A stretch of DNA of 64,000 nucleotides from Catajapyx aquilonaris (lineage: Eukaryota). The translations under genes were made by a program, and so were the position numbers. Under the pieces are notes generated by a model. The model did not search any database. It was not told the DNA's origin and worked only from the letters and a program-made list of their open reading frames with translations. Positions 1-64,000 of this stretch are shown here, in pieces (within the stretch, counting starts at the first letter, position 1; each line of letters begins with the position of its first letter). Location of the stretch: the NCBI GenBank assembly GCA_000934665.2, contig KZ538146.1:1-64000 (forward strand), given 5' to 3'.

Positions 1-399
1 TATATATATATATATATATGTGAGGAAAGGTATTTATGTGTTAAATAACATGTCAATCCGGCCAATAAAACGAAGAAGTTGAGCGATGACAAACCACGGT
101 ATTATTTAACAAGGTAACTACGGTACTGTGTCCATTAATATTATTGTTTCCTCTTTTTTTCATGCTGCGGAGATGCTTTTTACGGGGTTAATTTTACCTC
201 CAATCAAAGCTGCTTTGACACATTACAGCTAACCCATTCCTTCCACCGCACAGTAAAAAAAAAACAGTTGCATAACCTATCAATAAATAGAAGGGCCAAT
301 TTGAAAATGCTGTATGTATTTATGCTGTGTCATAAGAGAGGGAGAGAAGCTACATAAAGTGAGTTAGGCCTATATAGGAAGAGTAAAATTGACAAAATA

Positions 400-866
400 T
401 AGGGGAGACCAGGGCACGGTGGTCGGTGGTCCACTTTTGCACATTTCAATTTTTCTTATAGGTCGTCCACAAAGAGGTGCACATTTGTCCATGGACCCCA
501 GAGGGAAGCAACTTACATGATGTTATATGAATCGTAGCTTCCATTGCAAATGACACTTTCCAAATTTCCAGCATTTATGCACAAAGGATGGCACTATTCA
601 ACAACATTTTTACATCAGGGCCATGCCCAGCATCTACGCCTGGCATGGCATTTAAACTCTGTGGGTTAGAAGTAATTTCCCTACCCTTCAAGATAGTATA
701 GCTTTCCTTTGACAGAGCAGGATCGCAGGCATCTCGAGGTGGCTGTCATGTTGGCAGGATGCACAAGAGTGACTTGTTTCACGAGGTACCAGATGAAGAT
801 GTTATTCCAGTTTATATACAATATTTTAAAAATAGAAAGGACCACTGTGTGTCCTGCTCTCCCCTA
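400..866. mobile_element. Non-autonomous TIR element (MITE)
   Basis: Imperfect inverted ends TAGGGGAGACCAGGGCACGGTGGTC (400-424) and GACCACTGTGTGTCCTGCTCTCCCCTA (840-866); no coding capacity. Confidence 0.6.
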
Positions 867-899
867 CAGTACATTGTGATCGGTCATTTGACTAATTTC

Positions 900-2431
900 T
901 TATGGTAATCGACCAATATGCTGCCTAATATGCCAAATCAGAGCGCAACATACCCCAATAGCTATTATTTGAGTTATTATCATTACAGTCATTGAAATCA
1001 TCACAGCTGTTAAATAAGTAGATTCTTCGTCAGGTGTTGACTTCACTGGCATATTTGGTTGCTTCACTTGGTTACCTTGCTGGTAAGTAACCACGCGGGG
1101 TTCCACTTCGCCTGGGGTCACTACTTGGACTTCGATAGTCTTTGGTAAGTCAAGGGACGGTCTATTACCAGCCCTGACCATTGGCAAATGAAATACAATG
1201 GAAAGTTCCCCGGAGCTCAGAGATGGAACCACTTGTGTTTCTTCTCCCATAGGGCTCTGAGTGGTGGATTGCGAATTGTTAGAGTTCAAGCAGTTTTCAG
1301 TCAAAAACGCAGCAAGATCTTTCTTATCTGAAGAATCACGGCACCAATTTGATACCAGAAAGTTTAAGTAGTAGGCCAACAAGTTGCTTCTGAGAGACGC
1401 CGTATGCACTACGTTCATCGGAAAGGCTTGGCAGTCGCATGGCAAAGTGTTGTTAACAATGCTGAAAAAAATTCTAGCACCTGTGTCCTGATCATTAATG
1501 TCAAGTGCACGTGACGACAAAACTCGCTCGAACACATTGTGCTTCAGTGTGAGGAAAGAAGACACTGCCATCTTACGGAATGACCCTGCTGATAATTGTG
1601 CAAAGTTGTTTCGCTCTAACGACACCTGACTGGCATTCACCTGCAGAGCTTCAGTATCCAACTGGCTAACGTCACTGCCCACCATGCTAAGAACCCTGGA
1701 TGTAATTTGCACACTTTCGGCCATCAAATGGTCCATGACACAATCGTCAAAGATCACCACCTTGGCCCTGATGCGGAGAGCACCACTGGGCATCACTTCT
1801 GGAAATTGGCATCGAAGAAACCGACACAAAGATGCACCACTCAAGGGCACATCCAACTGGCCAGATATGTAACAGTCGACAAAGGTCAGTAGTCGAAGAT
1901 GTGACAGGTTGTGAAAGACACCTTCTTCAACTTGAAGGAGTTTGACACGATGAAACTCGAGGCTGGAGGTGATCTGGTGGAAGCTGTTGCGGCCCACCAA
2001 CAGGTGTCCTATGGAAGAGAAGTGCCACGTGCGGACGCTCGGTGTCAAGTTACCATGAAGGATGACGACATCTACATTGGATACAGCCACGTGTCGCAAT
2101 GACGCTTCCTGAAGATGTGTCATCTGCACCAGTCCACAGTCGGTAATGCGAAGTTCACGAAGCTCGCTGGCCAGCCTCTCGATGCGGATGCTCTGTAGAT
2201 GATTCCAGCGGTTTCAGCATTTTTCCCGACACCGTTAGGTTAGGCAAAGAAGATATGTCATTGCGTACTCACATCATTCCGGTTACGACAAGAACAGTAA
2301 TAAGCATGGCGCGAAGAAGCCCTCTTGCAGATGGCTTCTAATTCCCGGCTTAAATCATCTTGCAGGCCGATGACCACTTGTAGGATAATTGACACCCATA
2401 TAATAAGAAACAGCCAGCACTGTGTCATCAT
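900..2431 (-). CDS. Leucine-rich-repeat type I membrane protein (~483 aa, 2 coding exons)
   Basis: Exon 1 (2431-2273) encodes MMTQCWLFLIIWVSIILQVVIG (signal peptide) plus a Cys cap (C...YCSC). An 80-nt GTGAGT...CTAAC...CAG phase-0 intron (2272-2193) follows. Exon 2 (2192-900) extends the 900..2129 ORF. It has LRR-like repeats (LRELRITDC, LSHLRLLTFVDC, VSLERNNF, LTLKHNVF), an LRRCT-like NNTLPCDC...WC...C, a Ser/Thr/Pro stalk, a TM helix (YLTAVMISMTVMIITQIIAIGVCCALIW) and a short tail. Confidence 0.85.
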
Positions 2432-4391
2432 GAAGCCTCATGATATGGCACTAGATGAAATGAATTCCTTTCTTCTCGGGAGGGTGCAACCCACTGGAGA
2501 TAAGGCGGGCTGAAGAATAACCAACTTGACGGTATTGTCTGACTAGGAGAAAGTGTTGGGTGTACTTCAGCACAGGAAAGGGTGCTGTGACGAGGAAACT
2601 AGAGTAGTTATAAAAATTCAACTTGTCATATTTTCACTCTGACAACAACCCCGCACCCCTATTTGTCACTTTACTTCCATAGAAATGTTTCAGCTGCGAA
2701 AGTGATTTATTATAAGTGACAGCATTAATTACACCAAGTATCAAATTAGGCACCTTGAAAAGCAACTGTTACAGCTGACCAACAAACTGTGAACAAAGTG
2801 TAGCACCTTTCTTTTTTTTTTCTTCCGCAAAAGGAAGCCGCACTTCCCGTTCCTAATCTAAAAACTAATTATAATTCGTCCTACAATCTGAGTCATCACG
2901 CTGACCACAACTCAGATAAGACTTATGGTGGTTCACTAACCTAGGCAACAAACGCATTTTCTCGTAACGATGGAATTTAGATCTATAGCACTATAAGAAA
3001 GAGGAAGTACTGCCATTGGCTGTGCAGATATTGAGCAACGCTGCGGTACAAGGGTGTGCGGAGATGATTGTGCACATAATTGGCAACGGTCATTGGCTTG
3101 CGTGGACAGACTTCTTACCTGCGTTGTAGGGTGTTTGGGAGCAAGAAAATGGTAGCGGTACATTAGCTGGCGATTGGTACATGTGGGATGCTCCAGAGCA
3201 AGCATCACCTGGCACTGGAATGAGCCTGAGTGTTAGGCCTCGACAAGATACACCGTGTCGATTATTTTCCGACACACTTGGAGCGAGAAGAAACGCATCG
3301 AGTCAGTCAGTTGTGTAATGTGTTGCTTGCATGAAGACTTGCTTGGGAAACCGAGCTGCAACCCGTTCGACAGGATATGACTTTGCTTGCTTGCTCAGCA
3401 AAAAAAAATATATATATGTAGGCACAAATATTTACTTTGGATTACAAGGGACGCAGGAGTAGCATTCATAATATTGGCATACCTTGAAGTTACTGATTTT
3501 TAATTCCACACAATGAATACCAACTGATTGGGCACAATAAATACCGCAAGAAAATTATTGAATATTTTTAATTATTATTCGTTGTGGCATAAATTTTTTT
3601 ACTTAAATACAGAACATTTTACAATGTTAATTCATAAAAATATCCCACACACAAGTCAGTGCAGTAGCGTGTAAAATGCAGTGCAGTGCGTAACTTACAA
3701 CCATCGATTTTACACAGGTTCTCACAAAAAGTACCGGATGATTCCTGACAACGAATGGGACACAGGTGGAAGGACACATGACAAAAATGTTTGGCAAGAG
3801 AGAGATAGTGGTTCTTCAGCGGAGTGGAAAAAGTACGCCCAGTCTCATCCTCACCGTGACCGAGAAAAATCACTTCTCAGCCTTGATCTACACGAAGAAT
3901 TTCATCCAGTTGGACTCTGACAAGAAGCTCAGTCTGTCTCATTGTCTTCGTCCAGTTTATTGCAGTAGGATTGAGCTGGAATTCGCTCATTTGAAGTTTT
4001 GACACTGGTGGTATTGCCTGTACAAAATGCATAAAAAATGGACAACTTATGAAATGTTGCAACACAATGAGACCAGACTTTGCAAAAATTTCACGTTATA
4101 TCCAAGGTTTTTGCATTAATTTTGCTCCAGAGAGAGCGAATTAATTGGTTCTGATAATGTGTTGGGTGGGGGCGAAGCGAAGTTCTTATACTATATCTTG
4201 CCAAAGTCTCCAAAATGATGCATATAATACCGAAACCGCCTGTTGCAACTATTGCTGAATTTAGTCGCTACGACCCTGCAACAATTTCGCAGATTTTCAA
4301 GGAGCTTGACTTTCTCTACAGATTCTTCAGTGTCTCATTCGCCCCAATGGACAGAAAAGGGTTAGTCACGTGATTTTTATTCGCTGCTGCC

Positions 4392-4465
4392 CATATATAT
4401 GTGTACAAGGTGCTGATTTGGATGTAAACAGTGCGAGGTGTGAGAGTGCCAACAACGGAATATAG
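4392..4465 (+). promoter_or_regulatory. Putative TATA-like box and non-coding first exon of CBM14 gene 1
   Basis: CATATATAT at ~4392-4400, then a strong donor AG|GTAAGT at 4465/4466, about 700 nt upstream of the ATG exon. Confidence 0.5.
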
Positions 4466-5159
4466 GTAAGTTCACTTCTCACAAGGAGAGAAAATACAGT
4501 TTAAGAATATGATCCGTATTTAAATGAACTAACTTGCTGTCGGGTAAGACGTTTTTCCAAGTTTCGATAATACTTCAGTTAAATTTCGAATTCAATTTTA
4601 AAAATTCACAATTTGATAGTTGTATGATCTAGGCTGAAATTTATTGCGATAACTACAATGCTGCAAAAAATTAATCGGCTTGTTATTAATTACCCTGTGT
4701 AGGCTATATTGTAAATATCCTTAATATAGAGCATATTTATAGCTTGATATTCCGTGCGTGGAAGTAATATTTTCACAGTACAATAATTAATTCAAACAAG
4801 AGAGTAAGCAGAAAATATTGGTTTTACAAATCCGACCAATGTGTACAAAAACAAGCATAAAAATTGTCGTGTGAAAGCATTTCAGAAATGCTTCCATCTC
4901 AGATGAAGACGAACAAATGGAGCGAAAGGCACGCTAATTTCACTTTACCTGCGCCATCACCAACCATGATGCGTTGAAAATTGGTGTGGCATTTACCCCC
5001 TTGCATCAGTATTGGGACACTTGTTTCCAGAAAGTGTTGATGGTATTAGTACAGTGGTAGTAGACGACCGATCAGCACCAATTTTTAAGATATAGTACAA
5101 GTCAAGTAGACACAATAGTGATTAATATTACTATTTTTTCAAAGCAGTTATCAGAAAGG

Positions 5160-5992
5160 ATGAGCAGATCAGCATTTTTACTTGGTAAGTAATTTAAATT
5201 TTTTATGAGACGCAGAAGCTATGTAAAACGTGCATTACTCTGATTGAGCCATTATTACTGATATTTTTGAACAGAAAGGAAGTAATATCCTAGTCCTAGA
5301 GCACCCTAATATTGTCCTCGTGGCTTAAAGGAAGAGCGTGGGCAAATAAGCCTGAGGTCCGGGTTCGAATCCTGGCGAGGACAAGGCCCTCCAAAATAAC
5401 CAAGTTCCTTCCTTCCTTCTGATCAAAATGAATAAGTTATTTTGTAGATGCACGTCACATAAATGTGCTGCAAGGTTCTAGTCAGGAGTCAGTTAACTGT
5501 TTGTCCATTCAATTTTCCAGCGTTACCTATTCTTTGCGTTGCGTTGGTCATCGCCACTCCGAAGTCAAGGGTAAGATTAATAAGAATTTTTGAACCCCAG
5601 AAGTAAAGTATATTCGGTAAGAAATATCTGATAAAAGTGAGACTCTATAATTTAGTTCTCTCAAAATAAGTTTTCTGTTACAAGAGAGAGATAACCTAAG
5701 CAGACATGAACAGCTTAGATAAATTACAAGGACATAACCACATCCACAGTAGTCTGAGGCATTTGATTTTAGTTTTGCAGTAGGCTGAGGTAATTGGGGG
5801 TTATGACCAGGGAAAATTACTACTTTGGCAGTTTATGGGTTTATAAATCGAGAAAAGATGCTTTATTGATGCAGAGTTTGTTACAACTTTCATATCCAGC
5901 GAGTGCTTATCACATGTTATTCCCTGATGAGAATCCTTACAATGTTACAATTACCAGTAAGCAATTTAAGGGACGAACATCCCATAATAAAA

Positions 5993-6064
<72 letters not shown>

Positions 6065-7021
6065 ACAGTTAAAAGAGTCAATACAAAGTAATCAGTAAAC
6101 TCGCCTGAAGAAGTGGTTAACCTTCATATCCAGGCGCATGAAATGTTGCCGCCTCATCAGGATAAGGTAAGCGTTGTTCACGCGTGAACGGTTAAAGCTG
6201 ACGTCTTCCTGTCTCGCAGGTGAAACGTCAGCAGTACCCGGAGGCGCAATTCACAGAGCACCATTACCAACACCATCACCCTCCGCAATACTACCAGCAC
6301 CATCATCCTTCACAGCACCAGCAACAGCATCAAGACCACCAACCGCAGCACCAGCATCACCAACAGCAGCATCATCAACCGCAGCATCACCAACAGCAGC
6401 AACAACCAGCACCCATGCATCAGCATCAGCCCCAGAAACCTCCCAAGAAGCAAACTCCAGCAGAAGCCTTAGGGCTGCCCAGCAATGCCACGGCCATTAG
6501 AGCCAATATTGTCAACACCTTTAGTTGCCAAGGTCGAATTTATGGGTACTATGCCGATGTGGACAACGATTGTCAAATCTTCCATGTCTGTTTGCCCATA
6601 ATGTTCCCAGACAAACATGAGGAGATGTTCAAGTGGAGTTTCATATGCCCTCAGAACACTATTTTTAATCAGGTATAGTCAGGTTTCATGTCTCAATAAT
6701 TCAGTTAGATCAGCCACTATCAGACCAATATTAATGAGGATATTAATTCAATGATTCTTGCAGGAAAGTTTTACCTGCGCCACAAAGGAGGATTCAATTC
6801 CGTGCCACAGAGCTCCCGACCTTTATAACCTCAACGAGAACTTCGGTGTGACCGCCATGCCTGACATCCACATGCACCAACAGCATCAGCAACATCAGCA
6901 GCATCAGCAGCATCAGCAGCATCAGCAGCATCAGCAGCATCAGCAACATCAGCAACACCAACAACATCAGCACGATTCACATCCTCATCATCACCATCAT
7001 CAGCGTTATGATAAGAAGTGA
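5160..7021 (+). CDS. Secreted His/Gln-rich chitin-binding protein with one CBM14 (peritrophin-A/ChtBD2) domain, CPAP1-like, ~261 aa
   Basis: Exons 5160-5184, 5521-5570, 6220-6672 and 6764-7021, all GT-AG and in frame. Product: MSRSAFLLALPILCVALVIA (signal), RVKR, a Q/H-rich region, CBM14 with spacing C-x14-C-x5-C-x18-C-x12-C-x8-C (FSCQGRIYGYYADVDNDCQIFHVC...ICPQNTIFNQESFTC...IPC), then (HQQ)10 and a His-rich tail. Confidence 0.93.
5314..5383 (+). mobile_element. tRNA-derived SINE head / tRNA-like cloverleaf
   Basis: A box TGGCTTAAAGG, B box GGTTCGAATCC, acceptor stem GTCCTCG/CGAGGAC. The anticodon loop is 6 nt (non-canonical). Confidence 0.6.
5995..6063. repeat. (TTA)n microsatellite
   Basis: Perfect TTA run; it produces the spurious poly-Leu ORF 5794..6072. 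Confidence 0.95.
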
Positions 7022-10000
7022 AACTTGTGATTGCAAGTGGTTATTGCGGCGGAAAAGTGCCAAATTATTCTGCTGCTCTTTGTCCTTTTGCTTTAACTTA
7101 TTGCCTTCAAACTGCGGCGTTTTCTTGAGCTTAACTCTATCACATGTTTTATATATTTAATACATATTCGTCGTATTTATTTATTTATGTATTTATTAAT
7201 TTATTCCATGAATGTTTGTGCATATGTGCAACATAACGAGTGGACGCAAATGGAGCTAATTATTATTTGTATATAAATGTAGTGAACTGATGTACTATAC
7301 ACACGTTTGATTAAAGCCAAATTGGGAATCCTAATTTAACAAACTAATAATTTTATTTCAAAATCGAGTTTTCAATGTCGACCATAAAGCAAAAAAAGTC
7401 ACATTAATTCTACCATATAATAATTGGGGTACAAAAAGCGGACACTCTCCCCATTTTTGGCAACTACAAGTCGTCTTTCGCTAGTAGAGAACCCTTGACA
7501 TTCAAAAGGTCATAAAGCTAAAGGTTCGGGTACTACAGGCAGAACAGCTGACTCCGTGACTAATTCACTAAGTAGGTAATATGTGAGGACGTCCTATGCT
7601 GAGAAATGTCAAGGATAGCTTGACTCTCATACTCTTATAGGGNNNNNGGGGGGGGGGAATTATTCAGCCCATGAAAAGTAAGAGTACGCCAAGTTTGAAG
7701 GGTTTTTATTACAAACAGTAGCAAGAAAGCAATTTCTTCAGAAGCACGAAGATCAAAATGTGTGACCTGCATTTCAGATTGGATGCATGCGAAGCGGCAT
7801 CGGCATAATCACGACTTGGTCCAACTCTCTTGTCATGTGCAACGCAGGCCCGAAGCGTGATCCTGGAATCACTCTACACGGATCTTGTACCTACACTACT
7901 TTCAATGCCACGCAATCACTTACGTCACCTGCCAAGTGTTGTCGAAACACAGTCGTAGGGAGTCCAAATAACATGTTAGTGTCACACTGTCCAGATGACA
8001 AGGCGCATGTTATCACTGTCAGAAGAGGCTAACAATCATGGTTTTTAAAATATTTTTTTTACCAAGGTTCACATTCTAGCTAGCAAATCGTGGGAAAGCT
8101 AGCGGAAGTGGCTGCTGCGGATGAATCCTTTTCAAAAAAAAAAAAAATTTTTCTTCTTCTTCTTCAGAGAGTTCGCACAGCTTGAGCCGACTAGAAAGGC
8201 AATTTGGCGATTTGGGCGACTGGTTCGTTACCTACAACGCTATTTCCTGATCACGATAAATATTCGGGGTAAAAGTGGGCATGACGCATGTGTCACTGCC
8301 AAAAAATGCTGATATTATATACTTTCCCACTCATTTCAAGCCTAGAGGGGTTTATTAATTATGCAACTTGCTCGAAGATATCCGGCGGTGGATTTAGTCG
8401 CGATTTATTTCCATCCAGGTCCAATTAGCGACTTTTGGGAGTGACACTCACGCACTCGCAATTAAATCGTATATATGTGAGCCAATCTGTCTGATAAAAT
8501 CGTATACGAAAACACGAAGTCAAGGTGACGCAATACCATAAGGGCTCCCAACGGACTTGTCAAGATTGAAGAAGTGCGGTACAACTCTGGTATATATCTG
8601 CGGAGAGAGAAAGTGAGATGAACTGATAATGACAACCGGGAGATGTTTTCGTGCCGAAAAGTTCCAACGCAATGTAGACATTACCAACCGGTCGAACTAT
8701 ACCCGCAACTTATCCACTTTAATGAGCGATTTATGCGCGGATTCTTGGGGGATATTACCAGGCTGGTGATTTATATCTTTTCGTCAATTTACTAAATTGC
8801 AGGTGGTTGGCATTCTTTTTTATGAAGAAAGGTAAGCTGGATAGTAGACAATTTAAGAAGAAAAAAATGTATGCATGCAATTTGGGGGATATTAATATGG
8901 AAATTAGGTTTAATAACTAGCGATGGATATAGATGTGGACGAATGTGGATGAGATGTGTAATATTATTCTGGTAACCTGGAAGCATTTCGTGAGCTTTCA
9001 CCAGGTAATTAGATTCTGATGACTCCCGGTAAGGTAAAGACTTTGACCTTAGAAGTCTGGAATAATTTGTTTGCATTTTCTCAAGGCAGAGTTAGTATTA
9101 CAGTGTGGGTGCTTTCTTTTCGACGTATGAAAACCTTTGTCCTAGAAAAAGAATCAAGGTCAAGTTGTTCAAGAAAGATTTGGGTTCCAAAGAAATTACT
9201 TTATTCGGAAATATATATCAGCAATTATCTTATGTACTAGCAGCTTTTATAGGAGATGGCGGCATAGCCACTGTGAAGGTCGAGATTTAAATTATTTCCA
9301 ACATTCTATCCACAATGAGAGTGAACTTTGAATAGTGCAAAAATAAGCTATGCTGTCACAGTAACCGATCATAAAAAATAATATATCAGCTCCAAAACAT
9401 GTATTCAGAATGACACTCACCATCAACTCTCTCAATTCTCTTCCATGGCCATTGCACTTATGTTCATGTTGTTTATGTTGTCTACTTTTTCTGTTATTTT
9501 GACAATTACACAAGTAAAAATGCTTGCGCTATAAATCAACCATCTAACAATCAGCCAAGTGTGTCAATAAAGTCAACAAAAAAAATCCTGATATTTGTTC
9601 AACCTCACATGATTCATAAGTCATTAGCAATATGACATTTTCTATTGTGTGTAATATCTATTACATCAAAAGTGCTGCGATCGACATGCATGAAAAATCT
9701 AGCATCATAAACATGCAAATTAGCGTTAGATTTGGAATAACAATAACACATAATTATGCTGGAAGAGGAGTTCCTCGAGTGACTTTGACGTTCTCTTTTC
9801 TGTGTTTGTGAAAGTACCCGGACCAACAGGTATGGCCACTCATCAATCTTGCTACAAGGCTCCCCATTTTGGCCGCACACTTCCCTTTCCACTCGAGTGG
9901 AAAAAATATCCCGCAAGCTGCTATCGACACAGGAAATCGCTTCCATAGCAATATAAAACAAGATGCAGGAAAAATTAAGGTTGGATTTTGAACCAGGAAA

Positions 10001-10267
10001 AAAAAACTGGCAATATTATTCCGTTCCAGACATAAATGATAGATGTTGATGATAAAACTCGAGTGATCCTAGGTAGATGAACTAATGTCGACACTTAAAC
10101 ATGCACTCGGAGAGGTGCGATATATTGTGCGATAGCTTTTGCATACAACACCTGAGGACTCGACGATAAGGTTATCAAGACACCAATCTTATGACGACCT
10201 TCACACGACACAGTATGCCACACGTTTCCTCCTTTCCACTTCTGCATTGTTGCAAAAACAGAACTGA

Positions 10268-11204
10268 CTAGGCCTCAGAATCCGGTTCCTGCGCCTCCCC
10301 AACATCAGCCTGGATTTCTTCCGGTGACCTGAGGTCAATCGCAAACTTCTTGGGCTTCTTGACCTCGTTGCCTTTGACCGCCCGGCTGAATTCCTGGAAG
10401 GCAGCAGCCAGGGCAAAGGTCAAACTACGAGCGCTGTGACGACTGTCGCACACAAAAGCATGGCACTGGAACGGATGTTGATCCAACAGGTTGCTGGCCT
10501 CCTTCACCATAATCACAGCGAAGACCCGTGTGTAGACCAGGTCCTGTACCCCATATGAGATAGTGTCGATACCATGTAGTCCACCTTCGAAGTTCGGGTT
10601 GTTGTTCTGGGGCATGGCAGATATGTCCATACCCTTGCTGGACACCTTCAGTTGCAAGAAGGGCAAAGTGGCCCCTGGTTTCAGCCCCCTGGCTGCCGCC
10701 ACCATTTCGTCCACCGGCTTCCGGGTATGCTTGATCCCCCACAGGCCCGGAGCGTCTCGTTTCCCAAGATACTTGACCACGAAGTTCTGGGGCAGTTGGA
10801 CCGATGGTACAGATGCCATGGTTGCCTCCGAGCCTCTACCACTCTCGGACTGCTGCCGATTGTCAGACGGCTGTGACCGCGCCCTTCCGTCGGGGTTATC
10901 CGGCTGCTCCGTCACGCCCGACGACGACCTAACATCCACAAGGACGCAAGGTTAACGTCACCCCTCCTATAGTATATCCGCAACAACAATGCCGCAAACA
11001 GAATAAAGCACAGGGAGGGTGGGCATTCGTTTTTCTATACGTCCCCTCAAGCATGGATCCTCTCTTTTTTTTTGGGGGGNGGGGGGGGGGGACAGTACAC
11101 TCGGCTCAAAAGTGCATGAAGATGTGAAAGGAGGATGTGAATACTTACCCGATGGTAGGTCCTGGGTCGTCTAAAGTTGAGCCAAAATCGTCCATCTCTT
11201 CCAT
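10268..11204 (-). CDS. PTB (phosphotyrosine-binding/PID) domain adaptor, insect-type LDLRAP1-like, ~238 aa
   Basis: Exon 11204-11149 (MEEMDDFGSTLDDPGPTI, donor GG|GTAAGT) splices in phase 2 to an acceptor at 10929 (TTAAC...TTAG|G) and exon 10928-10268. PTB motifs: FVVKYLGKRDAPGLWGIKHTRKPVDEM, ISYGVQDLVYTRVFAVI, FQCHAFVCDSRHSARSLTFALAAAFQEF. Confidence 0.9.
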
Positions 11205-11985
11205 GTTTTTAAATGGGAACTAATCTGAAGGCAACAATGATGGGTTAGCGATGTGGCCGCTATTGGGCTCATCTCGATTCTTCATGACAAGTTTGTAATT
11301 GAAATCGTGGCTGCACACGTGCATATTAGGTTAATTAAATATTGGCGAAAATGTGCTAGAGGCATGCCGGGTTTTTTTTTTGGTGAAAGGTGCTGGCTTG
11401 AACTTTGTTAATTATTTATGGTCAAATGTGGAGAGATTTTTAGCAACAATGTTCATGCTTTACGCACTGAGCTGTGAGGAAATAATTTTGCGGATGACGT
11501 GATATTTTGCAGGCATGATTTCTAACTATGGCCCACCTGATCCTGATGGTCTCCCGATGTGTTAGGTCCAGATAAATTGCATTTAAGATGGCCTGAAGAA
11601 GCACTGTTGCGTGACGGCTTGCTTGATCGTCACTGATATTTTTCGTCTCTGAACTTTGGAAGGTCTGCTATAGATATTAGTTTCCGCGACTACGTGATAA
11701 GGACTGGTGCTGTTATCTGCTTAGTCAACACTCAACAGGCCTGAAACGTGCAAAATAAATATAAGGTGTCATCCTGAGTGACGTACATACGTGATTTGAG
11801 AGGAAATGTTGCCAACTGACGGTGCATCTTCACTTCAGCCCGCAATATACCTCGGCACTAATATCACCTCTTCCAGTGGTTTAATTTATTGCCGTTTGAG
11901 TCACCAGTCATCTATTCTATACAGTCAAGATCTACAGTGAAAAATTATTCTTAACTGCAGTTTATTCAATCTTGCCTTGATAAAC

Positions 11986-12017
11986 TTTATTATTATTATA
12001 ATAATAATAATTATTAT

Positions 12018-12107
<90 letters not shown>

Positions 12108-12120
12108 TACTACTATTATT
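11986..12120. repeat. Compound (ATA)n/(ATT)n microsatellite
   Basis: Alternating ATA and ATT runs; source of the spurious poly-Ile ORF. Confidence 0.95.
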
Positions 12121-12172
12121 CGACAGTCTCATGCTTTGTGCAGAATGCTTCCATACATAAAATATCGTTCAC

Positions 12173-12304
12173 TATATCCTCCTGAGACCTGATGTCCAAT
12201 ATATTGGACATCAGCAAAAATAAAAAGGTGTCAACTGAAATTGACGCCAAAATTTTTTTTTGCTGATGTCCAATATATTGGACATCAGGTCTCAGGAGGA
12301 TATA
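12173..12304. mobile_element. Short palindromic MITE
   Basis: Arms of ~48 bp: TATATCCTCCTGAGACCTGATGTCCAATATATTGGACATCAGCAAAAA and its reverse complement. Each arm contains an internal palindrome. Confidence 0.75.
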
Positions 12305-12892
12305 AGTTACAATAGTTGTTAGAATGAAATTTTAAAATGCCATTTCTTTCAGATCTTACAAATTCCATGGAGTAGGCCCCTATACCAGTACAGAAAAGAT
12401 CCCGAAGATGACATATTGAAGAGATGTGGAACCCGCCAAAAAAATAAATGACTTCATTGGCTTTTACAATGAACAGTGTTACAGTTTTATTAGCGCATCT
12501 GAAGAAGTGGCAAACATCTATCTATAATTCTATATCATTAATACCCTACCTGTGATGGCGATTCCTTCCGCCGTGTACGGCCTACAGCATTGGAAGTGAA
12601 GTCAAAATTTATCCCGCGTGTCCTATATTTGCAATAAACTTTTTTTTGTTGGAAATAGTGTCCAGAAAATTTATAAAACGCAACAAAAACGCCGACCGCC
12701 TTAAAAAACCAACCACCACGGAATTCCCATAACGCCTTTCCGGCCGAGGGTGCTACCTCCGCACCGTCTTACTTCGGTATTTCGCCATCGGATGTCGGTG
12801 CCTCGTTCGCGTCTCTCTCTCCCTCTCCACTTTCGCAATTTTGCCAAATTTTTTGCCTTATTTTGACTAGTTGGTGCCTAGTTGGCACTTAA

Positions 12893-13755
12893 GGTGGATA
12901 TGAAGCTACCTCCCTAGTCAATTCAGTGTCTAGAACAAAAACGTTAATTAGAGCAGTTAAATTCGGGAAAACACATGCATCTAATGCAGTAGTGGATGCT
13001 GAGGAATAATATGCATTCCATTTTAAAATCCAACGTAAACTCGATTTGTTACAGGGCAAAACCTAATTCACTTGCAACACATTGCCAACCTACTGGAATG
13101 TACACACCTGAATTTTTAGTTTGCCATAGGCAGCATATTTAGGATCAAAGGCGACGGTAGTGGGTGACAGTTACGAGGCTCTACAATGTCGTGTTACATC
13201 CATTACATAATACACATTATCTTCGGAAAGGGAGGGGGATAAGTGTAGGCTTTAATTTACGGTAAGTTGGTAACCAACTGTTGACATAAAAGTGGCAACG
13301 CCGCTCTCGCAAATTCGGACACTCTGCGTGCCATTTCGTAGGAAAATCACTTTAATAAACAAACACTACCATGGATACATCCATTCGTGTAGGAGGCCAT
13401 GTTGCCACTTCTCCCGTGCCTCAGGATAGCGTCGCACCATTTTTCTTTTTTCCACGATAACAATTTAAATCATTCGGTTTGATATCTTTTTCTTGCGTTC
13501 TTTGTAATTACTATATTATTCTTCACATTTCACATATATTACTTTCAAACTGTCAAATTGTGAAGATGGTTTAAAATAAAGTTTAAATTTAACATTGGAG
13601 CTTATGGACAGTCGGCACATTCTGAGCCATTTTGCGAGCTTATTTGCCCGGTTAGGGGTGATTTTTTTCCACCATTGGGAAGAGGGCTTCTTACTCTATA
13701 AACCCTGTGAATTTCAAAACGATGTCAAATTGTGAGCCTTAGCTTCATATCCACC
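12893..13755. mobile_element. Kolobok-type non-autonomous element
   Basis: 16-bp perfect TIR GGTGGATATGAAGCTA / TAGCTTCATATCCACC, flanked by TTAA on both sides, with RR...YY termini. Confidence 0.75.
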
Positions 13756-14662
13756 TTAAAAAGCATTGTTTGATGTGCTACTCTAATTCTAATACTCCTT
13801 CCCGTTTCTTTGAGATAAATTCTTTTTTTAAGGTGTTTATAGTGTAGCAAACCTTTTAATATTTTAAATTTTTATTTAGTTTTATTGCCACGGAGGACTC
13901 AGAGTTCAATGGGGAGGGGGGAGGGGGTCAAAACCTTATACATAGGCTACTATACTGGCATAACTATCATCACGCTAAAAAATTTAAACAAAAATTATAT
14001 ATGTGAAGCCCGATATAGTTTATATATTTTTAGTAGACTGCGCATTGGAGCACTACCTCCTCTCACCTATGCCATTATTACCCACAAAACGTCTACGTAA
14101 TGTACGCATGTGGTTCCAAAAAAAAGGTGGAATAAACAACGTCGTCTATAGTGATGTAATAGCACTATGCATGGAGGCATTGAGAAGAAATAGTAACTTG
14201 TCTTAGTGGTTAACCATTTTTGGCATTACTGTATTCGGGTTTTTTCGCGTATAGTAACGGGATTGATGTTGAAAATACGACGCAAGCTTAGCTCCGAAAA
14301 TCGATGACAGTTAAGTGCATTTTAATTGGAACACCCTGCATTGGCATATACAGTATTTTAGGACGTAATTTCCTGGAACGTTTGCAACCCGTACGACCCT
14401 GTCCGCATTCTACTGTAAACTTCACTTTCCATGCAACTGTCAGGACCAGACCGTGGTCAGGACCTACTACTGCTGGTGGTCGCATAAAAATGCGACCTTA
14501 TACGTCCATGGCTGGACGGGTTGCAAATCCTAGAGCCTGTATCCGAGTCTAGGTCGGGTGTAGTGACGTATTTAGGTTTTTTGCCGCCCTAGGCATAGCC
14601 TTATCTGCCCCCTCCCCTCCCCCGGCTGATTTTTAGGTCCTCCTTAATCTTACCTTTAACAG

Positions 14663-14817
14663 TCGGTTAAAGGTTCACATTTCCACATGAGGCGGTGAAA
14701 TTAGCCTCCAACAGAGGTGCTACCTAGGGGAGTGCGAATCATTGCAGCATGGGGAGGCAGCACCTATGTTGGAGGCTAATTTGACCGCCTTATGTGGAAA
14801 GGTAATCCTTTAACCGA
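14663..14817. mobile_element. Palindromic MITE
   Basis: Imperfect arms of ~60 bp: TCGGTTAAAGG...TTTCCACATGAGGCGGTGAAATTAGCCTCCAACAGAGGTGCT and its reverse complement. Confidence 0.7.
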
Positions 14818-15989
14818 AAGGTAACTGTTTGAAAGTAACTGCTTAATAATAAGCATGTTAGCAACAAAAAATCGCTAACCACTGTCGACATTGCACGTGG
14901 GAGTTTCAAAAGAGACGAAGGTCAGCCTGACATTGCTTTATGAATTATCACTAATGACCATATAACCAACTTGCAACATGCATAGTGGACAAAGTGCAAA
15001 ATTAAATTAATGTGAAGATAGCTCCCATAATCAAAGAAGGTCGAATAACAAGGAAAATTACAAGATATACATATAAGATATACATACAAGATATAACATT
15101 ATGAAACCTTTTAAAAATTAGAATGTTACTAGATTTTAATTGCGAAAACATGACCCTCAGAAAAGTCACGTTCGCTGCTACATTCTTCACTGAGAGAAGC
15201 GGATGTAACGCAGAAAAATGTTCCTAACTTCATTGAATTGTAATTAAAAAAGTTTCAAATTATTCATGTGACCTGAAGAGACATACAATATGTAAAATAT
15301 TTGACGAAGATTATGATGATCACGGAAGGAAATAAGGTTAACCGCAGTTTTTGCAAGTCATTGCTAATAAAAAGCTGATTTTTCAAATGTTTCGAATTAT
15401 TATCTTATACATTTTGTCACAGATTCCGTACCTTAATTTGTTTGACTATCATGTAATCAGGAACCCTATGAAAACCTTACGAAACAGTATTCACGTAAAT
15501 TAAAACCTCGAATAATAGAGGTCCACATTTCCTTTGGGTGGCACAATATATTACTGTACTATAGTTATCTGATACTACTGTAAAATCATGCCTGACACCC
15601 ACTCAGTTCACACTCACAATGCTACTCAAAGAAGAAGGCCAAAGAAGAACAATAAGTGCGTATAGTATTTCTGAAGACTTATGGATGAGCATGCATAATG
15701 AATCATTACTTAACGCCATACCAGAATATCATCAACCTTGGCAATGATATTGAACTTTGATACAATAACGTACGATAAGAGTTTACATTCTTCAGGGCCG
15801 CATTCAGGTTCTCATTTGTTGGAAGCGTTACAATATTGAGACGAAAACAGGTGTGGAAATTGTCTTCTACACTAAAATAAAATAATTAAGCATTGCCAAT
15901 CTGCAACTTTGTGCTATCTTGTAAGTGCATAGTGTTGGAAAGTTGTTTCTAGTTATCTCAGTTCATGCTTGACATATTCCCCCCCCCCC

Positions 15990-16184
15990 NNNNNNNNNNN
16001 NNNNNNNNNNNNNNNNNNNNNNNNNNNNNNNNNNNNNNNNNNNNNNNNNNNNNNNNNNNNNNNNNNNNNNNNNNNNNNNNNNNNNNNNNNNNNNNNNNNN
16101 NNNNNNNNNNNNNNNNNNNNNNNNNNNNNNNNNNNNNNNNNNNNNNNNNNNNNNNNNNNNNNNNNNNNNNNNNNNNNNNNNNNN
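15990..16184. other. Assembly gap (N run) between C and G homopolymers
   Basis: About 195 N bases. Confidence 0.99.
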
Positions 16185-19100
16185 GGGGGGGGGGGGGGGG
16201 GGGGGGAGAACCCACCAAATAACTTTGAGCATCACTTCCTGAGCGGCAAGCCAGCCTTCCAGCCTTGTAAAGCACACGAACAAGAGAGAAAGTATACCCA
16301 AATCGTGATTAGATCACGCTACTTTGACAGAGCCATCTTTACCTAAGGGATTTCAGAACTAAGTGGAAGCCGCACTCTTTCTAATGGGCATGATGCTGTT
16401 ATTAAATACTTGCATAGCTATAGATTCTGGCCTATGATAGAAGAAAAAAATATATGAATGGAGTGATAAGTAGATTTGCAGGCCGCTCTCTACTTCTTCT
16501 CTGTCGTAATCCGGCCAAAAAGCAAGTGTGATGTATCACTTTCCTCCTAGTGCTCTCAAAGGTTCGGCTCCGACAAAGGGTCACGGAAAATCGTGACTTC
16601 TCCACATCTCTAACACTGCACATCTTTCTGCCGATGGCATGGAAATTCGGGGCCACAACCTTTCCGGATTAACACTACTTATCGCCACTTAATGCGCCTA
16701 ATGGTGCATGTCAGATGCGGCTAATCATTGGGCTGGCTTTTAGAAGCGCCTATACATACATAAAGGAAGAATATTAGGCAATATTTTCTCTACGTTATTT
16801 TATTACTGCATATATAATGTGGGAGAAGGTTGTGATGAAAGGTAGCAATCACATCATATATAAACTTGAATATGTTACACATATGTAGAATATGAAGACT
16901 TAAAATGCACATTTTGGTCAAAATATTTATTTTAAATATTTAGCATGCTTTCTGATAGGTTCCCTGATTACTTCAGAAAAATGTTTTAAACAGGCCCGAC
17001 ACATATTAATGCAATCTTTAATAGCTAAATCCTCATATCTTCAATCCTTCATATGAAATTGGCTGAGGCATCGAGCGATATATTGGCACAAAATTTCAGG
17101 CATTAATTTCACGCATCGTGTGTATCATTTCCAGTCCGAATGATCAACTCCTATGGCAGAAAAGAAAGTTGGAAGTTTCCATTCTCAGGACGCGTAGAGT
17201 TTCATTTCCCTTGGTCAGACAAAGGAGCACATATTATGGCGGAAACTCATTGTTTTTCCTACTAGCAAATGATAACCTTGGTTGATTAAAATCCTAATTG
17301 CAGTCTCCGATATGTATTTTTTTTCGGTCTCTTTCTTCCTCTCTGCTCTCGTTACATTTCCGCCAACACCAGATGAGCCAGAGAGGGGCATTGTTCTGAC
17401 TGCTGCACTCATTAAGGTTACTGTCCTAATTGTAATTAGTCCAATGCCACACCGGACATTCAGGGACAAGGTCTTTATCCAGTTCGTTACGGTCAGTATA
17501 TTGCAGCAAAATGACTGTGTAGGTTGTGATTGGCATGTCGGAGTTGTGACTTTTCATGATGACCAGATTGGGCATGGGGGTCATTTCATTAATGAATATA
17601 TTCATAATTCCGCCATATAGTAGTATATAATAAGTAGGCCTACAAAGCCTGACAAAAATGTGACCGGAACCTTTTGTCCTAATTGGTCATTCACATGGGT
17701 CACGCCCTGCCTTTTCATACACCGGTACAGTACTAACGTTTCCCTATTTCTGGAAAAAAAAATTGCCGGGGGATTGCGGTTGACATGAGGAACAGGCGGA
17801 ACATTTTAGTCAGTTCAAAATGACTCGACTTCCCGGATACAAGCCAGAAACCACCGCTCATCCTGCCCCTCAACTAAAGATGACTGACCCCTTGACCACA
17901 CGCAACGGTCACTGCCACAACCGCAAACGCGGATCCCAATTTTTGCTACCTGAACATTCACGTTATTCGGTTACACATTGCTGACAGTTACGTCTAATCC
18001 AAAAATATGTAATTATCAGAACAAAATCCATGTTTCGCTCATTTGTACGCTCTGGTTAGCAACGTTGTTTTCTTTGCTGCCTGTCAACAAGACTCATCAG
18101 GAGTGGCAATAAAATATGATGCTCAGTTTGGCCAGATGGAACGACATACCTCTGAGAAGCATTCGCACAAACAGATTAATGGAAGCAAAGTAGGTTACGT
18201 TAAGCGTCTCGTGATCAGCCTATTGTAGGCCATCATGAAGATGCTAGTGTGAGAAGGAGAACGTGCAGAGAAGAAGAATAAAAACTCATATAAATTCACA
18301 GCTGGACATATGGAGCAACCCAAATAGATCCAGAGGTGTCAACGCATGGTCATTTTTTAATGTTTGTTTTTTTTCAGGCCGGAAATTCACACGACCTCTA
18401 AAAGAAATTGTATTACTTTCCCTCCACATACACATAGTGTACACCATACACAACGAGTATGGAAAAACCCCATCAAGGCACGAATCACTTTGACTTTTTG
18501 CGGAACCTTCAGGCAAGGTCAAGGAGCGGAAAGGCCTCGTGGTCACGTCTCTACAGTAAATAACCTCAGTGCAACCTTAGGTCTGCATGTGGTTTTACGT
18601 GCGTGATGCAATCTACTATGGTATCTGACACTATTTTATTTATACCCGACACTACGACCTGTTTCCAACAAGGTGATCCAACAGGAACACTAAAATTGAA
18701 CTTAATTTTCAACCAGCTGGCATGAATCTGCCATGAATATATAGTAGGGTAGTTTTGGCGCCCATACAATTTGGACCTTCACGAAAGTGGCACTCGGCTG
18801 TGTTTTCCAGCTGTAAATTACCCAGTTGATTGTTGTGAAAACAATAGGAGTGTTTGCCCCGGGTCATCGCGCAACTGACCACCAGGTCACACCTGAAGTG
18901 CGTTTCTCCTCCAGGTGACACAGGTCAGGCTTTACCATCCGCTCCACAACAATCAACCCTTAAAATTAGTATCAATCAACCCAAAAAAAGGGTTGGTGTC
19001 CCATCCACCATTTAAAAAAAAAACTGACAATAAGACATGATGAGAATATACCTACAATGCCTTGAGGCCAAGCAAACAGGCAGCCTGGCAAGCTCTCTCC

Positions 19101-22100
19101 CCCGTCTCCCCCACCTTCCCCTTCCTCCCATCTCCCTCTCCCCCCTTCTCTCTCTCTCTCTCTCTCTCCGTGTTACAATGGCACAGGGAAACCAGTCGAA
19201 TTCCGGAACACCCTCTAGCTAGTGGGGCAGTCTAAGCCCTGGGTACCTCTCGAGTGGAGTGAGTGGTCCACTCGTTGTTGTTGTTGTTGTTGTTTTTTTT
19301 TGTATCCACACATGTAGCCAGTGTGTGTGTGTCGTCCCATGCACCAAGCAGAAGGATGACCCACTCCCCGTACCATTCGGTCAACTGTTGACTTCCTATT
19401 TATTTTCTGATTTATTTATGGACTAGGATGGGGAAGAAATATGCAGTTGGAACACACGGCTGTGTTGCAGGTATGGTGTATTGTTGTGAGTGGTCGGGTC
19501 GGTTTGGGGGGGTTGCAAGGTGGCGGTGTGGTGTTCGGTCACGGTTACTTAGGCAGAGTGCGCGGGGTTGTAATGCAGGCGAGACTAATTATATAGGAGG
19601 ATGTTGGTGGTTGAGGTGTTATTGGGCGTGTGGGCAACGGATAGCTGACCTTATGTTTTATTCAGAATTTGTGGCAGGAGCATGAGGATGAAAGTGGATA
19701 CGATGGGAAATTTTATTAGCTATGTTTTTTTTTTTTTGTTTAGGTCGAGCCGGATGGGATAGATAGATACATTAACCCGCGAGATGTGTATTTGTATTGC
19801 GTTGTTTAAGTGTGATGATATTATAAATTAGTGTGTAATATGCATTATAACATTAGCGAGTAATTTTATACATGTGGTATTTAATGCTCAAATGTTTTAC
19901 GATGCAGCCTATAATTTAGCGGAATCGCTATATTCCGCGAGGATTTTCAGGATGAACAAGTCACGGATATACATCCTCCTGGGACCAATACAAAATTTGG
20001 AATTGTCAATTTTCGCTGAATACAGGGTTCGTTATACGTATATCCTGATTACAGTTTAATTCGAGTCGCCGCTGCTAACCGTAGTGTGTAAAAATAGCCA
20101 CAACTACTAAATGTGATTATTCATGAAATATTGATTTCCAGAAACTTATGATGTTCATTTTGGCTAATGCGAACAATTTTCAGTTGCAATTTCTCAATAT
20201 CTTATAAATATCGACATCATATCTAATTATCCTGTGCTTAGATATTGCGTGGGACACTTCAGGGGTTTCATAATTAAATTACTGTAGCTTTACCTAGCGA
20301 AATGTACGGTATAGTATGTCATCAATTAAAAATTAGCTCCAGTGCATTCGCCTGACAATTTGTTGCAATACAACGGAACTAGGATGTCCTTATCACGACC
20401 AAAAGGGGACATTCCAGTGTGAATCAGCATTCCTGAAGCCAAAAGGCGACGCGACGTTTCCTTTACCGGCTACATCATTAGTCTTGTTCACGCGGTATGC
20501 ATGTCGCATGGTATGCAGGAGCTACCACCGTTGGTGAACACGGGTGCAACACACGATGTGAATGAAAACACGCCTTTTTCTGTGCTGGAGTTCCGATTCA
20601 CACTGACTTGAAAAACACATCGACTCATCACGCACTTCTGGAATATTTTTAAAGGGTGTGCCAAAAAGTGTTTGACATTCTTGAACACTAACCTTACCAA
20701 CTTGAGGTACGTAAAAAAAACAGGATGAAACCTTCAAGTGGGAAGATGGGTGGAGAACACAATAGGGGTGCAGATGGGAAATTACAGTGATGGAAGTTAA
20801 GGACAGAGATGAGTCTGCTTCATCATCATCTATCCCTCCCATATCCACACAAACGACAGATCAAGTACCGTTGACCAGCAGCCCTAGAAACCGGAATGTC
20901 TTCTTCTTCTTTTTTTATAACTCGTGATATTTAGTCGTCCTTGACAAGAGGCCGGAATAACGATAATAATAGTACATAAAAAAAGGATGGTGCTCACTTT
21001 TATACCCGAGATGTTGCATCCTTGGAGATGCGGCAAGAAAGTCTAGAAGGAGACGAGTGTGAACGTGTTCACGCCTATTCAATATCCGCAGGTACATTCA
21101 AGGCTGCCTGCGTGTCCCACTCTCTCGCATTCTTGTCCTCTGCATAATAATTATCATTCTTTAAGAAAATATTATCTTTTGCGTATTTCCGTGTCGTTCT
21201 CCGGCAAAGAAAAGTGGGCATTTGCAATTGGCAATCGGTCCAAACGGGTTTCCTTCCTTTCTGGATTCGCGTTACGGAAGTATGGCCGGCATTTTATTAC
21301 GTGCGAAAGTTCTACTGGAACTATTTATTAGAGCAGAACTTGCTGTGCCATTACCTTGTTGTGCTAATCAGCATTCCTCAACCTGCTCCGTTAGCATGTC
21401 GCTTTTCAAAACAAAAGGAGTGTCTGAGAGTAGGATTTATATACCACGGGGATGTAAATTCAGACATGGCTATCATTTCTTCACGACCCAGTGCCCCTTC
21501 ACTCCTCCAGATAATTTTACCATGGCATGGGTCTCCTCTGAGATGTTGTCAGGTAATAAATTCGCAACCTGAGAAAGAAAAAAAACAACAACACGTAATT
21601 GTTGTAATACTACGTTACATCCAGGCTGTCCGTCTCTTACCAAAAGTGACGAGGTAATTCTGACCTGGACTAGCAAATGCAAATTATTTGCAGGCCTTTC
21701 ATTTTGTGTGGATGCGGCGTGTGGTTGAATCAGCGGTTGTCTAGTGAAGGAGAAAACATGGGCACGCGAAGAGGACAGGTGACAAATGCAAATGATTAGT
21801 GAGAGAGACGTCATTTTTTTGGGGCGACACGCAAATAATTTCCGGTATATCACGTACGATAAACGCGCGCGTCAACCAAAAAAACGCCCACAATTAGGAT
21901 TCTAATGAATCTTTCTAGTCACGATTCTTTCACAAACTAGGAAATAGTCGGACATTTGCAACCCGGAAAGGGTACAATCATTCGATTGAAGAGGTCACGA
22001 CCAGAGGTCTCTTTTACCATATCGTAGTAACGAGTATATTTGAATGTGAAAATATTTTTTTTACAGATAATTTAAACAGTATAGCCTATTTAGGTTAGGT

Positions 22101-22127
22101 CAGTTTATAAATATTGTTAGTTGTTGG

Positions 22128-22205
22128 GGAGACGGAGTGGCGCCGCGGTAACGCGCGCGCCCACGGAAGTTAAGGTTCCGGGTTCAATCCCCACCCGGGG
22201 TTCCC
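22128..22205 (+). mobile_element. tRNA-derived SINE head
   Basis: A-box-like GTGGCGCCGCGGTA and B box GGTTCAATCCC; poor cloverleaf. Confidence 0.55.
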
Positions 22206-24682
22206 ACCTTCTTTCGTGCAGAGTTGGGCCATCTCTGGCTTCGTTTCGGGTGGCAATTTCCGACAGACTAAGCCACCCGGGGGAGTTCACAAAATGACGA
22301 TTAGAGACATTGCACTTGCACTTTGCACATCCCCTCCCACCCACCCTTGGAGTACACTAATAAGATTCTATCTTNCCCCCCCCCCTAAGGAGTACGTAAC
22401 TCCCCCCGTGGGGTAATGCAAAAAAAAAATACTGTTAGTTGAAAAAGTAAGAGCATGTTACAATATTTCAAATGTCTTTAATTTTTATGTGACTTGATAG
22501 GCAAAATGGGCATACACAATATCATTAGCTGATAGATTCTGAGGCATTTATATTGACAAGAAGCTGCGACGTGAGAAAATTTTGAAAGCACACCAACTTG
22601 TTTGTGCTGTCTAATGAAGGTCAAAATGCATGTCGTGGAATAGATCGGTAGATGTTGTCACGTCAACTGCATAACTGTTTCCTTGAGTAATGAGAGGAGA
22701 GCACTCACTATTCACTTTGATCATATTTTATCAATGCAAAATATTTTATACCCATTATGCTTATGTGACATATATTTCTAAGGGTCGCCTTTGTAATAAT
22801 TATATGTATGTGGCAAACCATATTGCAAATTGATCCTGGTACTAAAATTGGATTCATTGTGATAGACCGACATAAATTCTTTATTAGACTATTACTTGTC
22901 TCATTAGATATCGATTTTGAGAGTTAAGAAACAGAGTCCATCATAATCAATCAAGGAGAAAACCCATTATTCACGAAATCCAATCACCTTCTGGCCCTAG
23001 AATCAAACTCAGGACACCTTTATAGTGAAAGCCTGTGGCGTAAATCACTATATCATCCTGCCGACCATTAAACTGATTTTATCACTCTGAAGTGCTCAGT
23101 AATGAATGAAAACTTGTAATAAGGGTGTTACATCAATGCTGTGGTATACAAGCAACGTACTAAAGCACCCGCTGTGTCACATATAAAGCCTTAGTTACGC
23201 ACTAATAGTAATGCACTTTCTGTCAAAATAAGTTTTGGCCAGATGTATCCTGGCATTATGCAGCCATCTGGTTTGGTCCAAGGTGAAGCCTGATGAAAAA
23301 TTACAAAAAATTGCCTATTTGGCTGCTGCGGATCCACGAGACAATTGCGAACCGAGATTTCACGTTGACGTTAACGTTAGCGTACCTTGGACTGGAAAGT
23401 CCCATATGCACATTGTCTGTCGCATAGTGATAATATCTCAACTTAGGCGGTGTGAAAATATGTCAAAAATAAACTGCACACATGTTATACAGTAATTTAT
23501 GCATTCACGCTTTCTGTTGCTGCACCATATGGCATGCTTATGACTATAAGAGTACAAGGTCACTTGGTTGAGCAATCTCCTGTGAAACATGTGCAGAAAA
23601 TGAAAACTGGAAAGTATTTTAAAGTGCTGAACATTCATAATTACTCAAATTTTGATATAATAATAAATATACCGGTATACGAACACGTAAAACAGTACCG
23701 AAAACAGTAAATTATTTTATTGGTAGCAGAGGGGCACGTGCATAGTGCATTGATTGTACGTAAAAATTTACAATTTTCTTAGAAATAATTTTATTACATC
23801 GCTTGTGCAGCTTACACTATGCAGAATTTCAGAATGTGCCATGAACTTAGTACAATGTCTTTTCTGGAACATAACATGCAATGTATATTTCACTCAATTC
23901 GCATTCACTGATTCGCTAAGAGGAAAAGGAAAGCTAATAAATTCAGCACTTGAATGTTGATATTTGTGTACATTTTTGCATATATACCGAACTGAGATGT
24001 AAAGATTCGTCGATAGTACAATAGTACAGAAATAACAAGATGACAATAATCGATGAAATGTGTGGCATTTTGTTCTTCAACATATCGCCAACAGAAAGCG
24101 TGCTCCAGTAAGGTAACTCAGTGAGTGCTGAGAAAGTCTCAATGGTGTTACACTCAATCACTCCACAGTTTCGCACCATTCATATCAACTCCATGCAAGT
24201 GTGATTGTATCTTGCGAGTGTGTAAATTGCCCACGTTGCACACTGCCTTCATGTATTGCATTGAGTTACCAGCAGTCGAATAGTTGTTACTTATAACACT
24301 TTGACGTTAAAAAATGATAATTTCTGGGAAAATCCACTTCCGTATGTAAGGAGCCACCTATTTTTTTTTGTGAAATACTCTCAAACAGTAGTACATTGAG
24401 TGCATATTGCAACAGGAGAAGGTGTGATGGCTGTGAGATTAGGAGTTCGAGTTCCAGGCTTTTTAGAGCCCTCGAATTCAATTACCCAACCGGCCACCCA
24501 GCAAGTGAGAAAGGGTGGAACCATTTCCCTTACCATGCATTTCGCCCATGTTCGGGGATTCTCCTCCTCTGACCTCTGTAGTAAAAACCGCCCATTTAGA
24601 AGGCCCGTAATGAGAGAAAAACTAATTCCAGTACCAGAGGACCTAGCTACTCATAGCTGAGATATTTAAAAAAATCACACCA

Positions 24683-24683
<1 letters not shown>

Positions 24684-24753
<70 letters not shown>
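24684..24753. repeat. (ATT)n microsatellite
   Basis: Perfect trinucleotide run. Confidence 0.95.
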
Positions 24754-26667
24754 GAGAAGATACGTCACTCAGTACAAAGTTTCATTAATATGCAAATTAA
24801 GACCCATGTTTTCAAAATCTCAGACGCAAGATTTGACCGACTATTGTTGTGAAAGTCTTCGAGAGTAGACTATACAGAACAAAACATGCAAATGTTCACA
24901 CGTAACTATCTGACCTTTAGAGGAATCCCCCCCCCCCCCACACACACACACACATAGTCGGGTAACAAGAAACTGTTCATAACAAGAGACCACGACAGGA
25001 AAGGATGATTCATCCTGTATCTACCACAACTCTTTTATTACCTAGCAGCATGTGATACTGACAAGTTAAAGACATGTGCTGTAGGTGTCAAAAACAACAG
25101 AACTGTGCAAAAAAATTAAGTTACGTAATAATTCGCGAATAACGCATAGATGCAACATTTTTAAGTTAGTAATAAACAGGAGGCGAATGACACCCTAAAA
25201 TGTTTTCCAAGTGTCCCTGTTTTAATGGCAAAGAAGGGGTGTTAAAAAGTTGTAAAATATGCTCCGTCCAGTGGAGCAAGGCGTGGTAGCCATTTGGGGT
25301 TGATGCCTTCTACTTCCCTTATTAGACTTACCCTTCAAAGTGGCTGTGGAAAAAAAAAAGCGCACATTTTCTGAGAAGACTTTTTTTTTTTCTGCGGCAG
25401 AGAAATCAACAGATCGAGGGGGGAAAGTGATGTTAAATTCTACGGAAACTACAATCGTATCGTATAAGGAGGAGTTCAATGCTCGGGATCACAAAGTATA
25501 ACATATCGTGAATGTACCTTTTTTTAAAAAGAGTCGATCATCAAACTCTTGCAACACAACACGAGACGGGTCGAAACTTTCAATCATTACGCAACTTTTT
25601 CTTTTCAACCCGAGGCAATTCTTGTTCGATGGCGTGTCATTATTGGGAAATTCTAAAGGCTTAGGTCGCTAGACATTGACGCCAGGCGGACATGACCTTC
25701 ATCGCCATATTTTATTGTCCGCGTTCCCCGCCCACCAAAACGATGAGATCACTCTTTAAGAGTTCAGAGCTCAAACAGCTGAAACCCCTTACATCCATCA
25801 TGTTTCATTAAAAGGAATTATTATCCATTGTGGCTGGAAAGCCCTGGACAACCAAAATGATGGATCTCTGGAGCTCGAAAGATCCTAAGGCGCCAAGAGT
25901 GTAATTGGCCCTCAGCCCTTTTAACATTCCTGAAATGACAGCCAATTCAGGCAATGAATATTTCTATTGTGACCAATTAATTAGGTCTCGAGCCCTGTAC
26001 GGCAAATATTTTAATGAAAGTGCCAGGCCACTCTTTTTTTTCTTCTTGCGCAAACGTGTGGTTCAACAGCGTGAGAAAACGAGCAGGTCATAAAATCTGG
26101 GCAGTGATTGGCGGATGGTTTTATCCTAGGGACAAATGACTTTCATTTTGCACTAGAAATGGCATAATTAACCCTTATTTTTCGTACACATGGCGGGAAA
26201 ATAAGTGATTCCGAATAGTTGCCTGTAACCTGGTGGCCCGTTGCCAAACGGCTATATAATCGCAATTACCACCGGACTTCACGTAATAAAACCCGGAGGA
26301 GAAAATTGATCTCACAGCCTGATATTCTCCTTGATTCATTCTGACTAAGTGATTACATAGGTTGCCCCCGATGACTGCATAGAAAAAATAATCCGGTTGT
26401 AGGGCGGGGCCGGTTGTTGGGAGCGAAATTATAAGTACAACGTGTCGGACGACCTGTCAAGACTAACGTAAATAACCCCACGCTAACGTTAAGCTGAACT
26501 GGATTTCTGGGGGCCTCGAATCTGTCCAATATATTTGAATCTGGATCTGTTTACATCTAAAACACGTGAGGTGAAAGCTCATTGAGGTAGGCTTGTCTTG
26601 GCTATTATTACTGTTCATTTATACAGCAAAAACGGTCAAAAGTGGAGGGCCAGAGGGTTAGGAGGAC

Positions 26668-29600
26668 ATGGTGTACCGCGACCTATATGCTTTCATTGGC
26701 AAGGTGCAAGTGGAGCAACAGTCGTGTCCAAAAGGGCCTAGGGCCGTGAACTCGGAAGAGAGTCGAACAAATATGGTCACATCAAAGCGGTAGCTACAAT
26801 AAATCGTCTGGGAGGTAATGTATTGTGTGCAGATTCATGAACTCGGAAATCATCTGCCCTCTTTAATTCCTTACCAAATAACACACGATGCGTGTTTGCG
26901 TCCCATGAGTCACAAAAGTGAAAGTCACAATGTGGCTTTTCTGGATGTGTTGTATAGTAAGAATGTCAAGCCTGGCCAGGGGTGAAACCAGTATTCCACA
27001 CTCGATTGTTTCACGTATGCGGCATTAGGGAAATCCATTTGTATATAGTGGGTTGCCATATCCACATTTCCAAATTCCTGATAAGTGTTTACATATTTAT
27101 TTGTTCAATCAACAGCCTTGATGCTCCTAATCCTATGTACCGGAACATGTGGCCAAAGTGGGAACCAGCAACCCACCCAAAGCAGTCAACAACAGCAGCA
27201 GACGCCGACACAGCAACAGCAACAGCAATCACGAGACGAGAACCTGACATATGAAGACGACTACGAGGACCACAGCGACGGTATCTGGCAACCACCGGAC
27301 TACAGCTATTACTTCTCTCCGGGTGACCCCGAGACAGAAGGAACCGCCAAATCCCCTCACCTAACCAGCATTCCCGAGACCAATTTTACCTGTACCGACA
27401 AAGTCCCAGGGTACTATGCCGACGACGACCCCACTTCACAGTGTCAGGTACAGTGCGCTGGTCCAAGCTATGCTAATATGATATGAAATATGGGAAGGCC
27501 TCTAGGGGCAGTCCGAAATTTGCATGGCTGACAATGGCAGACCGCCAGTTTGCTAGGCAGCAAGCGAGGCGACATGTCTGCGAAAAGATATTGCTCGAAT
27601 GCCATGGGCAACTTCCTATAGTCATCCATCCGTCTCCCCGTGCCTACCATGACCCACGGCACTCCCTGTCCCTCAGCAAGGTCAACAGCAGATACAATGC
27701 AGAGTTCGACAACCCCCCAAGCATGTGTGCCCGCCGGGCTAAGATGGGCGTCCCGCGGCCATCTTGCTATTGATTTGCAATCTGCTTCAAAGAAAAGAAC
27801 CACTAATTGCCTATTTCTGGCCCATCAGACAGGGCATTGTCTACGCGGGTCAACGTGCACAGAACGGTGCTTCCTACTTGGCTGTCGTTATTTGAATATG
27901 AAAGTATGACCTTGGTGATGGGTGCTTCATGCCCTTTTTTTTTTACAACAGGCTGTGAATGTCTCTTTCGGTGTGCTTGACAATGGAAACTTGTTGATAC
28001 ATCGTGCCTGATAGCGGATATAAAATGGAATAACTACAGGAAATGCAACGGTGAGCGAAACGATTGTCCAATTGCAGAGAAAGCCGATGTCCTGCCACTA
28101 GCAACTTACAAAAAAAAATATGTCTTGCAAACTCTTTGGACATGATTTTGTGCTTCGATCTTGATTAGCAGTTTCATGCAACCGCAATTTTTAGGGGCCG
28201 TTTTCACTGATCCGCAGGAATTTAGCGGGCGTGAAAATTGGGTATCATTGTGTGGATCGTCACGATTACCAGGCCAATTTCATGGCTCAAAAGTGGAGTC
28301 AGTCATTACTGCCAGGCGGCATTCAAGTTTAAGGTTACTTTCATGAATTATCGCACTTTCATAACAAAAAAAAAATGCAACTCCGTCCATGTTAGGTAAC
28401 AAAAGCATGTGGTCACCAAGTGAAAGTAATCTCCTCCACCTCTCATTTTTTTTAAAAAAAAAGCTCTTATTGTTTATTGTCGCTGTCTTAGTCGTGGCAA
28501 AAGTAGAGCCAACATAAAACGCTTGTAAAGATCTACATGACATCACTTTAATTGCTACTAATCGACCCCCAACACGAACCATTCATTTCGACATAATAAC
28601 GCCCTTATTGATGCACCATATTACAACCATAATTAATAACAGAGCCAGGAGAAAACGGGACAGCTCTATCCAACAATTTATAACAGCTTTAAAAAAAAAA
28701 AAGATAGACCTGAAAATAAAAAAAAGCGATGAAAGCCGCTTCGATAAATAACCTCCCGAGAAGACTGGTCTCAGAGAAAAGATGTAGGTCTTCTTGGCCA
28801 AAACCTGCCAGAAGAATGAAGCAGTTCGCATCAACGGCAAAGGTCGCCGGCACACGGAGGAAATGAGCCAAGCCTCATTCTCATAACGTGCTCGGGATTT
28901 TCGTTTTAGAGATGCGCTTCACACAACCATGACCTGCTTTCGTTGGGTCAATCGCCCGAATCTGGCAAAATTGGCTGCTTCCTGACGTGGCTAATTACAT
29001 GGGTGCGTTCGTATCAGCACAGGTTTCCAGTCGAAATTAGCGTGATTTTAATAAATAAAACTGACTTTAAAAAAATATATATAATGTGCAAGGTAGGGTG
29101 AAAGTCTGGGGGGGTGAAAAGAGCGCCAAATATATATGAAACTGTGCCCCAAAACGCGATGACCTTTTACCTTAACCAAAGGAAAGTTCTGGGGGGGCTT
29201 CTATATAAAATTTTTTAATACTATTATTTTCTAGTGAAGGGAGCGGAAGCTGGCGGCAATATGGACATATGTTGTTTCAGTATAAATAAACATCACGTCT
29301 GAATTTTTGTCGTGTAGGAATTTAACAAGCTGCTGATGTTGAAGTATGATAAAAAAAGGGCCAATGTATACGTCAGCGGATAATTCGTTGCGTGAACTTT
29401 CACACCGATTAGCAGCAACCACAGTCAGTATGCAGTAAGGCCATAATTACACGGCCAAACTGGACGCAACGTCACGCTGACTTACCTGCAAATTAATTTC
29501 TCCCATGCGAGGCCCAACATTTTCCATTTTTCGTCAGCCTGGTTTGGCAGCCTGGAAAATCAGGGAAAAATATTGCCTAGGACTAATACAGTAGGAGCTA

Positions 29601-31553
29601 AAACAGTGTCTGGTTATTAGAGAGTGGTACTTTAAAAAAGTTCATTAATGTGATGACTGAAAGTGGTAATTAAGGTGAAGAAAAAGGTATCCTTGGAAGT
29701 AATGTTGAAGAGGCCCTCCTATGGTCTGAACCCCTGGGTTGTATGTAAGGGAGAAAGAGAAGGGGGCAAAAATGGGCAATAGTGAATGGGACAGGAGAAG
29801 CTGAATCGTATGTGGGCTTTCATGTGATGTAAATGGCAATTGGTGTATGTCAAGTGAAAGTGAGGGTGAATATTTTTTTTTTTTTTTTTGGGGGGGGGGG
29901 ATAAGTTATGAAGACATAATACCGAAAAGGATGGTCCGAATTCCGGAAGCTGTTGAAGACGTCTCCAAAAGCCCTACCTTGAACTCTGGCCCCACCCTTG
30001 GACTTGGCTATGCCCCCGTAGTTTAATTGGCAGAGCGCAGGCATTTCCCCCCTGAAGGCCTGAGGTCCGGGTTCGAGCCCCGGCGGGGGTAAAACTAATG
30101 CTACCCATCACCCATTCTTTACAGTCCACTTTCACTTTCATCCTATGTGCGTCTTCTCAAATCGTAAATCAATGCAAGGCGGCATAAATTACACAAGTGC
30201 ATTACTAACCTTTTAAAGCCGCCCGTCACATATTAAGCAGCCATTAAGATCTGTTTTTAGTCATTAGAACGGGGCAATTAGTATGACGCAACCGGAATGA
30301 CGTAACACACAATATGCGTCGTGAATTCGGATTACAGACGACTTATTATGTAAGATATAATCTGATTATAGTTTTGAAGATAACCATTAGAGAAAGCAAT
30401 TGTTCCAATCTCAACTTTCTCGCACTCTAGTGTATCGGGGTCTGACTAGTCAGTCATAAATGCAAATTTTGTTGCGAATATAAAAATTTGTTTCCTCGTA
30501 TTCAAATGGCACCTATGACCAGGAGCCAGTTAAACGGAGAAAGGCTTGCTCCTGTTTGCGCTTCCAACTTTCTCTTCGAAAGAGCAGAAAGGCGTTTCCT
30601 GCAATTGGGTCGCACGCGGATTTCATAGAGAGATGGAGGTCACAATGAGATGACTATGTTGTGTGCAGGGCAAGTTTGAGTCGGAAGTAGTGGGGGTGAT
30701 TAAATTGGCAACTAAGGCAATCAGGCTCGAAACCTTCCGTGTTATTATTATATTAAATCTATTGGTCGAAACCAGTTTTTTTTTGTGGGTGTTGTAAAAC
30801 AATAGTCATTTTTATATTGTTGGAACGTAAACTACACCTGTATGAGAAAGTATGGCAGAAGGTGTGATTTTTTTTGGAGGTATTGAATCGGACCGGAACA
30901 ATACATCACCGGTACACAACATAGACTAATGAGGGTAGTCCATATTTGGTGCACAAACACAGGCTGCGGTCACTAACTGGTTTCAAGCCTTGTTCAAATC
31001 GTGATAAATACTGGTCAAGAAAGGGAAACCGAAGGACTTCTGATCTTCATTTCCCTACAACGCAGGTCTAGTGAAAGTATTCGTAGAAGGTTGTGACATT
31101 AGTAAATATCGGCTCATTTATCTGCTCAAGATAGTGTAGGAAAAACAAGAATAGTTGGAACCTAGCAATAATGTAGTGGATGGTAGTACAAAAATGGAGC
31201 GCAAATGTGGGTCGTATGCATGCGGAGCTGTAAATGAAGAAAGGTAGTAAAACAGCTATATTATCTTGCTTTCTTTTCCTCTATAACGAGGCGTGGGAAA
31301 CTATGTAAAATTGGTGGTAAAAAAAGTGCGTCTTTGTTTAGTCTACCTACTCGTTTGTCAATCTTTTCAGGCCTTCCACTACTGTCATCACAATGGCGAC
31401 AAGACCAGCTTCCTCTGTCCAGCCTTCACCATCTTCAACCAAAAGTTCTTCGTTTGTGACTACTACCAGAACTTTGACTGTGCGATTGCCAGGCAGTACT
31501 ACGCTCTTAATGGTCAGCTGTACACGGTGCCGGACGACCGCAGGAGACGGTGA
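26668..31553 (+). CDS. Secreted CBM14 chitin-binding protein (CPAP1 / U-scoloptoxin(01)-like), ~181 aa
   Basis: Exon 27116-27447 (LMLLILCTGTCG, Gln-rich, acidic, IPETNFTCTDKVPGYYADDDPTSQCQ|GT) joins exon 31371-31553 (CAG|AFHYCHHNGDKTSFLCPAFTIFNQKFFVCDYYQNFDC...) in phase 0, giving C-x16-C-x5-C-x10-C-x12-C-x7-C. The first coding exon, 26668-26698 (MVYRDLYAFI, GC donor), is less certain; an alternative start is the ATG at 27121. Confidence 0.88.
30012..30091 (+). mobile_element. tRNA-derived SINE head / tRNA-like cloverleaf
   Basis: Acceptor stem GCCCCCG/CGGGGGT, A box TAGTTTAATTGG, T arm CCGGG-TTCGAGC-CCCGG, anticodon stem CAGGC/GCCTG with a 15-nt loop. Confidence 0.6.
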
Positions 31554-32897
31554 CTGGTGTGATGTTATTTTGGGAAACATTTTTCGTGGGACCTGCGCAG
31601 GATGTGTCAAGATGGCTGCCATTTGTCCATTTGCATGGCATACGGCGCTGGACCTGTAATCTTGTGCCTTCTTTCACGTGCACAAATGTGAACTAATTAG
31701 GTCTCTTGTTTTCTTACAGTGAGTTTTTTTTGTGGTAGAGACTAATTAGATCGTTTTTGGACATCTTAACTGGAGCGCACTAGTCAATATTCCATATTAG
31801 TAGAACGGCTCAGTTGGCATCTGCACACAAGACATTGTTGTCTTTAGAGGCGAAAAACGTATTGGGGTGGATACCAGATTATTCAGAGCCCGAGTAAATG
31901 CTATTGTTCTGGGCATCGGCAGTTTACATCAGTTGAGTACGGTAACCTTATGGTTCTTTGATTCAGTCAGTGGAAGGTTTCAGTCTGGCACTATAGGATT
32001 GGCTGGCTTGGATCATGTGACCGACAGAGTGGTCACAGTCAACTGTAAACTGGTTTTATATCTCAGAGAAATTGCTAAATATGACATGTTGCAGTGCCTA
32101 AGTGTAATAATACTGTGGTTGCACACAAAGTGATTCTGGGAGTAGGGTATAAATGGCCTTGGAAGATGCAGACCATTATGTATTGATGACCACGAGAGAG
32201 CTACTTTCGTTGACTCTCGGTGACTCTTCAGAAGAGCCACAACACATTCGTTATTCATCAGCAAAAAAATGCCATGAGATGCAAATTCCTTTCGCTGTGT
32301 AATATATTCTAAGAAAGAACGTAGACCTAATAAAAAATTATGCGTCCATTTTCATGTACGTGAATGCCATCGGTATACAAGTACAGTATGTTTCAAGTGT
32401 CCGGGTCCTTTCAGTTATCGCAAATTTCGCACGAAGTTGTCATTTTTATGTAGCTGTTTGCGCCCCGATGGAGGTGCCCAATTATTACCAGGTGTGGTTG
32501 AACATAGAAGGTGCTAAATTATTGGGCACCTCTATCAGGGCGAAAAAGCTACATCAAAATAACGTCTTCGGATTAAAGCAATAACTAAAAGGACCCGAAT
32601 AATTGCACACAGGTTGTTCTATTTCTATTTTTCGCAAGTGTAAGAAATAGGCTTGAATATTTTTGAAAGCTTTTTGTCAATGATATTATGCTTCTAATTG
32701 TCAACAGTAACATATTAAAGAATACTTGATATACATGTGCTATTTTGGATGTTCCATTTAGGGCCGGTTGTATCAATGCAAATTGAGGAAGAAATCTCCG
32801 GTTGTGTCTAATTATGCGTTAATATAATTGGTTACCCCGTGATATGCCTGTTTGCTTGCTTTATTGCTATCCACGCAAATTCTTGAGAAATTCCTCT

Positions 32898-32976
32898 GAC
32901 AGACCAAGGGATCGAACTCGGGACCTCAGGTGGTGGATGGCAGTGATGCTAACCACTACATAGCACCGCGCCACCC
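32898..32976 (-). mobile_element. tRNA-derived SINE head
   Basis: Reverse strand reads ...GTAGTGGTTAGCATCACTG...GAGGTCCCGAGTTCGATCCC (A and B boxes). Confidence 0.55.
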
Positions 32977-35900
32977 TTACGCATTGTGTATTGTGTGAAT
33001 ACCTGTGATTTTCCCTAATTTGCTTTAATATAACCGGCCCTTCGAATTACAAAGTTTACGTAATTGTCTTGTATCATCCAGAAACTATACAGAATTCACT
33101 ACAACCCAATGTACATTTGCCGAATATAAGATGTTTCGTAACATATTGTAACGGAATACACGAACATTCAGTGTTCATCTGAGGGTTACATCCTACTTAG
33201 ATTACATTTGTGCACCAACTACATTTGTATTTCTATTACGGTACCGACGTGTCAAGTTAGTAGAATATTTGAAAGGTATTGAATGTAAATATTGAAATGT
33301 TACCATGGTCGTAAAGAGTGCTGATGCCTGAAATATAATATCAAAATGTTGCTTTTACTATGCAAATAAAATCCTTGCAGTTAAGCAATTAAACTCTAAG
33401 TTATTGCAGTGTATGAAGGAGGTAACTAATTTTATGGCACTGAACCAAACATTCACTTGAATTGCATTCAATCGCCCCTGCCATATACAGTATGTTAATT
33501 GTTAACTATACACTGTAAAAGTTTACGTCTCAGAAACGAGTGTCAGGGGCCACCAATAACGTTTTGTAATTAGTCCTGAATCAGTCCTGTTTTACTTCGG
33601 GCGATTCTACGAATTTTTTAGAGAAATGGTGATTGCCACTCAATTATTTTTGAGTCCATATTGTTCACTAAGACTGACATTGATGTGATTTTTCATTATA
33701 TTGACCTATTTGCAGCGTTATCATACTGTGCAAGAAGTGTTGCGTAATAATTTATTTCTTTGAATAAGTTTTTTGTGTACAATATGTGGCTAAATGAATT
33801 GGGTGACACCCACCACTTTATAAATAAAAAATTAGGATGAATGTTCCTATAGCTTTCCGTGGCCCCCAGAATTAATAGAAAATCACGTAGAAAATTCATA
33901 TCGCTATTTTGAGATTTTTTCTTCCATAATACTGTATAATGCATCCTGTGTACATTACCAAAACTCTTACTGTCCCAAAATATAGGAGTCCAAAGATTCC
34001 CACCATTGATATAATTTCTACGTATTTAAACTATTCACGTATTTTGACCAAAGGAGCCCGAATGGGACACGCCTCCTGACACTGAGCCCATGTCAGCAAT
34101 GGCCAATTCGGAATACTGTCCAGGAAATTGCGATAATATTTTAATATATTATTAGCTTAATGTGCAATTATTAAAACAAGGTGGTGAGTACCCTCAGGAA
34201 AAGGAGGTTGCATAGTGGTGTATTGGCCATAACGTCACACCTTTCATCCTCGGAGGTTCCGAGTTCGATCTTCGATTGGATAAATAGACCGATAACAGAT
34301 TGGGCCTCCACTCGTCCTCACAAACCCTCATTCAAGTTGTTAAATAAGATTACTATTCAGAGTGTGTTGTGTCCCAGTCACAATGCTTATTGCCTGTTTT
34401 GCATCATTTCCATTATTTTCCATTACAATTTTTTGCACTCCGCAAATTCCTCATGACTGCATTCTGTGCTATTGGTTCAATTTTCCGGGAGGAAAAAGCA
34501 GACCGTAACCATTACGGCCTCAATTTCGGTGAGAAGATTCGGTCCAATGTGTCCAGAGCCTTATACTACTCAAGGTACGAGTATAAGTGGCGTCCTAAAA
34601 ACGTCATCACAAGGTCAAGACTTGTCATTCGAATTTCACTTACAACCATAGATAACCTGTTGATGTTCAGATGAATGGCTCTCCACATTTATAATAGCCC
34701 TGACATATTTAATCATTATTGCACATTTTAAAATATATTATAGTTTTTCTATCTACTATTAATTCTCTCTCCTCATGACAAGAGATGACAAGAGGTTAAC
34801 AAGATCAAAAATCAATAGTGCATGCTGCCTTTTTTTGCATCGATTATGTAGGCTACTGTACCGGTACAAGTGTGCATTGCATAATACCGAGATAACAGAC
34901 GCATTGTGCCATCTTGTTACATCCGTAAAGAATATTTTTTGTACCTAACATTACAGTATATCAATAATTAGTCTTATTATATCTAAGTTTGATTACGTCA
35001 GCTAAATGATGCATAATTGCACTGAAGTATATTACAAACAAATAAATGCACAAGACATTACCCAGGATTGAAAACTATGTGCATAATAGTCATTTGTACT
35101 CCCACAGTGCTTATAAAATTCGAAGAAGTTCACTAGTAATGATTATAAAACACACTATGCACATTCACCTCCCACCTTTGACATTATACCAGTCCAGTGA
35201 TGGGTTCCCGACTTTAATAATAAAAGATTCCCAGTGCCGGATGTCCCAATCAGTTAATTTTTTACAGCCGGTTTAGATCATGCACCAGTGTTACGTCAAC
35301 TTAAGCCAGGTGCTTATTGTTTTGACATTAACACTACAATCCAACCACCACATCGCATCGGCATGGTTGTAGCAGCTTACCATTCTTTTTGACTCCTGAA
35401 ATTAATGGTGGCAAACTTTCGCAGGACAATGTAGTCAGTTCTTGGGATGTAACCAGGATTGCTTTCAAAGTTATTGACGAACCAGATATGCCAATAAGAT
35501 ATTTATTGCAAGGTCCGATGTATCCAACACTGATTACCTGAGAAATAAGGATTTTGATTTAACAGACGGAAGTTCTTAAATTTGTTTATTGACCAGTTTG
35601 ACAGCAGTGAACAGGGGGGGTACTTTAAAAACATTTTGCAAATTTCCAAATTTCCAGAATTTAACAAATGCTGACTGAGGGAGAAAGGCAGTGGCAGTTG
35701 AGCGCTCAACTACCTCTCCCTGCTTCTCTCAGAAACCATTGTTAAATGCCTGCATCAGTCCAGGTTCGCAGCCACACATGCAATAGACCAGGCAATATTT
35801 CGGTATATACTCTTATACAATGTGTATCTTGTTAATGGCGAATCCTGGGAGTCTCGATCATCACTGCTAACACGATCTGAAAATACAAAATAGTATTAGT

Positions 35901-36645
35901 TACGTGTACTTTTATAGTCAGCGTGACAATTACATACCGCACGTGATGCACATGATTCCTAGTTGCTCCATTGGTTTTTTAAAAATGTTAAAATCCTCAT
36001 TAACTGAGAACGATTGTTGATAAAATCAGTTTAAAAACTGAATTTCCTTCCTGATTGACAGCATCTGAAACAATGCTAGTTTAGTAACTATAACAATGAT
36101 TTAATTACCGTCGTCATCCAGGCAGCATTGTCCAAATTGAATCAGTTGTTCAATCTTTCAATTCAGTCCCAATATTTCATCCAATGTGAGCCAGGGTTTT
36201 TGCTGAAGCTCCTGTGCTGGAAAAAAGGAGGACCAGTTTAAACTCATTAAAACCATATGATTGCATTATTGAAAAGGATACGTATGGCCATTCCGCTGCT
36301 GTGCCTGGATGAGCTGCACCTGAAACACACAGCTGGTAGGTTAGCTTACGTTCATATGACCCATCATGAATTACACACACACATTTACACTATTTCAGGT
36401 TGTAGTTCTGCTAATGAGGCGAATAAGCCCTACCTAACCCCAAAACGCGACGAGAACAAGAATATTCGTCTCATCCAGAACTTCAGCCGTAACTTGCAAA
36501 ACCTCCAGACCCATTTTATTGTAATGGTATTCACGAGAGGCTACTCTCCTCATGAATGCCATTTCAAACTAAAATAGCCGACAGGTTTTGTGCAAGTTAC
36601 CAGGCAAAAATTAAATGGAAATTTCAACTCACCAAGAATTTGCTC

Positions 36646-36758
36646 GGTCCTCCGGCAACAATGGTCCTCCCGCAACAATGGTCCTCCCACAACAATGGTC
36701 CTCCCACAACAATGGTCCTCCCACAACAATGGTCCTCCCACAACAATGGTCCTCCCAC
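36646..36758. repeat. 17-bp minisatellite (GGTCCTCCCACAACAAT) x ~6.6
   Basis: Head-to-tail units with no spacers; the first two copies carry substitutions. Confidence 0.95.
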
Positions 36759-39305
36759 GTCAATCTGACACCTGCAATGGTTGAAATAATTAAATTAGTC
36801 AATGGTTTTAACAAAATGCCCCCCTCCCATCCCATCCCCCCACCCAGGTCTGGTTATTGCACATGGTACCAGTACATTAATTGACACCGCCAACAATTGG
36901 GAGGAGGAAATGGCCAGACAATACGCGACCCTCCCCTCCCGCTTCCCAGGTGAGAAAGGCTCCACTCCCAAAAAAAGCTACTCCCCCGCAAGGCCTCTTG
37001 GTCAGATCGGAGAAGACCAAACAGCTCCTCCGACCTTTGACCCAGTCCTTCCGAGGTGAAGTGCACGTTATCATCAGTCACCACTACAGCCGCCGTCTAC
37101 GTGATACTTGATTTGAAGCCTAGCATAATATGGGTCCCTCCAAAATGACATTGTCAGCGACGGCATTGGTGACCTCCACGTTAACACTTCTGCCCATCCC
37201 CTCTACAATCTCAGTCAAATGCATTGAGCATTTGACCGATAATTCGACGCGAACAAGTGTAATTAGTATTGACACACAACACGTGTGAAGAGAAACATTC
37301 GTATAGCGACGAAATGCACCAAACTCTTCACAAAACGAGTGTGTGTGAACCTAGTTGTGTATCTGTTGGACCTGTTCGGTCCGAATGGAGCCTTTCTCTG
37401 CATGTGTCCCACTACCTTACTGAAGAGGTCAACTTCAGGTCCGATGGAGGCGGAGGTCAACTTCAGGTCCGATGGGGGCCGGGCTTGTTATGGGTTGGCA
37501 CTATCCAGGCAGCATCTATAATGATAATGAGGAACGTGTAGTATCCCAGAAGACTATCACAAGCACACAATTAACTTACCACTGACTTCATATGATGAAG
37601 TCTCCGCAGTAGCCCGGAAAACCGGCCGCACCATCACCAGCACCAGTACATGTGAACTAAGGCGAGTGAACCTGTGACATGCCTATTTTTATAACCAGTG
37701 GGAGGTGATACGCCCGGAGACAGTCACATGACATTTCAATGCATGCACAGCCTCGCAAAGCCTGATGGGAGATTTTTTTTTCTACCAGAAAGATAACCTG
37801 AGCATGTGGCCTGTTTGATTATGGCGCATGTTATTGTAGTCTCTTGTAATACCAAATGGGTTGGAAATGCAGGTGATAATGCTATTATCTTAAAATTTTC
37901 CCGACCAATTAATATCTGCTTTTAGCTCAAAACACCCAATTAATGTTACTGTTTGTTGCTTATGCGTATGTGCCAGATATGGTTCTGTGCGGTGCATATC
38001 TAGTTTATGTAAGTAATCTAATATAAGTATGTAGAAAAATGCTAATTTAAATAAAGCTAATTACTATTTTTCGGCTTCGGTTGGAATAATTTTTTTTACG
38101 GCCTAACAGGCTTCCGTTATATGAGACCCCGAAACCAAATAAGAATATTTCCCAATGATCGGTTTCTCTTGAATAAGGTTTTAAACAGAAAAGCGAGGCA
38201 GCCTTGATTCTCTCTCGGTACCGTATCACTGATTACTGCCAGGCCCCGCGCTTCCAGATCCTAATTATTCTGAATTTCGTAACTAAAGGCTACTAAATAC
38301 GAATTTGTGCGTTTTTTGCCGCGAATTTGAATTAAGCTATGCCGATTATTTACTAATGCACGTATTTTACGAGCAAAATTTCCGCAATATTTTCCACATC
38401 AGTTGATAGCCATTTTTAAACGAGTTAAATGTATGTAATTGTAAGACTGTAATATTTATCACCAATGGGGCATAATAAATTACAATAAAAATTTAAAGCG
38501 TCCATATTTGATAACATTGAATTTACTGACGGTGAAGTGCGATGTGGCAGCAGGTAGCAAAATTCTGTTTCCAGTGCAGTGGACTATTACATTTTGTCAC
38601 ATTCATGTGGGTGTGTGCTATACGAGTGACTAACTAGTGCAATTAAAAATGTGTGGCATATCCCGCCCGGGGATTAGCACGTACTCGGTGTAGCTTCTTT
38701 CATTAGGTTTCGTGAACGTGCATGACCAACAATGAGGCTCGATAAAAAGTGATGGGTGACTTGCTCTAGCCTATGTGCATTCCTATTGGTAAAATCCCAA
38801 TGTACAGTACAGTACATCGGACTGGAATGCCCATCTGGTAGAAATCCGTGGGTAACAATGGAGTAAGACATCCATCAAGTTTTAATTTGCCCCATTGTTG
38901 AAGCGGTATCAGATCGGGAAGTGTAACCATATACCCTGTCATGAGATATGATGAGGTCATTTGATCATTGCTTAATGGTACGAGCTAATCCTGAATATCT
39001 GAAAATATTAAAATGTGGCCACACATTCACATTATAAAAGTAGGAAAAATCTGGATTTTATGCTTGTTTTGGCTCATAATAATCAGAACCGGACCGGAAT
39101 TACGACCGTGGTTAGCAATTTCTCGCCCTAGTACTTGTATGGTTATTGTCAAGCTGCTGCTTTTCAGAGGTTACCAAAATATTTGCGGCTAGCATTAGGT
39201 TGTAAGGAGGCATCCTTTTTAGCTGACTCAGTGAGGGTTTATGCTGCAAAAAACTGGTTCAACAATGACCACAAAAGCCAGTAGGTAGTAACCTCGGTCA
39301 TAACT

Positions 39306-40280
39306 GAAGGGGTTAGAACCATAGTGGGCCATGTCCACTTGGAGAAGTTTTGAGAAATTTTGGCCTAAAGTTCCCACATCACACTAAATCACTGGGGCAG
39401 GTTTACTTCAAAATACATACATCATTGCATTCGTCATAGTTATGTGCCTCTGATTCTATTTTGATCAAGTTGGAGAACCTTGTGTGTCGTCCACAAAATA
39501 ACCTGAATTCATGAGATCGGAAAAAACAGTGTTTGGACATGGACCACTTTGGTTTTCAACAGGAAGAAATGACAACCTAGAACGGAAAATAACATATCAA
39601 TATGAGCAGTAAATTGAGAATTGCTTGAGTAAGGCCTTTGGTACAGCTTTAATCAATTGGTGAAGGTCTTACGTGCGCCTGCCTTGTTTCAGTACTGTCA
39701 TTCTGCCACAGAGTCTTACTTCTCTTTTTTTCACTGAAGGGAATGTTTTTGCTCTTATCAATATTATGAATGATTGTCATATTTTTGGATAATCCATCTG
39801 TATACTTGTTCCTAGCATGGTTTAATAACGAAACAAGATTTTCATAGGTGGCACCACAGAAAAATCTTTTAATAATCACAATATTAATCATCATGAACCA
39901 AGCTGTTATAAAAGTCATGGCAGTTTGGTGGTAAATATTTCAGTAACATCTGCAAATCACGGTATTTTGCACCTGAAATGGGACGAACTGACACGTTTTC
40001 GAGCTGTCCTGTCACCGTCCGCCTCCATGTTGGAATGCATGCCCATGTGACCAGAATGGGGCTATCCTATTGGCTCATGGGGACATGGCCCAGTATGTTC
40101 CTCAATGAATTCCCCTACAGGGAAAGTAGTGATATTTGCACAGCCTGAATATCTCACGACAGAGGCAGGATGGCCTCAACATGTCGTGTAGGGACAGAGA
40201 AGTGCCTCTTCTGCTAATAGATGGCGGAATCTGCATTTAACCCAAATATGGACATGGCCCACTATGGTTCTAACCCCTTC
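39306..40280. mobile_element. Non-autonomous TIR element with 4-bp TSD (Sola-like)
   Basis: 32-bp TIR GAAGGGGTTAGAACCATAGTGGGCCATGTCCA and its reverse complement, flanked by AACT on both sides. Superfamily inferred from TSD length only. Confidence 0.75.
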
Positions 40281-40611
40281 AACTATGTACAGGCTACTGA
40301 TCCAGAAAATTCCTTGCTATTACTTGAAGGATGACTTCATCCCACATATTCTCGGCAGCTAAAATTTTTGTGAACACCAACAAGATACGGTAATGTTTAA
40401 TATTAAGCCGCTTAGTGCCAAAAAGTTCCGAAACCTGATGTTAATTAAAGGGGAGATTTCAATGCTTGTTTACGCTTGTTTAAGCTTGTTTAAGCATGGA
40501 CCAAGGGAAGGCCACGCATGTTTTTCTGGTTATATTTTTGAGGAAAATTAATTATTCCATAGGAGCATTTTCCTCCTCTTTCGCTTTCATTTGATATAGC
40601 CTACTATATGA

Positions 40612-40710
40612 GAGGGGCACGGTGATCTAGTGGTTATGCCAAGGGTTATGCCACTGCACTGGCCAGCCGAGCTGCAGGTCCGGGGCTCAAATCTTGTCCC
40701 CGTCACCCTC
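40612..40710 (+). mobile_element. Degenerate tRNA-derived SINE head
   Basis: GGTGATCTAGTGGTTA A box and degenerate B box GGCTCAAATC. Confidence 0.45.
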
Positions 40711-40781
40711 GCCGGGTCAGGCCATGGAGGCGAATATGAACCATCATGTGACGATCTGCAATGCAAACTAGGCCTCTCTGA

Positions 40782-40906
40782 GGGCCGGTTTCACCGAGCT
40801 CAGTATATGATAAAACCAGGGTATTTCTCAAAATCCCTATCTATTTGTATGGATTTTCCTAAAGAAGCCTGGTTTTATCATATACCAAGCTCGGTGAAAC
40901 CGGCCC
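40782..40906. mobile_element. PIF/Harbinger-type MITE
   Basis: TIR GGGCCGGTTTCACCGAGCT...TATATGATAAAACCAGG and its reverse complement; 3-bp TGA on both flanks. Confidence 0.8.
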
Positions 40907-41326
40907 TGAGTCACATTTTTCTCGAATCTAAGTTAGGGAATGTGGTACAGTAATATACTGTATAACTCTTGAGGTGTACTTTTAACGGCCAAATCAGTTT
41001 TCTGATAGAGCAATTACCGTATTAACCACACCGTCCTCCCCAATGAATGAATGACTGAATGAATGAATAAATAATGTTTTTAAAATGTGCCTCATTCAAT
41101 CTTCAATCATCAAACTCTCATGTTTCAAAATCATTTCAATGTGACTCGATCGTTCTGTCTTCCAGGTCATCATATAATACATGTGATAGACAAATGTTGC
41201 CACCATCACCAATATACAGTAGAGAAGGTCTGACAATACTCCCTGAGAAGACGTTAATAATTTTTTATGATGTTGAATTTTAATTAATTAAAATTATTAT
41301 GAAGGATGCGCCAGGCATCATTTATT

Positions 41327-41327
<1 letters not shown>

Positions 41328-41391
<64 letters not shown>
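41328..41391. repeat. (CT)n microsatellite
   Basis: Perfect dinucleotide run. Confidence 0.95.
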
Positions 41392-41392
<1 letters not shown>

Positions 41393-42320
41393 GCAATAGA
41401 AAGGATTCATAAATGACGCAATTATTTGACAACTGGGACATTAATTTTTTCACACATCAAATTATTGTCGTAACCTGGCGAATAGGCTTGTTTCAAATTT
41501 CTCGCTGACAGGCCATTGACACAAAGACACTTCACTGTCATCAGGTTCATGACCCGTGTCATAAAAGACACACTTCTGCTCTTGACCACTTTTACTGCTT
41601 GGGCTATTACGGCCTAACTTGAGCTGTATTCAATTTACAGTCCATTGATCCTGTCAGATTTATTCATTCGGTCGGCACAGAGGAATCAAATCACAGACAA
41701 CACTACTGTGATAGACATGCAACTAATCCAGATAAAATCTGTCGTCTTCCTCTCTGGAGGTGAATAAACACAGGAAAGAGCGACTGCTTCATACCTATTC
41801 CCAACTTGACAAATGAGCTAGCAAGAGTTCGCACGAACCCTTACCCTTTCGGATTGGCATTGAAACAGGTTTGGAGAAGGCAGTTGCCCTTGGGAACATG
41901 CGCAGGGCTCTGAACTAGAACACATTATCCAATTTTGTAACGCAATCTTAGTTTTTGTCTTCGCTTCCTTTTTTGTTCATTACTATCCTCAGTCCCACAC
42001 GCTTAGAATAATTGACCCAACATAGCTCATGTTATTTTTCAGGGACATGCAACACTGAACGGGCGCCACGTGCAGGTCAAAAAACACTCCAGGTTAACAG
42101 CAGGTTGACAAAAGCCACAGAGTTACAACTTGCATGTGATAATTGATAAAACATCCATGTTTGCAGTAACTTAACATGGAAGCACTTTAAAACAAAAGGG
42201 ACATTTCTTGATAGAAAATAGTCAATGCCTAACTCTAACGCTACAAATAATAAAAATATAAAAATATAAAATGTAATAACAATAATAGTAGTACTGGTGG
42301 TAGTATTGTAGTAGTAGGCC

Positions 42321-42351
<31 letters not shown>

Positions 42352-42395
42352 AAGAAGAATAATAATAATACTGTAATAATAATAATAATAATACT

Positions 42396-42439
<44 letters not shown>

Positions 42440-42440
42440 C
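42321..42440. repeat. (AAG)n-(AAT)n compound microsatellite
   Basis: Direct reading; source of the spurious poly-Y/F ORF. Confidence 0.9.
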
Positions 42441-43229
42441 ACAACAACAATGGTATGTTATCACAAGTGCTTAATACTGTAACTGAATGAAGACCTGATC
42501 ATTGATGACTGATTACGTTAAAATTCCCATAATTGGCGGGTAACAAAATATTGTCATTGTGTAAAGTCACATCTTACCATAATATTTCAGTGCAGAACTG
42601 AAAGATGGCTGGCCCAATAGCATTACAAGGGCCGTTATGAAGTTTATGTCATCTCCCAAAACTATAGAAGCTATGACAAAAATAATATATTGTATGAGAA
42701 TCTGACAACTTTATATCAGATCAGTAGACTAATACTGCAGTATTTACAATACGGTGTCACACAGAATTTAGCTTACATCCGTATCGATGAAACTGTTCGG
42801 CACGATTTTGGGCAAAGATGGTGCTCTCGCAGCCTCCAAGTATAAAGGGTCGTCGTTCGCAAATTACGTCATCTTCCAAAGAGGAATGGAGAACGGGATT
42901 CCAAATTGGGTTGAAGTCACTTTTTTACTTTTGAAACATTCTGCCGATTGCCTGCTAAAAGGAAATCAGATAACTTAGGTGATAATTGTTATGACATATG
43001 GTAGCAGATAGAGCTTTTCATGTGTGAGTCAGTGGTGGTGTGGTGCACAGTGACTACACTGACCATTATTGGCCAGGTTAAAACCATGAATGTGACGCCA
43101 TTTTGTAGAGGAAATTAGTCCGCTATTTGTCCATATTTCCGCTAGAAGCAATGCTCGTCGAACATTACTTTTTTTATTGCCACCCGCGACAGGTGAGAGG
43201 AATATCGCTTATCCTTCCCGCCATCTTTT

Positions 43230-43400
43230 CGGTCCACTTCCGGTTCCGTTTTCTAGAAGGATCCAGAACATTTCATTCCCGCGCTTTTGCAGACGGCCCC
43301 AATCACCACCCCCTGAACCTGTTGTTCTGCGCATGCGCCAATTTCACCCCCCTTCGAAACCCCCATCCCCTGAACATGTTATGCGCATGCGCCAATTCCG
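43230..43400 (+). promoter_or_regulatory. CpG-rich housekeeping-type promoter
   Basis: ETS-like CACTTCCGG (~43234) and two NRF1/Ewg-type TGCGCATGCGC sites (~43328, ~43382) in a duplicated ~52-bp unit, ~200 nt upstream of the strong donor at 43581. Confidence 0.6.
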
Positions 43401-43565
43401 CTCCGCCTTCGAAACCTCACCCCCAGACTACAAAAAAGGGGGTCAGCAGAGGTCAAGAGGAGAGACAAGAGGATATCTAGAGGAGGCACATCTCACCATT
43501 CTATTCTTATTGCTGTTAGTGATCGAGACGTTGGATCAGCATGGAAGGAGAAGATACTACCGGAA

Positions 43566-46500
43566 ATGGACAACACAGCAGGTAAGCAACATACACTTGT
43601 TTGCAAAATAATGTGGCGAATTCACGTTCGAATTCCATTTCAGGGAAACCGATAGAGCTATGGCGGCTCATGCACGACGGTTGCCGCTTCAGCGGCCAGA
43701 TACCGAGGCAAACGCTGCCATCAGGGAGCGTTTGGAAGAGGAGTGGTTTAGGGAACATTATATCCCTGAATTCTCGAATGTAATTAAATGCTAAATACTA
43801 ACTACTGCATAAAAATGTAATTAAATGCTAAATACTAAATACTGCACAAGAAAGTAATTAGATACTAAATACTAAATACTTCAAAAGTATTTAGATACTT
43901 TTGTAAATACATTTCAAATACATTTTTTGTTAATGTGAATTTCTTACCATCATTAGGCCTATTTGGATATAAAAAAAAGAAAACATAACATTTCTATTAT
44001 TATACGAGGCGCATCCAGAAAGCAAGGTCCGTTTTAAAATTATAAAAACCAAAATGCACCCCAGAATTATTATTTACACATCTGAAAAACTAATAGACAA
44101 CTGTACTACACTGAAAAAAAAAATTAGTTGCAGCTATTAAAAATTAGTTGTTGTAACTAGGACCTTTAGTTGCTATAGAGACAACTGACTATTTAGTTAC
44201 ATGTTCTAAATGCCTTTAGTTGCTATGTTTAAATTTTTTTTATTTTTTATTTGTTTTATTTGTTTTATTTTATTATTTATTTATTATTATTTATTTTTAT
44301 TTTATGTTTAAATTTTTAATAGCAGCAACTAATTTTTTTTCAGTGAAATTGACCTTCACTGAATGTGCATATGAAAGTGATTATCTGGTATTTTTCATGA
44401 AGGTGGCAAAAATAAGTGCTTATTACATGCAATATTCTCTAAGTTTGAACAGACATAACTACGTATAGTTAAGCCTGCTGCACTTATTTTTGCCACCTAC
44501 ATCTGAAAATACCAGATAATCACTTTCATATGCACATACAGTGAAGATCAGTTGATCACACCACTGCCAAAAATGGAAATGACTAGGTTTATTTGGTATA
44601 AGGAAATAATACCTGCAGCATTTGTCAATAGAAGTTGAACACAGTTGTTATTTCTGTGTGCAGCAGAGGATAGTCTCTTACAATGGGATTCTCAGGTAAT
44701 TAAAACATTGTGTATGGTATTATTTTTATTACTGAATTATGTAAGTATTAAGTCACAATATTATTCGAAATGCGACACACTTCATAAGCCTGAAACATTC
44801 TCATTAAACCCTACTCTTTTGAACTTACATGCTTTAGTTCCATCAGTTACAAAAGATATTTGGGAATTACATATTCTTTCCCAGTTACCATGCGACAACC
44901 ATGTAATGGAGGTTGGTCATGAACTGTGTAGCACGGTATCCATACCCAGTTAGTGCCACTTTTATACGACATGCAACACACTTCATAACTTTGAACATGA
45001 TCATTAAATCCTACTGTTTTCAACTTCAATACTAAAACAGAAAGCTCCCTTAATTTAGTCACATAAAGAATATGCACAATTCCAAATACGGGCATCACCC
45101 CCTCTTCGATCATTGAAACAACTACACCTGGTTTAAATATACTACCATAAAGTTCCACCTTGTTTGGGAAAAAATGAGACCCATTCTGCAAGTGATCTGG
45201 TAAAACATGAGTAAAGTAATCTGAATATTTGTAATTCCTTTTGTATTCAGTGTCTCCACTTCTCACAACTAAAGACTCAGATAAATAATGCCCACCAGTG
45301 ATATTCTTGCAAAGCTGCATCTGTTGCTTCATTGCAAGAGATGTTGCGACATTTTTCCTACATGATATCACATCTGCATATTGCTTTGACTCCCTATACT
45401 TTGATTAATATCTCATGTTCCACATGTGAATCAGTGGACCTGACATTTCCATTTGCTTTGGATAATGGACCTTTTTGTCACTTGAACATATCATATCATA
45501 AAAAAAGTGTTGAATAAAAATCCACATGTGCTCACATTCTTGTGGGTATACGTGGCTCCAAACACATGAAATGTTTTGAAGCACACATCCATCGCCTTGA
45601 GCATGCCGTCAGTCTTGTATGTGATATCATCGATGGAAATGTAGAAGCTCAGGTCATGCTTCCTTCCTACCAATATTATCATTGGTTGAGAAGGGAGCTC
45701 ACACTGGATGAGCTTCTCCCTACGTCCCTCAATCACCTCCTTTACCGCTGCAGGAATCTGTAAATTTGACATTGAGTAAATTATTTTTTTAGCATAATTA
45801 TGCCTTTCTTGTTGTATTGAGAAAGTATTGGAACAGGCTTTTCCTGCTTAAATTACAACTGTTGCTTGGTTTTATTACAAACAAAGAAGCTCTTATTTGG
45901 AATAAGCCATCACTTTTCACTACTGGTTCTAAGTTAAAATACCATTAGCTAAAATAGTACCAAGAGTTATTAGCTCTTGACAGTACTGATTCATGCATAT
46001 AAATGAATAATTGATTTATATGCATGAATCAGTACTATCATGAGCTTCCAAGTAAAGCACTGCGACATGAAATTATTATTATTTCATGTCACAGTGCTTT
46101 ACTTGGAAGTATTAGGCATGAGGCAACCACAAAGGTATATGAACGTACTTACAGTCACTGAATGTGGCAATTTGTATTTTAGGTTTATTTAATTCAAATT
46201 ATTTTCTTTCGGTTCAGAAGACACTAACAATTGCCTTAAAAATGCCACAGCCTGCACTCCTTATCATTACGTACACATCTGTGAATCAGAAAAAAACAAG
46301 CAAACAAAAGTTTAGATAAAGTACCTCACCTCTTTCAATGAAGCTTTGCTGAACTTCCAGGAGAGATGGTTTCCATTGCACTAATCCTTTTGATACCTTG
46401 CATGATGGGAACAAAAGTGGAAGCATATGAAGGAGGCAAGCAGCTCTCACATCTGCAAAGTAAATATTAAATTTACAGTAATTAAGTGGCATTTGCATTT

Positions 46501-46923
46501 TTTGTGTGGCCTGATTGTGGCCTAAATGACCAGAACGATTCATAAAAAAATACTCAGAATCCACATTGAAAACCTACAATTGCAGCATACAAGTGCAGAG
46601 CATGCTATATACATTTTCATAGTATGGGATTTGACCAGAATACACTGAAATAAACAACTCATGCAAGAGCAACAATTTGCAGGATCATAGCCTAGTACCA
46701 AAACCGTCCTTAGCTTTTGCAAAAAACAGTTGGATACCATGTGCTTAATTTCATTGGATAACAGCAATAACTGAATGATGCACGTAAATAAATAGAAAAA
46801 ATGCCAAGGTACTCACTGTCATCTGGTTTCTTTTGCTTGCCAGCCAATTGCTTCTGCAGCAGCAATAGAAGGAACCTCCTTTCCCCCCTTAAGACCAACA
46901 TAGTTAGCATAGGGGTAATTTAA

Positions 46924-47005
<82 letters not shown>

Positions 47006-50000
47006 CAAAACAAAACAAAACAACTTAGCTCTCCTCGTCACTCCTATTCTGCCATGACAAAGGCTTTCTGAAGCCTACCAGATTGAATATTTTCTCCAGG
47101 TTTTACCAGGTTGTCTCATTCTATGATCCAGATCATATTATTGCAGAGTAAAATTCTAAGTGGCTGTAAAATTTTGAAGCTATATTTCCAACTGCATTAA
47201 TACATTATGTCAAGAAAATTTTGGAGGATGTTCCAAGCAGTCTAGACATTTTAATGAAGGACTTTTCATCACCTGAGAATTTTTGGCAGATGGGGAAGAG
47301 GTGGGTGTGGAAAATGATTGAGAGATGAAGAGTATAGGATTGGCAGTGAGAGTGTTCTGGTAGTCTTACAAAATTTGGTACCCAGGTTGTAATATTCTTC
47401 AGTGTATATGGTGTTTGTGTGCAATGGAAGCTAGAGGTGCACACACAGGGTCATGTTACAATGTTGATTTTTTATAGTGAAATCTTTGTAAAATATTTAT
47501 GAGCAGCTGAGACATACTTTTGGACAGCAGTAATGTGCTGGTAATAACAGGACATAGCTCTGAACATGTTTCTTAATGATGCTTTTGACTAACACTCATC
47601 TTCCCACCTTTTTCACCCATGTCTGGTAATGCTGTAGCTTATTCTTCCCTAACCCCAGGAATAGTGGAAAATAGTTCACCATGATTTGGAATAGAGCACA
47701 GAATAGATAAACAGTTTTTACTTGTCTTGATAAAGCAGTAATTACAAAGTTTCCTAGCCTATGAATTAAGCAGTTAACCTATCAATGTATACTTATATCT
47801 CATGTCATCTCTTTTTAAAACACAAGTGGGAACACGAGTGGGAAGCATCTGATTCTGCATGGCAGACTGATCGTGAAGCCGTCTTGGAAATGGCTAGATC
47901 TGAGGCGGATTGGGCCATGCAGGTATCATGGAAGGTATGACAGCACTTATCTATACTGGGAATTAACTTACTTAGCTCTCCTCGTCACTCCCATTCTGCC
48001 TTGAAAAAAGCTTTCTGACTACCAGATTGAATATTTTCTCCAGGTTTTACCAGGTTGTCTCATTCTATGATCCAGACCATATTATTGCAGAGTAAAATTC
48101 TGTTAAACTTTAAAGCTATATTTCCAACTGCATTAATACATTATGTCAAGAAAATTTTGGAGCATGTTACAAGAAGTCTACACATTTCAATGACTGGCAT
48201 TCACTTATTGTTTCATCACCTGAGTATTTTTGGCAGATGGGGAGGAGGTGGGTGTGGAAAATAATTGAGAGATGAAGAGTATGTGCCCACACTAGCATCC
48301 ACCTTAAAATACGTCGACTCGGCAGTTATAACATCGGCTAACTATGCCTCTCCTATCTGGGGACTAAATGAAATAAGAAATTTAGAAAGGGTACAAGGAA
48401 CAGCTATTTAAAAAATTACTTGCTACAGGTGTACAAACAGCTGGCTAATTCATGTAGTGACTGATCTACAGAGGTACACACACAGGATCATGTTACAATG
48501 TTGATTTTTATAGTGAAATCTTTTTAAAATCTTAATGAGCAGCTGGGACGTATACTTTTGGACAGCAGTAATGTGCTGGGAATAGCAGGACATAGCTTTG
48601 AACATGTTTCGTAATTATGCTTTTGGTGGCAGGGAGCATGTGACCCTGAACCATCATCTGATCTGCACCTGGAATATCCCATAGCTGTTCCCCTTGTCCT
48701 GACAATGGCTTGGACTCATGTCCAAATGAAATTATCTACCTCCTCCAAGTGTAGACCGGGTTCAATTCACGCACAGTCACTGATGTATAAATATCCTCAT
48801 TGTACGTGAATTGATAGACAGTTACTGTACACACAACAGCCACCAAATGCCACCCCACATTATATATGTGCTACCATCTTGGAAGCACCTACCCAAATGC
48901 AAGTTATTTCCTCTTAGTGGTGATAGTGATGATTGTTGTTGCTGTTGTAGTAGTTGAAGTAGTTGTTGGTGATGCTGTTGTATGATGAGACTAGGAAAAA
49001 AAATGAGGGAAACTTCATTTCAATATACATTGTGAAGAGTACCATTGTGAAGAGTACAAAATTAATATACCATTTCTGTGCTACCATTAGAGAGAGATAG
49101 AGGTCATGGAAGAGTGCTACGTGTGCGGGGAAATCTTCGCCAAAGAGGAGGGGATGACTAAGTTCCCATGCGGACACGATATTAAGGTGAGTAATGCAGT
49201 AATTTGTTAAGGGGCGTTCAGACGAGTCAACTTGGTTTCACAATCCGGTTCGCAACCTGCTTGCACACAACCTGAAATACACGGAGAGAATAGGACGTTG
49301 CAGCAACTCAAAAAAATGTTGCAACTGGCTCTGCAACCGGGGGCTGCAACCAGGTTGCAACCAGGTTGCAGGTTGCAGGTTGCCAGGTTGCAAATTGGAA
49401 GTTACAGAGCATATTATGAAGCATACGTATGAAGAACTCGCTGCATATTTGATAGTTGTGACTTCATTAGTTGGACAAGGGTGGCCAGAATTCTCACCAG
49501 AATTTTTTGAGGTTTTAAACAAATGCCAGCTGTAATTTATCCAGTGCAGGATACGTTATACGGTTATAGCATTGAGACAAGCTGTGGGTCGTGAACATAA
49601 TATTTGGGATCGTGAGGGTTTACAGAGCTGTAACTAGCTTTTTGTACACCCTGGGAAAGATTACAAAATTCGCCTCCCCCCTCCACAATAATATGAAAGT
49701 AAAAGTATAAAAGCTATTCATACAATTATTCCATAACCATATTCATGCATGGGGTCGTGGTAGGAGGGATAAAAACTTCAATGAGAAAATAAGATAGTAT
49801 TCCTGCCCAATAAATGCGCCCCCCAAACGCCTGCACCCTGTGCATGTGCCCATGTTGCCCCTGCCTAGTTACGGCTCTTGTGAGGGAGGGTCACAATCTA
49901 TATTTTAATAAAATCGTTATAATTATCTCTCTGGAAAAAATATGCATGTAAACGAGAAATTGTAAGGCCTAAGGTATAAGGCCTAATTTATCAGTGATTG

Positions 50001-53000
50001 CCATTGACAATGGGGGGGGGGGGGGGGNGGAATAGGAATTACTGGTCGCGAATTTTATGAGACTATTTTCTGGGGTCGCCAACGAAAAATATTGGGAAGC
50101 CCCCGGAAGCCCTGCATTTAAGAAATTTTCAGAAAGCTTTCCCACCCACGTAGGTGCTGTCATGTCTTGTAATAGGTGCTTATAGCAGCTGATATCAGGT
50201 ACCCCCGCAAGCATAAAGATGGAGACGGCAGGCCCTTTTTTGGCCTTTCTTTATCCGACTCAAATTAATGAACTCTTTTTGGACCGAGTTAGCTGCTTCA
50301 GGCGTGTGCTCGTGTATTTATGCCAGTATATTTGATGCCGTAATAGCTGAGAATGGCAGAGCAGCCTGCCGAAGGGGATGGCTTGCCGTCTCCATCTTTA
50401 TGCTCGCCGGTGTACTTCTTCGTGGCTTAACTTTTGGAGTCCCCCTTGAAAAGAGGGAATTCATACTGCATGTTGCTTTCCACTTCATGGATTCTTACTC
50501 GTTGGATGCATTTGACTTCATTGAATTTCAGGGACTTACTTTTTGGCTCTTCTAGCGAATCACTTTGGTTCTCACGAATATGGTTTCGGCATCCTTGGTC
50601 CTCATGGCGGAATGCACAGGTGTCCATGTTGAGGGTTTAGGGCCCTGATCGGGCCGGAGGTTGAAGAGGCAATGCCGGGTCGACCTCCTTAAATATGACG
50701 TGAGAGGTGATAATTATAACTTAAGCTCTTAAGGAATGCAAAGGCTTATTGATTCAGTTAACCTAGTAAGAGCAACGCAGTGGTATGTGTGCTCTCATGT
50801 CCCTCATGGATTTCGTAGGATATTGTTAAATGAAATCGGAAATAGCAGCACATGTTTCAAATCGTCTTGACTTTCGTTCCCTTCGCGGCTTATCTTTGAC
50901 ATCTTCTAATCTAAACGCACATTTTCCCAAGGCATTGTTTATTTTCGTGGTGGAGACTTCTTAAATCGTATTAGATCGGAACGCATCACTCACTTGCTTC
51001 ATTGTTTAGCCGGTACGTGTTGTCGTTCAAGCACCCAAATGCTTTTCAATACCTGACACCGTAAGGGTTTGTGTCTGTCATTCTGGTGCGACAGGTTTTT
51101 CTCACTTCGACTCAATGACCTGGTAATATGAACGGTGAAGATGTTATGTTGCCAATCCACAAAAAAACCAAAGAAATAAGCTCAGCCTATTAAATACGGC
51201 AGGGGTACGTGACTTTTGGCCCACCCTGTAAATGTTTATTGGGTTTTGACCATTTACACTTACAGAAAAAATTATCCACAAAAGGCCTCATTTTCTGCCC
51301 TTTCCATAGTTTCACGATTTTCTTTCCTCCCCACGACTGCGCATTATGGCTGAAACTTTATATGCAGTGTTTTAAAATAGGTGCATGCAGGGTGCAGCTG
51401 TGATTTAAAAAAAAAAAAATCGAGGTGGTCTAGCAACGTTTCGGCCCACTTGATTCGGAAAGACCACAATATTTCGAGGAATTTTGTTTTCTGACTGCCC
51501 CGAGGTCAAAAACGAATTTCAGACAAAAGGAATGGTCATTATGAGTCACGTGTGACCTTATAAGGAACATGGAAAGGCCAATGAATGTCCAGAAAAAAGT
51601 TAACTTTTATGTTGCAGAGTGTAAAGACTGTAACCATTATTAGCGCTTCTTATTTCTACGTATGGTCATTGCATTTTTTTTAAATTACACGTTTTGTTTA
51701 AAGTAAGACCGTAGCATAGATTTCAACAATGAATTTCTTCTTCTTCTTCTTCTTCTTCTTCTTCTTCTTGTTACGCTTTTTTTATTCGCCCTAACTCAAG
51801 TTCTGCTGTAGGTAGAGCTTCCAAAATTTGAACACAAATGCCCACCGTCGTGAAGTGAATTCCTACCATTTACACTTTTACTTAATTCCTCTTCAAAACG
51901 CCGCAAAAAATTTAAACCCACTAAAAAATGCGTCTCTATTTTTTTGCTCAATAACTATTCGGAATTGGGTTTCTTCATCAAAGGGCCGAAGGTGCAGTGG
52001 CATGGTGCGGATCTATGTTAAAAATCTCACAGTTCCCACTGCTACAGGATTGGAGTTGTGATTTTTTTTACCTCGTATTTTTCTGTCATTAATTCATTTG
52101 TTCATGACGCCATCACCTAGAAACGACAATTCTTGTTTACCAACTAGCCATATTGTTATTAGCGAAATGTTACCCTGCCGATGGTGTGAACGCATTGCAC
52201 TTATTACAGATTTACAGTTGAATCCGGATATAACAGCCTCGGCTATAACAGACTTGGTTATAAAGGCTGTCCCGGCATGCTTCCATTAGGCACTGTGTAT
52301 TTTCACTCCTGATATAACAGACTCATTTTCACCTCACCTCGGGTATAACAGACCATTTCTTGGACCCTCGGTGGGAAAATATTGTTTTCCAGGTATAAAA
52401 TTTGCACAAAGGAGACGGCAGAAGGAAATTTCGGATATTTTGGCCATATCATTTTCGGGTGAGCTAATATTGCATTTGTGACAGATTTCATTTATGTAGT
52501 CTAGTAGTGCATAGTACAGCCATATTGAAAGCAGAAATTTATGTTTTCGTTGCGTGACGATTCGGCTATAACAGACCTCGGTTATAACAAACTTTTTCCG
52601 CAGTCTCTTGAAGTTTGTTGTATCCGGGTTCAACTGTACTATTAACCCCGCTCCCTCCCTGCTATATCGCCATCGCCAAGTAATACCGGCCAACTCTTAA
52701 GCTGATTTAATTATGAAATAATGTTACAGTATGCGGAATATCTACCTTGAGAAATGTGCCAGACTAATATTTGCTGCAATCGTTGCATTTCGCGAAAATT
52801 AAATAAGTTTGGGAGTTTTCAGATGTGACAGAGGCAAGCCACACATAGTATTGATTTAATTCTTGGAAAGTGCTAAGATTTCAGTAAATTCGGCGGGTAC
52901 GGTTCTCAATGTAGATAATATGAAGGGTTGCCCCGAATAATGTTGTGACATTGGTGACAGTTGTCTAGTTTTGGTTTCCGCGGGTCCGGGAATTGGAAAA

Positions 53001-55470
53001 GATACATGTCTTGGGCATTTCCATGCAAACACAGACATACTGTCCGTTCGTTACGCAGGTTTTGCAGACATGTACTTGCGTATTTTATTGTAACGTGCCA
53101 GACGAACTGATTTGCTGAAATCTTCGCATTTCGCGAAAATTAAGTATGGTTTGGAGTTTTCAGATGTGACGGAGGTAAGCCGCAGATAAGTATTGATTGA
53201 ATTATTGCAAAGGGTACCACGATTTCAGCAAATTCGTCTGGTACAGTTCTCAATGTATATATTCCGTATATTTTAGCGTATTTCATAATAATTAAATCAG
53301 ACTAACCGTTGGCTGGTAGCACTCGACTTTCGTTTTTTTTACGACTATCTCTGTGAAAATGATTTTAGGGACTTCTAAGCGACGAAAATCGTCTCCAATG
53401 CATTCATAGTGCAGACTGTATAGTGTAGAGCATAAGTTATGTGTACTGTCAAAAAAGAACTGAAATTAGATCAAAAACTTTCCCTTCAGTAAAAAAAGAG
53501 AAAACCTCCGCGGCGGAATGAAGGTACTGAAACAAGGCAGGCGCACGTAAGACTTTCACCAATTGATTTAAGCTGTACCATAGGTCTTACTCAAGCAATT
53601 CTCAAGTACGGTATGGAACCGCTCGTAAAATGACTGCTGCAAACTACTCTGAGCAGTAGGTAGGATTTTATTATGAAAAGAAAAAAAAGGGGGGGGGGGG
53701 GAAACTAAACCCATTCTAACAGACTTGGTCCAATCGAAAAAGACCCTCTAAAATTCACCAATTAACGTTTACACGTGAAAAATTAAACGTTAGAGTTAAA
53801 ATCAGCATCTAAAAGAGGCAACGATTCTGCATGAATGTTTCATGGCAATAATTCGCACTAATCGCATAGAAATTCAATGTGCTTAATATTGAAGTTCCTA
53901 ATTTCATAAAACACTAATATGAAGTGGCTCATGGAAAATTAATGGGTGGAATTTTTGTCGTACTACTATTATTATTACTATTAACTATAGGTCTGTAGTT
54001 ACTGCTAACTTATAGCAGTACCATTGCACTACACTGGTACTGCTAAGTTAGAAGTATAACTAGTAGTACGACAGAAATTCCACTAATTGTTTTCAGAAAG
54101 GAAATTTCATGAGTAGTAAATTGGTAATTGCTTGAGTAAGACCTATGGTACAGCTTAAATCAATTGGTGAAGGTCTTACGTGCGCCTGCCTTGTTTTAGT
54201 ACCTTCATTCCGCCGCGGAGGTCTTACTTCTCTTTTTTTTTTACTGAAGGGAAAGTTTTTGATCTAATAAATAAATAAAATAAAACCCTGGGTGCCCAAC
54301 TGCCTGCACCGATACTTGACTTATGGGGAATGTAAAGATTGCCCCCAACAGAATCAATATTCTGCACATTCTTACTTTTTCGAGTCCACCATGCAAATCG
54401 GTTTCTCTAGTTTTCAAGTCCCAGCCAGTGAGAAGAAAATAATCAATGTAGACTACACTTCTGGCCACCCTCAGCCAAGTAGTAGCCACAATTACTGTGA
54501 GTTCGCTGGAAAGAGACCTCTGATTATTTCATAGGTTGGAAAAAAATGGGTTATAAAGGGAGGGAAAAGCAATGGAAGCATTACGCCAGGCCAATTTCCA
54601 AAATTTACATTCAAGTCTTGCTTTGATAGTGGAAAGAGATGTATTTTTTATGTGCCATATTGTGACCAGCCTTTGTCGTGTGCCCAGCCGATAGCTGTGG
54701 TAGTGATTGCAGTGTCAGTGTTCGTACATATACCGTATTACCTCACGTAAAGCGGAATGCCGGTATGAAACGAGGTCGACCAGCATGCCGGTATAACCCA
54801 GGGGTGGCCGGCATGCCGCAATAACCGAGGTATATTTCCGTAATTTTGATCCTTGCCAAAAAAAATTTAATGCTTCTGGTACCATACTAAAATAATGTTA
54901 CTATGAAAATTGGCGAGTGTACACTGTGTACTGCAGGCTGTGAGAATATGTCAGTTCTGTTGCACAGTGCATTTAAAAAATGTAGAGTATATGCCCAATC
55001 CCATCGTCAGCCTGCTTTGACAGGGGAACCCCCTGCTATAACATACTGTTTAAATTGAGATTAGTGCCAATGGAAAACATTATATGGTACCCTATTTGGA
55101 AAATGCGCCTTTTCGATAGCCTTTATGTGAATTTTGATTTTCAGCCAAGTGTCAAGTTCAGAAAGGATAATGTAACTTGAAAACCTCACTTCATACCGGC
55201 ATACCTCGCCCTATACTGGCATGCCGGTATAGCCACCAGATCATACATTATTTCTAAAAACTGGTCGACCTCGGCTACACCGGCATGCGGCTTTATGTGA
55301 GGTAATACGGTATAGGTTTTCAAAACAAGGGACCTTCCTTACAGGAGGAGCAAGAGGAAAAGATGAGCAGCAGTGGGAAGAATGCTCCAAAAAGGGGCCC
55401 GACCAAGAAGAGCAGCTGCAGTGGGAAGACTGCTCCAAAAAGGGGCCCGACCAAGAAGAGGAGGACTTAG
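43566..55470 (+). CDS. Small uncharacterised protein (~121 aa): acidic Trp-rich N-terminus, CxxC-x14-CGH zinc-binding (half-RING-like) motif, duplicated basic tail
   Basis: Exons 43566-43581 (|GTAAGC), 44664-44695 (|GTAATT), 47827-47922 (|GTATCA), 49091-49186 (|GTGAGT) and 55345-55470 (TAG) join in phases 1,0,0,0 with no stop: MDNTAAEDSLLQWDSQWEHEWEASDSAWQTDREAVLEMARSEADWAMQREIEVMEECYVCGEIFAKEEGMTKFPCGHDIKEEQEEKMSSSGKNAPKRGPTKKSSCSGKTAPKRGPTKKRRT. Confidence 0.6.
44109..44345. mobile_element. CACTA/CMC-type MITE
   Basis: CACTGAAAAAAAAAATTAGTTGC ... GCAACTAATTTTTTTTCAGTG ends, with subterminal TTAGTTG repeats. Confidence 0.75.
44350..44550. mobile_element. Palindromic MITE
   Basis: Arms of ~70 bp: CTTCACTGAATGTGCATATGAAAGTGATTATCTGGTATTTT...GGTGGCAAAAATAAGTGC and its near-perfect reverse complement. 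Confidence 0.7.
44847..47170 (-). mobile_element. Internally deleted, inactive CACTA/EnSpm transposon (spliced ORF1 remnant plus transposase C-terminus)
   Basis: ORF1-type exons read DVRAACLLHMLPLLF...WKPSLLEVQQSFIE (46455-46325) and QPMIILVG...AMDVCFKTFHVFGATY, then a frameshift into PQECEHMWIFIQHFFYDI. These abut the transposase C-terminus GPLIHMWNMRY*SKYRESK...RKNVATSLAMKQQ...PVFGIVHILYV...GFNDHVQSYEV (45440-44847), matching the EnSpm GPL..W.MR.E.KH motif. Termini not identified. Confidence 0.8.
46925..47001. repeat. (AAT)n microsatellite
   Basis: Direct reading. Confidence 0.95.
47023..48625. repeat. Local diverged direct duplication (~560 bp: 47023-47587 and 47970-48625)
   Basis: Both copies start CTTAGCTCTCCTCGTCACTCC and share CCAGGTTTTACCAGGTTGTCTCATTCTATGATCCAG and CATGTTACAATGTTGATTTTT. 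Confidence 0.85.
48301..48411 (+). mobile_element. LINE (CR1/L2-like) ORF2 fragment
   Basis: Translates to TLKYVDSAVITSANYASPIWGLNEIRNLERVQGTAI*, the post-RT Y(A)S.(I)W...LERVQ motif. Confidence 0.7.
50199..50415. mobile_element. MITE
   Basis: Inverted GCATAAAGATGGAGACGGCA (50211-50230) / TGCCGTCTCCATCTTTATGC (50384-50403), extending to GTAC ends. Confidence 0.65.
52215..52636. mobile_element. pogo/Tigger-type MITE
   Basis: TA|CAGTTGAATCCGGATATAAC ... GTTGTATCCGGGTTCAACTG|TA, with internal CGG(C/T)TATAAC repeats. Confidence 0.8.
52702..53300. mobile_element. Foldback/MITE with an internal ~160-bp diverged duplication
   Basis: CTGATTTAATTAT...TGCGGAATAT and ATATTCCGTA...ATAATTAAATCAG ends; the block GCATTTCGCGAAAATTAA...GGAGTTTTCAGATGTGAC occurs twice. 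Confidence 0.65.
53465..54268. mobile_element. MITE with ~135-bp TIRs
   Basis: 53465-53600 is the reverse complement of 54126-54268. A further copy of the arm lies at ~39619-39745. Confidence 0.8.
54733..55310. mobile_element. Tc1/mariner-superfamily MITE (CCGTA termini)
   Basis: TA|CCGTATTACCTCACGTAAAGC ... GCTTTATGTGAGGTAATACGG|TA, with internal GCATGCCGG repeats. Confidence 0.8.
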
Positions 55471-56858
55471 CGACTCATAGTCGAAACTATTGGGAGCACG
55501 AGTTATTGTACTTGCTATAACGATGTTAGTTGTTAGTTCCATGATGTTTTCTTTATTTTTTTTACGGAAAGTGATATTATTTTCAGTTTGTGATGACAAA
55601 AGGTTTTTGTGAGAAGTGGTGATATTATTTTGAGCTTTGGAGGAGAAATCTTTGAATACAATTCGTTTTATATTATCTTATATTTTCTTGGAGCATTTTT
55701 TGTAGTGCTGGACATATTAGTAGCCACTAAATGTTTATTTTCGGCATTGGAGGCGCTGGCGTTACCTGTCAACCAATCAAACATTTAGGAAATGCTAATA
55801 GGCTATGTCCAGAACAGTACATAATATGATATTGTAAAAATATAAGTTTGTGACTCTATATACTACAGTGTATCCAAAAACAACAGTCAATCCCTTTTTC
55901 ATGCCGAGGAATTACAATATCCCTGACTCCAATCTAAATACCATTTCAGGATGAATTGTGCTGTCAGGCACAGTTTTTGAGATATACCGGTACTGCATTT
56001 ACTAATAGATAGTCTATTAGTAAATGCAGTAAATCTCAAAAACTGTGCCTGACAGCACAATTCTAAGTGCAGGTTTGGAATCAGGGCGAAAAGTACTATA
56101 AGAATCACTATTCGCATCTTCAGAAAGAGCTAAAAGGTTGTTTTTTTTGTAGAAGAGTGAAATTAACATTAACTGTACTGGTTATCTGCAAAACAGATCT
56201 ATTATTTTCTCGCGAACCATGCATGACCCAGGCCTCAAACTTAACATACTGAACCTCATGTCGGTCACAACTATAGTGCCACCAAATATGACTGATGTAC
56301 CGCAAATACAGCACTAATTTATTGTTGAGGTCACAATTCTTGGGCATGTGACTGAGCAGGTGACCAATGAAATGCTATAAAAAGTTATTTTTACATTTTA
56401 AAATAAAACTAATTCAATAGGTGCATTTGCCTAATGTTCTCTTTCGTTTGATATACTGTATAATTATGTTCATTGGGTGTTGACCACTTCCACTAAACGA
56501 AAAAAATTATCCAAGAAAGGCCTCATTTTCAGCCATTTCCAGATTTTTGCGATTTTTTCCCCTCATCATGGTATTACGCAATATGGCTGAAATTTCATAA
56601 GCAGCATTATGGCATATGTCTGTACATCTGTGATTATTTTCGCCAAGATCCTAGATGGTCTAGCAACATTTAGGCCCCCTTGATTCGGAAAGACCCTTTA
56701 GTAAACCGTTCAAGGTTTTAAAACGATATATCTCAAACACTGTGCCTGACAGCACAATTCTAATGACAGATTTGGAATCAGCGGCGAAAACACTTATTGA
56801 AACACATGTCATAATCCGAGAAATAATACACTTGTCAAACCAATGGTCAAACAGTGTA

Positions 56859-57562
56859 CAGGGCTATTCATAAGTCTTGACCCTATTTTAAAAATTCACC
56901 AAAAATACACTACACAACAGATAGTTGTAATTAATATACCAAAAGAGCTAGAAAGGATCCGAGTTTTTTTTACAGCAAACCCCTCTCGTGTTGTAGCCTT
57001 GCTGTGCCGCTAGGAGGCAGTAGTTAGAAAATGATAAATTATTCATTATAAACAAGATGGTGCTCCACCTCATTTCCATACCCAGGTGCGATGGTACTTC
57101 AACCAAAACATACCACGACGTTAGATTGGACGCACAAGTCCCGATGATGAGGTGTTAATGCGGTGGCCACCCTGGTCACCCGATTTAACTCACAACTTTT
57201 TCTTACTGGGATTTGTGAACGACACTGTCTTTGTGCCTCCACTCACTGCCAATGTCCAGGAACTTCGCCACCGCATCACCATGGCTGTCACAAACTCTCA
57301 ATGATTGACCTAACAAAAATTTACTCCATTTCGCCCCATACGCGAGCAAGCATGTCACATGCTTGCTCGTGTATGGGGCGAAATGGAGTATCGGCTAGAT
57401 GTGTGCCGCATCTCCAGAGGAGGACACATAGAACATTTGTAATGTGTGTAAAAAAAACTCGGATCCTTTCTCGCTCTTTTGGTATATTAATTACAACTAT
57501 CTGTTGTGTAGTGTATTTTTGGTGAATTTTTAAAATAGGGTCAAGACTTATGAATAGCCCTG
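56859..57562 (+). mobile_element. Deleted Tc1/mariner (maT-like) transposon
   Basis: TIRs of ~115 bp (CAGGGCTATTCATAAGTCTTGACCC...) with TA TSD. The internal transposase remnant reads QDGAPPHF...PRR*IGR...WPPWSPDLT and RVWGEMEYRLDVCRISRGGHIEHL*, with a stop and frameshifts. Confidence 0.92.
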
Positions 57563-58406
57563 TATTATAATTATCATACTTGTGTTTTAGTGAAACTAAG
57601 ACCCGAGAAAAATTGTGCGGCACAATGTCAGTTCCTGTAGCATTTTCTGAACATTTTGACAATAAGAAACGAGGAAATTTTTTTAGTTCTAAAATATTGA
57701 CCACAAACAATGACAAGAAACCAATGTTCTCCTCTGAGGACATTAGGACTCAATTGCTGCCACGGAACAGATGAATGCTGAAAAATTTAATGCCACTCAA
57801 TGGATTACTCGCATAGTGCTCTATCTTCTAAAATCTAAACAATAGTTTTTACATTCATTTGTGGAATTCGTAGTAGCAATTCCTCTCAGAAGACAATATT
57901 AATATTAATATAAATATAAATATGAAATTATCTTTCAAGGTCAAAACTTCAGGCATGGGGCTTGCTCCTTCCCTTCTTGCCTCCTAGTGTGATACCTCTC
58001 TATTCTAGATATAAAAATTGAACTGTAGTGCAAAGCACACTTCCTTATGGGTGTATAGGTACAGGGAGGTACAGAACAGTTACATCCTAATCGGAGAAAA
58101 CGTTTTTTGTGCGAATGTCCATGTAAATGGACATTTGGTCTCAGGAGAATATAATGATGTTAGTTTAAAATTAAGTTGTTTAACTGTAAGTAAAACTGGA
58201 CACTGAGAAATGGTGATTAGCTTACTATAAATTACAGATATTTTTCATTGTGCAGCGCAAAGGGGCAAATCATTTGATATTAAATAGTGTAACATATTCC
58301 AGTCGGGTTGAACCTGAATTTCAATCTGGTCAAGTGTACTGCTTTTGAAATGACTTACCCTAAGGATGATCACATGCCAGAGTAAATCGGGTCTAAAATG
58401 TGTTAA

Positions 58407-58562
58407 CCCTGTAATGCCACTAATCTAAGTAATGCCCACTGGGTCATATCTGGCACACCATTTAGTGCAATTTTTGCAACTTTTGCCATTTTTATGTTTT
58501 CTGTAAGTGTGCCAAATTGCACTAAATGGTGTGCCAGATATGACCCAAGGGGCATTACAGGG
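58407..58562. mobile_element. piggyBac-type MITE
   Basis: TTAA|CCCTGTAATGCC ... GGCATTACAGGG|TTAA, with internal inverted arms GGGTCATATCTGGCACACCATTTAGTGCAATTT. Confidence 0.85.
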
Positions 58563-61293
58563 TTAATACGTACCATTTTGATCCACTTACACGCTTAAAT
58601 GTTTCCTCTCTAAAACCCCACATTTCTTCTCTAAATTGTTGGTCTACAGAGGAATTTTCATTCCTCCATAGTCCGTGGTGACAACCCACCTCCCATGTTT
58701 CTCAACACTATACCATCATAATTATTGCTATACACTGTATACAGTATGGGTCGAATTTTTGTCCCACTGATAGGTACTGCTAAGTACAGTGTTGGACATT
58801 AATCGAGGCATACTACTAGCGACATTTTCCGAAGCTGCAGAAGAAGGAATCGAAGATAAGCCGGGATACTGCAAGCCGGGTGTTGACATGCGATTACAGC
58901 ATACACCACTGTAATACTGTATATAGGTGTAGGCTACTGTAAACTGAAACTGCAGTTTATAGAAAAAAAAATCACTTCATCTTGGTAAAGTGCTGTTATA
59001 TTTAACGCCTGGATACGTTTGTACGAACTTTGTTTTGACATAACTGAGATCCAGAAATCGCCCATTATTTTAAGACCAGCACTCAATAAATTGCATTATA
59101 TTTTCCAGCCTTGATATCAATGCATGTGGCCCTCATTAACATTCCTGGAAGCACTGGGAGAGTTACATAACCAAAATTTTTGGCAGTACTTAATTTTGTA
59201 ACAAGTAGAAGGGCATCCTTCCGACGTTTTTTCGACAGATGAAAGATAGTGTTGGCTTATCAGTGACCTTCCATGCAAACCCATGTCGCCCGAGTGTGAG
59301 AAATGACAAGGACGTTTATTCTTCTGTAAATCTGAAGAAATTCATGGATATCCTGCTTGTCTGTATGACACGCTATAAATTTGCAGCACCCTCTTTTTTT
59401 CCCCCCTTTTGTGCGTGTGGAACACACACCAACATGTGAATAATTCCTACTAAACCATTGTTAAATTGCCTTTCAGGCATAAAACAATCTCTAACTCCCC
59501 CAAAAAAATTCCGCCAAGAATCTATTTAAAGCTGAGTTCCATGTTATAAACAGGACACGCGAGACATGTATAACTAAACATCCCAAAAAATTAGCTGCGT
59601 GAAAGAATGTGCCCGAATGAAACCGGTCCTTCATTTCCCTACACAACTCATCAACCGGACCACTTTGCGGACCCAACTCTCGTCAGTGGATAGTTTATGG
59701 TTGACTCCTTTAGCTTCCCATACATTTCAATGGGACGGTGATCAAACCTCCTTGACCATTAACCTGTGACATGAATTATGCATCAGACATCCAGGTAGAT
59801 GCAAGCTGTCTGTTTATTAGTGTCTAGATCCGTACATTCCATTCGCTAGTTCCTTTCTGTGTCGCAATCCACACGAGGCAGACCCTTACGTAACTTCCCT
59901 CCTAATTAGCCATGACTTTCATGCCCCTTTGAATAAAAAAAACAAGTTGTGTTTCAAACGACGGGTGTTATTATTTTCCTCCTGCACATTTGAGTCGTCT
60001 TGCAGGTAACTATTTTTTTGCAGCGAGGAAACGTTTTCTTACATAGGTGGTTTTTTGGGTTCATGGCCGCCAAAACGGAACGAGCAGAGCGTGATCATAA
60101 GCGTCCCCTGGAGAGCGTTGGTCTAAGCACATGCAAGAGAGTTGGCGATTCCGGTGTTTCTAACCTGCTAGGTTATTGCACTGGGGGTCTGTACACACAT
60201 GACGTGTTTGTACAGCATATTGTTACTACCAGCAGGCAAAATAACTTACTATTGAAATAGCTAGGTGATGTGCGTTAGACCAGTTAACGTATTCCGTAAG
60301 TCAATACTATTATAGACTATGTGCTTTTAAGGGTAAATATTGCAGCAAGTATGAACTTGACATAAGTTGGTAATAATGATCATGTGTCAGTTTATATTTG
60401 AAAAACCAGCGTGATAAAAACTTCACAGGCATTTAGATGCCTATCGGACCACCGTACTGTGATGCGTAAATATAACATAATGAAGCTCGAAGGTAGAACA
60501 AAAGTAACAATGATCATGATAGCTTTATAGCAATCTTAACACAATCTTCTCCTTATATGACATTTTCTACATGCATTCTGCACAAATGATATGTCAATGA
60601 TGTTTCTTTAGTGCCCATCTTCTTATTCATTACACGTTTCAAATTGCGAGACTTTCTCTATTCAAAAATATTTCACGACGAACTGGATCAAAATGTAGGC
60701 ACGTGCCTAACAATGTGAGAAACTCATTCGATGCGATTCAGTTGCTTTCTCACCATTTGTCAAAAGGGGCCAAAGCTTATTATGAAAAACTGCTGCAAGT
60801 AAAAAATTAACAGTGGGCAAAATCCACTCATTTCAAGTGTATGAATTAGTTGATTTTTGATACAATAATTCAGGTATAGGTCTAATAAGCGGATGATTTT
60901 TATGAAGAAATGTCAAAAAGTCAATTGTTTGACTCTGNNNNNNNNNNNNNNNTTTTTTTCCTCCCCCCCCCCCCCCCCCAATTATCATTATATGTGAAAT
61001 ATCTTTTTCCAGGTGGCATATTAATTTCACCCACATGGTTTTATCGTGATCGTTACTGATAAAAAGATCAGCCTACACTTATATTATGCTGTCTTGACTG
61101 ACGTTGTCGGTCACGAAACCGCCATAATATTACGATGTAACTACTGAGACGTCTATAGCTTCTCTGGAAGCTTGGTGTCAATAATCTTGCTTCTCTATAC
61201 GCTTGGGCATCGCGACTTACGCCCATGAAATGAATGTCTTAAAAATTAATCAGGCATACGCTAGGAACATCACTGTAATTATTTTATTACTTA

Positions 61294-61407
61294 GGGTGAA
61301 ATTTTCGTCCCACTGCTAGTTACTGCTAACTTAGCAGTTGCTGTGTTGGCAGTGGTATACTGCTCAGTTAGCAGTAACTTACTAGCAGTGGGACGAAAAT
61401 TCAACCC
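61294..61407. mobile_element. PIF/Harbinger-type palindromic MITE (multi-copy family)
   Basis: TTA|GGGTGAAATTTTCGTCCCACTGCTAGT ... ACTAGCAGTGGGACGAAAATTCAACCC|TTA. Related copies at ~53944-54083, ~58748-58790 and ~63953-64000. Confidence 0.8.
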
Positions 61408-62352
61408 TTAGTCTTTAATTCCAAATGTAGCACAGTGCATGCGCGTCATAGAGTATTTTTATTACTTACCATTCGCTGTAACATAAAATTTAATCATCTG
61501 CACTGATGGGCATATCCATACATGGTAGGATGATCTGTGTTGCTCACCATATTAGGTTATTTTATCTTTCTTTATTTTATTTTATATATTTATTTATTAA
61601 TTAAGTCGATTGATAGTTTACGATTATTAGCATAAAAATATAATGTGCATTTTAAAGTTCGATAGTATTGGCTGTCGTACATCCTCGCCATCTGAAAGTT
61701 GGGGAGATTCCAGGGATTGGTCATAGAAGTCGCGTTGATGCATAGCGTGTGCAAATTTTCATGACCACCTGCTAGTTGTCTTTTCTTGTTCTCACAGTGC
61801 AGGTACAACAACGACCCCACGTTCTTTCTCACCATGCATCTATTTACAGCGTGTTCCAAGAAGTGACGCATCACACCCTCAAGTTCTCCGAATTATCCAT
61901 TAATGTCAACATATAAATGAGGAAGTACATTAGACGTGCTTGAAGATTCTTGCAATGTTTCGGACTCGGCAATATTTCTGCACATTATTACCGCATAATA
62001 AGCGTTACTACCGGTTCTCCCATCGTTGCGGCCAGTTGTCACATTAGTTGCATAAGGAGTACTGGCAGTGAATAATTCATTGTCTTACCTGTAGGATGTG
62101 GCGTTCCTACATGGGTAATTGCTAGGATCGGGCTCATTTATAGCCCAGTCGTATACAAAGTCATGGCCACTCTGGCCATGTACACTGTATACGACTTCTA
62201 CTATGTGCATGTGCTGGTGTTGTCAGAGTCAAGGTTGTACAGGATGAGGATAGGTGAGGTTGTCGTTTTTTAGGGGGGTGGTGAGGGGGATGGGTTGAAG
62301 GGTGAGGTGGTTTGGTAAGGGAGTGGTGGGGTGGGGTTGGGGTTGGAGCAAA

Positions 62353-62409
62353 GTATATAAAAGAGCGTGTTCAAGAAGATGGTTAGGTATACCAGAAGTC
62401 CATTGGCAG
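62353..62409 (+). promoter_or_regulatory. TATA box and non-coding first exon
   Basis: GTATATAAAAG at ~62353-62363 and donor CAG|GTGAGT at 62409. Confidence 0.65.
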
Positions 62410-62487
62410 GTGAGTGACTTCATGATTTGGGTATCGGGAACATGAAAAGAAAAAAAAAATCCTTACTGCTGTGGGAGTTCTTGTTCC

Positions 62488-62561
62488 ATTCCTGTGGCTC
62501 AGTGGTAGAGTTCGCTCCATTCATTTGGAGCGAGACCCAGGTTCGATTCCTGGCAGGGATA
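62488..62561 (+). mobile_element. tRNA-like cloverleaf (probable SINE head) in an intron
   Basis: Acceptor stem ATTCCTG/CAGGGAT, D arm GCTC-AGTGGTA-GAGT, T arm CCAGG-TTCGATT-CCTGG, enlarged anticodon arm CGCTCCA-TTCATT-TGGAGCG. Confidence 0.6.
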
Positions 62562-62692
62562 GCAGTCTCCTACCCGTTCAGTGTTGTGTCTGATTTGTGT
62601 GTATCAATAGGTCAATTGTACTAGAACAAACTCCTGCTTCAGTCATTTTGTGTTTCAGAAAGTTGGTTCCCGATTCGGTGTGATAAACAGTC

Positions 62693-62746
62693 ATGAACAT
62701 CCTTCTCATCGTTGCTTCCATTGCCCTGTCAACAGCACTGCCAGCG
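62693..62746 (+). CDS. First coding exon (signal peptide) of a secreted protein; gene continues beyond the window
   Basis: Acceptor TTTCAG at 62658, ATG at 62693, MNILLIVASIALSTALPA, donor GCG|GTGAGT; upstream TATA box and non-coding exon. Confidence 0.7.
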
Positions 62747-63189
62747 GTGAGTTACATATTTTTTTTGAAAAGAAATAAAATAAAAAAACTACTGCCATTA
62801 ATATTGCTGAGTTGAGAATTAGCTCCTTATAGACTTTATATCATTATCGAAAAAAAGTATTATATAACGGCTCTATGTGTCTGTCTGTCCATCCGTCTGT
62901 GGACAGGTATCAGGGCCTAAACCGCAGGAGATAGCGGCAAACGGTTTTCGGATTCCGATTAAGAGTGGCCAAAACAGGTGTCATGGTCAACTTCCGGTGA
63001 TCCGACACTTCCGGTTTTCCGGGTTCACTCTATCCGCACAATTCTACTTTACGGGCAGATAAGGCTATATGCCTAGGGGCGGCAAAAACCTAAATACGTC
63101 ACTGATTTAGTGGGTACTTTTATGTGAGATATCGCTTTTATTTTCAATTGACAGAAGACCCTACAGTCGCGTACACGCATAATCTAGTC

Positions 63190-63426
63190 CAGTGGTTTCC
63201 AACCTGGGGGTCGCGGGGGGTCGCGAGCCTTTGTTCAACTTTTTTTTTTTTTTGCAATTTCTGTGTAAATTGAACCATTTTTGCGGCCGTACAGAATGCA
63301 TGTTTTCTGGAAATGGGTCAGTTGTAGAAGGGNNNNNNNNNNNNNNNNNNNNNNGGGGGGGGGGGGTCGCACATTTATAGAAACATGTTTAGGGGGTCGC
63401 AGTTGGTAAAAGGTTGGAAACCACTG
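63190..63426. mobile_element. hAT (Charlie/SPIN-like) MITE
   Basis: TIR CAGTGGTTTCCAACCT / AGGTTGGAAACCACTG, 8-bp TSD ATCTAGTC/GTCTAGTC, subterminal GGGGTCGC repeats. Confidence 0.85.
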
Positions 63427-64000
63427 GTCTAGTCTGTACTTTTCATTTCAGATTAATAATTTTTTCTATACCAGCACCTAACTGTAAATGGCTGAATGGT
63501 TGCTATTGTTAATATTAAAATAATTGATTCAAGTTTTTTTAATGAACCAGGCTTAAACTCGGTTTCATGAAATAAAACTATAAGGGAAAATGTTCGAGTT
63601 TTGTATTATGGATAGCAAGCAGAATTATTGGAGATATTCCCTAGACGCAGGTTCAGAAAAAAATCTCCGAATGTGTGTAGGCATTCACAATGCATAAATC
63701 GAGATAATCTGCGATTTTCTCATTTACTTGCGTTTATACAACCTGTCATGAAGGATGAAGCGCAACTTTACCTGGGATATTGAAAATCTAAAGTACGTGT
63801 GTAAAAAGTATTACCTGTGAGTACAAACGCTTTTCAAACTGAATAGCACATAATTTATTATCTTCATTTGTAGACTATGTTGCAGTGGAAAAATGTGTTT
63901 ATCGCATAAAATAATTATTAAAATTCAGCTTTATTTATGACTCGAATATACTGGGTCGAATTTTCGTCCCTTTGGTAGTTACTGCTAATTTAGCAGTAGG

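What the first reader, a model, noticed from the sequence alone, without database searches (positions are those of the whole stretch)
43566..55470. Hidden five-exon gene for a small acidic / half-RING zinc-finger / basic protein, not assembled by the ORF track
Seen: five short exons (16, 32, 96, 96 and 126 nt) spread over 12 kb of transposon debris. Each has canonical splice sites, and they join without a stop into 121 aa behind an NRF1/ETS CpG promoter. The product is tripartite: (i) a D/E-rich region with five spaced Trp (LQWDSQWEHEWEASDSAWQ...DWAMQ); (ii) ECYVCGEIF...TKFPCGH; (iii) a duplicated 16-aa basic unit, SSSGKNAPKRGPTKK / SCSGKTAPKRGPTKKRR. Established: CxxC...PCGH is the first half of a C3HC4/RING-H2 finger; acidic-aromatic tracts typify activation or docking motifs; KR-rich tails act as NLSs. 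Inference: either a lineage-specific nuclear protein with a single CCCH zinc site, or a truncated RING ligase derivative. I do not recognise the family.
Basis: partly seen in the sequence, partly recalled or inferred. Interest (0 to 1): 0.72.

Follow-up and report, generated by a model that had tools for sequence, protein, structure and literature searches.

The report
Unverified small half-RING gene model
A housekeeping-type promoter is followed by a few plausible short exons that could encode a small protein carrying only the first half of a RING zinc finger, but the exact exon chain is not better than chance and could not be tested with RNA or relatives.

Summary
The sequence facts hold. 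The five GT-AG segments join into 366 nt / 121 aa with the stated motifs. The 48-nt in-frame duplication is real. Two NRF1 palindromes sit upstream, against 0.01 expected.

Joining without a stop is not evidence. About 3.5e11 such five-exon chains exist from that ATG. My crude best-chain score for the region (24.9) is mid-range among 16 control segments (5.7-115.8).

Evidence for a real gene:
- The exon 1 and exon 4 donors rank 4th and 3rd of 7283 GT sites.
- Codon bias is weak (combined p about 0.03).
- A unique CpG-poor 5-kb block runs from the promoter to exon 4.

Exon 4 looks weakly like a RING first half (Pfam E 1.8e-3, below cut-off). No second half lies downstream.

- An upstream strong-context ATG (43541) makes a uORF.
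- The exon 3 acceptor is poor.
- An alternative exon (43644-43779) fits better.
- Exon 5 has a second open frame.

No RNA run, genome or relative was available. Verdict: plausible lineage-specific RING-derived small gene, structure unresolved, modest interest.

The parts
43200..43430 (+). Promoter-like CpG-rich stretch. It has two NRF1-type palindromes (43329-43338, 43383-43392) inside a roughly 55-bp two-copy unit, and an ETS-like CCGGAAG at 43237-43243 on the minus strand.
   Evidence: 2 matches against 0.01 expected. ETS-like sites are not enriched window-wide. CpG o/e is 0.93 for 43150-43800 against 0.72 for the whole window.
43541..43581 (+). End of exon 1. The first ATG is at 43541 (A at -3, G at +4). 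The donor is CAG|GTAAGC at 43582.
   Evidence: ATG contexts; donor score 7.65, rank 4 of 7283 GT sites on both strands.
43644..43779 (+). It is in frame with ATG 43541, contains a second good-context ATG at 43660, and joins exon 3 in phase 0.
   Evidence: acceptor in the top 3.6%; donor AAT|GTAATT only in the top 14%; codon LLR 10.5 overall, 9.2 in the GC-matched run, p 0.12; chosen by the best-chain search; 10 CpG, o/e 1.04, and the CpG-rich stretch ends at 43775.
44664..44695 (+).
   Evidence: acceptor in the top 4.5%, donor in the top 1.3%; codon LLR 0.7 over 10 codons. It cannot be combined in frame with e1b (and my own frame arithmetic).
47827..47934 (+). Exon 3 (acidic, Trp-rich). A stronger in-frame donor lies at 47935 and adds four codons. 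The acceptor AAG| is weak.
   Evidence: acceptor in the top 40%, donor at 47923 in the top 11%, donor at 47935 in the top 2%; codon LLR GC-matched p 0.06; 4 CpG after a 799-nt CpG-free gap; only 1.7% of the 96-nt windows in the block hold 4 or more.
49091..49186 (+). Exon 4, encoding C-x2-C-x14-C-x-H (RING first-half-like). This is the best-supported exon.
   Evidence: donor AAG|GTGAGT scores 8.29, rank 3 of 7283; it is the only + strand candidate exon in 64 kb at its site thresholds (one more on the minus strand); weak RING similarity.
55345..55470 (+). It holds a 48-nt x2 tandem repeat at 55366-55460. A second open frame (55233-55520) reads acidic and Trp-rich.
   Evidence: acceptor in the top 14%; rank 2 of 397 possible phase-0 terminal exons, but by a narrow margin (10.0 against 10.4, 9.4 and 8.9).
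43780..49090 (.). CpG-poor block (o/e 0.23-0.25 in all three introns) between the promoter-proximal exons and exon 4.
   Evidence: the five 1-kb bins 44001-49000 have o/e 0.16-0.37 and all other 59 bins are 0.47 or higher. Intron 4 (49187-55344) has 0.80.
47023..48625 (.). Two copies of a roughly 600-bp dispersed repeat (47023-47587 and 47970-48625, 88-91% identical) flanking exon 3.

Best explanation
A real + strand transcription unit starts at the NRF1/ETS-type promoter near 43.4 kb. It splices from the strong donor at 43582 and includes exon 4 (49091-49186), and probably exon 3. It encodes a small, lineage-restricted, highly charged protein whose only recognisable module is the first four ligands of a RING-type finger.

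No exon for ligands 5-8 lies downstream. The product therefore cannot build the two-zinc cross-brace. At most it could hold one zinc through Cys-Cys-Cys-His. It would act, if at all, as a non-catalytic binding protein, with an acidic aromatic part for docking.

The 3' end is open: exon 5, or read-through after exon 4.

Shown: the sequence features. Inferred: transcription, splicing, zinc binding and function.
For: - Promoter: two NRF1 palindromes against 0.01 expected, in a CpG-rich stretch.
- Donors: 43582 and 49187 rank 4th and 3rd of 7283 GT sites on both strands.
- Exon 4 is the only + strand candidate at its site quality in 64 kb.
- In the proposed frame, codon LLR is the best of six frames for exons 3, 4, 5 and e1b. 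GC-matched p values are 0.06, 0.19, 0.09 and 0.12. Fisher p is 0.03 for exons 3-5 and 0.02 with e1b.
- A contiguous CpG-poor block, unique in the window, begins at the end of e1b and ends at exon 4. The chance that the five lowest of 64 bins are contiguous is about 8e-6. This pattern is what germline gene-body methylation leaves in invertebrates (abstract starts of PMC8857923 and PMC2975444, seen in the listing).
- Exon 3 keeps 4 CpG inside that block; only 1.7% of windows do.
- RING likeness of exon 4.
- The best-chain search independently recovered exon 4, exon 5 and part of exon 3.
Against: - No expression or conservation data could be obtained (see Tried and rejected).
- The best-chain score is not above the controls, and 3.5e11 alternative chains exist.
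- The exon 3 acceptor is poor (top 40%).
- Codon evidence rests on only 621 training codons and is marginal.
- All RING similarity is below the curated thresholds. The exhaustive search gave only C2H2- and BED-type multi-repeat hits and no orthologue.
- The CpG-poor block stops at exon 4. Intron 4 has o/e 0.80. This argues against a long-standing transcription unit reaching exon 5.
- It is not known whether this organism methylates gene bodies.
- The splice weight matrices were human-like values recalled from memory.
Confidence: 0.4

Rival explanations
1. The chain is a by-eye artefact. The promoter and first exon may be real (a non-coding RNA or an unrelated short transcript), but exons 2-5 are unrelated open segments and no such protein is made.
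For: - 3.5e11 possible five-exon open chains.
- The region's best-chain score (24.9) is mid-range among 16 control segments.
- 435 (+) and 649 (-) candidate exons in the window match or beat exon 3's site quality.
- GC-matched codon p values are individually non-significant.
- Exon 5 has two open frames with positive codon scores.
Against: - Exon 4 pairs a top-3 donor with a good acceptor, has a single open frame and encodes a metal-ligand pattern.
- The proposed frame is the best of six for all four tested exons.
- CpG is retained in exon 3 inside a CpG-poor block.
Confidence: 0.3
2. One reading: ATG 43566 and exons of 16, 32, 96, 96 and 126 nt give a 121-aa acidic / half-RING / basic nuclear protein.
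For: - All sites are canonical and the frame is open.
- The exon 2 sites are good (top 4.5% and top 1.3%).
- Exon 5 ranks 2nd of 397 possible phase-0 terminal exons.
- The 48-nt duplication keeps the frame.
Against: - ATG 43541 lies 25 nt upstream in a strong context.
- Exon 2 carries almost no codon signal (0.7 bits).
- The best-chain search prefers 43541 + 43644-43779.
- A stronger in-frame donor lies at 47935.
- Intron 4 is not CpG-depleted.
Confidence: 0.12
3. The locus is the 5' remnant of a once complete RING-H2 gene. The sequence changes character right after exon 4, and the 3' exons were lost or replaced by repeat-rich DNA. The transcript either ends soon after exon 4, with the ORF reading seven codons into the intron to a stop at 49208, or splices into a fortuitous tail (exon 5). 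It may be a decaying pseudogene.
For: - The CpG-poor block ends at about 49.1 kb and CpG density is normal from there on.
- No RING second half lies in 49187-64000.
- AATAAA occurs at 49809 and 49907.
- Intron 4 holds repeats with copies elsewhere in the window.
- A TATA + ATG + top-ranked donor at about 62.35-62.41 kb looks like the next gene's start.
Against: - The near-perfect donor at 49187 is retained.
- Exons 3 and 4 keep open frames and CpGs.
- No parent gene or paralogue could be examined.
Confidence: 0.18

Closest known systems
RING-H2 / RING-type zinc fingers (Pfam zf-RING_11 PF17123, zf-RING_2 PF13639; nearest solved example the RNF126 RING, 2ect)
   Same: Exon 4 has C-x2-C, a 14-residue loop and a Pro-Cys-Gly-His motif. 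This is the spacing and local motif of RING ligands 1-4. It aligns to positions 1-22 of the Pfam models and to RNF126 residues 17-38.
   Different: Ligands 5-8 are absent from the model and from the downstream window. All scores are below the curated cut-offs. Recalled and untested: the small housekeeping ligase RNF181 has the same C-x2-C-x14-C-x-H spacing and an N-terminal helix with a similar short motif. The PPA[SA]K-type motif that I recall for that subfamily was not found anywhere on the + strand of 43400-64000.
Classical C2H2 zinc finger (PF00096) and BED finger (PF02892)
   Same: C-x2-C-G-x2-F, then a hydrophobic residue and a His at the position of the last ligand. The only library hits at E<=1e-3 include multi-finger C2H2 and BED proteins.
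   Different: The first His ligand position holds Phe (alignments). Those E-values come from 5-7 summed weak repeats, not from one good match. Pfam zf-C2H2 itself did not score at E<=0.1.
Young, truncated or chimeric gene copies that keep a parental promoter and 5' exons and gain a new tail (general category, from my own knowledge)
   Same: A housekeeping-type promoter and 5' exons with part of a domain, followed by repeat-rich DNA and a low-complexity tail carrying a recent 48-nt duplication.
   Different: No parent gene, paralogue or expression data could be examined here, so this is an analogy only.

Membership tests
RING-type zinc finger (C3HC4 / RING-H2) | Eight metal ligands, C-x2-C-x(9-39)-C-x(1-3)-H-x(2-3)-[CH]-x2-C-x(4-48)-C-x2-C, forming a cross-brace (definition recalled) | tested here: not met
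   Only ligands 1-4 are present in exon 4. No [CH]-x2-C...C-x2-C lies in any + strand frame downstream. None of the 20 C-x2-C sites in 49187-64000 looks like a RING end.
RING-type zinc finger (C3HC4 / RING-H2) | Score at or above the Pfam gathering threshold | tested here: not met
   Best hit is zf-RING_11 at 18.4 bits against a cut-off of 27. zf-RING_2 scores 15.7 against 27.3.
RING-type zinc finger (C3HC4 / RING-H2) | E2 binding and ubiquitin ligase activity | not testable with these tools
   Needs biochemistry. The joined protein could not be handed to the folding tools.
C2H2 zinc finger | C-x(2-4)-C-x12-H-x(3-5)-H | tested here: not met
   In the alignments to C2H2 fingers, Phe occupies the first His position. 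No zf-C2H2 Pfam hit at E<=0.1.
RNF181/RNF126-like small RING-H2 ligases (recalled lead) | Conserved PPA[SA]K-type motif before the RING, and a complete RING-H2 | tested here: not met
   The motif search of all three + frames of 43400-64000 found no such exon. The RING is incomplete. The definition is recalled, and no family sequence could be fetched for an alignment.
Protein-coding gene (generic) | Spliced, polyadenylated transcript and a conserved open frame | not testable with these tools
   No RNA run was listed, no genome is held, and the protein libraries appear not to cover this organism.

The most novel reading that the evidence does not exclude
A lineage-specific, constitutively expressed micro-protein (about 120-170 aa) that has kept only the first half of a RING finger as a single Cys3His zinc knuckle. 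An acidic Trp-rich docking segment and a duplicated basic tail flank it. It would act as a non-catalytic competitor or adaptor for partners of a RING ligase family, making it a natural 'half-RING' decoy.
Probability: 0.12. Interest if true: 0.5.

Novelty: new member of a known kind. Interest (0 to 1): 0.25.

Why it matters
If real, this would be one more unannotated, taxon-restricted small gene. It would be a modest example of a domain fragment (half a RING) surviving in an expressed protein. That has some interest for how new genes arise from truncated copies, and for annotating short multi-exon genes that ORF tracks miss. It does not open a long-standing question. Without transcript or comparative data it remains a gene-model hypothesis.

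Tried and rejected
- RNA evidence: the look-up of sequencing runs (kind rna, 47700-56500) listed no RNA holder.
- Own genome: none is held, so no paralogue or parent-gene search was possible.
- Protein libraries:
  - The exon 3 ORF against longer proteins gave none.
  - The e1b ORF gave none.
  - A control 437-aa open frame from the same window (900-2213, minus strand) also gave none at E<=1e-5. These blanks therefore say little.
  - Exon 4 against 1.84 billion representatives gave 6 hits at E<=1e-3. Four carry many C2H2 fingers, one has a BED finger, and one is a bacterial S-layer protein. All score through 5-7 summed stretches.
- Metagenome scan with the exon 3 ORF: 1 of 251 pattern matches passed tblastn. 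It is a bacterial contig sharing one 8-residue word (L001). Rejected as chance.
- Atlas: no usable hit for exon 3.
- PDB: nothing meaningful for e1b or exon 3.
- Earlier findings of this scan: none.
- Rfam and tRNA scans: only three tRNA-like elements, all outside the locus.
- Exon 3 and exon 4 as duplicates of each other: no similarity.
- Paralogous exons in the window: none.
- A minus-strand ORF over the exon 3 donor (47808-47984) hit the Vps41 RING model at E 4.9e-4, one of 107 ORFs in that call. It lacks a C-x2-C end. Judged chance.
- Similarity between the N-terminal part and the second frame of exon 5: not significant. 286 of 1000 protein shuffles and 17 of 500 DNA shuffles reached the observed score.
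- A bridging exon at 52290-52458 would put exon 5 into that second frame. Its peptide has no recognisable feature. Not adopted.
- Strand composition skews: uninformative.
- RNF181 literature search: 4 papers listed, none useful.
- The joined 121-aa protein could not be given to Pfam, the folding tools or the search tools. No whole-protein Pfam, structure or complex test was done.

Full report
**1. What is in the sequence**

The window is eukaryotic. It has 40% G+C, CpG o/e 0.72, and spliced-looking genes with PTB/PID and chitin-binding domains elsewhere. They are 16, 32, 96, 96 and 126 nt, every internal boundary is AG|...|GT, and the join is 366 nt = 121 codons plus TAG.

- The five Trp in an acidic context are present.
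- So are the C-x2-C-x14-C-x-H pattern of exon 4 and the two 16-residue basic units.
- The basic units are a 48-nt tandem repeat (2.0 copies, 95% matches).
- Upstream, GCGCATGCGC occurs twice within 64 bp (43329, 43383). That is 0.01 expected, and 0 of 100 shuffles reached two.
- CCGGAAR sites are not enriched in the window (16 found, 9.3 expected).
- The 43150-43800 stretch has CpG o/e 0.93.

**2. Is the chain more than chance?**

Joining without a stop is not evidence.

I built a crude scorer: splice weight matrices recalled from memory, plus a codon log-odds trained on 621 codons of two other genes in the window. I let dynamic programming find the best chain. In the target region the best chain scores 24.9 at an exon penalty of 6. 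Sixteen overlapping control segments of the same length on both strands score 5.7 to 115.8, and about half are higher. The chain as a whole is therefore not statistically distinguished.

**3. What does stand out**

- *Donors.* The donors after exon 1 (CAG|GTAAGC) and exon 4 (AAG|GTGAGT) rank 4th and 3rd among all 7283 GT sites of both strands. The first sits directly downstream of the only NRF1 pair in the window.
- *Exon 4.* It is the only + strand candidate exon in 64 kb that reaches its acceptor and donor scores with an open frame; one more exists on the minus strand.
- *Codon frame.* For exons 3, 4, 5 and the alternative exon e1b, the proposed frame has the highest codon score of all six frames. 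Against GC-matched open segments the p values are 0.06, 0.19, 0.09 and 0.12. The combined p is 0.03 for exons 3-5 and 0.02 with e1b.
- *CpG-poor block.* The five 1-kb bins 44001-49000 have CpG o/e 0.16-0.37 with raised TpG+CpA, while all other 59 bins are 0.47 or higher. The three introns inside have o/e 0.25, 0.23 and 0.23. The block begins right after 43775 and ends at 49120.
- *Exon 3 CpGs.* Exon 3 holds 4 CpG after a 799-nt CpG-free gap, the longest in the window. Only 1.7% of the 96-nt windows in the block hold 4 or more.

In invertebrates, CpG loss marks germline-methylated gene bodies, typically of broadly expressed genes (abstract starts of PMC8857923, PMC2975444 and PMC4378273, seen only in the listing). 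This fits a housekeeping-type promoter driving a transcript through 43.8-49.1 kb. Whether this organism methylates gene bodies is not known to me.

**4.

- *Upstream ATG.* The first ATG downstream of the promoter is 43541, with A at -3 and G at +4.
- *Alternative exon e1b.* With a 62-nt intron (43582-43643; acceptor in the top 3.6%) the same ATG runs in frame through 43644-43779. That stretch is GC-rich and codon-biased, and contains a second good-context ATG at 43660. It joins exon 3 in phase 0. The best-chain search chose this route. Its weakness is the donor AAT|GTAATT, only in the top 14%. e1b and exon 2 cannot both be used in frame.
- *Exon 3 sites.* The acceptor is poor (AAG|, top 40%). 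The donor is mediocre (top 11%). A better donor 12 nt downstream keeps the frame (top 2%).
- *Exon 5.* It has a modest acceptor (top 14%). It ranks 2nd of 397 possible phase-0 terminal exons, but narrowly. It also has a second open frame (55233-55520, 95 codons) that reads acidic and Trp-rich and has a positive codon score. The resemblance of that frame to the N-terminal part is compositional, not significant.
- *Intron 4.* Its CpG o/e is 0.80. The CpG-poor block therefore does not reach exon 5.

**5. What exon 4 encodes**

Pfam gives only sub-threshold RING matches covering the first half of the models: zf-RING_11 at E 1.8e-3 (18.4 bits, cut-off 27) and zf-RING_2 at E 0.018. In the PDB the best hits are C2H2 fingers (Gfi-1, E 0.017) and the RNF126 RING (E 0.09).

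An exhaustive HMMER search of 1.84 billion representatives returned 6 proteins at E<=1e-3, the best at 6.5e-7. All score through 5-7 summed weak stretches. Four are C2H2 arrays, one is a BED-finger protein and one is a bacterial S-layer protein. In the alignments the first His position of the C2H2 pattern is Phe.

The language-model look-alike search returned RING families for all ten best named clusters, but at 0.86-0.89, which the tool rates as a lead only. Taken together, 'first half of a RING-type finger' is the best reading, and it is weak.

No [CH]-x2-C...C-x2-C pattern lies on the + strand downstream. None of the 20 C-x2-C sites in 49187-64000 resembles a RING end. A TATA box, an ATG and the top-ranked donor of the window at about 62.35-62.41 kb look like the first exon of the next gene. 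A second half beyond the window is therefore unlikely.

From memory only: the small ligase RNF181 shares the ligand spacing and a short helix motif. The PPA[SA]K-type motif that I recall for that subfamily is absent, and I could not fetch a family sequence to align.

**6. What could not be done**

- No genome is held.
- The word-indexed protein library returned nothing even for a 437-codon open frame of the same window. Its blanks for exon 3 and e1b are therefore uninformative.
- The metagenome scan gave one bacterial chance match.

**7. Verdict**

The other readings are:

| Reading | Odds |
|---|---|
| The coding chain is an artefact | 0.3 |
| A truncated remnant ending at or just after exon 4 | 0.18 |
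| The exact 121-aa model | 0.12 |

The functional picture is inference only: one Cys3His zinc site, no ligase activity, an acidic-aromatic docking part, and a basic tail if exon 5 is right. Unannotated short genes and domain fragments are common in such genomes. Interest is modest until a transcript is shown.

Noticed in passing
window 44001-49000: This is the only strongly CpG-depleted block of the window. CpG o/e is 0.16-0.37 in five consecutive 1-kb bins and 0.47 or higher in the other 59, with raised TpG+CpA. Its edges lie at 43775 and 49120.
   Followed up: partly
window 62340-62410 (+): TATATAAAAG, then an ATG about 20 nt further on, then the best-scoring donor of the whole window (CAG|GTGAGT at 62410). 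It looks like the first exon of another + strand gene.
   Followed up: no
Both frames have positive codon scores.
   Followed up: partly
window 44847-45404 and 45491-45847 (-): Two long minus-strand open frames (185 and 118 codons) lie inside intron 2, with no Pfam hit. They may be the remains of a mobile-element gene. One of the two CpG clusters of the block lies here.
   Followed up: no
window 40605-40900: A tRNA-like head is followed by a roughly 50-nt inverted repeat, so this is a SINE-like element. Three further tRNA-like matches lie at 5313-5384, 30011-30092 and 62488-62561, two of them with odd anticodons.
   Followed up: no
window 47808-47984 (-): A minus-strand ORF over the exon 3 donor region contains C-x-H-x2-H-x2-C and hits the Vps41 RING model at E 4.9e-4. 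It was one of 107 ORFs in that call, so this is probably chance.
   Followed up: partly
window 900-2213 (-): A 437-codon open frame has weak LRR similarity and a C-terminal hydrophobic stretch. It has no relative at E<=1e-5 in the word-indexed protein library.
   Followed up: partly
window 10268-10951 (-) and 6202-6678 (+): A PTB/PID-domain exon and a chitin-binding Peritrophin-A exon are neighbouring genes. They point to an invertebrate animal.
   Followed up: no
window 54726-55317: A pair of 58-nt inverted repeats (86% identical) about 480 nt apart, MITE-like, ends 27 nt upstream of the exon 5 acceptor.
   Followed up: no
window 50012-50028: A run of 16 G followed by a single N lies inside intron 4. 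It may be an assembly or polishing artefact.
   Followed up: no
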